Positions 1-53,864 of a stretch of DNA of 53,864 bases are shown piece by piece. The first letter of the stretch is position 1, and every line of letters begins with the position of its first letter. Position numbers and translations under genes: made by a program. The stretch spans positions 1 through 53,864 of the forward strand of contig JAGWWT010000006.1 in the NCBI GenBank assembly GCA_018970245.1, in the 5' to 3' direction. The stretch is from Patescibacteria group bacterium. GTDB taxonomy: Bacteria; Patescibacteriota; Minisyncoccia; Phycocordibacterales; PALSA-1337. The notes beneath the pieces are model-generated. The model was not told the origin of the DNA, did no database searches, and was given only the letters and a program-made list of their open reading frames with translations.

Positions 1-83
1 TGTTCGTTCCAATCCCAGGGGTCGGCGCAGGGTAAGCCCCGGCAATCAGCGTCGGAGCGGCGGTAAACGTCGCCGTGGGGGTG
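1..83. repeat. 83-bp terminal direct repeat, left copy (circular contig overlap)
   Basis: 1-83 is identical to 53782-53864, and a CDS reads in frame through the junction. Confidence 0.97.
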
Positions 84-1189
84 TACGTCGGCGTCAAGGA
101 TGGGCTGGCCGTGAAGGACGGACTGTTCGTCCATGTCGTGGAAATCGTCGGCGTCTGGGTAATGGTTGGCGTGATGATTTGTGCTAATTGAACCGTGGGG
201 AACGGCGACAAGGGCGTCGGTGGCGGCGTGGCCGTCGCCACCGTGGGAAACTGGATTGGCGTTGCCGTGGCGCACGACGGGCAATACTGATTCACGGGGG
301 TCGCCGTGGAGTTGGGACTGGCCGTGGAGGATTGCGTGAACGTGGGGCTGGCGCTGAAAGTTTGGCTCGGAGTGAATGTCGAAGTGAATGTATTCGGCGT
401 GAAGCACCCGCTGATGCAGTTCGAGTTCGTCGTCCACGTCCCCGTCTGCGCAGCGAAGACATTCGCGCTGGACGGTGTATTGGAGTAGACAGGGGTAGGA
501 GAGGCTGTCAGTGTTTGGGTGATCGTCGAGGTGGGCGTCCCCGTTGCCGCGGGGACCGCTGGGTCAAGGTAGATATTGGTGAACCATTCGGTTTGTGCGG
601 CAGCTTGGACACCAAAATATCCCGAAGTATAAGTTGAATCTGTTGAAGTGAAAATTAAAGCCCCATTAATGAAGCAATTGATCGAAGACCCAAGCTGATA
701 AATGCCGATCGTGGCTGGAATAGAATATGTAAGACCGGTAGCTTGATGGATAAGAGAGTTTTGGCTCTGCCCACCAAACCATCCACTATAAAGCGCCAAT
801 GAATTGCCGGATAACCGCAAAATATAACATCCTACCGAAGTGGACCCATCCAGTACCAGTGATTGGATATCCCAAACAATGGCACCTTCACCGTTGCCAT
901 AGACTTGAGTTGTTAATGAAAGTGAATTTGAAGAAAAAGTCGTATATGCGTAAATACCGGCCATAGCGCCACTATCTGAGCCTTGTAATGATTGTTGTGT
1001 GGTGACCGGCCATGATTGAATGGACCAGCTCACCGCCCCATTATTTTGGCCATAGAAAGACCAAAATGCAGGTTGACTGCCGGGGATGGGGTAAGCATTG
1101 AATGTCTGGGGACAAAATGGATTGACGCAAGCGCTCCGGCTTGATACCGGCACCAAAAGGACCAGGATCAAGAGCCAAAAAGTGCGCAT
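1..1189 (-). CDS. 5' part of a 518-aa signal-peptide, Thr/Pro-rich protein spanning the junction (continues 53781..53414); absent from the ORF track
   Basis: Hand translation from ATG 1189: MRTFWLLILVLLVPVSSRSACVNPFCPQ..., open to base 1, joins in frame to MPIIGSS... at 53773; beta-rich N-domain and long TPT/SPT tract. Confidence 0.88.
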   Translation of the reverse strand, partial: MRTFWLLILVLLVPVSSRSACVNPFCPQTFNAYPIPGSQPAFWSFYGQNNGAVSWSIQSWPVTTQQSLQGSDSGAMAGIYAYTTFSSNSLSLTTQVYGNGEGAIVWDIQSLVLDGSTSVGCYILRLSGNSLALYSGWFGGQSQNSLIHQATGLTYSIPATIGIYQLGSSINCFINGALIFTSTDSTYTSGYFGVQAAAQTEWFTNIYLDPAVPAATGTPTSTITQTLTASPTPVYSNTPSSANVFAAQTGTWTTNSNCISGCFTPNTFTSTFTPSQTFSASPTFTQSSTASPNSTATPVNQYCPSCATATPIQFPTVATATPPPTPLSPFPTVQLAQIITPTITQTPTISTTWTNSPSFTASPSLTPTYTPTATFTAAPTLIAGAYPAPTPGIGTN

Positions 1190-1193
1190 GGCC

Positions 1194-1658
1194 TCAGTTC
1201 GGCCAGTTGGTCGGCAGATAATACCAAATCGAAGTCGTCACCGCGGTCGGCGTCACTTCCCCAGCGGCGAACACGCTAGGTGACGACGGTGGGATGATGA
1301 ACCACACGTAACGGGCCACCTTGGTCATGGACCAATTGCCTGGTTTGACCATACCGACTTGTGAACCAGCCGTGTAGGTGTTGTTTATCGGCCCCGTCCA
1401 CACCTGGATCTGGGTTCCGCCTGTGCTTGTAATGTCGAAAGCGAAACACCCTACCAACCCCAGGTCGATGGCTGAGCTCGACGTGTTCGTCAGCGCGGAC
1501 GCAAGGGCGTAGGTCGCCGTCCCCGTGATTTGGTGGGGGCAACCTGACAGGTTGATGGAGGTGCTAGGATTGAAGTTGACCGGGCCGCTGTCGGCGAATG
1601 CGAAGGCGGGTAGCGCGGACAGGAGCAGTGTAGACAGGAATGCGCGGAACAGCTTCAT
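1194..1658 (-). CDS. signal-peptide protein, beta-rich (putative decoration protein)
   Basis: MKLFRAFLSTLLLSALPAFAFA|D; GGAGG RBS; late operon. Confidence 0.8.
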   Translation of the reverse strand: MKLFRAFLSTLLLSALPAFAFADSGPVNFNPSTSINLSGCPHQITGTATYALASALTNTSSSAIDLGLVGCFAFDITSTGGTQIQVWTGPINNTYTAGSQVGMVKPGNWSMTKVARYVWFIIPPSSPSVFAAGEVTPTAVTTSIWYYLPTNWPN

Positions 1659-2013
1659 GTTTGTCCTCCAGGGGCCGCGAGGGCTTCCCCCGGCAGGGGT
1701 CCAGCGCCTGCGGCAGCAAGGCCCTTAGACGGTCCTTAGACACCAGGCGTCGTTGGACCAGCATCTTGAACACCGTCGTGTAGCCCCGGCCCGGCAAGCC
1801 GTCCTTGTCCAGGAAATCGTATTTGGGAAACGCCCCGTGGGAGGGGGAGGGGTAAGCCAGTATATCCATCATCTCGTAGGCGCCGGAATCCGGGTGGTAA
1901 TTGGTGCGCAGATAAAGCATGCTGCTGCGCTTGGTCCGGCTCGGGAAGGTCCGCAAGTTTGGATTCAGCTCACGAAGTATTTCCCGGAACGTGTCGAAGG
2001 ATATGCTGCTCAC
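1564..2013 (-). CDS. hypothetical protein
   Basis: GTG start after GGGAGGGAGG; operon position; 95-nt overlap with the next gene. Confidence 0.65.
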   Translation of the reverse strand: MSSISFDTFREILRELNPNLRTFPSRTKRSSMLYLRTNYHPDSGAYEMMDILAYPSPSHGAFPKYDFLDKDGLPGRGYTTVFKMLVQRRLVSKDRLRALLPQALDPCRGKPSRPLEDKHEAVPRIPVYTAPVRATRLRIRRQRPGQLQS

Positions 2014-2030
2014 CCCTCCCTCCCTTTCGG

Positions 2031-2402
2031 TCAGTCGAGATCGCTCTCCTCGTCCGGCTCCTCGCCGGGGTCTTCGGCCTTCTCGTCGAGCCCGCTGTCA
2101 CGGCCCACTCCGCGCCCGCCTCCGTTGCCGTCAGCGAACCCGTTGCGTCCCTTCAGCGCAGCCCCACTGTCACCGCCCACCACGTCACGGAAAGGTCCGG
2201 GGTAGTTGACATTACCACGGGTGCGCAGCGGGTTCTCCACCACCTGCGCCTCCACGGCGAAGCCCAGTGCGTCGACCGGGATGTTGATGTTCTGCCCGTC
2301 ACCCACGGCCGGCTGGCCGCGGAAGGCGGGGGCGAAGCCCTTGTCCATCCCGTAGCCCGGCTTGGTGCCGTTGGAACGGGTCGTGCGATGCATTTTGGCC
2401 AT
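2031..2402 (-). CDS. hypothetical Gly-rich protein with acidic tail
   Basis: Start MAKMHRTT at 2402 with GGAGG, just after the upstream stop. Confidence 0.7.
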   Translation of the reverse strand: MAKMHRTTRSNGTKPGYGMDKGFAPAFRGQPAVGDGQNINIPVDALGFAVEAQVVENPLRTRGNVNYPGPFRDVVGGDSGAALKGRNGFADGNGGGRGVGRDSGLDEKAEDPGEEPDEESDLD

Positions 2403-2403
2403 T

Positions 2404-2763
2404 TCAAGCCTCCTTGGGCGAGAGCGCATCAAGCGTGATGCCCTTGATGGACTCCGGGAACTGCTGGTTGGCCGAGAAGGCCACGCCTTCGTAGAGGACG
2501 ACATCCTCGAACACGAAATCGTTGACCGTCTTGGTCACATTGTTGATCTTGACTTCCTTGGTGGTCTGGACGAACTGACCCTTGGCGTCCTTCTTGCGCT
2601 GCTTGGTCGAAGTCGACCCGGTGACGATGAAGACCCGGGTGACCACAGCCTTGAGGCGCTTGTCCTCGATGGTGTAGAGGCAGGTTTCGCCGATCTTGGG
2701 CGTCCAGGTTTTGACCGCCGGCGCGTTAGCCGGCGGCGTGGTCTGCTGGTTGGTGTCTGCCAT
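2404..2763 (-). CDS. hypothetical protein downstream of the capsid gene
   Basis: AGGAG RBS; operon position. Confidence 0.75.
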   Translation of the reverse strand: MADTNQQTTPPANAPAVKTWTPKIGETCLYTIEDKRLKAVVTRVFIVTGSTSTKQRKKDAKGQFVQTTKEVKINNVTKTVNDFVFEDVVLYEGVAFSANQQFPESIKGITLDALSPKEA

Positions 2764-2774
2764 GTCCTGACTCC

Positions 2775-3716
2775 TCAGAAGGTCTGCTCGGAAACCGCGC
2801 TGTTGACCACGAACCCACGCACACCATCACTGATGTCCGAGGCCGTGTAGGTGGCCTTCCAGCCCACGGTACCGACCTGCCCGAGGGGATTGGCCGCATT
2901 CACGTTGGTCGCCGGGCTGACGAACAGCGAGAACGGCATCGTCTCCAGGTCCACATTCAGGAGCGCGTCGGGGCCGCCGGCGACGGCCTGGTACACCGTG
3001 GTGCCGTTGGCGATCTGCGTGACCTGGATGTTGCTGGAACCGAGCACCCGGAAGCCGCTGAAGCGGGTCATTTCGCCGACCCACACCGCGTCCGAAGCCC
3101 CCGTGGGCCCCGAGCGCCGCGCGACGTCGAGGAAGCTGCCCACCTTGTCGTCGATGTCCAGGTCGTAGTATTGGTCAGGGTGGAGAATGAGGTTGTACAG
3201 GTCGTCCTCACCCGGCATCACATCCTTCGCCTGGAAAATCTTCCGGAGGCGGCGGATCTGCGTGGCGCTCATCACGTCGCCGGCGGTCATGGTGGCGGCC
3301 GTGGTGTTGTTGGCGAACAACTGGGTCCAATTCGCCAAGACCACCGCATAGGTCACGGTGTCCAGCGTGAGGGCCGCGTTGTACCCAAGCACCTTCGACG
3401 CCACATCCATCATGCTCGACCGGCCGGTGACTTCCAGTAGGTCGCTGATCTTGACGTAGGCGCCGTACTGCAGGAGGGTGGCGCTGTAGGTGTTGGTCGT
3501 GATGTTGATGTCCGCCGGCGCGGTGCCCTCGGTCAGCGCATTGGTCTGCGGCGCGAGGGGGACGGGACGCCAGGTGGAGAGGAGCTGACCGCTGTTCTTG
3601 TCGATCTGCTCCATGGTGCCGAGTTTGGCGATGTACAACTTCTTGCGGAGGAAAGACTGGCTCCGCTTCTTGTAGAACGTCATCGCCGCGGCGCTGACGT
3701 TTCCAGTGGTCATCAT
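2775..3716 (-). CDS. major capsid protein (HK97 fold, N4-gp56-like)
   Basis: LTEGTAP, QYGAYVKISD, ILHPDQYYDL, GEMTRFSGFRV, NPLGQVGTVGWK motifs; follows scaffold and portal. Confidence 0.9.
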   Translation of the reverse strand: MMTTGNVSAAAMTFYKKRSQSFLRKKLYIAKLGTMEQIDKNSGQLLSTWRPVPLAPQTNALTEGTAPADINITTNTYSATLLQYGAYVKISDLLEVTGRSSMMDVASKVLGYNAALTLDTVTYAVVLANWTQLFANNTTAATMTAGDVMSATQIRRLRKIFQAKDVMPGEDDLYNLILHPDQYYDLDIDDKVGSFLDVARRSGPTGASDAVWVGEMTRFSGFRVLGSSNIQVTQIANGTTVYQAVAGGPDALLNVDLETMPFSLFVSPATNVNAANPLGQVGTVGWKATYTASDISDGVRGFVVNSAVSEQTF

Positions 3717-3749
3717 GGCCGATACCTCATGAGGTTGTCGGCCGACGTG

Positions 3750-4658
3750 TTACCGGGCCTGTCGCGGGAGCATCTTGCCCAACTCGTCGAGGTCCAGATC
3801 ATCGATCTCGTCCTGGGTCATCTGGTCCAAAGGCTTCTTGCCGTTGGCCGGCTTTCCAGTGCTGGTCGCGTTGCTGCCGGAAGTGAGGCGATCCCCCTTC
3901 CCGGCGGCGGCGCGCTGCTGCTGGGCAACCGCGGCACCCTTGGATTGGACCTGACTTGATCTTGCCAAGACGGCGCGCAACATCACATCACTGATGTCAC
4001 CACGTTCAAGCAGCCGGTCGACGCGCTCCTTCGCCATCATGTCGCCTGAAAGTGCGGCTTTGCGGTCCGCATCGATCAAACCACCGATGATGTCGTCCAT
4101 TTCACTCCACGGGATGTTCGCCGTGGCGCAAGCCTTCTGCAGGTTCGCGAAAATGGACTGCCGGTTCAATTCACGAATGACCGGGGCGTAGCGCTGTTCG
4201 AACTGCTGCAGACCGTCAGTCTGCACCTTCTTGGCGATCTCCTCGACGAATTTGGCCGCCTCCTCCTGCATCTTGGCGTCCGGATCGTCGGCCTTAGCGG
4301 TGGATGCGGGTTTCGACGCGAGGGCCGCTTCGAGCTTGTCGATCTTGCTCTGGAGCGCCCTATACGCCAAATTCTCGCGGTTCATGTTCTGCATCGCCGT
4401 TTCCATGGCGGTGATCTTTTCCATGAGGATCTTGCTCGTATCCCCAGGCTGCGGATCCAGGCTCTTGGAAGCCGGCTTTCCCGCGGTGCCACCACCCGTC
4501 GCACCCCCGTCGGCGTCTTGCTGCGTAGTGGGTTGGGACCCGCCGCCATCCCTGGGCGCTTGGCCCTGGGCCGGAAGCTGATTTGCCAACTCCTCCTCGC
4601 TCATACCCGCGAACTGTTCAGTCCCCGGCATATCCGACGTGATGACTGGCGAATCCAT
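3750..4658 (-). CDS. capsid scaffolding protein (putative)
   Basis: Helical/coiled-coil with disordered ends and acidic C-terminal helix, directly upstream of the capsid gene. Confidence 0.75.
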   Translation of the reverse strand: MDSPVITSDMPGTEQFAGMSEEELANQLPAQGQAPRDGGGSQPTTQQDADGGATGGGTAGKPASKSLDPQPGDTSKILMEKITAMETAMQNMNRENLAYRALQSKIDKLEAALASKPASTAKADDPDAKMQEEAAKFVEEIAKKVQTDGLQQFEQRYAPVIRELNRQSIFANLQKACATANIPWSEMDDIIGGLIDADRKAALSGDMMAKERVDRLLERGDISDVMLRAVLARSSQVQSKGAAVAQQQRAAAGKGDRLTSGSNATSTGKPANGKKPLDQMTQDEIDDLDLDELGKMLPRQAR

Positions 4659-4734
4659 TGTTCCTCCTCCGCATCGGGATGGGCCCTCGTGGGGGCGGTC
4701 CCTAGCAACTCTGAGATGCCATCGGGGTGGGGAG

Positions 4735-5124
4735 CTATTGCTCCGGCCCCTGGCCGTTCTGTTGTGAATCTAGAGCCAACCTTGCACTATTGTCCAGTAT
4801 ATTCTTTCCTTCGAGCGCCCGGTCCCGGATCCACGTCCAAAGCTGGATCGCGGTTTCAAGGCCAAGTAACCACGCCCGAGCCTCACGGAATTGTATTTCC
4901 AGTGATTCGGTCCTCCCCACGGACAGGATACGGTCGAGGATGTCTTGGCATTGTTCCCGCTGTATTTTCGCACGTTCAAGCAAAACATTGTGCATGACGA
5001 TCCATCCCGGGTGCTCCGGAATGGAACGAACCACATCATACTTCGCCACGGCGTCCGCGGCTTCCTGGATAGCGGCTTTGGTCCTGGCAGTCGCTTCCGC
5101 GATCATCTCCTCGACGGTCTGCAT
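4735..5124 (-). CDS. hypothetical head-module protein
   Basis: Small helical protein (HPGW motif) between portal and scaffold. Confidence 0.75.
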   Translation of the reverse strand: MQTVEEMIAEATARTKAAIQEAADAVAKYDVVRSIPEHPGWIVMHNVLLERAKIQREQCQDILDRILSVGRTESLEIQFREARAWLLGLETAIQLWTWIRDRALEGKNILDNSARLALDSQQNGQGPEQ

Positions 5125-5130
5125 ATAGCC

Positions 5131-7272
5131 TCAAGCGTTGAAGGGTTGGGACGGGGCGAAGCTAGGCCCGGGCGCCACGGGCAGGCGAGGGGCTGGACCC
5201 CGCGGCGGAGCGGTGGGAACACCATGGTTTTCCTTCGGCGCCATTCGCGGCAATCCATGGCCGCCGGCCAAAGAGTTGGGCGCGGCGCCGGCTTGCGGAA
5301 TAGGAGCGCCGGGTTGGCCCTGTTGGGGTTGGCCACCCTGAAGCATGGCCATCATCTGCTCCGGTGGAACCTCTTTCATGTAAGTCCGTCCATTGCGGAT
5401 ATTCAGTTTCGGCATGATCTCCTGCACCAGGAAATCGAACAGGTCGAAGCGGTACATCTTTCCGGTGGAATCCACCATGGCCTGCGGATTGGTGGCTTGC
5501 AGTTGCTGCACCTGCTGGGCGAACTGCATTTCCTGCTGCAGCATGGATCGTGTGTCATTGACCACGGCCGAAGTGATGGGGACGAAGAAATAATCCACTT
5601 GTAGATCTGCCCGGGTGACGTTCCGTGGCGCGCCGTCGATCGTGCTCTCGCGCACCACCAAATCATCGTCCATGGCCCATTGGCGCATCATCCAGTAGTA
5701 CAGGTTTCCGAGGGCGGCGAAGAACTCATAGATGAACTGGTCGACGATCAGTTGGAAGCGGGTGCCGGAATTGGCGTTGATGATCGCCGCTTCCGTCGCC
5801 GTGGCGTTCCCGAGGGTCGTCGTAGGGACCCCTTGGGCCTGTTCGTTAGCCGCCACAGTCTCCCGGGCGATGTTGATGGCCCATGCCCGCTCATCGCTCA
5901 CCGCCTTGATCTGCGCACCATCGATCGGATTGTACTTAACCTGGGAGGCGTCCTGGACGGGGATGACGGCCAGCTCGTCCGTGAACAGGCGCAGCGTGTC
6001 GAGCCCAGCGCCACGGCTGACGAAAGTCGGATTCCGCGCCGCCTTGTTGACCAAACGCTGCGAACTGCTCATCAGATTATTGATGTAGACCTGCGTGTCC
6101 ATGATCGGAGCGTGGACGGACTTGCCGAGGAAGGACCGCGGAATGACACACTGATGGAACGAAATGTAAGGGTGCCCAGGTCCGTGCCCCGTCTCGTCCA
6201 CCCACGGATTGGGCTCACAGAGCACCAAGGCATCATCATTGACGATGATGAAATGGAGCGCGGTCATCTGCCACTTGGTGCTGCCGTCCTCTTGGGGCTT
6301 CTGGTATGGCACCCAAGCGAACCACTCGTCCAGCTCCCGGGTGTCCGTGCTGTCCGTAGTTTCAACCGGGCCATTGCCGGCGGGCGCCAGTTGGCGCTTG
6401 CGCTTCTCGTCGAGATCCTTCTGCATGTCCTCCTTACTGGCCGGCTGCTTGAGGATTTCCTCCACATTGTCGATCAGCCCCTCGTCCTGCATAATCAGCA
6501 GCTCCTCATCCGACGGGAACTGCTTTTCGCAGACGTAACCGCTCTCCTGGATGCGGTTCTTGCGGTGGTCATAGATCATGTTCTGTAGTGCGGTCGATTC
6601 CCAATCCGGTCCGAAGGTCTCCTTGAACACCTTGACTTCCTCGACGGTGCTGTTCGGGACACGCTCACCACTCAGTGGATCGACGGAGGACGTATCAGGG
6701 ATGGTTTCAACGAAGCGCTTGCGCCACCGCGCCCGGGCGATTCCCGTCCCCTCAATTTTCAATGCTTTGATCGTAGCAAACAGTTTCTCCCCGGTTCGTG
6801 ATTCGGACCACAGCAACTCCTGGTTCACCAAGTCATTGATGGTCTGCTTGTTCTCATTGTCGATCTGCGCCTGCTTCGACATGGCATCGACCACCCGTGC
6901 CCGTGCCATGACCGCTTGGTAGGTCTTGGCGGTGTCCGTCTCGATGATGGCATTCGAGATGGGCACCGCGGTCGGCGTCTGCTGTCCCGCCAGAAGCTTG
7001 TTGTCATACGCCTTCCACCAATCATTGATCTTTTCGTTGAACCCGTTGTTGTCACCGAACCAATGGGCGTGCGCGGCTTTCTTCTTGGCGGCCCACTCCT
7101 TCAGCCTCTGCTCGGTCAACCCCTCCGGCAGCTGGACTTTGCTTTTCTTCTCGTCCTGCTTCTTGTCGGCGTCCTCTTGGAAGCCGTTCGGATCCGGGTC
7201 AGGTGGTTCCGAGGCGTCCAAAGAGCGTGCCGTCGCGCCCTCAGCGCGTTGGGTGGGAGCCGGGCTGTCCAT
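5131..7272 (-). CDS. portal protein (P22/podovirus-like)
   Basis: 713 aa after terminase; GTGIARARW, SFLGKS, QVYINNL, NATATEA segments; Gln/Pro-rich C-terminus. Confidence 0.88.
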   Translation of the reverse strand: MDSPAPTQRAEGATARSLDASEPPDPDPNGFQEDADKKQDEKKSKVQLPEGLTEQRLKEWAAKKKAAHAHWFGDNNGFNEKINDWWKAYDNKLLAGQQTPTAVPISNAIIETDTAKTYQAVMARARVVDAMSKQAQIDNENKQTINDLVNQELLWSESRTGEKLFATIKALKIEGTGIARARWRKRFVETIPDTSSVDPLSGERVPNSTVEEVKVFKETFGPDWESTALQNMIYDHRKNRIQESGYVCEKQFPSDEELLIMQDEGLIDNVEEILKQPASKEDMQKDLDEKRKRQLAPAGNGPVETTDSTDTRELDEWFAWVPYQKPQEDGSTKWQMTALHFIIVNDDALVLCEPNPWVDETGHGPGHPYISFHQCVIPRSFLGKSVHAPIMDTQVYINNLMSSSQRLVNKAARNPTFVSRGAGLDTLRLFTDELAVIPVQDASQVKYNPIDGAQIKAVSDERAWAINIARETVAANEQAQGVPTTTLGNATATEAAIINANSGTRFQLIVDQFIYEFFAALGNLYYWMMRQWAMDDDLVVRESTIDGAPRNVTRADLQVDYFFVPITSAVVNDTRSMLQQEMQFAQQVQQLQATNPQAMVDSTGKMYRFDLFDFLVQEIMPKLNIRNGRTYMKEVPPEQMMAMLQGGQPQQGQPGAPIPQAGAAPNSLAGGHGLPRMAPKENHGVPTAPPRGPAPRLPVAPGPSFAPSQPFNA

Positions 7273-7280
7273 CTGTGACC

Positions 7281-7643
7281 TCAGTGGAGGACCACCAGCA
7301 CGTCGTCATAGCTGATGGAAAGGTAGTCCCGCCGCACCCCATCGGGTCCGGTCAGGGTAAACTGGTTGCCAGCATACCGTGAAAACAGGATTTTGGAACC
7401 CAGGGCGATCTTGATGGCGCGCACAGTGCCGTCCGACAGCACCCGACCCTCCCCAACGGCGATGACCTCCCCGCGGTTAGGCTTGTCCTGCGCTTGGTCC
7501 GGCACGGCGAACACGATGCCGCTTTTGGTCCTGATTTCGGTCTCATTCTCGAGCAGAGTGACCACTAAATGGTCCCCCACCGGGGTCATGGCCGGATGCT
7601 CCACCGACTGCTCAGAAGATAATACCGCCATCGACGCGTCCAC
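7281..7643 (-). CDS. groES: co-chaperonin GroES (Cpn10)
   Basis: PVGDHLVV, TKSGIV, GEVIAVGEG, KILFSRYAG, DDVL; GTG start with GGAGG. Confidence 0.93.
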   Translation of the reverse strand: MDASMAVLSSEQSVEHPAMTPVGDHLVVTLLENETEIRTKSGIVFAVPDQAQDKPNRGEVIAVGEGRVLSDGTVRAIKIALGSKILFSRYAGNQFTLTGPDGVRRDYLSISYDDVLVVLH

Positions 7644-9114
7644 GTGCACCTCCCTGCATGAAAGTTTTGAGGATGTAGTCACCGTACGGGTCCCGGCTCT
7701 CCTCGCTCTTCGGCGCCGCCGCCGATGACGATTCAAGCACATCCATGACGAGATACCGCAGCGTGTCCACCTCGTCATCGTTCTTTTTCAGCGGCTTCCC
7801 CGGCGCGATGCCTTGCGCGTTCGGCGGAATCCACTGATAAGTCTTGATATGTTTCATCAGCCATGGGCAGCGATCTTTGAAGATATAGAGCCCCGCCTTC
7901 CCGTTCGGCTGGATGTGCAGGCGCTCCGCGACCTTGTTCAATCCAGCGCTGACGTCGTTGTTTGCGTCCCGCCCATAGATCCCATGGAGCGCGTACTCGT
8001 CCCGGATGGTGCGGTTGGTCACTCCATGGCGCTGCTTCGTCGCCGGGTCCATCACGCAGAGGATACCGCCGTCGCTTTCGACGGGCCAGTAGCGGTCCAT
8101 CCGGGTCTTGTCCCGGACCATCCCCGCCACCTGCGAAACGATCTGGTCGGTGACCGACAACTCATCGACGATGTACAGCCGCCCATATTCGTCCACGGCG
8201 CCCCACAACCACACGCAACGATGCCTGCTGGAGATACCCCAGTCATGGGCCAGGAAGCGCGGCCAGTGGGCGGGGATGGGAAAGGAGCGGATGCCGTGCA
8301 CGTCCTCATTGAACTCCGGATAAACGGCTCCGCCGCGGATGTTCCAGTCACCTCGCAGGAAGCGGTCGCACCAGTCCTTCGGCATCCTGCGGTACAGATC
8401 CTCGATGTACTCGTCACCGAGGTTGGCGCGGTTGTCCTCGATCGTGGTCTCGAACAGCCGCCAGCCGTTGTTCTCCTCGAACAGCATGCTCTTGATCCAC
8501 CCGGGGTCCGGATTGGCGGTCAGTGTGCCCCAGCGTCGTGGCGGGTAGCCGTAGCGTGATTTGAATTTCGCCGTGCGCTCGGCGTTCCAGTAGGAGCAGC
8601 GGGAGTGGATGTGGTTGAACACCTCCTCCTCCAACTCCTCGGCCTGGTCCAGCAGATACTCACTGATCTCCAACCCCAGCTGCTTCTGGATCTCAGCGCA
8701 GGGTCGGCAACTGATTTCACTCGGCTCCCCCTTGGTCCTGATCCATAGCGTGTGCTGTCCCTGTCCGGCCTGGTGGCGAACGACAAGCGGCCCGGGATTG
8801 CGGTAGGACCCACCATTCTGCGCCGCAACGAGACGAAACAATTCCTTCAGCGTCGTGCTCTCCAGATCCGTGAAAAACTTCCGCCCCACCAAGATCCTGC
8901 TACCGGGGTAAATCTGGGCGTGGAACAATACCCGCGCGCAGGCGCCGACCGTCTTGCCCGAGCGGATGGCGCCGGCGAAGGCCACCCAAGGGTCCGGGCA
9001 GAACACGAACTCCTCCTGCTTCGGATTTCCACGGAAGTCGAGGACAGGAGGCGTCGGCGCAAGCGTGCCCGGCGTCGCTTCCACCCCCACAGGAGCCGGC
9101 GCTTCGTACGGCAT
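7612..9114 (-). CDS. terL: terminase large subunit
   Basis: Walker A GAIRSGKT, Walker B LLDQAEE, TANP coupling motif, nuclease HDWG and DDEVDTLRY. Confidence 0.95.
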   Translation of the reverse strand: MPYEAPAPVGVEATPGTLAPTPPVLDFRGNPKQEEFVFCPDPWVAFAGAIRSGKTVGACARVLFHAQIYPGSRILVGRKFFTDLESTTLKELFRLVAAQNGGSYRNPGPLVVRHQAGQGQHTLWIRTKGEPSEISCRPCAEIQKQLGLEISEYLLDQAEELEEEVFNHIHSRCSYWNAERTAKFKSRYGYPPRRWGTLTANPDPGWIKSMLFEENNGWRLFETTIEDNRANLGDEYIEDLYRRMPKDWCDRFLRGDWNIRGGAVYPEFNEDVHGIRSFPIPAHWPRFLAHDWGISSRHRCVWLWGAVDEYGRLYIVDELSVTDQIVSQVAGMVRDKTRMDRYWPVESDGGILCVMDPATKQRHGVTNRTIRDEYALHGIYGRDANNDVSAGLNKVAERLHIQPNGKAGLYIFKDRCPWLMKHIKTYQWIPPNAQGIAPGKPLKKNDDEVDTLRYLVMDVLESSSAAAPKSEESRDPYGDYILKTFMQGGARGRVDGGIIF

Positions 9115-9740
9115 CAGCGATGGAACAGAAGCACCCAGCCGTCGACGCTCTCACCCTGACTGCCATTGACCGCGGAGGCCGACGGGCTGTTCCCATTGAT
9201 CGTCGTGTTCTTCGGCGGCAAGGACATGTCGACATGGCTGAATCGTGATTTGAACTCCCGCTTCAGGATCGCCTCCAGCCCGGCGGTCTGCGTGTAGCGA
9301 GGAAGGCGAATGGTCATCTGTCCATTGGCGTCCCAAGCGCCGGTCTCCAAATGCTGAGCGACCTTGGCCGCGACTTCCCGCAGCTTCGCGTCAGGCGCCG
9401 GGCGCCCTTTGATCTGTTGGTCCGCGTATTGCTTGAAGGTCTTGATCTCCTCCGTACTGGCGGGGCCATCGGCTTCGAGCGGGATGAAGCCGGGCGGAAG
9501 GTCCGTCGCCACATCGCCAATAGACATGGGTGGCGGTGTGGGTGAAGGAATATGGGGTACTGTCTGTACTCCATAGTCCGTTCTGACGGCCCGTGGAGGT
9601 GAGGTGACATTCTGCCCAGCATACTGCAGCAGCATGCTCAAGCGCACGGGGCCTAGCGCGTCGTCCCGCCGCGCCTTGAACAGGTCGTCCAGCAATGTGC
9701 GGAAGGTATGGTCATTCCAAAGATCATGGGGGTCACGCAT
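9114..9740 (-). CDS. hypothetical protein
   Basis: Start MRDPHDLW at 9740 with GGAGG; stop overlaps terL start. Confidence 0.7.
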   Translation of the reverse strand: MRDPHDLWNDHTFRTLLDDLFKARRDDALGPVRLSMLLQYAGQNVTSPPRAVRTDYGVQTVPHIPSPTPPPMSIGDVATDLPPGFIPLEADGPASTEEIKTFKQYADQQIKGRPAPDAKLREVAAKVAQHLETGAWDANGQMTIRLPRYTQTAGLEAILKREFKSRFSHVDMSLPPKNTTINGNSPSASAVNGSQGESVDGWVLLFHR

Positions 9741-10188
9741 GGCCGCCTCCGATGATGCGGAATTTGTCGCGGATTTCCTTCGGCAGCGGTCGTCCCAGCA
9801 CCGGTCCGCGCTTGCGCTTGGTGACGAACACGAACTCCATGCCGAGCCCATCCTCTTTCGCCGCCTCCGCCGCGGCCTGGAATCCCTGGGCCATGTTGTC
9901 CAGATCCTGTTCACTCCATGACCCGCTGAGCCGGACCTGGATATGGTCGATGTCCTCGATGGGAGGGATATGGACCTGCTTGACTTCGGAGGGGGTGGCG
10001 GGATCGGTGGAACCGAAATCGAAGACCTTCTCGCATTCGGGGTGGCAATTGGGGCAGATCATGTCCACCTCGGCCTTGCAGTCCGGACAGGTGGCATAGA
10101 TGGTTCCATGCGGTCCACGTTCGTCCATACAGCACCTCAAGGATTGGATGGCGCGGTTAAGCGTCCTTTGCGCCTGGCTCGATGTCAC
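9733..10188 (-). CDS. hypothetical protein with two CxxC motifs
   Basis: CPDC...CPNC; coupled to neighbouring genes. Confidence 0.65.
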   Translation of the reverse strand: MTSSQAQRTLNRAIQSLRCCMDERGPHGTIYATCPDCKAEVDMICPNCHPECEKVFDFGSTDPATPSEVKQVHIPPIEDIDHIQVRLSGSWSEQDLDNMAQGFQAAAEAAKEDGLGMEFVFVTKRKRGPVLGRPLPKEIRDKFRIIGGGHA

Positions 10189-10642
10189 GGATCTCCATCA
10201 ACCGGGCCGCCGCTTCCTGGGCCTTGGAAGGCTCCGAGGAATCCGCGGGCGGCCGCATGAGCGCCTCCATCGCGGCCTGTGCGGCCGGCGAGGCGAACAT
10301 CGGCGGAACGATGATGTTGGTTTGCTGGGCGAGCCCCGCGTTCGGCTCCTCACGTTCGAACACCGTCTTGAACACTTTCAAAGCGAAGTCCGGCTCGACA
10401 TTCTCAGCGTCGAGCGCGGCCGCCACCTTGGTTTGCGATTTCAACAGCAAGGACTTGTTGCGGGCGTGGGCGATGTCGAGGCTCGCCTTGATTTCCCGCC
10501 GGCGGAACTGCCCCTCCACCGTCTTGTGTTTCAGGTTCTTCGCCCGGGCGAAAGCCGCGATGCTCTCCCCCGCGGGTTCCCATTGCGCCTTCCACTCCGC
10601 GTAGAGCTGGGGCCAATCGGCGAGGGGAGCGATGGAAGGCAT
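10157..10642 (-). CDS. terminase small subunit (putative)
   Basis: N-terminal HTH-like segment (DW..LY.EW...SIAAFARAKNLKHKTV), helical body, upstream of terL. Confidence 0.6.
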   Translation of the reverse strand: MPSIAPLADWPQLYAEWKAQWEPAGESIAAFARAKNLKHKTVEGQFRRREIKASLDIAHARNKSLLLKSQTKVAAALDAENVEPDFALKVFKTVFEREEPNAGLAQQTNIIVPPMFASPAAQAAMEALMRPPADSSEPSKAQEAAARLMEIRDIEPGAKDA

Positions 10643-10875
10643 CAGAGATCGCCTTGCGCTCGCTTCATAGCGCTGAGGGAAGCCGAGGGTCCTTCCTTCT
10701 TTTCGGCACGCTCCTTGCCCTTGGCGGCCATCTCGCCCATCTTGGCGGCACCATACTTCTTGCGGCCGATGGAGGCGGCGACAGCGGCGGGATCCTTGAT
10801 ACCGGGCTTACCGGCCAATTGGCCTTCGAGTTTGGCGAATCGCCCTCCGCCACCGAGCTTCATGGATTTGCCCAT
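10642..10875 (-). CDS. small basic Lys/Gly-rich protein, first late gene
   Basis: GGGGRFAKL...AASIGRKKYG; coupled stop/start with the next gene. Confidence 0.75.
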   Translation of the reverse strand: MGKSMKLGGGGRFAKLEGQLAGKPGIKDPAAVAASIGRKKYGAAKMGEMAAKGKERAEKKEGPSASLSAMKRAQGDL

Positions 10876-10905
10876 TGTGGGTCCTTGAGAAAGGGTATGC
10901 GCTTG

Positions 10906-10935
10906 ACTCTAAGCGCGCTGGTGGAAGGGTGTCCA
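10906..10935 (-). promoter_or_regulatory. putative late-arm promoter
   Basis: TGGACA-N18-TAGAGT on the - strand with AT-rich upstream sequence. Confidence 0.4.
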
Positions 10936-11084
10936 TATTAATTATTTTTCAATCCTATTTTGGCCGCCGTGTCTCAATTATATTTTCAATTGTGATGCGT
11001 TCTCGTACGGGTACAGCCACTAGGCCGGCGGAGGACCCCAAGCGGGTATAGTGGTCGCGCCATGATCTGCGCGCCAAGCGCCAA

Positions 11085-11822
11085 ACGCTGAGCCCTCCGC
11101 GCGTCAACCCTCCTTACCCACCTCCTTTCAGAAGCCGCGCTAAACGCCTAGCGCTAAACGCCTAGCGTGTCCACCATTAAATTAAATAATTTATTTTATG
11201 CTGGACATGTGAAGCGCTGAGCGCTAAGCGCGTGGGCGCAATAGAAAACGCTAAGCGCGTGGCGCGGCGAGACTAGGAAAAGTGCCACTCAGAAGGGAAG
11301 CGTTTAGCGCCCCTTCCTATATAGGGAGGGGGAGGGGCAGCCGCAAAGGCAGGGCGCTTAGCGCGTGGCGCTATGTGGGGAGAAAGGGGAGTATGTGCCC
11401 ATGGGTGTCCTAGTTTAGCTTTCTCTAAACTTTCTAATGGGAGGGCTCTACTATCCTAAAAAGCGGTTTGAGTTAGGTAAGTTATTTTGTGAGATGCTTA
11501 TTTTCTTAACTCTAGATTTTACTTTTTCCCCTATTCTCCCCCTTATTCTTATTATATATATTATCTATCTATATAACTTTTTAGTCCCTTGAATGGGGGA
11601 AATAGTATAAGGGCAAGTGCCCTTTTTAAGCATCTCACAAAATACCTTACAAGATTAAACTAAACGTTTTAGCTGCCTTAGAAACCCTTTAAAAAGGCCC
11701 TCCCGGTGTTCATCCCTCTTTAAATAAAATAATGCGTTTAAAAGGCTTCTAGAGGCAGGTTAGAATATCCTTATTCTATAAGGCTTTTTAAGAACGCTGA
11801 GCGCTGAGCGCTAAGCGCTTAG
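11085..11822. other. AT-rich divergent control region, candidate origin or packaging site
   Basis: No ORFs; 24-bp inverted repeat (11477-11500/11627-11650) flanked by clustered GCGCT(A/G)A repeats. Confidence 0.6.
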
Positions 11823-11860
11823 TCCCAAGCCTTCCTCCCCGCCCCTAACTATTTCTCTTT

Positions 11861-11903
11861 AAATAAATTTTTTTATTTACTTTTTGCTAAAAGGGTGTAT
11901 AAT
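11861..11903 (+). promoter_or_regulatory. sigma70-type early promoter with UP element
   Basis: AAATAAATTTTTTTA, TTTACT (11876) and TATAAT (11898). Confidence 0.7.
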
Positions 11904-12064
11904 AATCCTCAGATAGGGACGCGCACGGACGGCGCCCCTTGGTCTTTGAAAACCTAACTAGGGCGCTCCGCCTTAAGCCTTCTTATATAAGAGGGCCTAA
12001 CGCGCAGCGCCCTAGACGCTGCTAGACGGGCGGACTATCTCCGCCCTAGCAAAGGAGTTAAGCC

Positions 12065-12481
12065 ATGAACAACGTCACGCAAGAAAGCGCCACGTCCCTC
12101 GAAGAGGGTCTCGCCATGCGCGCCCTCCGCCAGAAGGAAGCCGCGCGCAAGGGGAAGGCCCAGAAGGTCGCGACGCGGAAGGAAGGCAAGATCGTGCTGA
12201 ACGCCCTTCCGGGCGACGACGAGCCCAAGGCCCGGAAGGGCCAGAAGGTCGCCAAGGCCGTCAAGAGCAAGGCCCAGAAGGGCGCGACGCGGACGACGGC
12301 GCCCAAGGGCGAAGGGTCCGGCGCTTTGATTCGGAAGTACTTGCGCGAGGGCAAACTGAAGCCCAAGGACATCCTGACCAAGGTTCTCGCCGCCTTCCCC
12401 GATCACGTCACTACGGTTAAGGACGTGTATTGGAACCGCTGGGCGATGAAGGCCGGACGGTTCAACGCCGAGGTCGCCTAG
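12065..12481 (+). CDS. Lys-rich putative DNA-binding protein with C-terminal repeated-family domain (copy 1)
   Basis: AAGGAG RBS; KGQKVA repeats; GSGALIRKYL...FP...TTVKDVYW domain. Confidence 0.8.
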   Translation: MNNVTQESATSLEEGLAMRALRQKEAARKGKAQKVATRKEGKIVLNALPGDDEPKARKGQKVAKAVKSKAQKGATRTTAPKGEGSGALIRKYLREGKLKPKDILTKVLAAFPDHVTTVKDVYWNRWAMKAGRFNAEVA

Positions 12482-12502
12482 ACCTTGGACGTAACGCGGA
12501 GC

Positions 12503-12541
12503 GCCTAGCAGGGAGGGGACTAACTCCCCTCCCTGCTAGGC
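12503..12541. other. perfect 17-bp hairpin between early genes
   Basis: GCCTAGCAGGGAGGGGA-CTAAC-TCCCCTCCCTGCTAGGC; no U tract. Confidence 0.75.
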
Positions 12542-12584
12542 AATGCGCAGCGCCCTAGAGCTGCACCCTCAAAGGAGACCCACC

Positions 12585-12809
12585 ATGACAGAAGCGACCA
12601 TCACGACGCCCTCGGCGCGTCTCGGCATCCTCGCGCGCCTGCACGGGGCGCAAAACAAACTGGGCCTAGTCGACGCCCAACGGCGCCGGCTCGTGGCGCA
12701 AATCAGAGCTTTGGACGACAACGCCGAGGCGCTGCGCGCCGAACTGACGCGGGCTTCCCACGACCTGGCCCAACACGACGCCCACGAACAGTACCACGGG
12801 GCGGATTGA
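12585..12809 (+). CDS. small coiled-coil hypothetical protein
   Basis: AAGGAG RBS, start MTEATIT. Confidence 0.75.
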   Translation: MTEATITTPSARLGILARLHGAQNKLGLVDAQRRRLVAQIRALDDNAEALRAELTRASHDLAQHDAHEQYHGAD

Positions 12810-12928
12810 TCCTTACGCGACCAAAGGCCAGCCTTTGGTCGCGACGCGGAGCGCCTTAAAGAACGGCCCTAGCGCATGTCGGCATTCCGCCGGCATGCGC
12901 CTTCACGCAAGCAAAGGAGGACAGCACC

Positions 12929-13927
12929 ATGGCTAAAATCGATCTCAGCACCCTCGGCCTGCCCATGACCATTCCTATCGACGGGGTGGAACCCGAGCGC
13001 GCCTGCTGGAAGCTGGGTTATGAATGCGGAGACAAGAAGAGCGATCTTCGCCCCGCCTACGTCTTTATGTTCGACGGCGAACGCGTCGACGGGAACGCGG
13101 AAATACTGCGGACGAGCGAACGCGGCGAATGGACCGGGTATGGCCGCTGGATACGCGCGGCGGATCGGGCGACTTTCAGTGCGGTCTTGAAGCCCGACAA
13201 CTACGCCACGGGCGCCGACGGCGTGGCGAACGTCACGGAGCAATGGCGCGCCCGTGGCGCGTTCACGGGATTGCTGCCCATGACGCCCGAGGAGAAGCGA
13301 CTGGCCGAGCTCAACGCCGAGCGCGAGGCGCTGGAAGCGGCCGTTGAACTTAAGCGCAGGGAAGCGCAGGAAGCGCAGGAAGCCGAGATCAAAGCGCTCG
13401 CCGCGGAGCGTGAGGCGCAGAAGATCGCTGCGATAAAGGAGAAGTATGACGCGGCGGTGGCCTATGCCTTGGACCGACGGGCGCGAAATATCAGTGCCCG
13501 GACCACCCCCGCGCCTGCCATCACGGATTCGCGCCAAGCGGAACTGCAAGCGCTGATGGACAAGTGCGATCTCGGCTGCCAGCAGGCCGCGGTGACCGCC
13601 TTGGTCTCGGCGCTCGCCGGTGTCGAACTGAAGGTGGTGAAGAAAAGTGGACGCCACGCCGATCAGCGCTACGATGTCGTGGTGCTGTTGAAGAATCCCA
13701 ATAGTCATGACTATGAACTCAACACGCCGTTGCTATCGGTGGGTGACACGGGCCGAATGCTGACGTCGGCTGGTGATCAGGGCAACCACGCACCGACTTC
13801 ACGCCCGATGGAGGATGGGGATTGGCGCTGGGCGACGGACGAGGAGGCCAAGGCATTCTATGACGGTGCGTCGTGGGAGCTGCGCACGAGGATCGTCGAG
13901 ATGGTTGAGCACGACAAGGCGGCGTAA
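12929..13927 (+). CDS. early hypothetical protein (coiled coil plus C-terminal paralogous domain)
   Basis: AAGGAGG RBS; C-terminal similarity to 16805..17299. Confidence 0.8.
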   Translation: MAKIDLSTLGLPMTIPIDGVEPERACWKLGYECGDKKSDLRPAYVFMFDGERVDGNAEILRTSERGEWTGYGRWIRAADRATFSAVLKPDNYATGADGVANVTEQWRARGAFTGLLPMTPEEKRLAELNAEREALEAAVELKRREAQEAQEAEIKALAAEREAQKIAAIKEKYDAAVAYALDRRARNISARTTPAPAITDSRQAELQALMDKCDLGCQQAAVTALVSALAGVELKVVKKSGRHADQRYDVVVLLKNPNSHDYELNTPLLSVGDTGRMLTSAGDQGNHAPTSRPMEDGDWRWATDEEAKAFYDGASWELRTRIVEMVEHDKAA

Positions 13928-14002
13928 GGACCGAGGCGCCTAGGGGTAGCCCTAGGCGCCTTCCTTATTTAAGGGAGGCGACGGTCATTGATAAAATAAA
14001 TA

Positions 14003-14031
14003 TTTATTTATTTAAATCAATGTGCTAGTAT
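14003..14031 (+). promoter_or_regulatory. sigma70-type promoter
   Basis: TTTATT-N17-TAGTAT with extended TG and AT-rich UP element. Confidence 0.6.
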
Positions 14032-14081
14032 CCCTCCCACATCCGCGCCCCTAGGCGCGCCCTCGGAGAAAGGAGACACGT

Positions 14082-14252
14082 ATGGACACCTCGTTACGCC
14101 ACATCGGGGAAGGCGGCACGCACGCAGGCCACCTCCTCGTCCTCGTCAACACCGTCGTCCACTGCACCGTCTGCAACCACGACCGTTTGGAGCTCACCGA
14201 GATCGCCGAGGCGTGGCCAGGGATGGTGGTGACCCTGGAGTTGGTCCCGTGA
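14082..14252 (+). CDS. 56-aa hypothetical protein with CxxC
   Basis: AAGGAG RBS; MDTSLRH...HCTVCNH; below the ORF-track cutoff. Confidence 0.6.
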   Translation: MDTSLRHIGEGGTHAGHLLVLVNTVVHCTVCNHDRLELTEIAEAWPGMVVTLELVP

Positions 14253-14446
14253 CGGCGCCGAAGAGGGACCAGGAGCAGCGCTGGCGTCATCAGCACAAAC
14301 GGTTGCATAAGACCGTGACCGTGTTCAGCGGCTTCGCGGGTGGCGTGGCCGTGTTCACCTACCTGCAGGACCACATCACCGACTGGCGGCACGGTGTCAT
14401 GGCCGGGGCGCTGGCCGGGGTCCTGCACTTCTTCGCGGAGGATTGA
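14249..14446 (+). CDS. small membrane protein
   Basis: GTGA overlap with the upstream gene; two hydrophobic segments. Confidence 0.55.
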   Translation: MTAPKRDQEQRWRHQHKRLHKTVTVFSGFAGGVAVFTYLQDHITDWRHGVMAGALAGVLHFFAED

Positions 14447-14627
14447 CTATGTGGTGGACCGCGGGCGTCATCGCGGCGCTGCTTGTCGTCTCGAAGGTTT
14501 GGGGCGAGGACTATGACGGAGAGGATTGACCTAGCCGTCTGGATCGTGTGCGGCGCGTTGTGCTTGCGCGTGCTTCTGGCATGGTGCCGGGACGAATCCA
14601 AGCACATCCATGGAAAAGGAGAACGAC

Positions 14628-15020
14628 ATGACCACAACCAAGAAGCAGAAGCCCAAGGCGCTGAGCCCGCTGTACGGCATGACCGAAAAACAGCGCGAGG
14701 CGCTGTGGAACGACCTGCAGGACTGGCTGCGCGGCAAGGGCATGGCCTTAATGACCGACGCGGAACTGGTCACCATGAACGAGCTGGGTGGTGGTGACCC
14801 CAAGCGCAAAGAGCTGGGGCAAAGCAAGGACCAGATCCTGGTCTTCGGTCTCGGCTTCGGCGTCGACGAGGACGGGGACGAAGGGACGAGCTCTTTCCTG
14901 AGCTGCAACGGCTCGGAGGCCATGGCCGGGCAGGCGATCGAGTCCATTCTGAGCCACTACCCTGACTTGATGCGGTCTTTGCTGCCCAAGTTGTTGATGG
15001 GCGGCTTGGGCCGGCGGTAG
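14628..15020 (+). CDS. hypothetical protein (paralogue of 15203..15649)
   Basis: AAGGAG RBS; LSPLYG...GFGVDEDGD. Confidence 0.8.
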   Translation: MTTTKKQKPKALSPLYGMTEKQREALWNDLQDWLRGKGMALMTDAELVTMNELGGGDPKRKELGQSKDQILVFGLGFGVDEDGDEGTSSFLSCNGSEAMAGQAIESILSHYPDLMRSLLPKLLMGGLGRR

Positions 15021-15025
15021 GCGCC

Positions 15026-15190
15026 GTGCTCGCGGCGTTCAAGGAAGGTCTGCTGGTCGGCTGCGCCTGCGTAGGCTGTGCCGTGGCCATCGGCGGCTTG
15101 TTCATCGGCATCCTCGCCGTCGGGGTGCTGCTGGATGACTGGAAGGATCGGCGGCGCTGGATGCGCCATACCCAACCACCCAAAAATTGA
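15026..15190 (+). CDS. 54-aa single-pass membrane protein
   Basis: GTG start; long hydrophobic stretch followed by basic residues; fills the intergenic gap. Confidence 0.5.
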   Translation: MLAAFKEGLLVGCACVGCAVAIGGLFIGILAVGVLLDDWKDRRRWMRHTQPPKN

Positions 15191-15202
15191 GAGGAGAACA
15201 CC

Positions 15203-15649
15203 ATGACCAAGGACAGCAAAGAACGCGAAGTGCTCAGCCCCTTCTTCGGCTTCGACGAGGCCAAGCGCCGGCGCATCGTCGAGCGCGTCGAGGCGGTGCT
15301 GCGTGAGGAAGGGATGCACCTGCCCGACGATGCGCAGGTCGCGAAGCAGAACGAGGCCGTGAAGGCGGCGGAGGGGAAGGCCGCCACGCAGGCCGCGGCC
15401 AGCCAGTACGACCAGATGGTGCTTTACATCGTCGGCTTCGGGAAGGACGAGGATGGGGACGTGAGTACCCACGCATCACTGCGCGTCAACGCCAGCGGCA
15501 AGACCGTGCTGGATTGCTGCTGGGCCATGGTCAAAGACGATTCGAAGCTGCAGATCATGTTGATGTCCAAGCTGAGGGCGGCGCGGATGGGCGATGATGA
15601 ACCGTCCGCATCGCGCGGCTGGCGGCTCTCGGCCCTCTTCGGCCGCTGA
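15203..15649 (+). CDS. hypothetical protein (paralogue of 14628..15020)
   Basis: GAGGAG RBS; LSPFFG...GFGKDEDGD. Confidence 0.8.
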   Translation: MTKDSKEREVLSPFFGFDEAKRRRIVERVEAVLREEGMHLPDDAQVAKQNEAVKAAEGKAATQAAASQYDQMVLYIVGFGKDEDGDVSTHASLRVNASGKTVLDCCWAMVKDDSKLQIMLMSKLRAARMGDDEPSASRGWRLSALFGR

Positions 15650-15719
15650 CCATCTCCCCACGCGCTCCACGACTGATGGCATCGGTGGGGCGCGTGGGGA
15701 TCTTCTTGGGGAGGTGGGC

Positions 15720-16331
15720 ATGGGCCGGCGCGTAGGGGACAAGGAGCCTGGCTTTAAATACGCCAATGAAGATGCGCATGAGAAATGGCTGGAATACAAG
15801 CGCATTGAGATGCCGGACAAGATCCGATTCGGTCTTTGCATTCGCATGAGCTGTGATCGCCCCGTCTCGCCCGGCCATAAAATCTGCGACCACCATCTCC
15901 ACCAAATGGCGGTATCCAAGCGGGGCAACAGAAAAATGCTGCTTTCCGAAGGGTTGTGCACCTATTCACTTGCTTGCGGTCAACCCCCGGCGCTTGGCGC
16001 GAGGTATTGTGCCAAGCATCTCGAAGAATCCCGCGCAATGGTCAACGCCAGGAGCCGCGCGCTAAGGGCGGAGCGTCAGGCAGCCGGGAGGTGCATTTAC
16101 AGTGCATGTTCATCGCTAAGCGCTCCCGGGGCACACTATTGCGATGCACATTTGAATGAATACCGTGACCGCTACCATGCCAAACGGACCCGTGGGCTTT
16201 GCGGCTACGGTGGCTGCAAGCATCCGGCGGAGCCGGGTAAGACATTATGCACTGAGCACAGGCAGCGGGTACGCGAATATTACATGAAGATCCGCGCCCG
16301 ACGGGGTTCGGGCAAGAGCAAAGGAGAATGA
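15720..16331 (+). CDS. Cys/His-repeat (zinc-finger-like) protein
   Basis: Four C-x3-4-C-x9-C-x2-H repeats; GGAGG RBS. Confidence 0.75.
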   Translation: MGRRVGDKEPGFKYANEDAHEKWLEYKRIEMPDKIRFGLCIRMSCDRPVSPGHKICDHHLHQMAVSKRGNRKMLLSEGLCTYSLACGQPPALGARYCAKHLEESRAMVNARSRALRAERQAAGRCIYSACSSLSAPGAHYCDAHLNEYRDRYHAKRTRGLCGYGGCKHPAEPGKTLCTEHRQRVREYYMKIRARRGSGKSKGE

Positions 16332-16332
16332 C

Positions 16333-16803
16333 ATGTCCAAACGAGAAGTCAAGGTCGACCCATGGCTTTATACTCAAATCCTCGAGGTTACGGCGAAAGC
16401 CCGGCCGAAGCCCATCAAGGCCAAGAAGGGCGGGGGCAAGTCTGCGATGACGAAGGCCCGGAACCTGGAACGGCTCATCAATGCAGCTGATTTCGACGAG
16501 GATGACCAGGCGCCGGCCATCCGCCAAATCTGCTCCATTCTGATCGGGGCGAAGATAGGTGATGGAGGGAAGGCCGGCAAATCCACCGAGGCGTTGCCGA
16601 AACTGATCGCCGTCATCTACGGAGGCACTATTCATATCAAATACACAGAGGCGGGTGGCGACGACTGGCTGGACGAGGATGGCGACAGCTCCGACCTCAA
16701 CACGAGGGGCTACATCATCCCCACGGTCGGGCAATTGACCAAATTCCTGCGGAGCCGCAACGAGCGCTGGTGGCACCGTCTCGCCTACCTCTTGGAGGAT
16801 TGA
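16333..16803 (+). CDS. hypothetical protein (paralogue family with 16805..17299)
   Basis: AAGGAG RBS; PT..QL.KFL..RN..WW. Confidence 0.8.
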   Translation: MSKREVKVDPWLYTQILEVTAKARPKPIKAKKGGGKSAMTKARNLERLINAADFDEDDQAPAIRQICSILIGAKIGDGGKAGKSTEALPKLIAVIYGGTIHIKYTEAGGDDWLDEDGDSSDLNTRGYIIPTVGQLTKFLRSRNERWWHRLAYLLED

Positions 16804-16804
16804 C

Positions 16805-17299
16805 ATGGACAAAGCACTTCGTGGGAAGTACACAGAGGCTATCGTCAAAGCCACGGCGGCATGGATCCATAAGCCGGGCGAGAAAAAGGAACCCAAGACC
16901 ATGAAAGGAAAGCAACTGAAAAAGGTCATCGAAGACGGGAACCCCTTCGGGTGCAAGACGCGCCATGTGGCAGCGATCGTTAGCATCTTGGCCGGGGACA
17001 GGATTGATGTGGAAGTACGGGAAGGTGTGAACGACACGATCAGACGTGTCCCCGTTTTGTGCGCCGTCATTCCCACTGTCGAAGACAGTGCACATGATTA
17101 TCCTTTAGGCGAGATCTCCATCCATCTACCTGGGCTCAACAACACCCACGCACTCCGTCCGGACGGGACGGTCGGAAACAACCTGTGGCAAGAGGAGAAG
17201 GATTTCAGACGACCGACCGAAAAGGAACTGCGAAACTTCTTGGGCGAGCGAAACGATGCATGGTGGAAGGCGTTGGCAAAGAAGGCACCGCTTCCTTGA
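16805..17299 (+). CDS. hypothetical protein (paralogue family)
   Basis: GGAGG RBS; HDYPL...GN...PTEKEL.NFL..RN.AWW. Confidence 0.8.
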   Translation: MDKALRGKYTEAIVKATAAWIHKPGEKKEPKTMKGKQLKKVIEDGNPFGCKTRHVAAIVSILAGDRIDVEVREGVNDTIRRVPVLCAVIPTVEDSAHDYPLGEISIHLPGLNNTHALRPDGTVGNNLWQEEKDFRRPTEKELRNFLGERNDAWWKALAKKAPLP

Positions 17300-17370
17300 A
17301 AGTGCTGGCACTAGACACTGAAGCCCCAGCCGGTTTAAACCGGCTGGGCGCCCTTTTCCAAGGAGAACCG

Positions 17371-17607
17371 ATGCCATCGACGAAGGCCCCTAGCGTCCCC
17401 CGGAGCGCTCTAGAAGCCCCCACGGTAAAACACCAACGCCGCCCCGGGCGACCGCGGAGCGCCGAGCGCAAAGAGCAACTGTGCCTGTCCCTCCCCACCC
17501 CCTTGATTGATCTTCTGCGTGCACGGGCCGACGAGCGCGCCGTGCCGTTGGGCAGCCTGGTCGAACCGTTGTTGTGGGACCCCCGCACGCGCAAGCTGCG
17601 GGGCTGA
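17371..17607 (+). CDS. AT-hook plus ribbon-helix-helix-like regulator
   Basis: RPGRPR followed by QLCLSLPTPLIDLLRARA; AAGGAG RBS. Confidence 0.65.
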   Translation: MPSTKAPSVPRSALEAPTVKHQRRPGRPRSAERKEQLCLSLPTPLIDLLRARADERAVPLGSLVEPLLWDPRTRKLRG

Positions 17608-17609
17608 CC

Positions 17610-19661
17610 ATGCCTAAACCCTCCGCCGCGGCCGGGCAGCTGGCCGCGGAGAAACTGTCGTCGTCCGGGCTGACCATGGAGGACGGGAAGGCGCTGGGCG
17701 TTTCGGTCTTGGAGCCGGAGCAAACCGCGGCGCTCGACCCGCGCTACCCCGTCCCTTCCCTGCTGTTCCGCTACTTCGACGTGGCGGGCGCCGAGATCCG
17801 CTGGCCATTGGAGAAGGGCAAACCGTTTTGGCGCATCCGGCTGCTGCAGAACCCACCGGGATTCAAAGGTTTGGTGGAGAAGCCGCGGCGCTACCTGCAG
17901 ACGCCCGGCACGCCCCCGTTCGCCTATCTGCCTAAGACCGAGGATTGGAACGCCGTCGCGACCGACCCTACCATCCCCGTCTTGCTGACGGAAGGGGAGC
18001 TGAAAGCGGCGTGCGCGTGCGTCAATGGATTCATCACCATCGGGCTCGGCGGCGTCTACAATTGGCGGTCCATGGGACGAGGGATCGCCTTCCTGCCGGG
18101 GTTGGAGCGCTTCGATTGGTTCGGTCGCCACGTCTACGTCTGTTTCGATAGCGACTACGCCAGCAACGAGATGGTCTGCGCCGCGATCAAGGAATTGGCC
18201 GACGAGATGGAACGGCGCGGGGCGATCGCGCACCTTTGTGCATTGCCGGCGCTGCTGCCCGGTGGCAAGACGGGGCTGGACGACTACCTGGTACATGATG
18301 AGGGTGGTGTGGAGGGTCTGCAACGGCTGCTCCACGAGGCGCCACCCCTCGGTCTGTCCACGCCGCTGTTCAACCTCAACAAGCGGTATGTCTACGTTCG
18401 TAAGGACAATATCATCGTCGATCTGGAGACTTTCGCCAAGGTCTCACCGGACACATTCAAGACCAGCCTGGAGGCGTCGTCACGGACCCACGAAGCCGTG
18501 CTGCGGGCCGACGGTACACTGGCCTACAAATCCGTCCCCGCCGCCAAACGTTGGATCGAATGGCCTTTACGCCACGAAGTCAAGGCCATGACCTACCGCC
18601 CGGGCGCGGAGCGTGAACCGGAGGACGGCACACTTAACCTGTGGCAAGGTTGGGGGCTGGAACCCAAGCGCGACGACGCCCTCGCCAAGATGTTCTTCGA
18701 TTTGGTCAAGCACCTATTCAAAAGCGCGGACGACGGCGCGATGGATTGGTTCCTCGATTGGCTGGCCTATCCTTTGCAGCATCCCGGGGTCAAGATGTTC
18801 GCCACCGCGGTGCTCCACGGGACGAGGCAAGGGACGGGCAAGAGTTTTATAGGCTACACCATCGGGAAGATTTACGGCGCCAATTTCACCGAGATCAAGT
18901 CGGGACACCTGCAATCCGGGTTCAATGAATGGGCGGAGGCGAAGCAATTCGTCATGGGTGACGATGTGACAGGAAGTGACCGCCGCGCCGACGCCGATAT
19001 GCTCAAAAGCCTTATCACCCAATCCGAGATCCGCATCAACACCAAATACGTCCCGAGCTACGTCATCCCCGATTGCATCAATTATCTGTTCACATCCAAC
19101 CATCCGGATGTGTTCTTCCTGGACGACGATGACCGCCGCTATTTCGTCATCGAGATCATGGTCGAACCTTTGCCGGACAGTTTCTACGCCGCCTACGACA
19201 AAGCCTACCGGGACGGTAGTTTGAGCGCAGCCGTCTTCGACGCGTTGCTGCGACGTGACGTCTCCAAATTCAACCCACGAGCCAAAGCCTTCCGCACCTC
19301 CGCGCGCGACCGCATGGTGGCCATCGGTCTCAGCGACGTCGGCAACTGGGTGCGCCAGCTCTTGGAGGACCCCGGCAGGCTGATCCCGCCGAGCGGTGCG
19401 GCGCGTGATCTGTGGACGGCGAAGGAACTGTTGGACCTCTACGACCCCGTGGGGAAGGGGCGCGTCGCCGTCATGGGTATGGCCCGTGAACTGAAGCGCG
19501 CCGGCGCCATCATGGTCCATAACGGCAAGCCCATCCCCGGACCGGAGGGACAGCAACGGTACTTCTGCATTCGTAATGTGGCCAAGTGGTCCATCGCCCC
19601 CGTCGCCGGCCTGGTGAAGCACATCATGGAGACGACCGGGACGGGAGGGACGAAGTTTTGA
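17610..19661 (+). CDS. primase-helicase (DUF3854/TOPRIM-like primase plus SF3-type helicase)
   Basis: TEGELKA, FDSD, GKTGLDDY; Walker A GTRQGTGKS, Walker B VMGDD, TSNH, DRRY. Confidence 0.9.
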   Translation: MPKPSAAAGQLAAEKLSSSGLTMEDGKALGVSVLEPEQTAALDPRYPVPSLLFRYFDVAGAEIRWPLEKGKPFWRIRLLQNPPGFKGLVEKPRRYLQTPGTPPFAYLPKTEDWNAVATDPTIPVLLTEGELKAACACVNGFITIGLGGVYNWRSMGRGIAFLPGLERFDWFGRHVYVCFDSDYASNEMVCAAIKELADEMERRGAIAHLCALPALLPGGKTGLDDYLVHDEGGVEGLQRLLHEAPPLGLSTPLFNLNKRYVYVRKDNIIVDLETFAKVSPDTFKTSLEASSRTHEAVLRADGTLAYKSVPAAKRWIEWPLRHEVKAMTYRPGAEREPEDGTLNLWQGWGLEPKRDDALAKMFFDLVKHLFKSADDGAMDWFLDWLAYPLQHPGVKMFATAVLHGTRQGTGKSFIGYTIGKIYGANFTEIKSGHLQSGFNEWAEAKQFVMGDDVTGSDRRADADMLKSLITQSEIRINTKYVPSYVIPDCINYLFTSNHPDVFFLDDDDRRYFVIEIMVEPLPDSFYAAYDKAYRDGSLSAAVFDALLRRDVSKFNPRAKAFRTSARDRMVAIGLSDVGNWVRQLLEDPGRLIPPSGAARDLWTAKELLDLYDPVGKGRVAVMGMARELKRAGAIMVHNGKPIPGPEGQQRYFCIRNVAKWSIAPVAGLVKHIMETTGTGGTKF

Positions 19662-19942
19662 AGGACCCGTGGAAAGTGCTCGGCCTTGACAAGGCCACGG
19701 CCACCGAGCGCGACGTGCGAAGCGCCTGGCGCGCCCTTGCCCCTACCGTCCACCCGGACGCCGGGGGCGATCCGGAGGCGTTTCGGGCCCTTTCTAGCGC
19801 GTATAGAGCCGCCCTAGACTACGCCCGGCAGCCGCGGCGATGCCCTACGTGCAAGGGGCGGGGATGGGTGTCCCGGCGCGGCGCGTCCTTCGCAGGGTCG
19901 AAGACGGCCTGCACGGAGTGTGCAGGGAAGGGTGTAAAATAA
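19658..19942 (+). CDS. mini J-domain (DnaJ-like) protein with zinc finger
   Basis: DPWKVLGL...HPDAGG, then CPTCKGRG and CTECAGKG. Confidence 0.85.
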   Translation: MKDPWKVLGLDKATATERDVRSAWRALAPTVHPDAGGDPEAFRALSSAYRAALDYARQPRRCPTCKGRGWVSRRGASFAGSKTACTECAGKGVK

Positions 19943-19946
19943 ATTA

Positions 19947-19975
19947 TTTACTTTTCGATGGGCAATCCGTAAAAT
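19947..19975 (+). promoter_or_regulatory. sigma70-type promoter
   Basis: TTTACT-N17-TAAAAT with AAAATAAATTA UP element. Confidence 0.65.
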
Positions 19976-20016
19976 GGGTCCGTCGCCCTAGACACCCACC
20001 CCGAAAGGAGAACATC

Positions 20017-20607
20017 ATGGAACTGGACAGCAGGGAGAAATGGTTGAAGAAAGCCGTCGACGGGATGCGGCCGATGTTCAAAGCCGCCGGCGCCGAGATC
20101 CCCACGGGGCTGCAGATCCTGGTCAGTTGGCCGCTCAGCAAAGGCCGCGGCGTGCAAGGCGAGTATTACCACGCCGGCTGGGCCGCGGACGGCAAAACCC
20201 CCTACATCACCGTCACCCCCACGCTGGCGGACGCCGCGGAGACGCTGAGCGTGCTGGTCCACGAGGTCTGCCACGCCTGCCTGCCGAAGGGCACCAAGCA
20301 CAAGAAGGCGTTCGCTGAACTGGCCGCCGGCGTCGGGCTCGAGAAGCCTTGGCCAGCGACGACGGCCGGGGAGGTGTTGAAAGTGAAGCTGGCGGAGCTG
20401 GCCAAAAAGCTGGGCCCCTTCCCCCACACCGCCATGCTGCGCCATGATCCGACCAAGGAGGAAAAGCCGAAGGCCAAGGCGCAAATGAAACTGGGCTGTG
20501 AGTGTTCCGAGGGGTTGGCGGTCTGGATGACCCCGCGGCAGGCTGAGGACTTCGGGGTGCCCTACTGCCCCCAATGCAAGAAGCCCATGGTGGAGGTGGA
20601 CCGATGA
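20017..20607 (+). CDS. SprT-like zinc metalloprotease
   Basis: HEVCH...H-x3-F, C-terminal CxC...CxxC. Confidence 0.75.
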   Translation: MELDSREKWLKKAVDGMRPMFKAAGAEIPTGLQILVSWPLSKGRGVQGEYYHAGWAADGKTPYITVTPTLADAAETLSVLVHEVCHACLPKGTKHKKAFAELAAGVGLEKPWPATTAGEVLKVKLAELAKKLGPFPHTAMLRHDPTKEEKPKAKAQMKLGCECSEGLAVWMTPRQAEDFGVPYCPQCKKPMVEVDR

Positions 20608-21149
20608 GCACACCCACTGAGATCGGCTCCCTCCTCAAATCACCGCAAGGCGCCGTGTTCAGCAGCGACGGACGCTACCGCTACCTTCTGTGGCGGACGG
20701 TGGGTGACAGTGGTGGCACGGACCTCAGCTTCATCATGCTCAATCCATCGACGGCCTCGGCCACGGAGGATGATCCCACCATTCGTCGCTGCGTCGGTTT
20801 CGCCAAGGAGTGGGGGTGCTCTAGGTTGCTGGTGGCCAACCTCTACGCCTTGCGGTCCACGGATCCGAAAGAACTGTGGCGGACGCGGACGCTGGAGGAA
20901 CGGATGGGCGCGGAAAACCGTGATTGGCTGCGGGCTGCGGTCAAACAATCCGACCTGGTGGTGGCCGCGTGGGGTGCGGAAGCGCGCAAGGATCCATTCT
21001 CCGTCGAAGCGATGTTCTCGGGCATCGCCAAGGCCGCCCGTAAGCCCATCTTTCGCTTGGGTGAGCCCACACGCTATGGGCAGCCGCGCCATCCGCTCTA
21101 TGTGCGCGGTGATGTCATGCTTCAATCCGTCACTCTGGGTGAATTATGA
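20604..21149 (+). CDS. DUF1643 family protein
   Basis: YRYLLWR, MLNPSTA, DDPTIRRC, AAWG, PRHPLY. Confidence 0.9.
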   Translation: MSTPTEIGSLLKSPQGAVFSSDGRYRYLLWRTVGDSGGTDLSFIMLNPSTASATEDDPTIRRCVGFAKEWGCSRLLVANLYALRSTDPKELWRTRTLEERMGAENRDWLRAAVKQSDLVVAAWGAEARKDPFSVEAMFSGIAKAARKPIFRLGEPTRYGQPRHPLYVRGDVMLQSVTLGEL

Positions 21150-21352
21150 GTAAGCAGCCGGAGTGGGTCCAGCGCGTGGCGGAAAGCGAGAAGTGTGAGC
21201 TGCGGTCGCTGATGACTAAGGACAGCATGCATTGCTGCCCGGGCCATCGGGTCGTGGCGTTGATGGCGATTCCGCAGATGTTCACCATCGCGCTCGACGC
21301 GGAGGACAAATATTGGCGGTCCGGGATCTACGAACAGCTCAATAAGAATTAA
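21146..21352 (+). CDS. hypothetical protein
   Basis: ATGA overlap with the upstream gene. Confidence 0.6.
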   Translation: MSKQPEWVQRVAESEKCELRSLMTKDSMHCCPGHRVVALMAIPQMFTIALDAEDKYWRSGIYEQLNKN

Positions 21353-21384
21353 TTTATTTACACCGAACGCAAAGGAGGAGTACG

Positions 21385-21771
21385 ATGGGCGAAAGGGTTA
21401 TCCCGGAGACGTTGGGCGCGTGTGCGGACGCCTTGTACAAGGCCCGCGAGGAGCGCTACGCGTTGCAGAAGAAAGTCACGGAGATCGAGGAATACGAAAG
21501 CGCACTGAAGGAAAAGCTGATCCGGGAGTTGCCCAAGGGCGAAGCGTCAGGCGTCGCGGGCAGGGTGGCACGGGTCAGCGTGGAAGGCAAGCCGGTTCCT
21601 CGCGTGGAGGACTGGGACGCACTGTTGGAGCACGTCCGCAAGACGAGGGGCTTCGACCTTTTGCAGCGGCGTGTCAATGATGCGGCGGTGCGTGAGCGCT
21701 GGGACGACCGTAAGACGGTCCCCGGGGTGGCGGTGTTCAACGCCACGGTGGTCAAGATCAACAAGTTGTAG
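21385..21771 (+). CDS. conserved phage replication-module protein
   Basis: AAGGAGGAG RBS; coiled coil followed by VEDW...DLLQRR...PGV. Confidence 0.8.
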   Translation: MGERVIPETLGACADALYKAREERYALQKKVTEIEEYESALKEKLIRELPKGEASGVAGRVARVSVEGKPVPRVEDWDALLEHVRKTRGFDLLQRRVNDAAVRERWDDRKTVPGVAVFNATVVKINKL

Positions 21772-21800
21772 CCTTGGACAACAACCTCAAAGGAGAGCAA

Positions 21801-22136
21801 ATGAAAGCATCGGTGGTCAATGAAGAAGTCACCTCCAAGACCAATCTGGTCTACACGGATCTGTTGGAGGTTTTCAAGAAGCACGGCGTCAAGATCGCGT
21901 CCGGTGCCGGGATGAAGGACAAAGAGGATGACGAAAAAACGACCGGCGTCGACGACCGTGGGGATTGCTTCGGCTATATCTTCGGCCTGTTCAAGGCCCA
22001 CGATGAAGGTGTAGCCGGCACCATCCGCGCCGAAATGTCCCAGCAGCAGAACGCGTCCTTGTCCTTGCGGACGATGCGAAGGCTCAGCCCATTGCTGCGG
22101 GTCGAAGTCCTCAGCAGGCTAGGCGAGACGGACTGA
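21801..22136 (+). CDS. hypothetical protein
   Basis: AAGGAG RBS. Confidence 0.7.
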   Translation: MKASVVNEEVTSKTNLVYTDLLEVFKKHGVKIASGAGMKDKEDDEKTTGVDDRGDCFGYIFGLFKAHDEGVAGTIRAEMSQQQNASLSLRTMRRLSPLLRVEVLSRLGETD

Positions 22137-22276
22137 CCAACAAGCGCGGCCCGAAAGGGACCGCGCGCCGGGGGTGGCGAGTGGGCGGAGGGCCTTTCCT
22201 CCTTTCCCCCTTCGCCCCCTAGGGCCGTCGCCCTCGGCGCCCGGTCCCTTTCCATCCACCACTACAGGAGAACAGT

Positions 22277-23221
22277 ATGCCCAAGAAACCGGAACCCGTC
22301 AGGCCCGCCAGCACCGCCCTCGTCCCGTGGGATGAGGAGTTGGCTTCCGCCGCCCAAAGCGCGGCCGCCATGCAGCAATCCAGTGGAGGCGCCCAATTCT
22401 TCAGCACACGCTCCGGCATCCTGTCTTTCGACGGCGCACCGTTCGAGGACAACCAGATGGCCACGGTGGTGGTCGCGGAACGTCTGGAGAATGTCTACTA
22501 TGGCGGCGAATACGATGAGAACAACAAGACCAGCCCGCTGTGCTTCGCCTTCGGCACCGACCCCGCCACCATGGCGCCACACCAAGTCTGCGTGGACGCC
22601 GGAACCGCACAGGCGGAAAGCTGCAAGGTCTGCCCCCACAACCAGTGGGGCACCGCGGCGAAGGGCAAGGGGAAGGCGTGCCGTAACACCCAGCGCTTGG
22701 CGCTGATCCCGGCGGGTGACATGGCCGCGGACGGGCGCGTGGAGCTGACCGATCCGGAGACGATGCGTGAAGCGGCGATCGCATACCTCAAACTGCCGGT
22801 GACCTCCGTCAAAGGGTGGGGTGCCTACGTCCGCCAGCTCAACGCCACCTTGCATCGTCCGCCCTATGCGGTCGTCACCCGGGTGAAGCTGACCCCACAC
22901 CCCAAGAACCAATTCCAAGTGCTGTTCTCCACGGTGGAGAAGCTGGCTGAGGAGTATCGGGACACCGTGACACAACGGCACAATGAGGCTGAGGAGCTGA
23001 TCGAATTTCCCTACCAACCGTGGTCAGAGCCCGTGGAAGCCGCGGAACCGGCGCCGGCCCCCGAGCCGCGTCGTGGCAACCTTCCCGTGCAGCGCGCTAC
23101 GCCGCCCCCGGCTCCTACCCCCGCGCCGCGCCCCGTCGCGCGTCCGGCGGCGCCCGTGGCGGCTCCTCGCCCCGTCGCGCGTCCGGCCCTTCCGGCAAAA
23201 AAGGGACCTTCCAAGTATTAG
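22277..23221 (+). CDS. putative ssDNA-binding/recombination protein
   Basis: CKVCPHNQWG...GKACRN, LKLPVTS, Pro/Ala-rich tail; upstream of the polymerase. Confidence 0.6.
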   Translation: MPKKPEPVRPASTALVPWDEELASAAQSAAAMQQSSGGAQFFSTRSGILSFDGAPFEDNQMATVVVAERLENVYYGGEYDENNKTSPLCFAFGTDPATMAPHQVCVDAGTAQAESCKVCPHNQWGTAAKGKGKACRNTQRLALIPAGDMAADGRVELTDPETMREAAIAYLKLPVTSVKGWGAYVRQLNATLHRPPYAVVTRVKLTPHPKNQFQVLFSTVEKLAEEYRDTVTQRHNEAEELIEFPYQPWSEPVEAAEPAPAPEPRRGNLPVQRATPPPAPTPAPRPVARPAAPVAAPRPVARPALPAKKGPSKY

Positions 23222-23227
23222 GAGCGT

Positions 23228-23479
23228 GTGATGACCAAGCCTATGGTGGGACGGAAATCCGCGGCTCCTGCGGCGTTGATGCCGCAGGACGCCGCGGAGC
23301 GCTTGATGAAGGATTGGGAAGCACTCAACATGTATCTCCGCGACGCCACGGAGTCGGAGTGCCTCAGCCTTCTGCATTTCTCGAGGAAAGTCGGCGCTCG
23401 CAAGCCTGTGGTCTCGAGGATCTTTTCACGTTTCAATGCTTTGCGTGGGCGGCGTGAAAGGATGGAGGCGCTGTCGTGA
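23228..23479 (+). CDS. hypothetical protein
   Basis: AGGAG RBS; operon position. Confidence 0.65.
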   Translation: MMTKPMVGRKSAAPAALMPQDAAERLMKDWEALNMYLRDATESECLSLLHFSRKVGARKPVVSRIFSRFNALRGRRERMEALS

Positions 23480-23565
23480 CGAATTTTTTCAAAATTCTTG
23501 GGTATGTGTGGCTCGTTTGCGCAGCCATCGGTCTGTTCATCGTGCTTCTTGAACGTATCCTGTGA
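23476..23565 (+). CDS. 29-aa single-pass membrane peptide
   Basis: GGAGG plus GTG; MTNFFKILGYVWLVCAAIGLFIVLLERIL; GTGA overlaps at both ends. Confidence 0.5.
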   Translation: MTNFFKILGYVWLVCAAIGLFIVLLERIL

Positions 23566-25466
23566 TCCGTCCCACCACGGTGGATTTTGAATCTCTGCCC
23601 ATCCGTCCGCGGCCCTATTACCCTCCCGTCCCGGTGGGGGTCAGTATCAAGCCGTGGGGCGGAAAGGCGATTTACTATGCGTGGGGGCATCCCAGTAAAA
23701 ACACGTGCTCTTGGGCGCAGGCGCGCAAGGCGCTAGGCGCGGTGTGGGACAGTGGAGCGCCGTTGCTATTCCACAACGCCAAATTCGATGTGGACCTGGC
23801 CGAAGTGCACATGGAATTGCCGCAGCCTTCGTGGGACCGCATCCACGACACCATGTATTTGGTGTTTCTGGAAGATCCCCACCAGCTTGAATTGGGATTG
23901 AAACCATCCGCGGATAGGCTGTTAGGCATCCCTCCCGAGGAGCGTGACGCGGTGGTGGCGTGGTTGTGTGAACATCAGCCGTTGTGGTGGACCGGGTTGC
24001 GCTTATCCGATAAGCCCGCGTCACCCCATTATGCCGGCGCCTACGTCGCTTATGCCCCGGGTGATTTGGTCGGCGCCTACGCCAATGGGGATGTGGTACG
24101 TACTGAGAAGTTGTTCACGGTGTTGCACGAACGCATCGTTAAGCGTGGCATGGAAGCGGCGTATGACCGGGAGCGTAAGTTGATGCCCATCCTCCTTCAT
24201 CTTGAGCGCCAAGGCATCAGGGTGGACAAGGACCGCCTTGGTCTGGACATCACTACCTATGGAATGGTCCATGATCGCTTGACGGAGTGGGTACAAGGAC
24301 GGCTACAATCGCCTTCACTCAATGTCGACAGTGGTCCGGCGTTGGTGGAGGCGATGCTGTCAGCCGGTGTGGCGGACGCGGCGTTGCTGGGCGTGACCCC
24401 CAAGACGGGCCGGCCCAAGACCGATAAGGAAAGTCTTAAGCGCGGAGTGCGTGACGCCCAATTGCTGGCGGTGTTAAAATACCGCACCCAATTGGGCACT
24501 TGCCTGCACACCTTTATGCGGCCATGGATGGAAACCGCCACGGCATCCAACGGTTTGATCCACACCGTGTGGAACCAGACCAAAATGGAACGCGGTGAGG
24601 ACACGGCCGGGACACGGACGGGTCGGTTGAGCAGCAATCCCAATTTCCAGAATATCCCGAAGAAATTCGAGCCGGTGTTCACCGACGAGGCGCCTGCGCC
24701 TTTCGATTTACCACCCCTTCCTCTGGTACGTGGTTACGTCATCCCGTGGAAGCCGAAGGAAGTGTTGGTGGATAGGGACTATTCCCAACAGGAACTGCGC
24801 ATTCTCGCCCACTATGAGGATGGGCAACTGCTGCAATCCTATAAGGCCAACCCGTGGATGGATGTGCATGACTTGGCCCGTGAGCTGATTAACCGGCTCT
24901 TGCACAAGGACTTCCCACGTAAGCACATCAAGAACACCGGCTTCGGACTGCTGTACGGGATGGGTGTGGGCAAGCTGGCCGTCAAGAACGAGACCACCGT
25001 TGATTTGGCGCGCGAAGTGCAGCAAGCCTATCTGTCCATTTTCCCCGGTCTTAAGCGGATGCAATATGACATGAAACTCCGCGCGGCGTCCAAGAAGCCC
25101 ATCCGGACGTGGGGAGGCCGGGAGTATTACTGTGAGGAAGCCAAAATCATTGAAGGCAAGCTACGCCAATTCGACTATAAACTCCTCAATGTGCTGATTC
25201 AAGGTTCCGCCGCGGACTGCACCAAGGAAGCTATTCTCAATTATTGGGAGGCGAAACCAAAAGGACACACCCTCTATTTGACGGTGCACGACGAAGTGTT
25301 GGTGTCGGCGCCGGAGCGTGAACTGCGTTCGGCACACAAGATTTTGCGTGAGGCGATGGAGAGCGTTCCCTTCGACGTTCCCATGCTATCCGAAGGGACC
25401 TGGGGGCGGGACTGGGCCCACCTGCAGGACTTCGACAAGGAAGGCCGGGAGGTGGTGCATGCCTAG
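23562..25466 (+). CDS. polA: DNA polymerase, family A, with 3'-5' exonuclease
   Basis: DFES, HNAKFD, TGRLSSNPNFQNIP, DYSQQELR, KNTGFGLLYG, VHDEV. Confidence 0.96.
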   Translation: MIRPTTVDFESLPIRPRPYYPPVPVGVSIKPWGGKAIYYAWGHPSKNTCSWAQARKALGAVWDSGAPLLFHNAKFDVDLAEVHMELPQPSWDRIHDTMYLVFLEDPHQLELGLKPSADRLLGIPPEERDAVVAWLCEHQPLWWTGLRLSDKPASPHYAGAYVAYAPGDLVGAYANGDVVRTEKLFTVLHERIVKRGMEAAYDRERKLMPILLHLERQGIRVDKDRLGLDITTYGMVHDRLTEWVQGRLQSPSLNVDSGPALVEAMLSAGVADAALLGVTPKTGRPKTDKESLKRGVRDAQLLAVLKYRTQLGTCLHTFMRPWMETATASNGLIHTVWNQTKMERGEDTAGTRTGRLSSNPNFQNIPKKFEPVFTDEAPAPFDLPPLPLVRGYVIPWKPKEVLVDRDYSQQELRILAHYEDGQLLQSYKANPWMDVHDLARELINRLLHKDFPRKHIKNTGFGLLYGMGVGKLAVKNETTVDLAREVQQAYLSIFPGLKRMQYDMKLRAASKKPIRTWGGREYYCEEAKIIEGKLRQFDYKLLNVLIQGSAADCTKEAILNYWEAKPKGHTLYLTVHDEVLVSAPERELRSAHKILREAMESVPFDVPMLSEGTWGRDWAHLQDFDKEGREVVHA

Positions 25467-26193
25467 GGCCGACACATTCACAAGCTGGAGCAACAGCAGA
25501 TTGCGGGATTATCTGCTGTGTCCGTTCAAAGCGAAGTTGAAGCATTTGCTCAAATTGAAAGAGCCACAGAACGATGCCATGTCACGGGGCGACCGTATCC
25601 ACAAATTGGCTGAAGCGTGGATCCGCGGGCAAATAGACGGGGATCTGCCGGAGGAGCTGTCAAAATTCCCCGATCTATTCGCGTATCTCCGCGCTCGCTT
25701 CGCTAAGCGCAGTATCATGACCGTGGTGGAGGACAGTTGGGCCTACACTAAGGATTGGCAACCGACGACGTGGGATGACTGGACCGGAGCATGGCTCCGC
25801 ATCAAAATCGACGCCGCGTGGGAGCCGGAGGATGATCCGGGTGTGCTGGTGGTCAATGACTGGAAAACCGGCAAATTCCGGGACTCTGAAGCGGTGGAAT
25901 ATGAGGAGCAGTTGTCCCTCTACGCGCTCGGCGCGCTTCTGCAGCCGGCTTACACCCACATCCACACGGTGCGCGCGATGCTGAGCTATTTGGACCTTGG
26001 GCTGACCTATCCATCCAAGCCGGCGGATGTGAAGCGCCTGGTGTTCAAACGCAGTGACCTGCCGAAATTGAAGAAAGCGTGGGAGCGACGTGTGACTCCC
26101 ATGTTCGCCGACCGCACCTTCGACCCTACTCCGAACCGTTATTGCGGATGGTGCCATTTCCGCAAGGCCAACGGTGGCCCCTGTCGCTATTGA
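25459..26193 (+). CDS. PD-(D/E)XK exonuclease (RecB/Cas4-like)
   Basis: CPF...GDRIH, KID, DWKTGK, QLSLY, CGWC...C. Confidence 0.88.
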   Translation: MPRADTFTSWSNSRLRDYLLCPFKAKLKHLLKLKEPQNDAMSRGDRIHKLAEAWIRGQIDGDLPEELSKFPDLFAYLRARFAKRSIMTVVEDSWAYTKDWQPTTWDDWTGAWLRIKIDAAWEPEDDPGVLVVNDWKTGKFRDSEAVEYEEQLSLYALGALLQPAYTHIHTVRAMLSYLDLGLTYPSKPADVKRLVFKRSDLPKLKKAWERRVTPMFADRTFDPTPNRYCGWCHFRKANGGPCRY

Positions 26194-26194
26194 T

Positions 26195-26584
26195 ATGCCG
26201 CGCCGGCTGGAAGCGTCGATAGAAAACGCTGTGGTCCGCTGGGCTAGATCCCGCGGACTTGTTTGCATTAAGATGAATCCCCAAGGAATGAAAGGACTGC
26301 CGGACCGCTTGTTCCTTCTGCCCGGCGGCAATCCGTTCTTCCTTGAGTTGAAGCGGCCAGGTGAGAAGCCGCGGCCCACCCAAGTGTTTTGGCACGATCT
26401 TTTACGGAGGCTCGGCTATGCCGTCGCGGTTGCAGATTCAACAAGAACAGCAATCGATGCAGTGGTCCGGGCAAATGGACGGTCCTCCGAAGCTATGGAC
26501 CCCACACCCTTACCAGATGGACGCGATGCGGTGGATCCTGGCCAATCCCCACGGGGGCGTACTCGCCGATCCCGGGAAAGGTAA
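26195..26584 (+). CDS. VRR-NUC domain nuclease
   Basis: EASIE, GLPDR, FLELKRPG. Confidence 0.88.
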   Translation: MPRRLEASIENAVVRWARSRGLVCIKMNPQGMKGLPDRLFLLPGGNPFFLELKRPGEKPRPTQVFWHDLLRRLGYAVAVADSTRTAIDAVVRANGRSSEAMDPTPLPDGRDAVDPGQSPRGRTRRSRER

Positions 26585-27953
26585 AACTACGATCATGCTT
26601 GGTGCATTCAAAACACGCCAGCGGGCCAAGCTGGCGCGGCGGGCGCTGATCGTCACCACGGTGCGTCCAGCGCACATGGTTTGGCCGATGGAGCTATGGA
26701 AGTGGCGTGATTTTCACGGGTTCACTTTCCGAGTGCTGCACGGGTCGGATAAGCAGAACTTGTTGGATGCCGAACAAAAAGATCCTTCTGACATTTGTAT
26801 TACCAACGTCGAAAGTTTGGCGTGGTTGTTCGATGCGAAAGTAGTCGAATCCGAAATCACCCACAAGAAGTCGGTCAAAGTGGACCCACGGAGGGTCAAA
26901 GCATTAGGTTTTGACACTTTGGTGCTCGATGAATTGAGCCTATTCAAACATACCACATCCATCCGGTTCAAAATCCTCAAAGATGTCATCCACTATTTCA
27001 CCACCCGCTGGGGTGGTACTGGTTCACCGGCGGCGAACCATTTGGAAGCCTTGTTCAGTGAGACGTTCGTGCTGGATGAAGGACGGACCTTCGGGCGTTA
27101 CGTCACCGCCTTCCGTAAGAAATACTTCGTTCCGTCGTATGACGGCTATTCATGGAAACCACAGGACGGCGCGCAAGAGCGCATTTTTGATGCAGTCAAA
27201 CCGGTGTTCTATCGGGTGGAACCACCGAAAGGAACGGTCAAAGAACCACAGATCGTTCTCAATGACATCTTGGTCGATTTACCGCCAGCGGCGCGAAAAA
27301 TCTATGACGAGATGAAAAAGGATCTCGTCGCCGTCGTGGCGGAGGGCGAACGCAGCTTCGCAGCCAATGGTGGCGTGCTAGTGGGTAAGTTGAAGCAAAT
27401 CTCCAACGGGGGTCTTTATATCCAGCACCAAGACCCCGCCACCGGATTGCTTCTTCCACGTGAAACCAGACACCTCCACGATGCCAAGACCGAGGCGTTG
27501 AAAGAATTAGTGGAGGAGCTGCAGGGCTCCCCATTGTTTGTGGCTTACGAATATGACCATGATCTTGACCGATTGCTCAAGATGTTCGGCAAAGACATCC
27601 CCATCCTCGGCAGCGGCAACAGCATCAAACGAGATTTGGAATTGCAAGCCGCGTGGAACCAAGGGGACATCCCCATCCTCTTGGCCCACCCACAAGCCGT
27701 CGGCCACGGTCTCAATCTGCAAATGAGTTGCCGAAATGTGTGCTGGTACGCGATGACCCACAACCGTGAGTTGTATGACCAATTCAATAAGCGGGTGGCC
27801 CGGCAAGGCAACCCCGCTGGCATCGTCACGGTCCATCGGCTGCAAGGGCGGCGTACGATCGACCAGCAATGCGCCACGGTGCTGCATGCTCGTGGCAACG
27901 TGGAACAAGCGCTCTACGCCGCGATTCTCGATTACCTAAAGAATGAAAAATAA
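26418..27953 (+). CDS. SNF2-type helicase (start uncertain, 26418-26475)
   Basis: PHPYQ, DPGKGKT, LDELS, TGSP, GHGLNLQ, RVARQG. Confidence 0.9.
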   Translation: MPSRLQIQQEQQSMQWSGQMDGPPKLWTPHPYQMDAMRWILANPHGGVLADPGKGKTTIMLGAFKTRQRAKLARRALIVTTVRPAHMVWPMELWKWRDFHGFTFRVLHGSDKQNLLDAEQKDPSDICITNVESLAWLFDAKVVESEITHKKSVKVDPRRVKALGFDTLVLDELSLFKHTTSIRFKILKDVIHYFTTRWGGTGSPAANHLEALFSETFVLDEGRTFGRYVTAFRKKYFVPSYDGYSWKPQDGAQERIFDAVKPVFYRVEPPKGTVKEPQIVLNDILVDLPPAARKIYDEMKKDLVAVVAEGERSFAANGGVLVGKLKQISNGGLYIQHQDPATGLLLPRETRHLHDAKTEALKELVEELQGSPLFVAYEYDHDLDRLLKMFGKDIPILGSGNSIKRDLELQAAWNQGDIPILLAHPQAVGHGLNLQMSCRNVCWYAMTHNRELYDQFNKRVARQGNPAGIVTVHRLQGRRTIDQQCATVLHARGNVEQALYAAILDYLKNEK

Positions 27954-27957
27954 TTTA

Positions 27958-27986
27958 TTTATTTTTTAATCTTCAACCCGTAGAAT
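27958..27986 (+). promoter_or_regulatory. sigma70-type promoter of the methyltransferase operon
   Basis: TTTATT-N17-TAGAAT with AT-rich UP element. Confidence 0.65.
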
Positions 27987-28032
27987 AGGTCTATCCACCC
28001 GGCCCCTAGGGGCCATCACATGAAGGAGCGTT

Positions 28033-28425
28033 ATGCGCGACAAGGAGCATCCCGAAGACGATCTGACCCCGGAGGACAGCATCCCCGAGGCCGAGGAATC
28101 CACCCCACCCACCGAGACCGAGGAGCCCACCGTGCCCACGAAGAAAAAGCCCGCCGCCAAGAAGAAAGCCCCGGTGCCCAAGAAGCCCGCAGCCCCCAAG
28201 AAGAAGGCCCCGGCGCCCAAGAAGGCCGCCGCTGCACCGAAGAAGCGGGATCCCCGGGGGCGCAAGGAAGGCAGCGGTGCCATGATCCGTGAGCTGCTCA
28301 AGGAGAAAAAGTGGACCCACGCGCAGATCGTCGAAAAGGTCCGCAAGGCGTTCCCCGACGCCAAAACCGACACCAAGGACGTGACATGGCAGAAGTGGGC
28401 CATGAAAAGCGGGAAGGTGCGCTGA
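28033..28425 (+). CDS. histone-H1-like PAKK-repeat protein with repeated-family domain (copy 2)
   Basis: Acidic N-terminus, KKPAA/PKK repeats, GSGAMIRELL...FP..KT..KDVTW. Confidence 0.82.
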   Translation: MRDKEHPEDDLTPEDSIPEAEESTPPTETEEPTVPTKKKPAAKKKAPVPKKPAAPKKKAPAPKKAAAAPKKRDPRGRKEGSGAMIRELLKEKKWTHAQIVEKVRKAFPDAKTDTKDVTWQKWAMKSGKVR

Positions 28426-28427
28426 CG

Positions 28428-28982
28428 ATGCCTCCGGTGGTCGTCTGCAAAGACATCCACGGCCGCGTCTGCCTGCAGGTCCACCGCCCCGACGGCAACA
28501 CCGTCCTGTATCTTCGCCATGATCCTTCGGAACCACTCACAGTCAAGAAGATGCGGGAGAAGGATTTTGACGATCGCTTCCGCCCCGTCCCCGATTACCC
28601 GGCCAAGCGCTGCGCCGACCTCTACATGGGCTACTCCGTCCACCAAGGAGCGACCGCTGAGGCCGTGCGTTATCTCAAGACCGTGACCAGCATCAGCTCT
28701 TCACTCGAAGAGGCGTTGACGGCCAGAGCCATGGGAACGCCGCCGGAAGGGGGCGGGGAGGAAGCGGAGGACGGCGCCCCGCGCCGGGCGCCCGTTCCAC
28801 GCGCCGGCGCGGGCACCACCGGGTCAGGAGCCTTCATCTGTGAAAAGTTGCTGGAAGGCAAGCTGACCCACGAACAGATCGTCGCTGAAGTGCTCAAACG
28901 GTTCCCCGGACGCCGCACCACCATCAAGGATGTCCGGTGGAACCTATCCAAACTCGTGCGGGAAGGGAGACTGCAAAAATGA
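28428..28982 (+). CDS. hypothetical protein with repeated-family domain (copy 3)
   Basis: C-terminal GSGAFICEKL...FPGRRTTIKDVRW. Confidence 0.78.
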   Translation: MPPVVVCKDIHGRVCLQVHRPDGNTVLYLRHDPSEPLTVKKMREKDFDDRFRPVPDYPAKRCADLYMGYSVHQGATAEAVRYLKTVTSISSSLEEALTARAMGTPPEGGGEEAEDGAPRRAPVPRAGAGTTGSGAFICEKLLEGKLTHEQIVAEVLKRFPGRRTTIKDVRWNLSKLVREGRLQK

Positions 28983-30307
28983 AACCCGTGGCCGTAGCTG
29001 GGGATGTGTTCGCCGGATTGTTCTCGGCCGGCGTCCGTGACGCCGGATACGAGGTCAGTGACCATTTCGAAAACTCCGACTACGGCCACGGGACCGCCGA
29101 GCTGAATTTCCCGCAAACACGGTTCCACGTCGATGCCTCAACATGGCGGGAAGGTGTGGCGGAAATCAGGAAACCGGTCCATTTGTTCTTCTGCAATCCG
29201 CCCTGCGCCATTTGGTCTAATGCACGCCCCAACACCGGCGCGTCCCATGGGTCCGCGTGGAGCGCCGGGGCGAGCGCGTGGCAAGAGGATCCCCGGGTGC
29301 AGTGGCACGAGAATTTGGTCCGGGTGGGGCTTGACATCAAACCGAAGGTGTTCGTTCTCGAGAGCATCTTGCCGGCATGGCGCCGTGGCCGTGACCACTT
29401 CATGAAATTGCGTGACATTTGGATGAAGGCGGACTACGATGTCACGCTGCTGCTGCAGAACAACATGTACATTGGTGGGACGCAGAACCGCAAGCGGCTA
29501 TTCTTCATCGCCCATCAGCATCCATTGGTCTGGCCGGCGTTCACGGCTCCTAAAACGGTGGGTGAATTACTTAAGCCGTTGGGACGACAGACCGGCCGGC
29601 CCCTCCGCGAGAATTTGGCTTGGTGTTACGCCAGAAGCAAACCTGGTGACAAGCTGCGCAAGTTGACCAAGACCGGGGAATACCATGGTCCAGGGATCAG
29701 TTTCTTGTTCACTCGTCTGGACCCCGACGCACCGCCGCCTGTGATGATTTCACATGAGAGCATGATCCACCCCAAGGAACCACGATGGCTCAATTTGGAC
29801 GAGATGCGAGCGCTTAACGGTGTGCCACCGTGGTTTAAGACCCGGGAAATGGGCCTTGGCGCCATCGGAGCGGAGTTTGCCCGGGCAGTCCATGCCGGTC
29901 CCGGCAAATGGATCGCCATCGCAGCGCTAGGCGGCGCGGGCCGTAAGCGTGGTCCTATCCGCACAGCCGTGGTCGTTGACATGTTGGACCCGAAGCGCGT
30001 GGTGGACTACGGAATGGGCGAGGAGGCCCGTCGGATGGACCGGGAGGAGGCGGAGGAAGCCCCGCGCCGAGCGCCTAAGCCCCATGCTAAGCGCGAGGAG
30101 GTTTCTTCCGTGGATCCGGCGCGCTATCCGTTGATGGAGGAGGACAACGGACGTGTAGGGCGCTACACACGGCGTCTGTTGTTGGATGGACTGGGAGACC
30201 AGGCGGTGCTGGATTGTATCCACGCCCATTTCCAAGGATCCAAGGCGACGAAAGCGGATGTGGCTTACCACAAGTACCATCTGCGGAAGGAAGGGCTTCG
30301 CGCTTAG
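28979..30307 (+). CDS. C5-cytosine DNA methyltransferase with C-terminal repeated-family domain (copy 4)
   Basis: Motif I DVFAG, motif IV NPPC, motif VI ESI, motif VIII QNRKRLFF, motif IX-like PRWLNLDEMRAL. Confidence 0.88.
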   Translation: MKPVAVAGDVFAGLFSAGVRDAGYEVSDHFENSDYGHGTAELNFPQTRFHVDASTWREGVAEIRKPVHLFFCNPPCAIWSNARPNTGASHGSAWSAGASAWQEDPRVQWHENLVRVGLDIKPKVFVLESILPAWRRGRDHFMKLRDIWMKADYDVTLLLQNNMYIGGTQNRKRLFFIAHQHPLVWPAFTAPKTVGELLKPLGRQTGRPLRENLAWCYARSKPGDKLRKLTKTGEYHGPGISFLFTRLDPDAPPPVMISHESMIHPKEPRWLNLDEMRALNGVPPWFKTREMGLGAIGAEFARAVHAGPGKWIAIAALGGAGRKRGPIRTAVVVDMLDPKRVVDYGMGEEARRMDREEAEEAPRRAPKPHAKREEVSSVDPARYPLMEEDNGRVGRYTRRLLLDGLGDQAVLDCIHAHFQGSKATKADVAYHKYHLRKEGLRA

Positions 30308-30345
30308 CGCGCCGCGCCCGGCGGGTTCCGGGAGGGGAGGGAGTT

Positions 30346-30615
30346 ATGGAACCACAAGGAAAGGTAGACGGCTGTTTCATTCAGGTTCAGCAGGGCATCG
30401 GATGGGCGATCAAGCAATTGCAACACGGCTTGAAAGTCCGCCGCCGCAATTGGAACGGTAAGGGGCAATGGCTCGGGTTGCAGAACGCTGACGGGCAAAG
30501 CATGAACACGTTGCCGTACGTCTACATCGTGACCGTGGACGGTCACCGTGTTCCCTGGCTGTGCAGTCAAACGGACCTGTTGTCCACGGATTGGGAGATC
30601 GCTACGGCGGAATAG
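30346..30615 (+). CDS. DUF2829 protein (Tad2-like Thoeris anti-defence sponge)
   Basis: GWAI..L..G.KVRR..WNGKG.WL...PY.....PW..SQTDLL..DW signature. Confidence 0.85.
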   Translation: MEPQGKVDGCFIQVQQGIGWAIKQLQHGLKVRRRNWNGKGQWLGLQNADGQSMNTLPYVYIVTVDGHRVPWLCSQTDLLSTDWEIATAE

Positions 30616-30658
30616 TCCCCTCCCTCCCGCATAGCCCCTTGGCGACAGGGGGCCTTGC

Positions 30659-30785
30659 CGGATGGATGGACGGCGTGGAAGGACACGCGAGATAGGCCAA
30701 TTCGATCCGAAAGCGCGACGGCGCGAGTGGCCCTAAGAAGGAAACAACGGATCAAGCCGGAATCAAGCCCGGCTCCATCCATCCG
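30659..30785 (+). ncRNA. tRNA-like structured RNA (putative)
   Basis: 12-bp closing stem, D-arm-like and T-arm-like hairpins, in a non-coding gap. Confidence 0.55.
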
Positions 30786-30804
30786 ACACACACAGGAGGT
30801 AGGC

Positions 30805-30987
30805 GTGATTGATCCGAGACTGAAATGGATGTTCATTTCCCAGGAACATCGTCGGGATTACGAGATGGGCTTTCGTGATGCCTGCAAGGCGATGGGAGTG
30901 TCCCCATACCGACTGCGAAAGGCGAACAAAACTGTCCTCCGAACCTGGAAACAGGTGAGGGACAAAGCGGCTCTAGACGCCAAGTAG
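30805..30987 (+). CDS. hypothetical protein
   Basis: AGGAGGT RBS with GTG start. Confidence 0.6.
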   Translation: MIDPRLKWMFISQEHRRDYEMGFRDACKAMGVSPYRLRKANKTVLRTWKQVRDKAALDAK

Positions 30988-30992
30988 ATCCA

Positions 30993-31643
30993 ATGACGAC
31001 CCAAGACGAAATCGGCGCGTTCTGCCGAGAGCACTCGGCCTGCGCGGAGGCGCGCGAATGGCTCAAGGCCGAAGGCGTCACCACGCTCGCGGAGACGTGG
31101 GACACGTGCCCACGGGCCGACTGGATGGTGTGGATGCTCCGTCGCACGGACAAGTGGGACAAGCCCATGATGGTGAAGATCGCCATCGCCTGCGCGGAAC
31201 AGGTCTTGGGCATCTACGAGACGCGCCAGCCTGGAGATGATCGCCCGCGCAAGGCCATCGAAGCGGCCAAGGCGTATCTCGCGGACCCGAGCGAGAAAAA
31301 CCGGGAGAAGGCAAGGAAATCCGCCGCCGCTGCCGCCTACGCCGCCGCCGCCGCTGCCGCCTACGCCGCCTACGCCGCCGCCTACCCCGCCTACGCCGCC
31401 GCCGCCGCCGACGACGCCGCCGACGCCGCCGCCTACGCCGCCTACGCCGCCGCCTACCCCGCCTACGCCGCCGCCGCCGCCGACGACGCCGCCGACGCCG
31501 CCGCCTACGCCGCTTACGCCGTCGCCGCCCCCGCCGCCAGAGCCGCGATGCGGAAGCGTTGCGCGGACGCGATACGCGAGGCGGTGGGCAATCCGTTCAA
31601 ATCAAAGCGGCCTAGCCGCAAAGCAGAGGGAGGGAAGGGATGA
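30993..31643 (+). CDS. Imm5-like domain protein with Ala/Tyr low-complexity repeats
   Basis: CAE.VL.IYE...PGDDRPRKAIEAAKAY followed by a poly-Ala tract. Confidence 0.75.
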   Translation: MTTQDEIGAFCREHSACAEAREWLKAEGVTTLAETWDTCPRADWMVWMLRRTDKWDKPMMVKIAIACAEQVLGIYETRQPGDDRPRKAIEAAKAYLADPSEKNREKARKSAAAAAYAAAAAAAYAAYAAAYPAYAAAAADDAADAAAYAAYAAAYPAYAAAAADDAADAAAYAAYAVAAPAARAAMRKRCADAIREAVGNPFKSKRPSRKAEGGKG

Positions 31644-31840
31644 AGAAACTCAAAGCGTTAGGCGTTGTGGGTTTTATCTATGCAATCGGCACGCTCGTGG
31701 CGACTTCGTGGATCTGCATCATCAAAGGGCCGTATTTCTTTTCGGCCTCTGACGGCGCGTGGGTTGCCTTTGCTTCCCTCCACGTCGTTATTGCTTTCGC
31801 AAGTGGAATAGCGATATTCGCTGACTTTGAGGAGTCCTGA
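31640..31840 (+). CDS. two-TM membrane protein
   Basis: Two hydrophobic segments; ATGA overlap. Confidence 0.7.
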   Translation: MKKLKALGVVGFIYAIGTLVATSWICIIKGPYFFSASDGAWVAFASLHVVIAFASGIAIFADFEES

Positions 31841-31842
31841 CC

Positions 31843-32196
31843 ATGCCTGACTTCACGCCGAAACCCGGTGAACAATTCCTCACACTGGTCAACGGGCGCT
31901 GGCACCACGCGGAGATCCGGGGAGGGCATCCGGGGGACGTGTTCCTGCTGACGCAAGCTCCGGTGATGGCGGTCCGCGACTACGCCGTCCAGCGCATGGC
32001 CGCGTTGCCGGACGCCGTGCCCTCTGCGGAGGACGCCATCCGGAAGGCGAGGATCGAGGGGGCAGAAGCGGCGCTTGAACACGCTGATTATCACCCCGTG
32101 CCCGAAGCGTTCAAGAATTGGGATTCATCCAAGAAAAGCCTGCGGCGTCATTTGGCTGAGGCTATCGTCGCGGAGATCGAGAAGGGGGATCTGTGA
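31843..32196 (+). CDS. hypothetical protein
   Basis: GAGGAG RBS. Confidence 0.7.
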   Translation: MPDFTPKPGEQFLTLVNGRWHHAEIRGGHPGDVFLLTQAPVMAVRDYAVQRMAALPDAVPSAEDAIRKARIEGAEAALEHADYHPVPEAFKNWDSSKKSLRRHLAEAIVAEIEKGDL

Positions 32197-32810
32197 CCTA
32201 CGAGTGGCGCGAGATCAAAAGGTGGCCGAGCACCGAGGAATTTGGGATGCTCCGTTACGAGAAAGGCAATTTTAAGTGCTGGGTCGCTAAGACGGCCACG
32301 GTCGGCGATAGGGCCAGGGTCGGCGATAGGGCCACGGTCGGCTATGAGGCCACGGTTGGCGATAGGGCCAGGGTCGGCGAGCGGGCCACGGTTGGCGATA
32401 GGGCCAGGGTCGGCTATGAGGCCAGGGTCGGCGAGCGGGCCACGGTTGGCGATAGGGCCAGGGTCGGCTATGAGGCCAGGGTCGGCGATGGAGCCACGGT
32501 CGGCGATGGAGCCAGGGTCGGCAATGGGGCTACGGTCGGCGAGGGGGCCAGGGTCGGCGAGGGGGCCAGGGTCAATCATTGCTTCACCTTCGGTCCCGTA
32601 GGGTCACGCCGAGCCTATTTGAATTACCTCCCGGAGCTTGGGATCTTCACGACCGGATGCTTTTACGGCCCCAAGGCCGAACTGCTAAAGCAATCGAAAT
32701 CCAAACACGATGCCGTGATGCACGCCGCGTACAAAGCCGCCGTGGCGGGACTGGAAAACATTGCCAAAGCGAACGGGATCAAGCGGAAGAAGGGGGGGGG
32801 AGGGAAATGA
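32193..32810 (+). CDS. left-handed beta-helix hexapeptide-repeat protein
   Basis: 15 x VG(D/E/Y/N)xA(R/T), then GPVGSR...TGCF.G. Confidence 0.82.
   Translation: MTYEWREIKRWPSTEEFGMLRYEKGNFKCWVAKTATVGDRARVGDRATVGYEATVGDRARVGERATVGDRARVGYEARVGERATVGDRARVGYEARVGDGATVGDGARVGNGATVGEGARVGEGARVNHCFTFGPVGSRRAYLNYLPELGIFTTGCFYGPKAELLKQSKSKHDAVMHAAYKAAVAGLENIAKANGIKRKKGGGGK
32301..32570 (+). repeat. 18-bp tandem repeat, 15 units
   Basis: GTCGGCGATAGGGCCAGG variants. Confidence 0.9.
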
Positions 32811-33046
32811 TGAATCCGGAAGGCAATCACGTCATTGTACTAGAGACGGCCAAGGAGGAACGCGCCCGGGTGGAAGGCTACCGCCAAGGATTCGCCGCGC
32901 AGTCCGCGTTGCTCGCGGAGGCGATGGTGGCGTTGGAGGCTATCGCCGCGAACGATGGAATCATCGGGGTGCCGTGGAACCACCGGGTCATGACGTCCGA
33001 GGAGTGCGCCCGCGCAGTCCTCGCCAAGCTCAAGGAGGCCAAGTGA
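32807..33046 (+). CDS. hypothetical protein
   Basis: GGAGG RBS; ATGA overlap. Confidence 0.65.
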   Translation: MMNPEGNHVIVLETAKEERARVEGYRQGFAAQSALLAEAMVALEAIAANDGIIGVPWNHRVMTSEECARAVLAKLKEAK

Positions 33047-33411
33047 AGCTGAAACCGTGCCCGCTGTGTAAGCAAGAGGGGGAGTTGATCTTACGAAAGT
33101 TTCAAACGACTCGTCGTTTTGGGCCTCAAAAAGGTAACTACACCTTTTACAATCGAAAAGGAATCATGTGCGTCAATCCAAAATGCCCTCTTGAAGAGGG
33201 TACGAGATTTTCGCTAAAAGCCTGGAACGCCCTCCCCCGCCGCGACCCGCTCCAGCGCGAGAAGAACGCCGTGGTGCGGGCGGCTAGGTCGATGGTGCGC
33301 GACGAGTTTGGGGCGGATCACGCGGTGAGCGCCGCCGCCGAGTTCAACCTGGACGCGCTCCGCGAAGCCCTCGCCGCCTACGAGGCTGCGAATAAAAAGG
33401 AGAAGTCATGA
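33043..33411 (+). CDS. Lar-like zinc-ribbon protein
   Basis: MKLKPCPLC...C.NPKC...AWN. Confidence 0.6.
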   Translation: MKLKPCPLCKQEGELILRKFQTTRRFGPQKGNYTFYNRKGIMCVNPKCPLEEGTRFSLKAWNALPRRDPLQREKNAVVRAARSMVRDEFGADHAVSAAAEFNLDALREALAAYEAANKKEKS

Positions 33412-33746
33412 CTAAAACTTGGAAATCACTAGCTACACCCAAAGAACGTGAAGAATTAGAACATCCAGATTGGCCCAAAGGCCAACGCACTAAGCGCGTG
33501 GGGTGGAGGATGGTCAACGGGCACATACAAATCAAGGTGCCGGAATTTCTGGCTGCGGAGCGTGAACAACTTCTCAAATCGCGGCAAGCGAATTTGGAGC
33601 TGTACCACGAAGCCCTGGACCAACTTCATGCATTGCAGCACACGATGCTATGGGCGAAGAACCACCCATTCAAATTCCTGTGGTGTGTCATCACCAAGAA
33701 ACCCATCCCGACCCCGATTAAGCGGCAAAATCAATCGCATGCTTAA
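33408..33746 (+). CDS. hypothetical protein
   Basis: AAGGAG RBS; ATGA overlap. Confidence 0.65.
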   Translation: MTKTWKSLATPKEREELEHPDWPKGQRTKRVGWRMVNGHIQIKVPEFLAAEREQLLKSRQANLELYHEALDQLHALQHTMLWAKNHPFKFLWCVITKKPIPTPIKRQNQSHA

Positions 33747-34350
33747 TACGGAAGATATAGTCAAAGCATGGTTGCAGTCTACTGGAGGTGTATTGGTACC
33801 CGGGACTTCGCGGTTAGACTACGCAGCAACATGGTCTGCGCATTTAAAAAGATTCAGATACGCACAGAAATTGGATGAATATGAACAAAACACTCAAAGG
33901 AGCCCGACCGTGAGCCGTGACCAATACAAAGATGTCCGCGAATGCCATGAGCACTTCGGCCTTGTCCTCAACGGACCGCGCCCGCGGCGTCTCAGCAAGC
34001 GCAAGATGCTCGAGCGGATCCAATTCCTGCAAGAAGAATTGGACGAGCTGGTGACCGCTACGGGGCTGAAAGGCAAAGGCTCGGCTCAAGACTTCGCCGG
34101 CCAGGCCGATGCCTTGGTGGATCTGGTCTACGTCGCCCTCGGCACCGCGGCGATGATGGGCTTGCCGTGGGGCGCCTTGTGGGACGACGTGCATCGGGCC
34201 AACATGTCAAAGGTCCGCGGGATCACCCATCGTGGCCATAAAGTTGATCTGGCGAAGCCGGCCGGATGGGTGGGTCCGCACACGGACGAGATCCTTACCC
34301 TAGCCGGTTATGATGCGGAGGAGGGGGAGGTGGACGACGATGAAGCCTAA
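33739..34350 (+). CDS. MazG-like (all-alpha) NTP pyrophosphohydrolase
   Basis: LQEELDEL, DALVDLVYV, VHRANMSK, KPAGW. Confidence 0.88.
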   Translation: MLNTEDIVKAWLQSTGGVLVPGTSRLDYAATWSAHLKRFRYAQKLDEYEQNTQRSPTVSRDQYKDVRECHEHFGLVLNGPRPRRLSKRKMLERIQFLQEELDELVTATGLKGKGSAQDFAGQADALVDLVYVALGTAAMMGLPWGALWDDVHRANMSKVRGITHRGHKVDLAKPAGWVGPHTDEILTLAGYDAEEGEVDDDEA

Positions 34351-34834
34351 ACTCATCATCCTCGCCGGAGCGGATGGGTCCGGCAAAACCACCCTAGCGT
34401 CCAAGCTGGTGGCGTCGTCACTGAAACCGAATTACCTGCATTTCAACCAGCACGTCAAGCTGGAGGATTACGTCAAAGCGCTTCTACCGGACGGGAAACC
34501 CCGGGTGCTGGATCGGTCGTGGCTGTGCGAGCTGCCCTACGGCGCCGCGCTCGGCCGGGCGGACCGTTTCGGTAACGGAGCGCGTTTAGCTCTCGAGCGC
34601 TTGGCGCTTGAAATGTGGGACCCGAAAGTGGTGCTGTGCCAGCCGTCTTGGGAGCAAGTATTCAAGAATTGGGGTGAAAAAAACACCACCACGGCGCCGG
34701 AGTTTCTGCAACGGCGTGAGGCGTTGAAGGTCGTGTTCGACGCCTACCCCAAAGAGCTGGTATGGTCGCTGCTTCCGGTGACCATCTACGACTACACTTC
34801 TCACCCATTCCCTCGCCTCTTGGAGAGCCTGTGA
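34340..34834 (+). CDS. deoxynucleoside monophosphate (dTMP-type) kinase
   Basis: IILAGADGSGKTT P-loop; LDRSWLCE. Confidence 0.8.
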   Translation: MKPKLIILAGADGSGKTTLASKLVASSLKPNYLHFNQHVKLEDYVKALLPDGKPRVLDRSWLCELPYGAALGRADRFGNGARLALERLALEMWDPKVVLCQPSWEQVFKNWGEKNTTTAPEFLQRREALKVVFDAYPKELVWSLLPVTIYDYTSHPFPRLLESL

Positions 34835-35649
34835 TTCTCAATGTCTATGAATCGGTCGATATGGTGTGGTTGCAGCATCTAAAGAAAGTCTTGACGGAGG
34901 GGGCTACTACGGAGGTCCGCGGAAAACGGATGGTGGAGATCCCACAGGCCACTATCAAAGTGGACATGCGTAAACCTGTCGTGGCGGTGTCGGAACGGAA
35001 ACTCAACTACAAATTCATGGCCGCGGAAGCCTATTGGATCCTTTCCGGAGACGACAGCGTGGCGGGCATCGCCCCGTGGAACGCCAAAATCGCGGAGTAC
35101 AGCGATGATGGGGTGCGGTTCTTCGGCGCCTACGGGCCGCCCATCAAGGAACAAATGGCCTATGTGGTGGGGAAACTGAAAGCGGATCCCGCATCGCGCC
35201 AGGCGGGGCTGACGATCTGGCGGCAGAACCCGCCGGAAACCAAGGACTACCCGTGCACCGTCGCCATGTTTTTCAGCATCCGGGCTGGTCAGCTCCATGC
35301 TCATGTCTTCATGCGATCCAGTGACGCGTGGTTGGGGCTGCCCTACGACATTTTCAATTTCAGTTGCATCGCGGCTTACGTCCTCGCGTCCTTGAACGAT
35401 GGCGCGGCCACCCACGACATGTTGTTCTTGGGGAATCTTTATCTCACCATGGCCAATGCCCATATCTATGAGACGGACCTGTGGAAGGCGATTCGCGTCG
35501 TCGGCCAGGACCATAGGTCGACTGTTCTACCGCTTGACGATATGCGAATGGCCGGGATGTTGCTGCCGCCTCAATGGACAGTTAAGCCTGAAGCATTGAT
35601 GGATGGTCTCCGTGAAACACGGGGCCGTGGCTTGGGCGCATTACAGTGA
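34831..35649 (+). CDS. thymidylate synthase homologue, probable dCMP (hydroxy)methylase
   Basis: GAYG, SRQA, catalytic PC, MRSSD..LGLPYD (Asp at the ThyA Asn177-equivalent site), HIY. Confidence 0.8.
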   Translation: MILNVYESVDMVWLQHLKKVLTEGATTEVRGKRMVEIPQATIKVDMRKPVVAVSERKLNYKFMAAEAYWILSGDDSVAGIAPWNAKIAEYSDDGVRFFGAYGPPIKEQMAYVVGKLKADPASRQAGLTIWRQNPPETKDYPCTVAMFFSIRAGQLHAHVFMRSSDAWLGLPYDIFNFSCIAAYVLASLNDGAATHDMLFLGNLYLTMANAHIYETDLWKAIRVVGQDHRSTVLPLDDMRMAGMLLPPQWTVKPEALMDGLRETRGRGLGALQ

Positions 35650-36185
35650 GCCGGCGCTTCACACTCGAAGCGTGGGCGATGGGCGTGGCGAACGTCACGG
35701 CCCGGCGGAGCACGTGCCTGCGCCGGGCCGTGGGCTGCGTGCTGCTCAACGAGCGTGGCCACGTCCTCGCCACCGGGTACAACGGTGTGCCGGCGGGGAT
35801 GGAGCACTGTAATGAAGAATTTTTGCGACCGTTCAACCCGAAAGAGGATGCGGGGGATGTGACAAAAGCGTTCCGCCCACTGCCCGATAAAAGTGGGCTC
35901 GGCACTATCACCTTCCCGCATGCCTGTCCTGGGGCCGACGCGCCGAGCGGCACGGCGCTTGACGCTTGCCACGCCGTCCACGCCGAACAGAACGCTCTAC
36001 TGCAATGCCGGGACCCGTGGTCGATCGCCACCTGCGTCGTGACAGCAAGCCCGTGCGTTACCTGCACCAAGTTGCTCTTGAACACCAGTTGTAAGAGGAT
36101 CCTTTTCGGTGAAGACTATCCCCAACCGGAGGCGAAAGCGCTATGGATACAGACAGGAAGGCTGTGGGAACAGTTGCTGGTTTAA
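35646..36185 (+). CDS. dCMP deaminase
   Basis: RSTC.R..VGC, TGYNG, HAEQNA, SPCVTC. Confidence 0.92.
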   Translation: MSRRFTLEAWAMGVANVTARRSTCLRRAVGCVLLNERGHVLATGYNGVPAGMEHCNEEFLRPFNPKEDAGDVTKAFRPLPDKSGLGTITFPHACPGADAPSGTALDACHAVHAEQNALLQCRDPWSIATCVVTASPCVTCTKLLLNTSCKRILFGEDYPQPEAKALWIQTGRLWEQLLV

Positions 36186-36940
36186 AAGACCGGCTTTTGC
36201 GGCTCCGCTACGCGCCAGAGTGGTTTCTACGGGACCGTTTTTGCAGCCTTCCGCCTGCGATGGAGGAGGTACGGGTACTTACCCCGTTATCCCGCCCGCA
36301 AAATCTGCCGGTGATACAGCCATTTCTTTCCAATGTGAAATGGACTGGGATCGTCCGGGAGAGCCAATTGGAACCGGGAGTTTCTAAGCTGAAGGTGCCG
36401 AAAAACTGCGCTCTACATCCTGTGGTGTTGAAAGAGCCCTATGGTGAAGGCATGGATCCGTGCTACCAGAAGGTGGTTGACTATTTCCGTCATATAAGAA
36501 GCGACAACACCGAAGAATGGGTCATGATACTGTGTGATGATTGCCTGCCGGATCCGGTGTTCCTCCGTGATCTCCGGATGGGGCGCTTTCGTGACACCGC
36601 CGTCGTGGTCATTTCAGCGCGTCGCGGTCAGCGCACACCGCTTGGCGCTCGACACCACCATTCGGATTTAGTCGCCCATCCTGACAATATGCGACCAGGG
36701 CGCATTGACATAGGACAATTGGTGATGCGCCGGTGGCTATGGAGAACGGCGTTGTCGTTCAATCTGCTCAACCCATATGTTTACGAATCCGACGGGGTGA
36801 TGGCGGGGTGGATAAAACGCCATTTTTGGCGTTCATCGTCATTGCGTTATGCTCCGGAATATGCCATGTTGTTCAACTATCTGGAACCCGGACGTTGGAA
36901 ACACACGGTGGTCTCGAGTGATGGAGAAAAACATGATTGA
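36143..36940 (+). CDS. GT-A fold (family 2-like) glycosyltransferase
   Basis: VLTPLSRPQNL, ILCDD, IDIGQ, Y.SDG, FNYL; start may be 36260. Confidence 0.7.
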   Translation: MDTDRKAVGTVAGLKDRLLRLRYAPEWFLRDRFCSLPPAMEEVRVLTPLSRPQNLPVIQPFLSNVKWTGIVRESQLEPGVSKLKVPKNCALHPVVLKEPYGEGMDPCYQKVVDYFRHIRSDNTEEWVMILCDDCLPDPVFLRDLRMGRFRDTAVVVISARRGQRTPLGARHHHSDLVAHPDNMRPGRIDIGQLVMRRWLWRTALSFNLLNPYVYESDGVMAGWIKRHFWRSSSLRYAPEYAMLFNYLEPGRWKHTVVSSDGEKHD

Positions 36941-37115
36941 CCAATACGAACTCAACGCTTACCCGAATGTGTTCGCCTTGCTTTTCGCCATGGGTTGGGA
37001 GGAGACAAGGACGGGGTGGAGGCATGAACAGCATGGGGATGGTATTTACTTGTTTGGAGCGGCGCTGGATGCGGCGTGCCAGCGAGTCTTGGAAAAAATA
37101 AAGGATAAATCATGA
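36933..37115 (+). CDS. hypothetical protein
   Basis: GGAG RBS; last gene of the + arm. Confidence 0.6.
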   Translation: MIDQYELNAYPNVFALLFAMGWEETRTGWRHEQHGDGIYLFGAALDAACQRVLEKIKDKS

Positions 37116-37150
37116 GAAAGGGGCCACTGCTCTGAACAGTGGCCCCTTTC
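37116..37150. terminator. hairpin terminator where the two arms converge
   Basis: 14-bp stem GAAAGGGGCCACTG/CAGTGGCCCCTTTC. Confidence 0.75.
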
Positions 37151-37218
37151 CAGCAGCCGAGGGTGTTCCCCCACCCCGGCGCACCTGGCGCTAGTACCCC
37201 ACCAACGCCAGGTAGTCT

Positions 37219-37911
37219 TTACTTGCCCACCCAGAACGGTGTGCCGAAGGTGAACGAGGTCCCGACGACGAGCGCCGGGTAACGCTGCCCCGAGAACATC
37301 CGCCACGCCGGTCCCACAGTGAGCATGGTGTGGGTCGTCGGAAGGGTCACTCCGAGACCCAGCACCAGATCTCCGTACTGCTTGGAGTCCTGCGACTCGA
37401 TGGCACCCCCCACAGACAGGTTCGCCAGTGCGGAGAACGAGGCCGCATCGGTCCCGGAGCCCCACGCGAAATTCACCTCGTCCCCGGCCAGCGCCGATCC
37501 CGTCGACACCAACTGCCCGCCCGCTCCGATGTTCACCGGGGCGGAGCCGAACAACCCGGAATCCGACAGCGCCACTTCCGCCTTCGCACCCGCACCCAGG
37601 GCCAGCAGGCCCACGAACAGAAGCATGGCCGCCTGCTTAGCGGCGGTTAGGGCCTTCGCCGCGGCGAGGGTCTTATTGATGTCCGCGATCACCTCAGGCG
37701 TGGCGGGCTTGCCCACCTGCGCGGCGATGTCCTCGGCCGCCGGCATGATGGTCTCCACGTCCTTCTCCACGGCCGCGAGCTGGGCCTTATGCGCCTGCAC
37801 CCAGCCCCAGGCGATGTCGAGAGTGTGGAACACGCCGGCCAATCCGATCATTCCGGCGACGGTCTTGTAGAACGGGTTGGTGAGCGCCGCTCCAATGGCA
37901 TTCGGATCCAT
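37219..37911 (-). CDS. lysis-cassette membrane protein (TM, coiled coil, internal signal-like segment, beta-strand domain)
   Basis: Start MDPNAIG with GGAGG; architecture read from the translation. Confidence 0.7.
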   Translation of the reverse strand: MDPNAIGAALTNPFYKTVAGMIGLAGVFHTLDIAWGWVQAHKAQLAAVEKDVETIMPAAEDIAAQVGKPATPEVIADINKTLAAAKALTAAKQAAMLLFVGLLALGAGAKAEVALSDSGLFGSAPVNIGAGGQLVSTGSALAGDEVNFAWGSGTDAASFSALANLSVGGAIESQDSKQYGDLVLGLGVTLPTTHTMLTVGPAWRMFSGQRYPALVVGTSFTFGTPFWVGK

Positions 37912-37953
37912 ACGTCCTCCCATCCCGGGAACCGCCGGGTGCGGCCTTGAAAG

Positions 37954-38028
37954 TGGTTGCGGGGGCGGGATTCGAACCCGCAAACTCCGGATTATGAATC
38001 CGGCGCCTCACCGCTCGGCTTCCCCGCG
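37954..38028 (-). tRNA. tRNA-Met(CAT), initiator-like
   Basis: CGCGGGG/CCCCGCA acceptor with C1:A72 mismatch, CCGGA-TTCATAA-TCCGG anticodon arm, GGTTCGAATCC, encoded CCA. Confidence 0.92.
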
Positions 38029-38571
38029 TCACAAGCCTTTACGTAATCTGTTGATCCAACCGTGGAAAAACTCTTGGTCCGTCGCATGCGCATCGACGAC
38101 GGCGAGATAGACCAGCACGCGCTCCCAGTTGAAGGCCGAAACGAGCGCCGGAACCGGCGCGTGCGCGGCGGCCGCCAACGTGGATGGTCCCACGTCACCG
38201 TCCACCGGAACGGAGAACCCGCAGACGTTAAGCGCCCGCTGCAGGCAAAGCGCCGCTTCTTTCAATCCTTGATTCACTGCGCAACCGAAGTAGGTCATCT
38301 GCAGACCTTCCGGCAAGTAGTCAGCTTGGGATGGTGCCCAATACTTGTCGTGGTACCAAGTATTCGCGGCGTCCACCAATGCGGCAGACTTCAACCATTG
38401 GGTGGTGGGGATGTTGGCGGCTTTCAACTGCGCCACGATCACCCATCCAGGCCATGCCGCGTCGTCCTTTTGGTCCAGCCCAAGGACGGTCTCGCCCCCA
38501 GTGTCCCCGGGGTCATTCGATTCCACGCCTTCTGCCTGGTAAAGCGGGGCCACACAGTCCGCAAATCCCAT
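38029..38571 (-). CDS. endolysin, glycoside hydrolase family 108
   Basis: EG..SNDPGD.GGET, Y...YW, VNQG, LQRAL, VDG.VGP.TL, GWINR. Confidence 0.92.
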   Translation of the reverse strand: MGFADCVAPLYQAEGVESNDPGDTGGETVLGLDQKDDAAWPGWVIVAQLKAANIPTTQWLKSAALVDAANTWYHDKYWAPSQADYLPEGLQMTYFGCAVNQGLKEAALCLQRALNVCGFSVPVDGDVGPSTLAAAAHAPVPALVSAFNWERVLVYLAVVDAHATDQEFFHGWINRLRKGL

Positions 38572-38819
38572 CAGCGTTTCGCCAATTCAAGAAGCGCGAG
38601 CACGATCGTGAACACTCCACCAAATGCCCACATGGCACCCTTCCAAAAACCCACCATCTTCTCCATCTCACTGAATTTATTTTCAAGATCCTCGATAAGT
38701 TTTTGGCTGGCAGCTTCTTGGACCGCATGGACTTTATCCATGTGTTCCTGCATCATTTCATGGACCACGATCTTGAGCCGGTCGGTGATCCGACTCAGGT
38801 CATTTTCATCCAAGGCCAC
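38571..38819 (-). CDS. holin-like protein (coiled coil plus C-terminal TM)
   Basis: Directly upstream of the endolysin; C-terminal hydrophobic helix. Confidence 0.6.
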   Translation of the reverse strand: MALDENDLSRITDRLKIVVHEMMQEHMDKVHAVQEAASQKLIEDLENKFSEMEKMVGFWKGAMWAFGGVFTIVLALLELAKR

Positions 38820-38826
38820 GGCGCCC

Positions 38827-38979
38827 TCAATGGAAAATTCGGTGGTAGATGACCCAGAGCAGGAATGCTACCGAGCCGAAGAAATAGGCCGGGAGGACGT
38901 ATTCAGTGATGAAGATGAGTACGGTTTTGAGGAGCATAAACTCCTCGTCTTTCGGAATCTCGCTCGGCTTCGTGGTCAT
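38827..38979 (-). CDS. 50-aa membrane protein
   Basis: Start MTTKPSE with GGAGG; hydrophobic C-half. Confidence 0.55.
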   Translation of the reverse strand: MTTKPSEIPKDEEFMLLKTVLIFITEYVLPAYFFGSVAFLLWVIYHRIFH

Positions 38980-38980
38980 T

Positions 38981-39073
38981 TCAGTCGCCTCCGCAAGGGT
39001 GGATGTGGCAGCTGATGACACCGCCCAACAGTGCGGCGAACGCCACACAAACCAGGAAAAAGAGGAGGGGCAA
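38981..39073 (-). CDS. 30-aa hydrophobic peptide, possible lipoprotein
   Basis: GAGGGGAGGGG RBS, TTG start, MPLLFFLVCVAFAALLGGVISC. Confidence 0.4.
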   Translation of the reverse strand: MPLLFFLVCVAFAALLGGVISCHIHPCGGD

Positions 39074-39102
39074 TAAGTGCCCCTCCCCTCGTCCCTGTCT
39101 CC

Positions 39103-39963
39103 TCACGGCTGGATGCCTGAATAGTAATCGTATTGCGCTTCGATCCCGTACAGGTTGACCACCCCGGATCCGCCCGAAGTCCGAACGATGTCCAGATTCA
39201 GGAAGTCACCCGGCTGGATGGTGTTGCCGATCTGCTGGTTCCACGGCGAAGCGCTCACCGCGGAATTGGTGGGAACCAACACGCGGGAGACGATCTGGGC
39301 CGGCGTATCCTGGAGCGAGGCCCCGATCCCGTAAGGCGCGGTCAGCACATTGGTGGCGGTGCCGATCATGTAGTACAGGCCACCGGGCCAAACGTAGCTG
39401 AATGTCCCGGCCGTCTGGGTCGTCTCGTTGAAATGCTGCCCCGCCACGGAGGCGGTCAGGGTGACGGAATCCCCGATGCTGGCGGCATTCATGACGGCGA
39501 AGAACTTGAGATCCCCCTTGAAGTTCCACGGAACGGTCCAGCCCAGCCGGATTTCGGCCGTTCCCGTGGTCAGCACCGCCACCGTCTGGCTCAGGGCCTG
39601 GGCGAGATAGGCGTTCGGGCCGCCAGGGTCGGCGGTCGTGGTCAGGATGGTCTTGCCGTCGCCGTTGGTCAGTTGGAGCGGGGTGAAATAGACCCTGGCG
39701 CGGTAGTTGTTCTTGAGCTGCTTGGGCGCCGGCGTAAACGTCGGGCTGGGGGTCAACGTTCCGGTCGGCGTCTGGGTAGGGGTGTACGTGGGGAATGCGG
39801 TCTGGACGTAGGTCGCGGTCGCTGCGACCGCCGTCTGGGTGGACTGCACGTTGACGATGGCCTGGGTCAACGTGGCATTGGGCGTGGGAGTAGCGGTAGC
39901 CGCCCAGCCCAGGCGTGGGCCGGCCAGCAGCGCCAGCAGTGAGAGCATGAGCAGCTTCTTCAT
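39103..39963 (-). CDS. signal-peptide, Thr/Pro-rich protein at the tailspike position
   Basis: MKKLLMLSLLALLAGPRLGWA|ATATPTP; GGAGG RBS; beta-rich C-domain. Confidence 0.82.
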   Translation of the reverse strand: MKKLLMLSLLALLAGPRLGWAATATPTPNATLTQAIVNVQSTQTAVAATATYVQTAFPTYTPTQTPTGTLTPSPTFTPAPKQLKNNYRARVYFTPLQLTNGDGKTILTTTADPGGPNAYLAQALSQTVAVLTTGTAEIRLGWTVPWNFKGDLKFFAVMNAASIGDSVTLTASVAGQHFNETTQTAGTFSYVWPGGLYYMIGTATNVLTAPYGIGASLQDTPAQIVSRVLVPTNSAVSASPWNQQIGNTIQPGDFLNLDIVRTSGGSGVVNLYGIEAQYDYYSGIQP

Positions 39964-40018
39964 GACGTTCCTCCTAGGTAGTGGACACACCGTCCACAAA
40001 CGGGATATATTTTCCTCT

Positions 40019-40180
40019 GTGGAGACCACAAAGGAAACACTTTTTTGCTTGTTACTCGCCTTCGTCGCGTCTTGCGACGACCGTCTCACCGGCTTTCTTC
40101 AACACTTGTTCATGTTCTTGCTTGTCGTGTTCATCTTCACTAGCATCGCATTGGTCGTCAGGGTCACGAAATCACTTTGA
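40019..40180 (+). CDS. 53-aa counter-oriented membrane protein (superinfection-exclusion candidate)
   Basis: Two hydrophobic segments; own promoter-like sequence; converges on the gp16-like gene. Confidence 0.5.
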   Translation: METTKETLFCLLLAFVASCDDRLTGFLQHLFMFLLVVFIFTSIALVVRVTKSL

Positions 40181-42580
40181 TCGCCGTCCAGACTTAGCAC
40201 GTTCTGCCTCGGCCAAACGATGTTGCCAAGCCATATTCGCAGTTTCACGTGTCGCTTTTTCCTCCGGTGTTTCTGAAGGGGGTTGACGATTACGTGCTTC
40301 TTTGAATTGTTTTTCTAATGCTTCTACGGTTCCAGATGGCACTTTCGGATTGGGCGTTCGTTCCGTTCCGCGTGACCTCCAATTAGGCCCACGGCTCCTT
40401 TCCATGTCAGGGTCTTCGGAATTATCAGGTAGGATAGATCCCTTCTCGCTTTGCAGCACACCTTTCACCCCACGGCCCATTGCCCGGGCGATGAGATCGG
40501 GGACACCAAGTGCCTGTTGGGTGGATTTCAACGGCAGCTCGGGAGTGCCCGGAATGGGCTCCTTAGCCATCTGCGCACCGGCGCGGACCCCTTTCCCCAT
40601 CATCTTGGCCAATGCATTGCCACCGTAGTAGCCTCCCTCCAGCGCGTTCTCACCGATCAGTCCCGCGGCGGCGGCATGGCTTGCGGGACCACCGGTGAGG
40701 GCGTCGAACAAAGCACCGGTGTGCAGCAGATTGGAAGCTGCCCCCGCCGTGCCGGATGGATTGATACGACGAAGATCGTTCAGCTTCGCCAGGTCCATCA
40801 TTTTGGCGGCATTATGCAATCCGGCTTGCATCTCCGGGTCCAATCGCTGGATGACCGGAGCGTAGGTCTGGAGTGCCGTGTTCAATTTCTGCAGACTCAA
40901 AGCACCGCCTTGCTGGGCATCCTGGGCTCCGCTCAAGATGCGATTGACCACACCTTGCTGCACTTGCTTCCACATCTCCGGTGGCATATTCGCTTTCAAC
41001 TTCTGCAGCGACGGGCCACCCGTGGCTGGATTGGAGAGTATCTTACCGAACACATCCTGGTCACGCAGTTCATCGATCTGTCCTGCCTTGACCTTATTCA
41101 TCAAATCGGCGGTATCGGCGTACTTGGCATTCGCCGCTTTCCATTGGTCCATCAACGGCTTGTTGCCGGACGCCGAGAGCGCTTCACTAAGCGCATCATT
41201 GATGTGCCCACGGGCCATGTTTTGCAGACGCTGCATCGCATCGGGCGGAACGTCGAAGTTGGGGATACCGCTGGCATCGAAGTTGCGCCGTTGATTCAAC
41301 AAATCACCTAAAGTCTTGGCGCTCGAGACTTGGCGCGCTGTGTTGTAAAGACCCTGGGCGGTTTGCTGGTCCATCCCCTCGTTCCCGGTCATCGCCTCCG
41401 GGTGCAGTCCACGCTCGTCGATGGGCACTCCGGCCTTGATGAGCATGTTGTAGATACGATTCGCCGCCAGCATTCCGGGTTTAACCGGTAGGTTGGGAGG
41501 CATGGAGCGAAGCGCTTGTTCCGCCTCGGCCATTTGCTGTCCGCGTTGGGCGTTGAAATCGGAAAGCGTCTGGCCGAGCCGTGATCCATAGACTTCCGGA
41601 CGTTCGTTGACCGCCTCCGGCCCGAATATGGATTCGAGGTATTTTTGGATCGCAGCGACGTTTCCGGACTGCACCTTTTCAGGCAGCCATGACAGCAACG
41701 GGTTTGTCGATGTCGCCCGCTCCACCCCACTCGCCATCCCACGCATCAATTTATTTCCGCTCATGGCCGGGGTGGTGGTGCCGCCGAATTTCTCCAGAAG
41801 CTGCTGTGGCGTGGGTGGCGGAGCCTCACCGCCTCGTGGCGTCTCGGCCCCAGCCGCTGTTTTACCGGCCAGCCAGTATGGAAGCGCTTCGATACCAACA
41901 TCCGCCGCTGCACCCGGAATACGTTGGGCGAAATCGAGAGCCGTCCCAAGCCCTTCAATACCGTGCACTTTGCTAGGATAGTTATGTTCGAATTGAGTAT
42001 CTAAAGCGTTCTCAGTTCCCTGTCCTAGCTGGGCTGCCTTTTGCGGTATCCCGGCGGCGTTAAGCGCGGCCGACAGGCCGGCGAATTTAAGCGCCGGGAG
42101 GACACCGCCGGTCTCGATGCCGGCCGCGATGTCGGCCGCTGTCAGGCCCACATCGCCTAGCGCTTGGGGCGCACCGCCGGGGTAAGCCTGTCCTCCGGTG
42201 ACCTTCCGTAGACCTGCTTCAGCGAAAGGAACGCCTTGCATCAAACCTTGAGCTCCACGCTGGGCCATAGCGCTCGGCGCGTAAGACACACTGCCATCCG
42301 CTTGGGATGTGGCTCCGGTACCGGGCGCCGGCGCGCCTCCACCCATCGGCATACCCCCACCGCTCGGCGCTCCACCACCTTGCGGTTGGCCACCACTCTG
42401 GGCATAATTCATGAATTGCTTGTAAACCGCCGCTTGCATTTGCGGATCCTGCAGGCGTGGATCAGCCGGCACCACAACATCCCGGAAATATTGCTGCTGG
42501 GCCTGTTGCTGCATGTCCGGACTGAGTTTCTTATATTGGTCACTCGAAGCGACCTGGCTCCAGGGGAGCGTAGGCATCAC
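40172..42580 (-). CDS. large DNA ejection protein (P22 gp16-like)
   Basis: N-terminal W..V..S.QY..L....Q.QAQ.QYF..VV.P resembles P22-like ejection proteins; helical, Ala/Gly/Gln-rich; last of three. Confidence 0.75.
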   Translation of the reverse strand: MMPTLPWSQVASSDQYKKLSPDMQQQAQQQYFRDVVVPADPRLQDPQMQAAVYKQFMNYAQSGGQPQGGGAPSGGGMPMGGGAPAPGTGATSQADGSVSYAPSAMAQRGAQGLMQGVPFAEAGLRKVTGGQAYPGGAPQALGDVGLTAADIAAGIETGGVLPALKFAGLSAALNAAGIPQKAAQLGQGTENALDTQFEHNYPSKVHGIEGLGTALDFAQRIPGAAADVGIEALPYWLAGKTAAGAETPRGGEAPPPTPQQLLEKFGGTTTPAMSGNKLMRGMASGVERATSTNPLLSWLPEKVQSGNVAAIQKYLESIFGPEAVNERPEVYGSRLGQTLSDFNAQRGQQMAEAEQALRSMPPNLPVKPGMLAANRIYNMLIKAGVPIDERGLHPEAMTGNEGMDQQTAQGLYNTARQVSSAKTLGDLLNQRRNFDASGIPNFDVPPDAMQRLQNMARGHINDALSEALSASGNKPLMDQWKAANAKYADTADLMNKVKAGQIDELRDQDVFGKILSNPATGGPSLQKLKANMPPEMWKQVQQGVVNRILSGAQDAQQGGALSLQKLNTALQTYAPVIQRLDPEMQAGLHNAAKMMDLAKLNDLRRINPSGTAGAASNLLHTGALFDALTGGPASHAAAAGLIGENALEGGYYGGNALAKMMGKGVRAGAQMAKEPIPGTPELPLKSTQQALGVPDLIARAMGRGVKGVLQSEKGSILPDNSEDPDMERSRGPNWRSRGTERTPNPKVPSGTVEALEKQFKEARNRQPPSETPEEKATRETANMAWQHRLAEAERAKSGRRSK

Positions 42581-43971
42581 TGCCCTCCTTTCTGGTATTG
42601 CGCAGGCACGGCTGGGGCAGCGGGAGCACCCTTCGCGCTACCACCTGTGGGATTCCACAGGAAACTCATATCAGCGATCGGCGCTGCGCCCCCACCCGCC
42701 GGCGTCATCGGTTTGCCCCCACCCGCCGGCGCTTGGCCGGTCCAAAGATGACTGAGATCCGGGGTGTTAGTATTTTGTTCGCTGCCCCCACCACCGCCGA
42801 CTAATTTAGAAAGATCGGGCATAACGTCCGGCATTTTGCCACTAAACATTCCACTGAAATCGAGTGGATGCTTTCCGGTATCCCCGGGAGTGGTGACCCC
42901 CGCCCCAGGAGCGGTGAAATTAAGATCATTCAATTGGCTATTCAACCCCTTTAATGAATTATCCATGTTATTGTAGATATTCTGGTATAGCGGGTAAGTC
43001 CACGATCCGTCCTGGGGTGACTGGAAAGTGTTCTTGAGCCGGGTCATAGGGCCGGAATACACGGGAGCCAACATGGTATCCGAGAAATTCTGCAGCTTGG
43101 ACGCCGCCACGTTCGGAGTATCACTTAAACGTGGATAAGCGAGGACGTTGTTTTGGATGTCCTCTTCGGTCGGCTTCGAATTAGACCCGTTGACCAATTT
43201 GTATTGTTCTTGGCCTAACGACCGCGTTAACGAATCGTAAACCGACGCGATCTTGTTAGGATCGCCACCGATTGTTTGGGCGATCGGGGAGAAATAGCGA
43301 TCCTTCGCCGCATCCTCGTCCAGCAGTTTCTTGAGCACATTGCTGTCGCCCGCTGAACGATAATAAGCATTCAGCAGTGAAATCATGTGACTATAAATCT
43401 GCTGGGCGTTCTGGATGCTATCAAGACGATTCTTCTCGCTAGGTGTCAATGCATCCGTCCACACGCGGGCCATGGAATAGGGAAGATTTCCGTTTTTACC
43501 GGCACCCTTCCCATTACCACCCATCAAAAGTTTCATGAATGAAATGGCGTTAGGATCCGTCAGTTGATGCCCACTAGCATTAGGTGAGACACCGCCAGGG
43601 ACGGATTTACCGGCTAACTTATAGAGGTCTTGGACACTCAATTCATCGGCCGGAACACCGGCTGCGTTGGCGGCGTCCATCGCATCCATCAAAGCTTGTG
43701 CCGTAGTACGGTACTTCGACAGGTCCATCCCGGCCGGGGCTTGGAATCCGGTTATTTTGGCGTAATCCGCCAGTGTAGGTGTGGCTTTAGTGCTGTTATA
43801 TCCGGTCAGCAGACCGTTCAATACGGCGAGCACGTTGCCACCTACCCCACCTCCAGTGGATTCGGAAGCGTAGTTGGGCTCACCGTCATTCGTGCGCCCG
43901 ATACTCCCGCCGCCACCAGCCATAGATTGGAGTTGGCGCATACGGTAAGGAGAAGCGTATTCAAGACCCAT
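42577..43971 (-). CDS. DNA ejection protein (middle)
   Basis: Position and composition. Confidence 0.65.
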   Translation of the reverse strand: MGLEYASPYRMRQLQSMAGGGGSIGRTNDGEPNYASESTGGGVGGNVLAVLNGLLTGYNSTKATPTLADYAKITGFQAPAGMDLSKYRTTAQALMDAMDAANAAGVPADELSVQDLYKLAGKSVPGGVSPNASGHQLTDPNAISFMKLLMGGNGKGAGKNGNLPYSMARVWTDALTPSEKNRLDSIQNAQQIYSHMISLLNAYYRSAGDSNVLKKLLDEDAAKDRYFSPIAQTIGGDPNKIASVYDSLTRSLGQEQYKLVNGSNSKPTEEDIQNNVLAYPRLSDTPNVAASKLQNFSDTMLAPVYSGPMTRLKNTFQSPQDGSWTYPLYQNIYNNMDNSLKGLNSQLNDLNFTAPGAGVTTPGDTGKHPLDFSGMFSGKMPDVMPDLSKLVGGGGGSEQNTNTPDLSHLWTGQAPAGGGKPMTPAGGGAAPIADMSFLWNPTGGSAKGAPAAPAVPAQYQKGGQ

Positions 43972-43979
43972 GGCTCACC

Positions 43980-44468
43980 TCAAGCTGCAGCTGCAGCAGC
44001 CAAAGCCCCAAGCGCCGCGGCGCCACCCATAATCCCGGACCCTCCGTTACCCTGTTGGTTAGTGCTACCACTCATTCCATTCATCATCATCAAACGCAAG
44101 AAGTCTTGGTTGTAGTTGTTCATCGACTGGTTGCTGTAATTCTGCAGGTTGGCTTGGTTGAGCGCGTTCATCGTCGCGCTTTGCTCACCGAATTGCTGCT
44201 GCTGTAACTTAGCAAGCGCTCCGGATTCGGCGCCGGCCGTTTGTCCCGCGATGTTGCCTAATGCGTTGCTGGCCTCGCTGCCACCCAATACACCAGCACG
44301 GGCCAACGCCGCCATCGCGCTGTTGTTGGCCTGTCCTTGCGCTTGGCCACCCTGGTTGTAGACATTCTGGATTTCAGCATTCATCCCCGGCGTTGCCACC
44401 TGGGACGGGTCCGTGTAAAGATTGGGAAGGTTCGGTGAACTGTATCCGCCGGTTCCAGCCATGGTCAT
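43980..44468 (-). CDS. small DNA ejection protein (gp7-like)
   Basis: Gly/Ala/Gln/Asn-rich with hydrophobic GGAAALGALAAAAAA end. Confidence 0.7.
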   Translation of the reverse strand: MTMAGTGGYSSPNLPNLYTDPSQVATPGMNAEIQNVYNQGGQAQGQANNSAMAALARAGVLGGSEASNALGNIAGQTAGAESGALAKLQQQQFGEQSATMNALNQANLQNYSNQSMNNYNQDFLRLMMMNGMSGSTNQQGNGGSGIMGGAAALGALAAAAAA

Positions 44469-44848
44469 CTCCTCCAACGCGGGATGTCAACGGGAGCCAC
44501 ATAAAGAATGTTCCCATTGTCCACGCCTAGTTTGATCGCCTTCGTGTACTTAGCTATCGCGACGACGGATTTATTGTTCTCATTCGTCGTGAATCCGACA
44601 CCTTCCAGACCACATTGCTTCGCCCATTGGGCCAAGGCCCGGATACATTCCCAGGTCTTTTTAGGGTCGGGCGCCCAAAGCCCCGTCACCCATATGACCT
44701 TTGTACCGTGGACCGGCAGCAAGCTAAACAACAAGTTAGTCCCGCCAAAAAACTCCTCCCCCTCCAGAAAACGATCTGCCAAGGTGGGGGCGACGGCGCG
44801 GATACGCTCCTCGAACACGTGTTTATCGAGTTTACGGCATTCGGTCAT
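44465..44848 (-). CDS. GNAT-like virion assembly protein (putative)
   Basis: Typical position before ejection genes; WAKQCG...GFTT. Confidence 0.5.
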   Translation of the reverse strand: MTECRKLDKHVFEERIRAVAPTLADRFLEGEEFFGGTNLLFSLLPVHGTKVIWVTGLWAPDPKKTWECIRALAQWAKQCGLEGVGFTTNENNKSVVAIAKYTKAIKLGVDNGNILYVAPVDIPRWRR

Positions 44849-45297
44849 GCTTGTACATTCTCCGGTAACTCATAAATCGTAGTAGCCGAGGTGCCGCCGG
44901 CAGGATTCACAGTGACAGTCCCGGATGACGCCAAGAATTTAAGTGTGAATGTGTGGCTCCCTGGACTCAGTACAGAACTGTAAACGATCGCCGATCCGGG
45001 AGCCACGGAAACCACGACCGCTCCATCAATTAACAGTTGAATGAAACCTGTTCCCGTCGCACTAAGGCATGACGAAAACACCACAAGGCCACCTTTACAA
45101 TTGACAGTCCAACTGTAAGGTCCGATCTGTGTCGCCGCACCAGATGTCGTTTGATATTGTGTCGAATCCGGCGCCGGCGCTTGATCCACGACGCAAAGTG
45201 GTGACGTCGCGTTAGTATTGACCGTATTTTGCAATGATTGCAAAGCCGCTTGCATGTTAGGGTCGGATGTGGAAATGGGAAAGTTGGACTGGTTCAT
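44845..45297 (-). CDS. tail-associated protein
   Basis: Short coiled coil plus beta domain, following the nozzle gene. Confidence 0.6.
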   Translation of the reverse strand: MNQSNFPISTSDPNMQAALQSLQNTVNTNATSPLCVVDQAPAPDSTQYQTTSGAATQIGPYSWTVNCKGGLVVFSSCLSATGTGFIQLLIDGAVVVSVAPGSAIVYSSVLSPGSHTFTLKFLASSGTVTVNPAGGTSATTIYELPENVQA

Positions 45298-47753
45298 AGT
45301 CTCGGCCCCAACACTTTGACATGGATCTTCATGAATCGAATGGCCACCGGTACATTGGGCTGATTATTCATCAGCACGATTTTGAAGTACTTACAATTTT
45401 TTAATTCAAGATCCTGCGCAGCCCCAGCACCTGGATTATTATGTCCGATAGGAAACCCGTCTTTAGTCATATCGAAAGTGAATGTGCGCACGGCTTTTGG
45501 TTGAAAATCAAGATACACTGCCACATTTAATGTTGGCGTAGTACCATTGATCTCTCCTTGTTTGGTCCCTCCCACACTAAGCCATTTTAATTGCTTATAA
45601 GATGCTGGATCACCAGCATGAAGCCATGGCGTTTCGTAGTAAAAATCAATTGGAATAGTCTCATCTGCCCCCGTGACATCCAACTGCCACACATTCCCTT
45701 GCCCATCCCCAGCGTATATTTGGGCTGGTGCTAATGTTAGGTCTTCAGTTAATGCGGTATAACATTGTGCAGGCTGCGCCGTAGGTCCCGGTGTATCGTG
45801 CCAGAATGTCGCCCGGATCCAATCAAAAACCAAGATGTCATCCCCAGGATTTGCTCTAGCGCACTGGAAATGCATTTGACCTTTTGTCGGGTTGATGAAA
45901 GCTTGTGCTGATCCCATCGCCGCGAAATCATATGCATTCGGTCCGGTCAACCTGGCACGTATAGATGTGTTTTGTGGAAGCAGATTGACGGTATACGCAT
46001 TAACACCCGCGATACCGGAGGCGGACAGAAAATAGATGATTCCGTTATCCGATTCTTCGATGACAAATGGTGAAATAGGACCATACCGACCATTACAAGT
46101 GTTGACTTGAAAGGGTGAGACTGAAGTGTTGCCAGTGAAATTCACAGCATAAAGACTATTGGTCTTGCCGACGTACAAGTAACCATTCCTACCCACGTAA
46201 AGTGATGTGATGACCTGCCCATCAAACACTTCAGGTACATCGATAATGGTCCCATCAAGACCACCTTGGGTTCCCCACACTTGGGGCGCACCTAATGGAC
46301 TGATGTAAATCCTGCTTGGATTAAGAGGGTCCCCGGCCATCACTAGAAATCCGAGCCACGCCACGCCGAATTGGCAACATGGTGCATCGATTTGGCCGGT
46401 AAGATAACCCGGCGCGTCGATACCCAAGGCACCTGTGGTTTGCTGCCAAGTGTTCGGATCCGGAGCGGTGAAAAAACTTACACTATTGATGCTGTTCGGC
46501 GCCGGATTATATCCGGGATACGCCGTCGCCCCATCCGCACTATCAATGTTCGTCGCTACACCTTGACTGGCTGGGACCTGGTAAAAAATTTGGTTGGGAC
46601 CACTGCCGACCTGTGTAGCTGGGGTCTGTGGGTTAAAAGGAGGGGTTAAGAACCATTGTGTCGCGGATGCGACCAGATCATTCCCAAAAATGGCCCCATC
46701 GCCGCCCTTAAAAGGTAGTTGTTGGATTTGAATACTGGATTGCCCACCTGTCGGGACATCTACTGAAAAAATACTTGTCCTTTGTCCACCACTACGGAGT
46801 GTAGTCACCGCCATTACGAGCATAGTCGTAGCATTTCCAGTGATATTAATCGAACCACCAATATTACTCGATGAAACTGCGGCAGCATTCCATGATACTC
46901 TGGTATAAGCCTGGGTGGAGTATTGCAACGGTGAAGCCAATACCATGGAAAGGATGTAATAATTAGCGGTTCCGGCGGTTCCTGATGTTGTGAATGCATT
47001 GACAACGGCAGTCTCCATGTATGTTCCGTTATCAATCCACACAGTCATTCCAATATAAACACCGGAAGCGGCTTGGTTCTGCGTGAAAACAATAGTAGGC
47101 CCGGCCCCACCCACGCCGACGTTTATTCCTTGGATTTGTATTGAAAAATAAGTCCCCTTACCAAGTTTCTGCAGATAGTAGGGAGAAACCCTGTTACCTA
47201 ATAGACCCACCTGTGCAGAGGACCCATCCCACCACACCGGTGGTACTGGTGCATAATTGGTGTTATTACCGGCGAATACGATCAATTGATTTTGGACACT
47301 AGTAAAAAAAGCATAAGTGGCATTTTGCCAATTCAAAAGAGCTAGATTGAAATTCCAAGCCCCATTCGTGTAAACTGCTAGCACAGAATTGCACACAGCC
47401 ACGAGCAACCGGTTCAAAACACCGGATGCTTGTGAGTAGACATATTTGAATAGACCGAGCACAGGTGCGGCGCCGAGATTCGCCCCGATTTGTGTTCGAC
47501 CATTCCTTTTATTGAGGTATCCGTTCCAAAAATCCACATCATGCATTTCCGGACTAGCGAATGGAGCGGCGGCAGCCACGGAGAACGATGCGGCCGGCGC
47601 GCCGGATGTAGCCAAAAGTTGTTCATCTGGTTGGGTAGGATTCCATCCTCGAGCCCCAAAATCAGCCACAAGGATATCACCTTCCGGAAACTTGGCGTCC
47701 GGTAACATATTGAGGTATTGCTGTTCACCGAAAACACCCCCAGGCACTCCCAT
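45294..47753 (-). CDS. tail nozzle/stabilisation protein (P22 gp10 or T7 gp12 analogue)
   Basis: Beta-propeller-like repeats, LNKRNG, SRIYIS; follows the adaptor; start MGVPGG with GGAGG. Confidence 0.72.
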   Translation of the reverse strand: MGVPGGVFGEQQYLNMLPDAKFPEGDILVADFGARGWNPTQPDEQLLATSGAPAASFSVAAAAPFASPEMHDVDFWNGYLNKRNGRTQIGANLGAAPVLGLFKYVYSQASGVLNRLLVAVCNSVLAVYTNGAWNFNLALLNWQNATYAFFTSVQNQLIVFAGNNTNYAPVPPVWWDGSSAQVGLLGNRVSPYYLQKLGKGTYFSIQIQGINVGVGGAGPTIVFTQNQAASGVYIGMTVWIDNGTYMETAVVNAFTTSGTAGTANYYILSMVLASPLQYSTQAYTRVSWNAAAVSSSNIGGSINITGNATTMLVMAVTTLRSGGQRTSIFSVDVPTGGQSSIQIQQLPFKGGDGAIFGNDLVASATQWFLTPPFNPQTPATQVGSGPNQIFYQVPASQGVATNIDSADGATAYPGYNPAPNSINSVSFFTAPDPNTWQQTTGALGIDAPGYLTGQIDAPCCQFGVAWLGFLVMAGDPLNPSRIYISPLGAPQVWGTQGGLDGTIIDVPEVFDGQVITSLYVGRNGYLYVGKTNSLYAVNFTGNTSVSPFQVNTCNGRYGPISPFVIEESDNGIIYFLSASGIAGVNAYTVNLLPQNTSIRARLTGPNAYDFAAMGSAQAFINPTKGQMHFQCARANPGDDILVFDWIRATFWHDTPGPTAQPAQCYTALTEDLTLAPAQIYAGDGQGNVWQLDVTGADETIPIDFYYETPWLHAGDPASYKQLKWLSVGGTKQGEINGTTPTLNVAVYLDFQPKAVRTFTFDMTKDGFPIGHNNPGAGAAQDLELKNCKYFKIVLMNNQPNVPVAIRFMKIHVKVLGPRL

Positions 47754-47754
47754 C

Positions 47755-48537
47755 TCAGCCTCCGTAGCTGAAAAGCACCCGGTTAATATCGAGGGCTGAG
47801 GTGAAAGCCCATTCATTCCGGTTGTTCCGCAAATTCGCAAGTGCCTCGGCGAATTTTTGGTTCCTCACCCACATTTCACTGTAACGACGTGATGGGAGGG
47901 TGGGTGCACCGAAAGCATCATCCCACATTTTGTATTGTGGGTCGCCTAAGTAACGGAAAGCATTGCAGATCGCCCGGCTAATGACAAGATCCTGGAACTC
48001 AGGTGGGCAATTCGGAATATCCGTCGGGTTAACGAGCACCAGAGGTCGCTTCAAGTATGGTACATGGACACTATATGCGCCGGTCCCATTCGATGGTGCA
48101 TCCGCGGCAGGGAAAAGATACACCTGGAGATTGTTGTTGCCGGAATAGGCCGCCGGAATATACGTCCACGGTTTCGTGGGGCCATAATTGGTATATTGGC
48201 CTGGGTAATTGGTGATCCACTGGTAGTATTCCGTCGCCCAAAGACGTTGCTGATAGGCCGGAATGGTCATATCTAGAATTTCAGCACAGTCATCTGGCAT
48301 TGTGTACGGTGTCTGCTGCCCGACCACAGTGTTAAAATTATAGCCGTCATAAAACCGCCACCGCCAATCCTTTTCGGTCGCGATCTGGGAGTAAGCGTCG
48401 TTGATGATCTGCTGTAGACGTGTCAAACCAGGGGAATCCTGCCCATCTTGGAGCGTGTTGGGATAGGTGATCCGTTTGACGATTTCAGAAATCTCCTGTT
48501 GCATTTGCAGGAAAGTTTTCTGGTTCGGGAGTGCCAT
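47755..48537 (-). CDS. head-tail adaptor (tail tubular protein A-like)
   Basis: TFLQMQ, IINDAY..I...WRW, Y.MP.D, LFPAAD, P.EFQDLV. Confidence 0.78.
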   Translation of the reverse strand: MALPNQKTFLQMQQEISEIVKRITYPNTLQDGQDSPGLTRLQQIINDAYSQIATEKDWRWRFYDGYNFNTVVGQQTPYTMPDDCAEILDMTIPAYQQRLWATEYYQWITNYPGQYTNYGPTKPWTYIPAAYSGNNNLQVYLFPAADAPSNGTGAYSVHVPYLKRPLVLVNPTDIPNCPPEFQDLVISRAICNAFRYLGDPQYKMWDDAFGAPTLPSRRYSEMWVRNQKFAEALANLRNNRNEWAFTSALDINRVLFSYGG

Positions 48538-50399
48538 TAGGGGGTCACCGAGGGAGTGGCCGTTGGGCTGATCGTCGCCGTCGGAGAGACCGTCCACGAT
48601 GGACTAATCGTTGGGGTCAACGTGAAAGTCATCGTTCCGGTCATAGTGGGTACCGGCGCGCATTGGTTATTCGTGATAGGTGGTAATTCCAACTGAACGC
48701 TCACGGCCGCCGGTCCATTAGTGGTGGCCTGATAAGTGTTCGCAGTGAATGTCACCGCATTACCACCTATGATGTTTCCAAACACAGAATCCGTCGATGC
48801 CCAGGTCCCATAACCATGCCAATAGCCAAGATTACCGAATCCTGGAGGCCAATTCAACAGTGATTTGGCTCCACTATACACCGACAGCACCGTTCCATTG
48901 ACATATTGCACATTCAATGTAGACGACAAAAATGCGGAGGATACAGTAGAAGCGGTCACAGTCAAGTTGTAGCCTGGAGCGTACTCCGTCCCATCAAATT
49001 GTAGAAACTGTGCCGCGACTACATTGACTGTATCGTAAGTAGGCGAAATCACGGTGATGTAAGGTGCTTCCAATGGTGTTTCCAAATAATTAGTCCAGAT
49101 TTCGAGACCTTCATGCCATTGGTTGGATGGAATCTGCAACGTGGGGTACCAAACCCCAGCCGCTGTCCACATGACATCATCAATCACTGATTGATTGTCA
49201 GTATTGTTTGTAGCCAACACAAGAACATTCGTGCAATTGAAGCAATGATTAGTCTGCGCAGTAAACTGCAACTCCGGAAGGTTAGTCGCAGTCAAAGTTT
49301 CATCTTGCACCATGTAAGGATAGCACGCCGCAGGTGGCGTATATGTTGGTGTAGGAGTTGCGGTCTGTGCTGCAGTGGGTGTAGGAGAGAACGGAGAATT
49401 GATTGTAATACTTCCATCACCAGACAACCATTCATAGATATTTGCACCAGATGCAGTGGATGTCACATAATTTCCTGTGGCGTTAAACCATCCTAGAGAT
49501 GACGAGTAAGACAAAAACACAACGCCAGAACCACCATGACCAGCATCTAATCCATTACGATCTGAATAATAGTTATAGCACCCACCACCACCACCACCAC
49601 CACGGTTATTGAATCCCCATCCAGCAGCGCATGGATTGCATCCGCACCCTGTTTTGGTGGAGTTATACGCACCATTTCCACCGCCCCCTATGCCCCCAGG
49701 AAGCGTCCCAAAACAATTCACAGCGATAGTGTTTCCTGCACCACCACCACCACCGTAATAAACAGTGGCACCACTGATATTAGAAGCGAAACCAAGACCT
49801 CCATTACCCGCATTGGTCCCACCGCCACCGTTCGCGCCACCACCACCACCACCCTCAACACTTTGAGGAACGGCTTCAAATCCATTACCTCCAGGGTTAG
49901 ATGACCCTGGGGTAGGCAATGGTGATGGACAAGTGCCGCCACCATTAGACGAAGAATAGCATGATGCTGGACAATGATACGCAGCGAAACCACCCCCACC
50001 ATTTCCTCCACATCCACCCCCCACACCATCTGTCGCACCGGCACCGCCACCATAAGCCTGATACACATCGAAAAATGAATTTTGCCCTTGTGTATTATGA
50101 ATGACACTTGCCCCAACATGCACAAGGTATGTATTTCCATTCAATAAATAGGGGTGCACATCAAGCACTTGCCCACCACCTCCACCGCCACCGGCCATAG
50201 TCCAATCTTGACCAGCTACACCCGCGCCTCCGCCTCCGCCTCCGCCCACGACAAGCACATGATATTGTGAAGTGGGTGTCAGTGTAGGGGTTTGAGTGAC
50301 ACTGTAAGTCGGGCTTACTGTAAAAGTCGGAGTATCCGTCGGCGTATTCGCCGCGGCGAACCCAGGAAGAAATGCAAAGATCAACCAAATGATTTTCAT
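48537..50399 (-). CDS. signal-peptide, Gly-rich-domain, Thr/Pro-rich protein
   Basis: MKIIWLIFAFLPGFAAA|; VLVVGGGGGGG...GGSGVV Gly-rich domain of the type seen in phage fibres; three TPT tracts; Cys-rich. Confidence 0.85.
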   Translation of the reverse strand: MKIIWLIFAFLPGFAAANTPTDTPTFTVSPTYSVTQTPTLTPTSQYHVLVVGGGGGGGAGVAGQDWTMAGGGGGGGQVLDVHPYLLNGNTYLVHVGASVIHNTQGQNSFFDVYQAYGGGAGATDGVGGGCGGNGGGGFAAYHCPASCYSSSNGGGTCPSPLPTPGSSNPGGNGFEAVPQSVEGGGGGGANGGGGTNAGNGGLGFASNISGATVYYGGGGGAGNTIAVNCFGTLPGGIGGGGNGAYNSTKTGCGCNPCAAGWGFNNRGGGGGGGCYNYYSDRNGLDAGHGGSGVVFLSYSSSLGWFNATGNYVTSTASGANIYEWLSGDGSITINSPFSPTPTAAQTATPTPTYTPPAACYPYMVQDETLTATNLPELQFTAQTNHCFNCTNVLVLATNNTDNQSVIDDVMWTAAGVWYPTLQIPSNQWHEGLEIWTNYLETPLEAPYITVISPTYDTVNVVAAQFLQFDGTEYAPGYNLTVTASTVSSAFLSSTLNVQYVNGTVLSVYSGAKSLLNWPPGFGNLGYWHGYGTWASTDSVFGNIIGGNAVTFTANTYQATTNGPAAVSVQLELPPITNNQCAPVPTMTGTMTFTLTPTISPSWTVSPTATISPTATPSVTP

Positions 50400-53050
50400 G
50401 GCCACGGCCAGTAGAGGAGGTTAGCGCCAACATTGGGCGTAGGGGTCGGCGTCAATCCGCAATCGAACAACTGCGCCATCGTGCCGGGATAGACACCCAC
50501 CCAGCAAACGCCTTCGTTAGGGTTAGCCGAATCGTTGTAGCTGTCCATGAACAGGTAGGTGTTCCCGTCGTCGGATTTCTCTCCAGGCACAAACGCTGGG
50601 TCTCCGATCTGGTTCGGCGTGACGTAGGCCGGGCTGTCCGACGGCTGGAAGGTATAAGCGTCGTCAGGAACCCAGTTCACTAGGTCGTAGGAGTACGCCT
50701 TCTTAACGTAGCTCGGGGTCGATCCGTAATGGAAGAAGGTCTCCCACCGCTGGCCGTCTTTGAATAGCGTTCGCGTGCCGCCATAGAAACCAGAACCTCC
50801 GTTGCTCAAAAAGTACGGGAGGTTAGCATACGGAGGATTGACCGGGTTGGCGGTCGTCAGGTTGTCCGTGGAGATGAACAACCAAATCGTATCCGTTGGG
50901 AACGGCCCAAAGAATGATCCATTGCCCAAGTCGGCCAAGATATACCAAGTGCTTGTCCCCGGTACATTGTAGAACGCCGCCTGCTGGATGTATTCCGAAT
51001 ATCCAGCATAGAGGCTCACGTTGACCAGGGATGCGGCGGTCACTAAAACCGTTTGACTGATGTAATGGTAGCCGTCATCCGCCGCCGAGGAAGTCCAGTA
51101 GCAATAATTGTTGGTCGTCGAATCCCTGGCGAATAGACGCCAGGAACCGTCCGGCATCTTCACCTCGGTTCCCGCATCCACGCCAGTGGACAGGCCCCCA
51201 GCGCCTCCGCCAATCAAGATCCCATGCCGCGTCACGGCCCCGGTCTTGAACGCCGCGAGGCTTGTCGCCGTAGCAAGACAATCCGTCTCGTAGGTCGGTG
51301 ACCCGCTGGGCAATCCCGCTGTGTAGATCATGTGCCAGAGCCCGTCCGCGTGCTTGGCCGGATAAACGAACGGCATCTGGACCACGCCGAGGTTTGACCC
51401 TCCTCCCGCCGTCTCGTAGGTCATTGTGGCGACCAAGACGGGCGTTTTAGCGGGAGTAACCACAGCCACGCTCGCACACGTCGCCACCGGCGTGAACAGA
51501 GGCGTCGGCGTAGGGTTGACCGTCAGGTATGGCGTGACCGAAGGCACGGGTGTAACACCGCAACCGTCAGTCGTCGCCACACCATTCACATCCTGTCCGG
51601 TCAGCACCCGGATCTGGCAGATGTACCCGGCCACCGGGTTGGAACCGAAGTAGCTCCCAATACTAGCCTTGGAAATAGTGTTCGTCGTGAAATTCACTCC
51701 GTAGCTTGCGCTGATCGTCCCATTGATAATCAAGTAGACGATCCTATTATTGAAAATCCATTTGATGTTGTTCCAAGCATTCAAATTCAGGGCGCCAAAT
51801 GAAGAACTCGGTTGTTGTACCCCAGTGCCGAAAAACACCATCTGGAGCGGGTAAGGGGAATTAAGCTGTATCCCAAAATCTCCGATAGGCTGCTGGAACA
51901 CGGCATTGATGGCACTCAGCGGAGTGGTGTCCGTCATGGCGAAAATCTTTTGGTTTCCGCTCAAAGCGGTGGGATAGTATTCCAGTTCGATTCCGAATGA
52001 CGCGGCATCAGAGATCGCCGCGCATTCCGCCGCGCTGAATTTAACGTAATCCGAGGCATCCCAACCTGACACGCAATAGGTTCCGCCATTTGGGGGAGCA
52101 GGGGAGGTCACGAAGGACAGCCCAGAACCAACCACGGTCATAGGGCCGTTCGGCCCGGCGCTGTTCCAGGAGTTTCCTCCTCCCGGAACAATGTTGGCGA
52201 CGTAGACATCCAGGCTGTTTGGGTTAATGCAAGGCGTGTTCGTGAACGTCGGGGTGATCGTAAACGTAGGCGTGATTGTTGCCGTAGGAGTATTCGTATA
52301 CGTCGATGTAGGCGGAGGACCCGCCTCAATCTCGGCGACAACCTGGATTCCGACTTGGAACCCAGTCCCGGTATAATTGCTGGTGACACTGTACGATCCA
52401 GTCGATGTAGTCGTTTCATTTCCGCCAGCCGCCGCGATGGAATCCGTAGCCTGGTTGATATTCCAGGTGTTATTCACTAAATTAGTGTCCAATGTGATCG
52501 TCGCGCCAGAGGTAGAGGACATACCTCCATTGGACTCAAGCCAAGAATTAGACACAAGCGTAGTCAATGAAGTGGTCTGATTGCCCCCGGAACCAAAAGG
52601 CGTGTTATTCGTGGCTCCAATCGGAGATGATTGATTTACGCCTCCAAGTTCTTTCACTGCACATTGTCCGCTCGACAATATGATCGTGCCGCTATTCTCA
52701 AAAGAGACCACGACATTCCCCGTTGTGCTGGATGCCGGGTTAAGGAGATACCATACAGAAGCGTCCCCATTCGTCGTTCCAGCTCCGGCGTTTCGATCAA
52801 CCGCCAAAGTAAGCGACGAACCGTTCCAAGTCACCCCGGTAACATTGTCATCATGTGTCCCGCTTCCTACGGCGGCCGCCCAAACATCGACGATAATGGC
52901 CGTCTCCGAACCTGTCCCAGTGGTAAAACTTTGTGTCAGCGTACCGCCAGCAACCCCAATCCCCTGAAAAGTCACAGGAGCCACGATGGTTGAAATGGCC
53001 GCGAAGGCGCTGGAAGAAATCGCCAGAAGAACGAACAGCAGTTTCTTCAT
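50396..53050 (-). CDS. signal-peptide multidomain protein (LamG/ConA-like plus glycoside-hydrolase-like beta-propeller)
   Basis: MKKLLFVLLAISSSAFA|; LNAWNNI..LIING..IGS..GYICQIRV; WHMIYTA, AYSYDLVNW, IGDPAF; TPT linkers. Confidence 0.82.
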   Translation of the reverse strand: MKKLLFVLLAISSSAFAAISTIVAPVTFQGIGVAGGTLTQSFTTGTGSETAIIVDVWAAAVGSGTHDDNVTGVTWNGSSLTLAVDRNAGAGTTNGDASVWYLLNPASSTTGNVVVSFENSGTIILSSGQCAVKELGGVNQSSPIGATNNTPFGSGGNQTTSLTTLVSNSWLESNGGMSSTSGATITLDTNLVNNTWNINQATDSIAAAGGNETTTSTGSYSVTSNYTGTGFQVGIQVVAEIEAGPPPTSTYTNTPTATITPTFTITPTFTNTPCINPNSLDVYVANIVPGGGNSWNSAGPNGPMTVVGSGLSFVTSPAPPNGGTYCVSGWDASDYVKFSAAECAAISDAASFGIELEYYPTALSGNQKIFAMTDTTPLSAINAVFQQPIGDFGIQLNSPYPLQMVFFGTGVQQPSSSFGALNLNAWNNIKWIFNNRIVYLIINGTISASYGVNFTTNTISKASIGSYFGSNPVAGYICQIRVLTGQDVNGVATTDGCGVTPVPSVTPYLTVNPTPTPLFTPVATCASVAVVTPAKTPVLVATMTYETAGGGSNLGVVQMPFVYPAKHADGLWHMIYTAGLPSGSPTYETDCLATATSLAAFKTGAVTRHGILIGGGAGGLSTGVDAGTEVKMPDGSWRLFARDSTTNNYCYWTSSAADDGYHYISQTVLVTAASLVNVSLYAGYSEYIQQAAFYNVPGTSTWYILADLGNGSFFGPFPTDTIWLFISTDNLTTANPVNPPYANLPYFLSNGGSGFYGGTRTLFKDGQRWETFFHYGSTPSYVKKAYSYDLVNWVPDDAYTFQPSDSPAYVTPNQIGDPAFVPGEKSDDGNTYLFMDSYNDSANPNEGVCWVGVYPGTMAQLFDCGLTPTPTPNVGANLLYWPWP

Positions 53051-53406
53051 CGCGCCGCCGGAGTGGGGGTGGCGGTCGCCGTAGGTAATGGCGTCGGTGA
53101 GGCGGTTGGTGAAGGCTTGATTTTACGATCCAAGCGTCGATATTCCCTGGACAGCACTTCAAGCGCGACCGAAGTCGCCTTAGCCTTGGTGTCGAAGTGG
53201 GCATTCACCCGCAGGCGTTGGCCGTTGTTCCAAATGATGAATCCCCATTTGGAATTCTGGAGTTTGAACACCTCAGCGTCCAGCACTCCGGCAGAGGAAG
53301 TAGTGGACGCCACGGTATTCGAGGCATTTGGCATGGGCAATCCCGAGGCCGACCCAACCGCGTGCAGTCCTGTCGAAGTCAGCAAAAACACCAAGAGTAG
53401 TTTCAT
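53047..53406 (-). CDS. small signal-peptide protein with TPTP tail
   Basis: MKLLLVFLLTSTGLHA|; C-terminal PSPTASPTPLPTATATPTP. Confidence 0.78.
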   Translation of the reverse strand: MKLLLVFLLTSTGLHAVGSASGLPMPNASNTVASTTSSAGVLDAEVFKLQNSKWGFIIWNNGQRLRVNAHFDTKAKATSVALEVLSREYRRLDRKIKPSPTASPTPLPTATATPTPAAR

Positions 53407-53413
53407 AGTAACC

Positions 53414-53864
53414 TCAGTTGTCAGTCAGCGTCACGATGACGCCTGTAGGAATATGGTCTATTCCTGTGTTCAAGACATACGGTGGACTGTAGTCCGTTAC
53501 CGAAGCCACGATCCCGTTGTTGAACGTCACTCCGTTGGGCCACCTTCCCACCGGAGCGCCGGACTGGTATCCCGCCGCCGCCGTGATCTGGTTCATGCAC
53601 AAGGTTTCCAGGCAGTTCGCCGGAGAGATAAATCCGGTAGCCACCGTATTGTAGAGCTTGACTTCGATCCCGTACACCAGGGACGGATTGAAGATGTCCA
53701 CGGAATAGATGTGCCCCGGGGACGACTTGACCAACGAAGTCACCGTAGCCGCCGAAGAACCGATGATCGGCATGAGGAACGTGTTCGTTCCAATCCCAGG
53801 GGTCGGCGCAGGGTAAGCCCCGGCAATCAGCGTCGGAGCGGCGGTAAACGTCGCCGTGGGGGTG
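53414..53864 (-). CDS. 3' part of the junction-spanning 518-aa protein
   Basis: In frame with 1189..1; C-domain VKSSPGHIYSVDIFN...GVTFNNGI. Confidence 0.88.
   Translation of the reverse strand, partial: TPTATFTAAPTLIAGAYPAPTPGIGTNTFLMPIIGSSAATVTSLVKSSPGHIYSVDIFNPSLVYGIEVKLYNTVATGFISPANCLETLCMNQITAAAGYQSGAPVGRWPNGVTFNNGIVASVTDYSPPYVLNTGIDHIPTGVIVTLTDN
53782..53864. repeat. 83-bp terminal direct repeat, right copy
   Basis: Identical to 1-83. Confidence 0.97.

What the first reader, a model, noticed from the sequence alone, without database searches (positions are those of the whole stretch)
48537..53864. Virion-module genes encode Sec-exported, Thr/Pro-rich proteins: possible extracytoplasmic maturation of virion appendages
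Seen: five consecutive late genes between the capsid block and the head-tail adaptor (1658-1194, 1189-junction-53414, 53406-53047, 53050-50396, 50399-48537) and a sixth at 39963-39103 all start with a basic/hydrophobic/small-residue signal peptide. Five carry mucin-like TPT/SPT tracts and several are Cys-rich. No signal-less tail fibre or tailspike was found, whereas the portal, capsid, adaptor, nozzle and ejection proteins have no signal peptide. Known: tailed phages assemble in the cytoplasm and their fibres normally lack signal peptides; Thr/Pro linkers of exported bacterial proteins are often O-glycosylated; disulfides form in the periplasm. Inference: the phage exports its adsorption/decoration proteins to be folded, disulfide-bonded and possibly glycosylated by the host, then attaches them at lysis. 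Alternatively they remodel the infected cell surface.
Basis: partly seen in the sequence, partly recalled or inferred. Interest (0 to 1): 0.9.

Follow-up and report, generated by a model that had tools for sequence, protein, structure and literature searches.

The report
Signal-peptide proteins in phage tail module
A complete short-tailed phage genome has six genes in its particle-building block whose sugar-binding or sugar-cutting products start with secretion signals that related phages also keep, so this phage probably sends its host-surface proteins out of the cell before lysis, which is not known for tailed phages.

Summary
The window is a circular 53,781-bp podovirus-like phage with an SU10-type adaptor. 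Five consecutive late genes between the head genes and the adaptor, plus a sixth before the lysis cassette, start with one N-terminal signal-peptide-like segment. My heuristic flags 6 of 6 of these and 0 of 13 other virion proteins.

Five carry Thr/Pro tracts. Their domains are glycan-directed: a beta sandwich shared with phage minor tail proteins, a LamG-type domain (Pfam hits in homologues only), a GH43-like propeller, a Gly_rich_2 domain and a CBM-like jelly roll.

Signals and gene order are conserved. A relative with 78% MCP identity keeps signal peptides on the three genes in the same slot. All 25 members of the sixth gene's family keep one. An unrelated SU10-adaptor phage has the same habit. 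Cysteines bracketing each domain are invariant in 5 of 5 homologues. Export is therefore well supported.

The fate of the proteins is open. Attachment to virions at lysis (about 0.4) and a role as free or cell-surface lectins and glycosidases (about 0.38) both fit. No virion contact was shown. The host is unknown, because the link to the Patescibacteria bin looks spurious. Virion proteomics would decide.

The parts
1194..1658 (-). g154: 154-aa protein with a signal peptide and a beta-rich body. It is the first of the run and is conserved in relative G401.
   Evidence: The G401 homologue is 48% identical, keeps the signal peptide and has the same aromatic/Pro C-terminus.
1..1189 (-). g518, N-terminal 396 aa. 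It has a signal peptide, a jelly-roll-like domain (lead only), Thr/Pro tracts and close Cys pairs. The gene continues across the circular junction.
   Evidence: Protein-atlas feature hits to 3-keto-disaccharide-hydrolase/LamG-like clusters score 0.90-0.93 and are a lead only.
53414..53864 (-). g518, C-terminal part. It overlaps the other piece by 83 bp (27 aa).
53047..53406 (-). g119: 119-aa protein with a signal peptide, a small charged domain and a Thr/Pro tail. Its stop overlaps the start of g884.
50396..53050 (-). g884: signal peptide, then a beta sandwich of the phage minor-tail-protein kind (residues 20-245), a Thr/Pro linker, a LamG-type domain, a linker, a GH43-like five-bladed propeller, a Thr/Pro stretch and a short aromatic tail.
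48537..50405 (-). g622: signal peptide, Thr/Pro stretch, Gly_rich_2 domain, linker, a conserved C-terminal domain bracketed by Cys361 and Cys582, and a Thr/Pro tail. Its stop overlaps the adaptor start.
47755..48537 (-). Head-to-tail adaptor of the SU10 type, without a signal peptide.
   Evidence: PF24175 at 48.5 bits against a cut-off of 27. It is 60% identical to the L040 adaptor and 66% to the G401 adaptor.
45294..47753 (-). Nozzle-like large tail protein. The name comes from its position after the adaptor. It has no signal peptide.
   Evidence: 43% identical to the G401 protein. No match in PDB sequences.
39103..39963 (-). g286: signal peptide, a highly conserved Thr/Pro-rich mature N-terminus (residues 22-85) and a CBM-like jelly roll. 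It lies between the ejection-protein genes and the lysis cassette.
38029..39048 (-). Lysis cassette: two small proteins with one transmembrane segment each (73 and 82 aa) and a GH108 + PG_binding_3 endolysin. No lipobox spanin was seen.
2775..3716 (-). Major capsid protein, the upstream border of the run. It has no signal peptide.
   Evidence: phrog_1357 at 3.6e-32. It is 78% identical to the G401 MCP.

Best explanation
The six genes encode real Sec-type pre-proteins. Together they form the phage's kit for binding and cutting host-surface glycans. They are built like secreted carbohydrate-active enzymes: globular lectin or glycosidase modules, each closed by a conserved Cys pair, strung on Thr/Pro linkers. 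They are made late, together with the virion proteins.

The proposed path is as follows. The host Sec system and signal peptidase export them. They fold, and probably form disulfides, outside the cytoplasm. They then meet fibre-less particles when holin lesions and lysis mix the compartments, and dock through their conserved end segments. Candidate docking segments are the mature N-terminus of g286, and the C-terminal domain plus tail of the g622 family, whose gene always sits next to the adaptor gene.

What is shown: signal-like N-termini, their conservation, the domain folds and the synteny. What is inferred: export itself, disulfide formation and docking to the virion.
For: (1) Signal-like N-termini occur in 6 of 6 of these proteins and 0 of 13 other virion proteins. 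Each has one hydrophobic segment only. No Shine-Dalgarno-backed internal start follows any signal.

(2) The feature is conserved. Relative G401 (MCP 78%, adaptor 66% identical) has signal peptides on the three genes in the same slot and on the g286 homologue. That is 4 of 20 late proteins flagged and 0 of the other 16. All 25 members of the g286 family keep the signal.

(3) The genes are tightly linked to the tail genes. The g622-type gene abuts the adaptor gene in 3 of 3 genomes with context: the window, L040 and G401. In the unrelated SU10-adaptor phage L002 a signal-peptide gene overlaps the adaptor stop.

(4) The domains are kin to phage particle proteins. The g884 N-domain model (pLDDT above 90) matches proteins named as mycobacteriophage minor tail proteins and uncultured-phage proteins, with TM up to 0.74. 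Of its 37 aligned family members, 14 hit phrog_553 and 8 hit phrog_2106, both named minor tail protein. Gly_rich_2 clusters in the atlas are 100% viral in 4 of the 5 rows, with no taxa recorded for the fifth.

(5) g286 has a fibre-like design. Its mature N-terminus is 76% conserved against 49% for the glycan-binding domain. It sits where P22-like phages place the tailspike gene (recalled).

(6) Domains are shuffled between relatives, GH43-like here and GH27 in G401. The first 18 residues of the signal peptide are identical in two different phages whose domains are 34% identical.

(7) No other fibre or spike family was found in the genome.

(8) Fibre-less P22 particles can be completed by adding tailspike outside cells. 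This is established knowledge, recalled.
Against: I know of no tailed phage that exports virion parts, and five literature searches found none.

Modules that are stapled end to end and strung on long flexible linkers look like monomeric secreted enzymes, not trimeric fibres.

Mature g622 starts with a linker and has no recognisable virion-binding domain.

Only 1 of 10 signal-bearing N-domain homologues hits a minor-tail PHROG, and the window protein itself hits none.

P0098, a g622 homologue 41% identical over g622 residues 330-622, has the same linkers and Cys pair but no signal peptide as called. The architecture therefore does not require export.

Eight other Patescibacteria genomes with SU10-adaptor (pro)phages show no such run.

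Attachment after export would have to happen in the seconds around lysis.

Most other late proteins are unannotated, so a conventional receptor binder may still be present.
Confidence: 0.4

Rival explanations
1. The six proteins are exported but never join the virion. They would act as free or envelope-bound lectins and glycosidases of the infected cell. Possible roles are stripping or masking surface glycans so that progeny are not trapped on debris, capsule, sheath or biofilm, or excluding other phages. This would be an enlarged late-operon version of Llp, Cor, Lom/Bor or gp45-type exported phage proteins and of soluble phage depolymerases.
For: All known exported proteins of tailed phages are non-virion. 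Examples are Sec-exported endolysins (passages read) and the exported defence protein gp45 of mycobacteriophage NBJ, which needs its signal peptide to work (passages read). Llp, Cor, Lom and Bor are recalled.

The architecture is that of secreted carbohydrate-active enzymes: Thr/Pro linkers, Cys-bracketed modules, a GH43-like propeller, GH27 in G401 and a CBM-like fold in g286. The signal-bearing homologues mostly do not match tail PHROGs. The N-domain also occurs inside very long open frames (858 to 6481 aa) in Patescibacteria genomes.
Against: Three of the genes (g154, the g622 type and g286) keep their place inside the morphogenesis operon across relatives whose scaffold and endolysin are only 33-37% identical. 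Accessory genes usually come and go.

The genes are translationally coupled to the adaptor gene. They make up about 14% of the genome. No other fibre is recognisable. No integrase was found among the roughly 40 proteins scanned, so lysogenic conversion is unlikely.
Confidence: 0.38
2. The hydrophobic N-termini do not lead to release outside the cell. They would act as uncleaved membrane tethers or as pro-peptides that hold the proteins at the membrane until lysis, or they would be bypassed late in infection, so that the proteins end up on virions by a cytoplasmic route.
For: 25 of the 37 aligned N-domain family members and P0098 lack a signal, so the domains can be made in the cytoplasm. My signal test is home-made and cannot tell a cleaved signal from a signal anchor.
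Against: Small residues at positions -3 and -1 lie right at the domain border, and this border aligns with the first residues of the signal-less homologues. Invariant Cys pairs bracket the domains in proteins that all have signals. The proteins have a very low charged-residue content, 4-9% in five of the six, which is typical of extracytoplasmic proteins.
Confidence: 0.1
3. The signals are an artefact, caused by wrong start codons, a chimeric assembly or chance hydrophobic N-termini.
For: Two of the genes (g884 and g622) have no Shine-Dalgarno sequence. The contig was binned with an unrelated genome.
Against: Stop and start codons overlap or abut, leaving no room for other starts. The same N-termini are conserved in independent assemblies. 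The contig closes on itself, and a relative has the same gene order. The chance of such a run is 0.0026.
Confidence: 0.02

Closest known systems
Sec-exported phage endolysins (Oenococcus phage fOg44 Lys44 type) and SAR endolysins
   Same: These are late proteins of a tailed phage made with an N-terminal signal and sent across the membrane by the host Sec system before lysis (passages of PMC8878798 read).
   Different: They are lysis enzymes, one per phage, and not part of the particle. Here the endolysin has no signal by my inspection of its N-terminal sequence (the heuristic was not run on it), and six glycan-directed proteins of the morphogenesis block do.
Exported exclusion or receptor-masking proteins of phages: T5 Llp, Cor, lambda Lom/Bor (recalled) and mycobacteriophage NBJ gp45 (preprint 10.64898/2025.12.12.693979, passages read)
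   Same: They are phage genes, often beside tail genes, whose products need a signal peptide and act at the cell surface. Like g622 and g286, gp45 has a disordered stretch after the cleavage site followed by a globular domain.
   Different: They are single, small genes, often lipoproteins or outer-membrane proteins, and are often expressed from prophages. No lipobox is present here: g286 and g119 have no Cys at all. The proteins here are up to 884 aa with enzyme-like domains, lie five in a row, and are conserved in position among relatives.
P22-type tailspike (conserved N-terminal particle-binding part, variable receptor part, gene after the ejection-protein genes, can be added to particles in vitro; recalled)
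   Same: g286 sits after the ejection-protein genes. Its mature N-terminus is conserved at 76% against 49% for its glycan-binding domain.
   Different: g286 has a signal peptide, a Thr/Pro stalk and a small CBM-like jelly roll instead of a trimeric beta helix. Trimer formation and particle binding were not tested.
Secreted bacterial carbohydrate-active enzymes with Pro/Thr linkers (for example Cellulomonas cellulases; recalled)
   Same: Both have a signal peptide, globular catalytic and binding modules, Pro/Thr linkers that are often O-glycosylated, and disulfides.
   Different: The proteins here are encoded in a phage morphogenesis operon. One module is a fold typical of phage tail proteins and another is a domain whose atlas clusters are viral in 4 of 5 rows.
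Escherichia phage SU10 (Kuravirus) tail and gene order
   Same: The adaptor family is the same (PF24175). The gene order TerL, portal, scaffold, MCP, accessory gene(s) and then a 250-aa hypothetical protein in the position where an adaptor would lie (not tested) is also the same.
   Different: In the SU10 record the slot after the MCP holds one Ig-like domain protein and the fibres are annotated further downstream. I did not test the SU10 proteins for signals. No sequence similarity to SU10 was found beyond the Pfam adaptor hit.

Membership tests
Sec/signal peptidase I secretory pre-proteins | Positively charged n-region, an uninterrupted hydrophobic h-region of 8-16 residues, and small residues at -3 and -1 within the first 35 residues | tested here: met
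   My own heuristic flags 6 of 6. There is one hydrophobic segment per protein, and for g119 it is shorter than the 19-residue window. SignalP was not available.
Sec/signal peptidase I secretory pre-proteins | The signal is kept in homologues while its sequence drifts | tested here: met
   The g286 family keeps it in 25 of 25, with signal identity of 47% against 76% for the segment after it. G401 keeps it at three positions in the same slot. Of the 96 g884 hits, 43 are flagged.
Sec/signal peptidase I secretory pre-proteins | Actual translocation and cleavage | not testable with these tools
   This needs reporter fusions or N-terminal proteomics.
SU10-type head-to-tail adaptor (PF24175) | Pfam hit above the gathering score | tested here: met
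   47755-48537 scores 48.5 bits against a cut-off of 27.
Gly_rich_2 domain proteins (PF21722) | Pfam hit above the gathering score | tested here: met
   g622 residues 46-300 score 39.1 bits against a cut-off of 24.3. phrog_2295 hits at 5e-25.
Phage minor tail proteins (phrog_553 / phrog_2106) | Sequence match of the protein itself to the PHROG profile | tested here: not met
   The g884 N-domain hits 0 families at E <= 0.001. Only 1 of 10 signal-bearing homologues hits phrog_553. 14 and 8 of the 37 family members hit the two profiles.
Phage minor tail proteins (phrog_553 / phrog_2106) | Same fold as proteins named minor tail protein | tested here: met
   Foldseek against BFVD finds several mycobacteriophage minor tail proteins with E from 3.5e-10 to 1.9e-4 and target TM mostly 0.47-0.67. 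The model has pLDDT above 90 over residues 20-245.
GH43/62/68-type five-bladed propeller glycosidases | Fold | tested here: met
   Foldseek against PDB gives E of 6e-8 and target TM of 0.52-0.58 to GH43 and GH62 enzymes. The model is of moderate quality, with pLDDT of about 50-90 in this domain.
GH43/62/68-type five-bladed propeller glycosidases | Pfam family hit and catalytic acid/base residues | tested here: not met
   There is no Pfam hit for g884 at E <= 0.1. The catalytic residues were not examined.
Classical tail fibre or tailspike | Recognised fibre/spike family, trimeric shaft or beta helix, and a particle-binding end | tested here: inconclusive
   There are no fibre or spike families in Pfam or PHROGs. 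The models show compact single-chain modules. Oligomer state was not tested.
Exclusion or receptor-masking lipoproteins and spanins | A lipobox with Cys at +1, small size, or a signal-anchor/lipoprotein pair | tested here: not met
   g286 and g119 have no Cys. The other four proteins lack a canonical lipobox at the signal end.
Carbohydrate-binding modules (g286 body) | Jelly-roll fold like CBM6, 15, 27, 35 or 36 | tested here: inconclusive
   Foldseek against PDB gives E from 3e-4 to 1e-2 and target TM of 0.46-0.64. The model has pLDDT of 85-95 in most of residues 88-283.
O-glycosylated Thr/Pro linkers | Glycans on Thr or Ser | not testable with these tools
   No glycosyltransferase was found among the phage proteins scanned. 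In g286 the Thr/Pro stretch is the best conserved part of the protein, so it is more than a spacer.

The most novel reading that the evidence does not exclude
A lineage of tailed phages builds its receptor-binding and depolymerase appendages outside the cytoplasm. The proteins are made as Sec pre-proteins, fold oxidatively like secreted enzymes, wait in the envelope, and are attached to otherwise finished particles only when holin lesions or lysis mix the compartments. The signal peptide replaces the usual conserved N-terminal anchor as the constant 5' cassette behind which glycan-binding modules, possibly captured from host secretomes, are swapped.
Probability: 0.37. Interest if true: 0.9.

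Novelty: new variant of a known kind. Interest (0 to 1): 0.7.

Why it matters
Tailed-phage particles are thought to assemble entirely in the cytoplasm, and the known exported phage proteins are lysis or exclusion factors. This phage has a conserved block of exported, modular lectin and glycosidase proteins inside the morphogenesis operon. That points to one of two things. One is a new last step of virion assembly outside the cytoplasm. It would let phages use disulfide-dependent modules of secreted enzymes as host-range determinants. The other is a new class of secreted phage enzymes that prepare the cell surface for release. Either would change how fibre-less metagenomic phages are annotated and how receptor-binding proteins are searched for. 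Proteomics of virus-like particles could test it directly.

Tried and rejected
Cultured-phage relatives. tblastn of the portal, the g884 N-domain and g622 against 50,697 phage records found nothing.

IMG/VR scans. Scans with the portal, the g622+P0098 alignment, the adaptor alignment, P0004 and P0006 found no relative. Scans with P0007 and with the g286 family each found one locus.

The word-index search with g884 gave one weak hit.

Host link. There is no spacer-like or protein match between the phage contig and the other 100 contigs of the bin. By an RpoB fragment, the bin is a Patescibacteria genome of the Paceibacteria/Taylorbacteria type. It is about twice the size of its order relatives. 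The g286 family was found in 0 of the 400 other genomes of that phylum searched. I therefore dropped the idea that this phylum is the host. A genome-contig scan with the adaptor alignment also found nothing.

I tested whether the signal habit is general for SU10-adaptor phages of that phylum and rejected the idea. In 9 stretches from 8 of the 11 other genomes with a hit, there is no run of flagged ORFs beside the adaptor.

Dual isoforms from internal starts are rejected. No Shine-Dalgarno-backed start follows any signal.

Paralogy among the six proteins was not detected by BLASTP.

PDB sequence searches with the nozzle-like protein, the adaptor, g622 and the N-domain profile gave no hits.

Complex prediction used two adaptor copies plus the g622 C-terminal part, with my own small alignments. 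The result was no verdict, with a score of 0.01 against a mark of 0.32. It counts neither for nor against binding.

Literature. Seven full-text searches found no report of a Sec-exported tail fibre or virion protein in a tailed phage.

I could not read model coordinates, so Cys-Cys distances were not measured.


Full report
WHAT THE WINDOW IS. The first 83 bases repeat at the end of the window, so the contig closes into a circle of 53,781 bp. It is contig C74 of a 1.4-Mb, 101-contig bin.

The minus strand carries a late operon in this order: TerL, portal, scaffold, major capsid protein (phrog_1357, 3.6e-32), small proteins, then the genes of the finding. An adaptor of the SU10 type follows (PF24175, 48.5 bits against a cut-off of 27). 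After it come an 848-aa nozzle-like protein, small proteins, 464-aa and 802-aa proteins, the sixth gene, two small membrane proteins and a GH108/PG_binding_3 endolysin.

The plus strand holds replication and nucleotide-metabolism genes: a primase-helicase type protein, a family A DNA polymerase, a C5 methylase, a thymidylate-synthase family protein and a dCMP deaminase. Portal, g884 N-domain and g622 find nothing among 50,697 cultured-phage records.

THE OBSERVATION. The second one crosses the circular junction. Its two pieces overlap by the 83-bp repeat.

No signal-peptide program was on hand, so I wrote a simple n/h/c-region test. It flags 6 of 6 and none of 13 other late proteins. Each of the six has one hydrophobic stretch only, at the N-terminus. 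The same test flags 175 of 1255 ORFs of the whole bin. At that rate a run of five or more among 60 genes has a simulated probability of 0.0026.

Thr/Pro tracts are present in five of the six. Charged residues make up only 4-9% of five of them. The three large proteins have 10, 11 and 13 Cys. With a stricter tract definition, 33 of 1298 ORFs of the bin are flagged, and 4 of these are the window's genes. The junction-split g518 was outside that count.

The genes are packed stop-on-start. Four have a Shine-Dalgarno sequence or a TGAGG upstream. No Shine-Dalgarno-backed start lies just behind any signal.

WHAT THE PROTEINS ARE: g884. A full HMMER scan of 1.84 billion representatives gave 96 hits. 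Its first 245 residues belong to a family with two forms. In 12 of 37 aligned members a hydrophobic N-terminal extension ends in small residues directly before a conserved Ala-Ile-Ala-like start. The other 25 begin with Met at exactly that point.

Of all 96 hits, 43 are flagged as signal-bearing and 32 start directly with the domain. Thr/Pro tracts occur in 12 of the 43 flagged hits and in 3 of the 53 unflagged ones.

Of the 37 aligned members, 14 match phrog_553 and 8 match phrog_2106, both named minor tail protein. The window protein itself matches none. Only 1 of 10 signal-bearing members does.

An AlphaFold model built on 44 sequences gives this domain a pLDDT above 90. Foldseek against viral models finds uncultured-phage proteins (target TM up to 0.74) and several mycobacteriophage minor tail proteins.

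The middle part aligns with homologues that carry Laminin_G_3, but it was modelled badly. The last 320 residues resemble five-bladed propeller glycosidases of GH43, GH62 and GH68, with E of 6e-8 and target TM of 0.52-0.58.

In g884 and its four full-length homologues, all with signal-like N-termini, four Cys are invariant while overall identity is 23-25%. They stand at the two ends of the LamG-type domain and at the two ends of the propeller. I read them as two domain-closing disulfides. This is an inference, because the coordinates could not be inspected.

WHAT THE PROTEINS ARE: g622. It has a Gly_rich_2 domain (PF21722, 1.1e-9; phrog_2295, 5e-25). The structurally nearest clusters in the protein atlas all carry this domain, and 4 of the 5 rows are 100% viral, with no taxa recorded for the fifth.

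Its C-terminal domain, bracketed by Cys361 and Cys582, recurs in P0098 (41%), L040 (40%) and G401 (31%). The Cys pair is kept in P0098 and L040. In the BLASTP alignment with G401 the first Cys is offset by one position and the second falls in a gap.

WHAT THE PROTEINS ARE: g286. It has 24 homologues of 40-63% identity on contigs of up to 52 kb. All 25 family members keep the signal. The mature N-terminal 64 residues, which include the Thr/Pro stretch, are the best conserved part. Their mean pairwise identity is 76%, against 49% for the body and 47% for the signal.

The body is a jelly roll with pLDDT of 85-95. Its nearest solved folds are carbohydrate-binding modules, weakly (E from 3e-4 to 1e-2).

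WHAT THE PROTEINS ARE: the rest. For g518 there is only a lead to LamG/3-keto-disaccharide-hydrolase-like clusters. g154 and g119 have no family.

RELATIVES. L040 is a 3.7-kb metagenome contig. It has the g622-type C-terminal domain, then the adaptor (60% identical), then the nozzle-like gene. The N-terminus of its first gene is cut off by the contig end.

G401 is a 35-kb IMG/VR contig and a true relative: MCP 78%, adaptor 66%, nozzle-like 43%, scaffold 33% and endolysin 37% identical. Between its head genes and its adaptor lie three genes, and all three have signals:

- A g154 homologue, 48% identical, with the same aromatic/Pro C-terminus.
- A 342-aa protein of the g884 N-domain family (profile E of 9.6e-29) with a long Thr/Pro tract.
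- A 997-aa protein with Gly_rich_2, an alpha-galactosidase (GH27) pair of domains and the g622-type C-terminal domain.

With the g286 homologue, 4 of 20 late proteins of G401 are flagged and none of the other 16. The slots and the signals are therefore kept, while the modules are exchanged.

L002 is another IMG/VR contig. Its portal and adaptor show no BLASTP similarity to the window's, but it also has an SU10-type adaptor (36.3 bits). It has one signal-peptide gene after its MCP and two directly after its adaptor, the first overlapping the adaptor stop. One of them, P0007, is 39-40% identical by BLASTP to the g884 N-domain. It shares its first 18 residues with the G401 342-aa protein, although the two domains are 34% identical.

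By contrast, SU10-adaptor (pro)phages in 8 other genomes of the bin's phylum show no such run.

HOST. The bin's RpoB fragment is up to 94% identical to MAGs labelled Candidatus Taylorbacteria or Paceibacteria. Three results argue against this bin being the host. Nothing links the phage to the rest of the bin. The bin is about twice as large as its order relatives (600-700 kb). The g286 family was found in none of the 400 other genomes of the phylum that were searched.

I therefore treat the host as unknown. The lysis cassette shows no lipoprotein spanin. This would fit a host without an outer membrane, but it is weak evidence.

HOW IT MOST LIKELY WORKS. That these proteins are exported is well supported. 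I put it near 0.85. The support is fourfold:

- The signals are conserved while their sequences drift.
- They end exactly at the domain borders.
- The mature proteins look extracytoplasmic: low charge, Cys-bracketed modules and Thr/Pro linkers.
- No phage-encoded export or maturation gene was found, so host Sec, signal peptidase and oxidoreductases would do the work.

Where the proteins end up is open.

For virion attachment at lysis (0.4), these points speak:

- The genes hold fixed places inside the morphogenesis operon across deep divergence.
- They are coupled to the adaptor gene in two phage lineages.
- Two of the domains are kin to phage particle proteins.
- g286 has a fibre-like design, with a conserved end and a variable binding domain.
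- Modules are swapped between relatives.
- No other recognisable fibre is present.
- The classic completion of fibre-less P22 particles outside cells (recalled) shows that the last step is chemically possible.

Against it, and for a life as free or envelope-bound lectins and glycosidases (0.38), these points speak:

- Every known exported protein of a tailed phage is non-virion.
- The beads-on-a-string design is monomer-like.
- No particle-binding domain was detected.
- The signal-bearing branch fits the minor-tail PHROGs poorly.
- P0098 has the same architecture without a signal.

A tether or pro-peptide role (0.1) and artefact (0.02) are minor.

NOVELTY AND VERDICT. Exported phage proteins are known. 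A conserved block of five to six large, modular, glycan-directed pre-proteins inside the virion gene block is not. Seven full-text searches found no report of one. Supplements were not readable.

I file it as a new variant of a known kind. There is a 0.37 chance that it is something categorically new, namely extracytoplasmic maturation and late attachment of tail appendages.

Noticed in passing
G000 contigs C21, C65, C84, C89 (whole contigs): Four more contigs of the bin have terminal overlaps (109, 114, 119 and 28 bp) and sizes of 36-65 kb, so they may be further circular elements. None shares a protein with this phage at E <= 1e-3 for the 19 queries used.
   Followed up: partly
G000 as a whole: The bin (1.42 Mb, 101 contigs, contig GC 0.48-0.65) is about twice the size of the genomes of its own order (600-700 kb). 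It probably holds foreign contigs, this phage among them.
   Followed up: partly
window 44001-50000 against 2001-4000: Codon composition is strongly mosaic. Third-position GC is 0.90 in the capsid gene but 0.42-0.45 in g622 and the nozzle-like gene. Window GC falls from about 0.63 to about 0.50 over the tail genes.
   Followed up: no
window 7281-7778 (-): A GroES-like co-chaperonin gene (Cpn10, 2.7e-18) sits between the portal and terminase genes and overlaps the longest TerL ORF.
   Followed up: no
window 28937-30307, 33562-36185 (+): A C5 cytosine methylase, a MazG-like pyrophosphohydrolase domain, a thymidylate-synthase family protein and a dCMP deaminase lie close together. This may be a DNA base-modification module.
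   Followed up: no
window 37954-38028 (-): A tRNA-Met gene lies directly after the endolysin gene.
   Followed up: no
window 37219-37983 (-): The 254-aa ORF after the tRNA holds a second, internal signal-like segment followed by a beta-rich part. It may be two genes, the second being a seventh exported protein.
   Followed up: no
window 1194-1220 and 50396-50420 (-); L124 7007-7030: Short aromatic/Pro-rich C-terminal tails follow the last domain or Thr/Pro tract in g154 (identical but for the last residue in the G401 homologue), in g884 and in several g884 homologues. They may be docking peptides.
   Followed up: partly
L124 5975-7003 and L002 10001-10195: Two phages with unrelated portals carry N-domain proteins whose first 18 residues, the signal, are identical while the domains are 34% identical. 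This suggests recombination at the signal-coding 5' end.
   Followed up: partly
G199:C1 about 720 kb, G190:C2 about 110 kb, G295:C2 about 161 kb and others: SU10-type adaptor genes occur in 11 of 400 other Patescibacteria genomes and in 0 of 14 control genomes. Some lie inside large or single-contig genomes next to portal and capsid genes, so they are likely prophages of that phylum.
   Followed up: partly
window 44845-45297 (-): The 150-aa protein after the nozzle-like gene has a long hydrophobic stretch (residues 72-111) and very low charge. It could be a needle or a membrane-inserting ejection protein.
   Followed up: no
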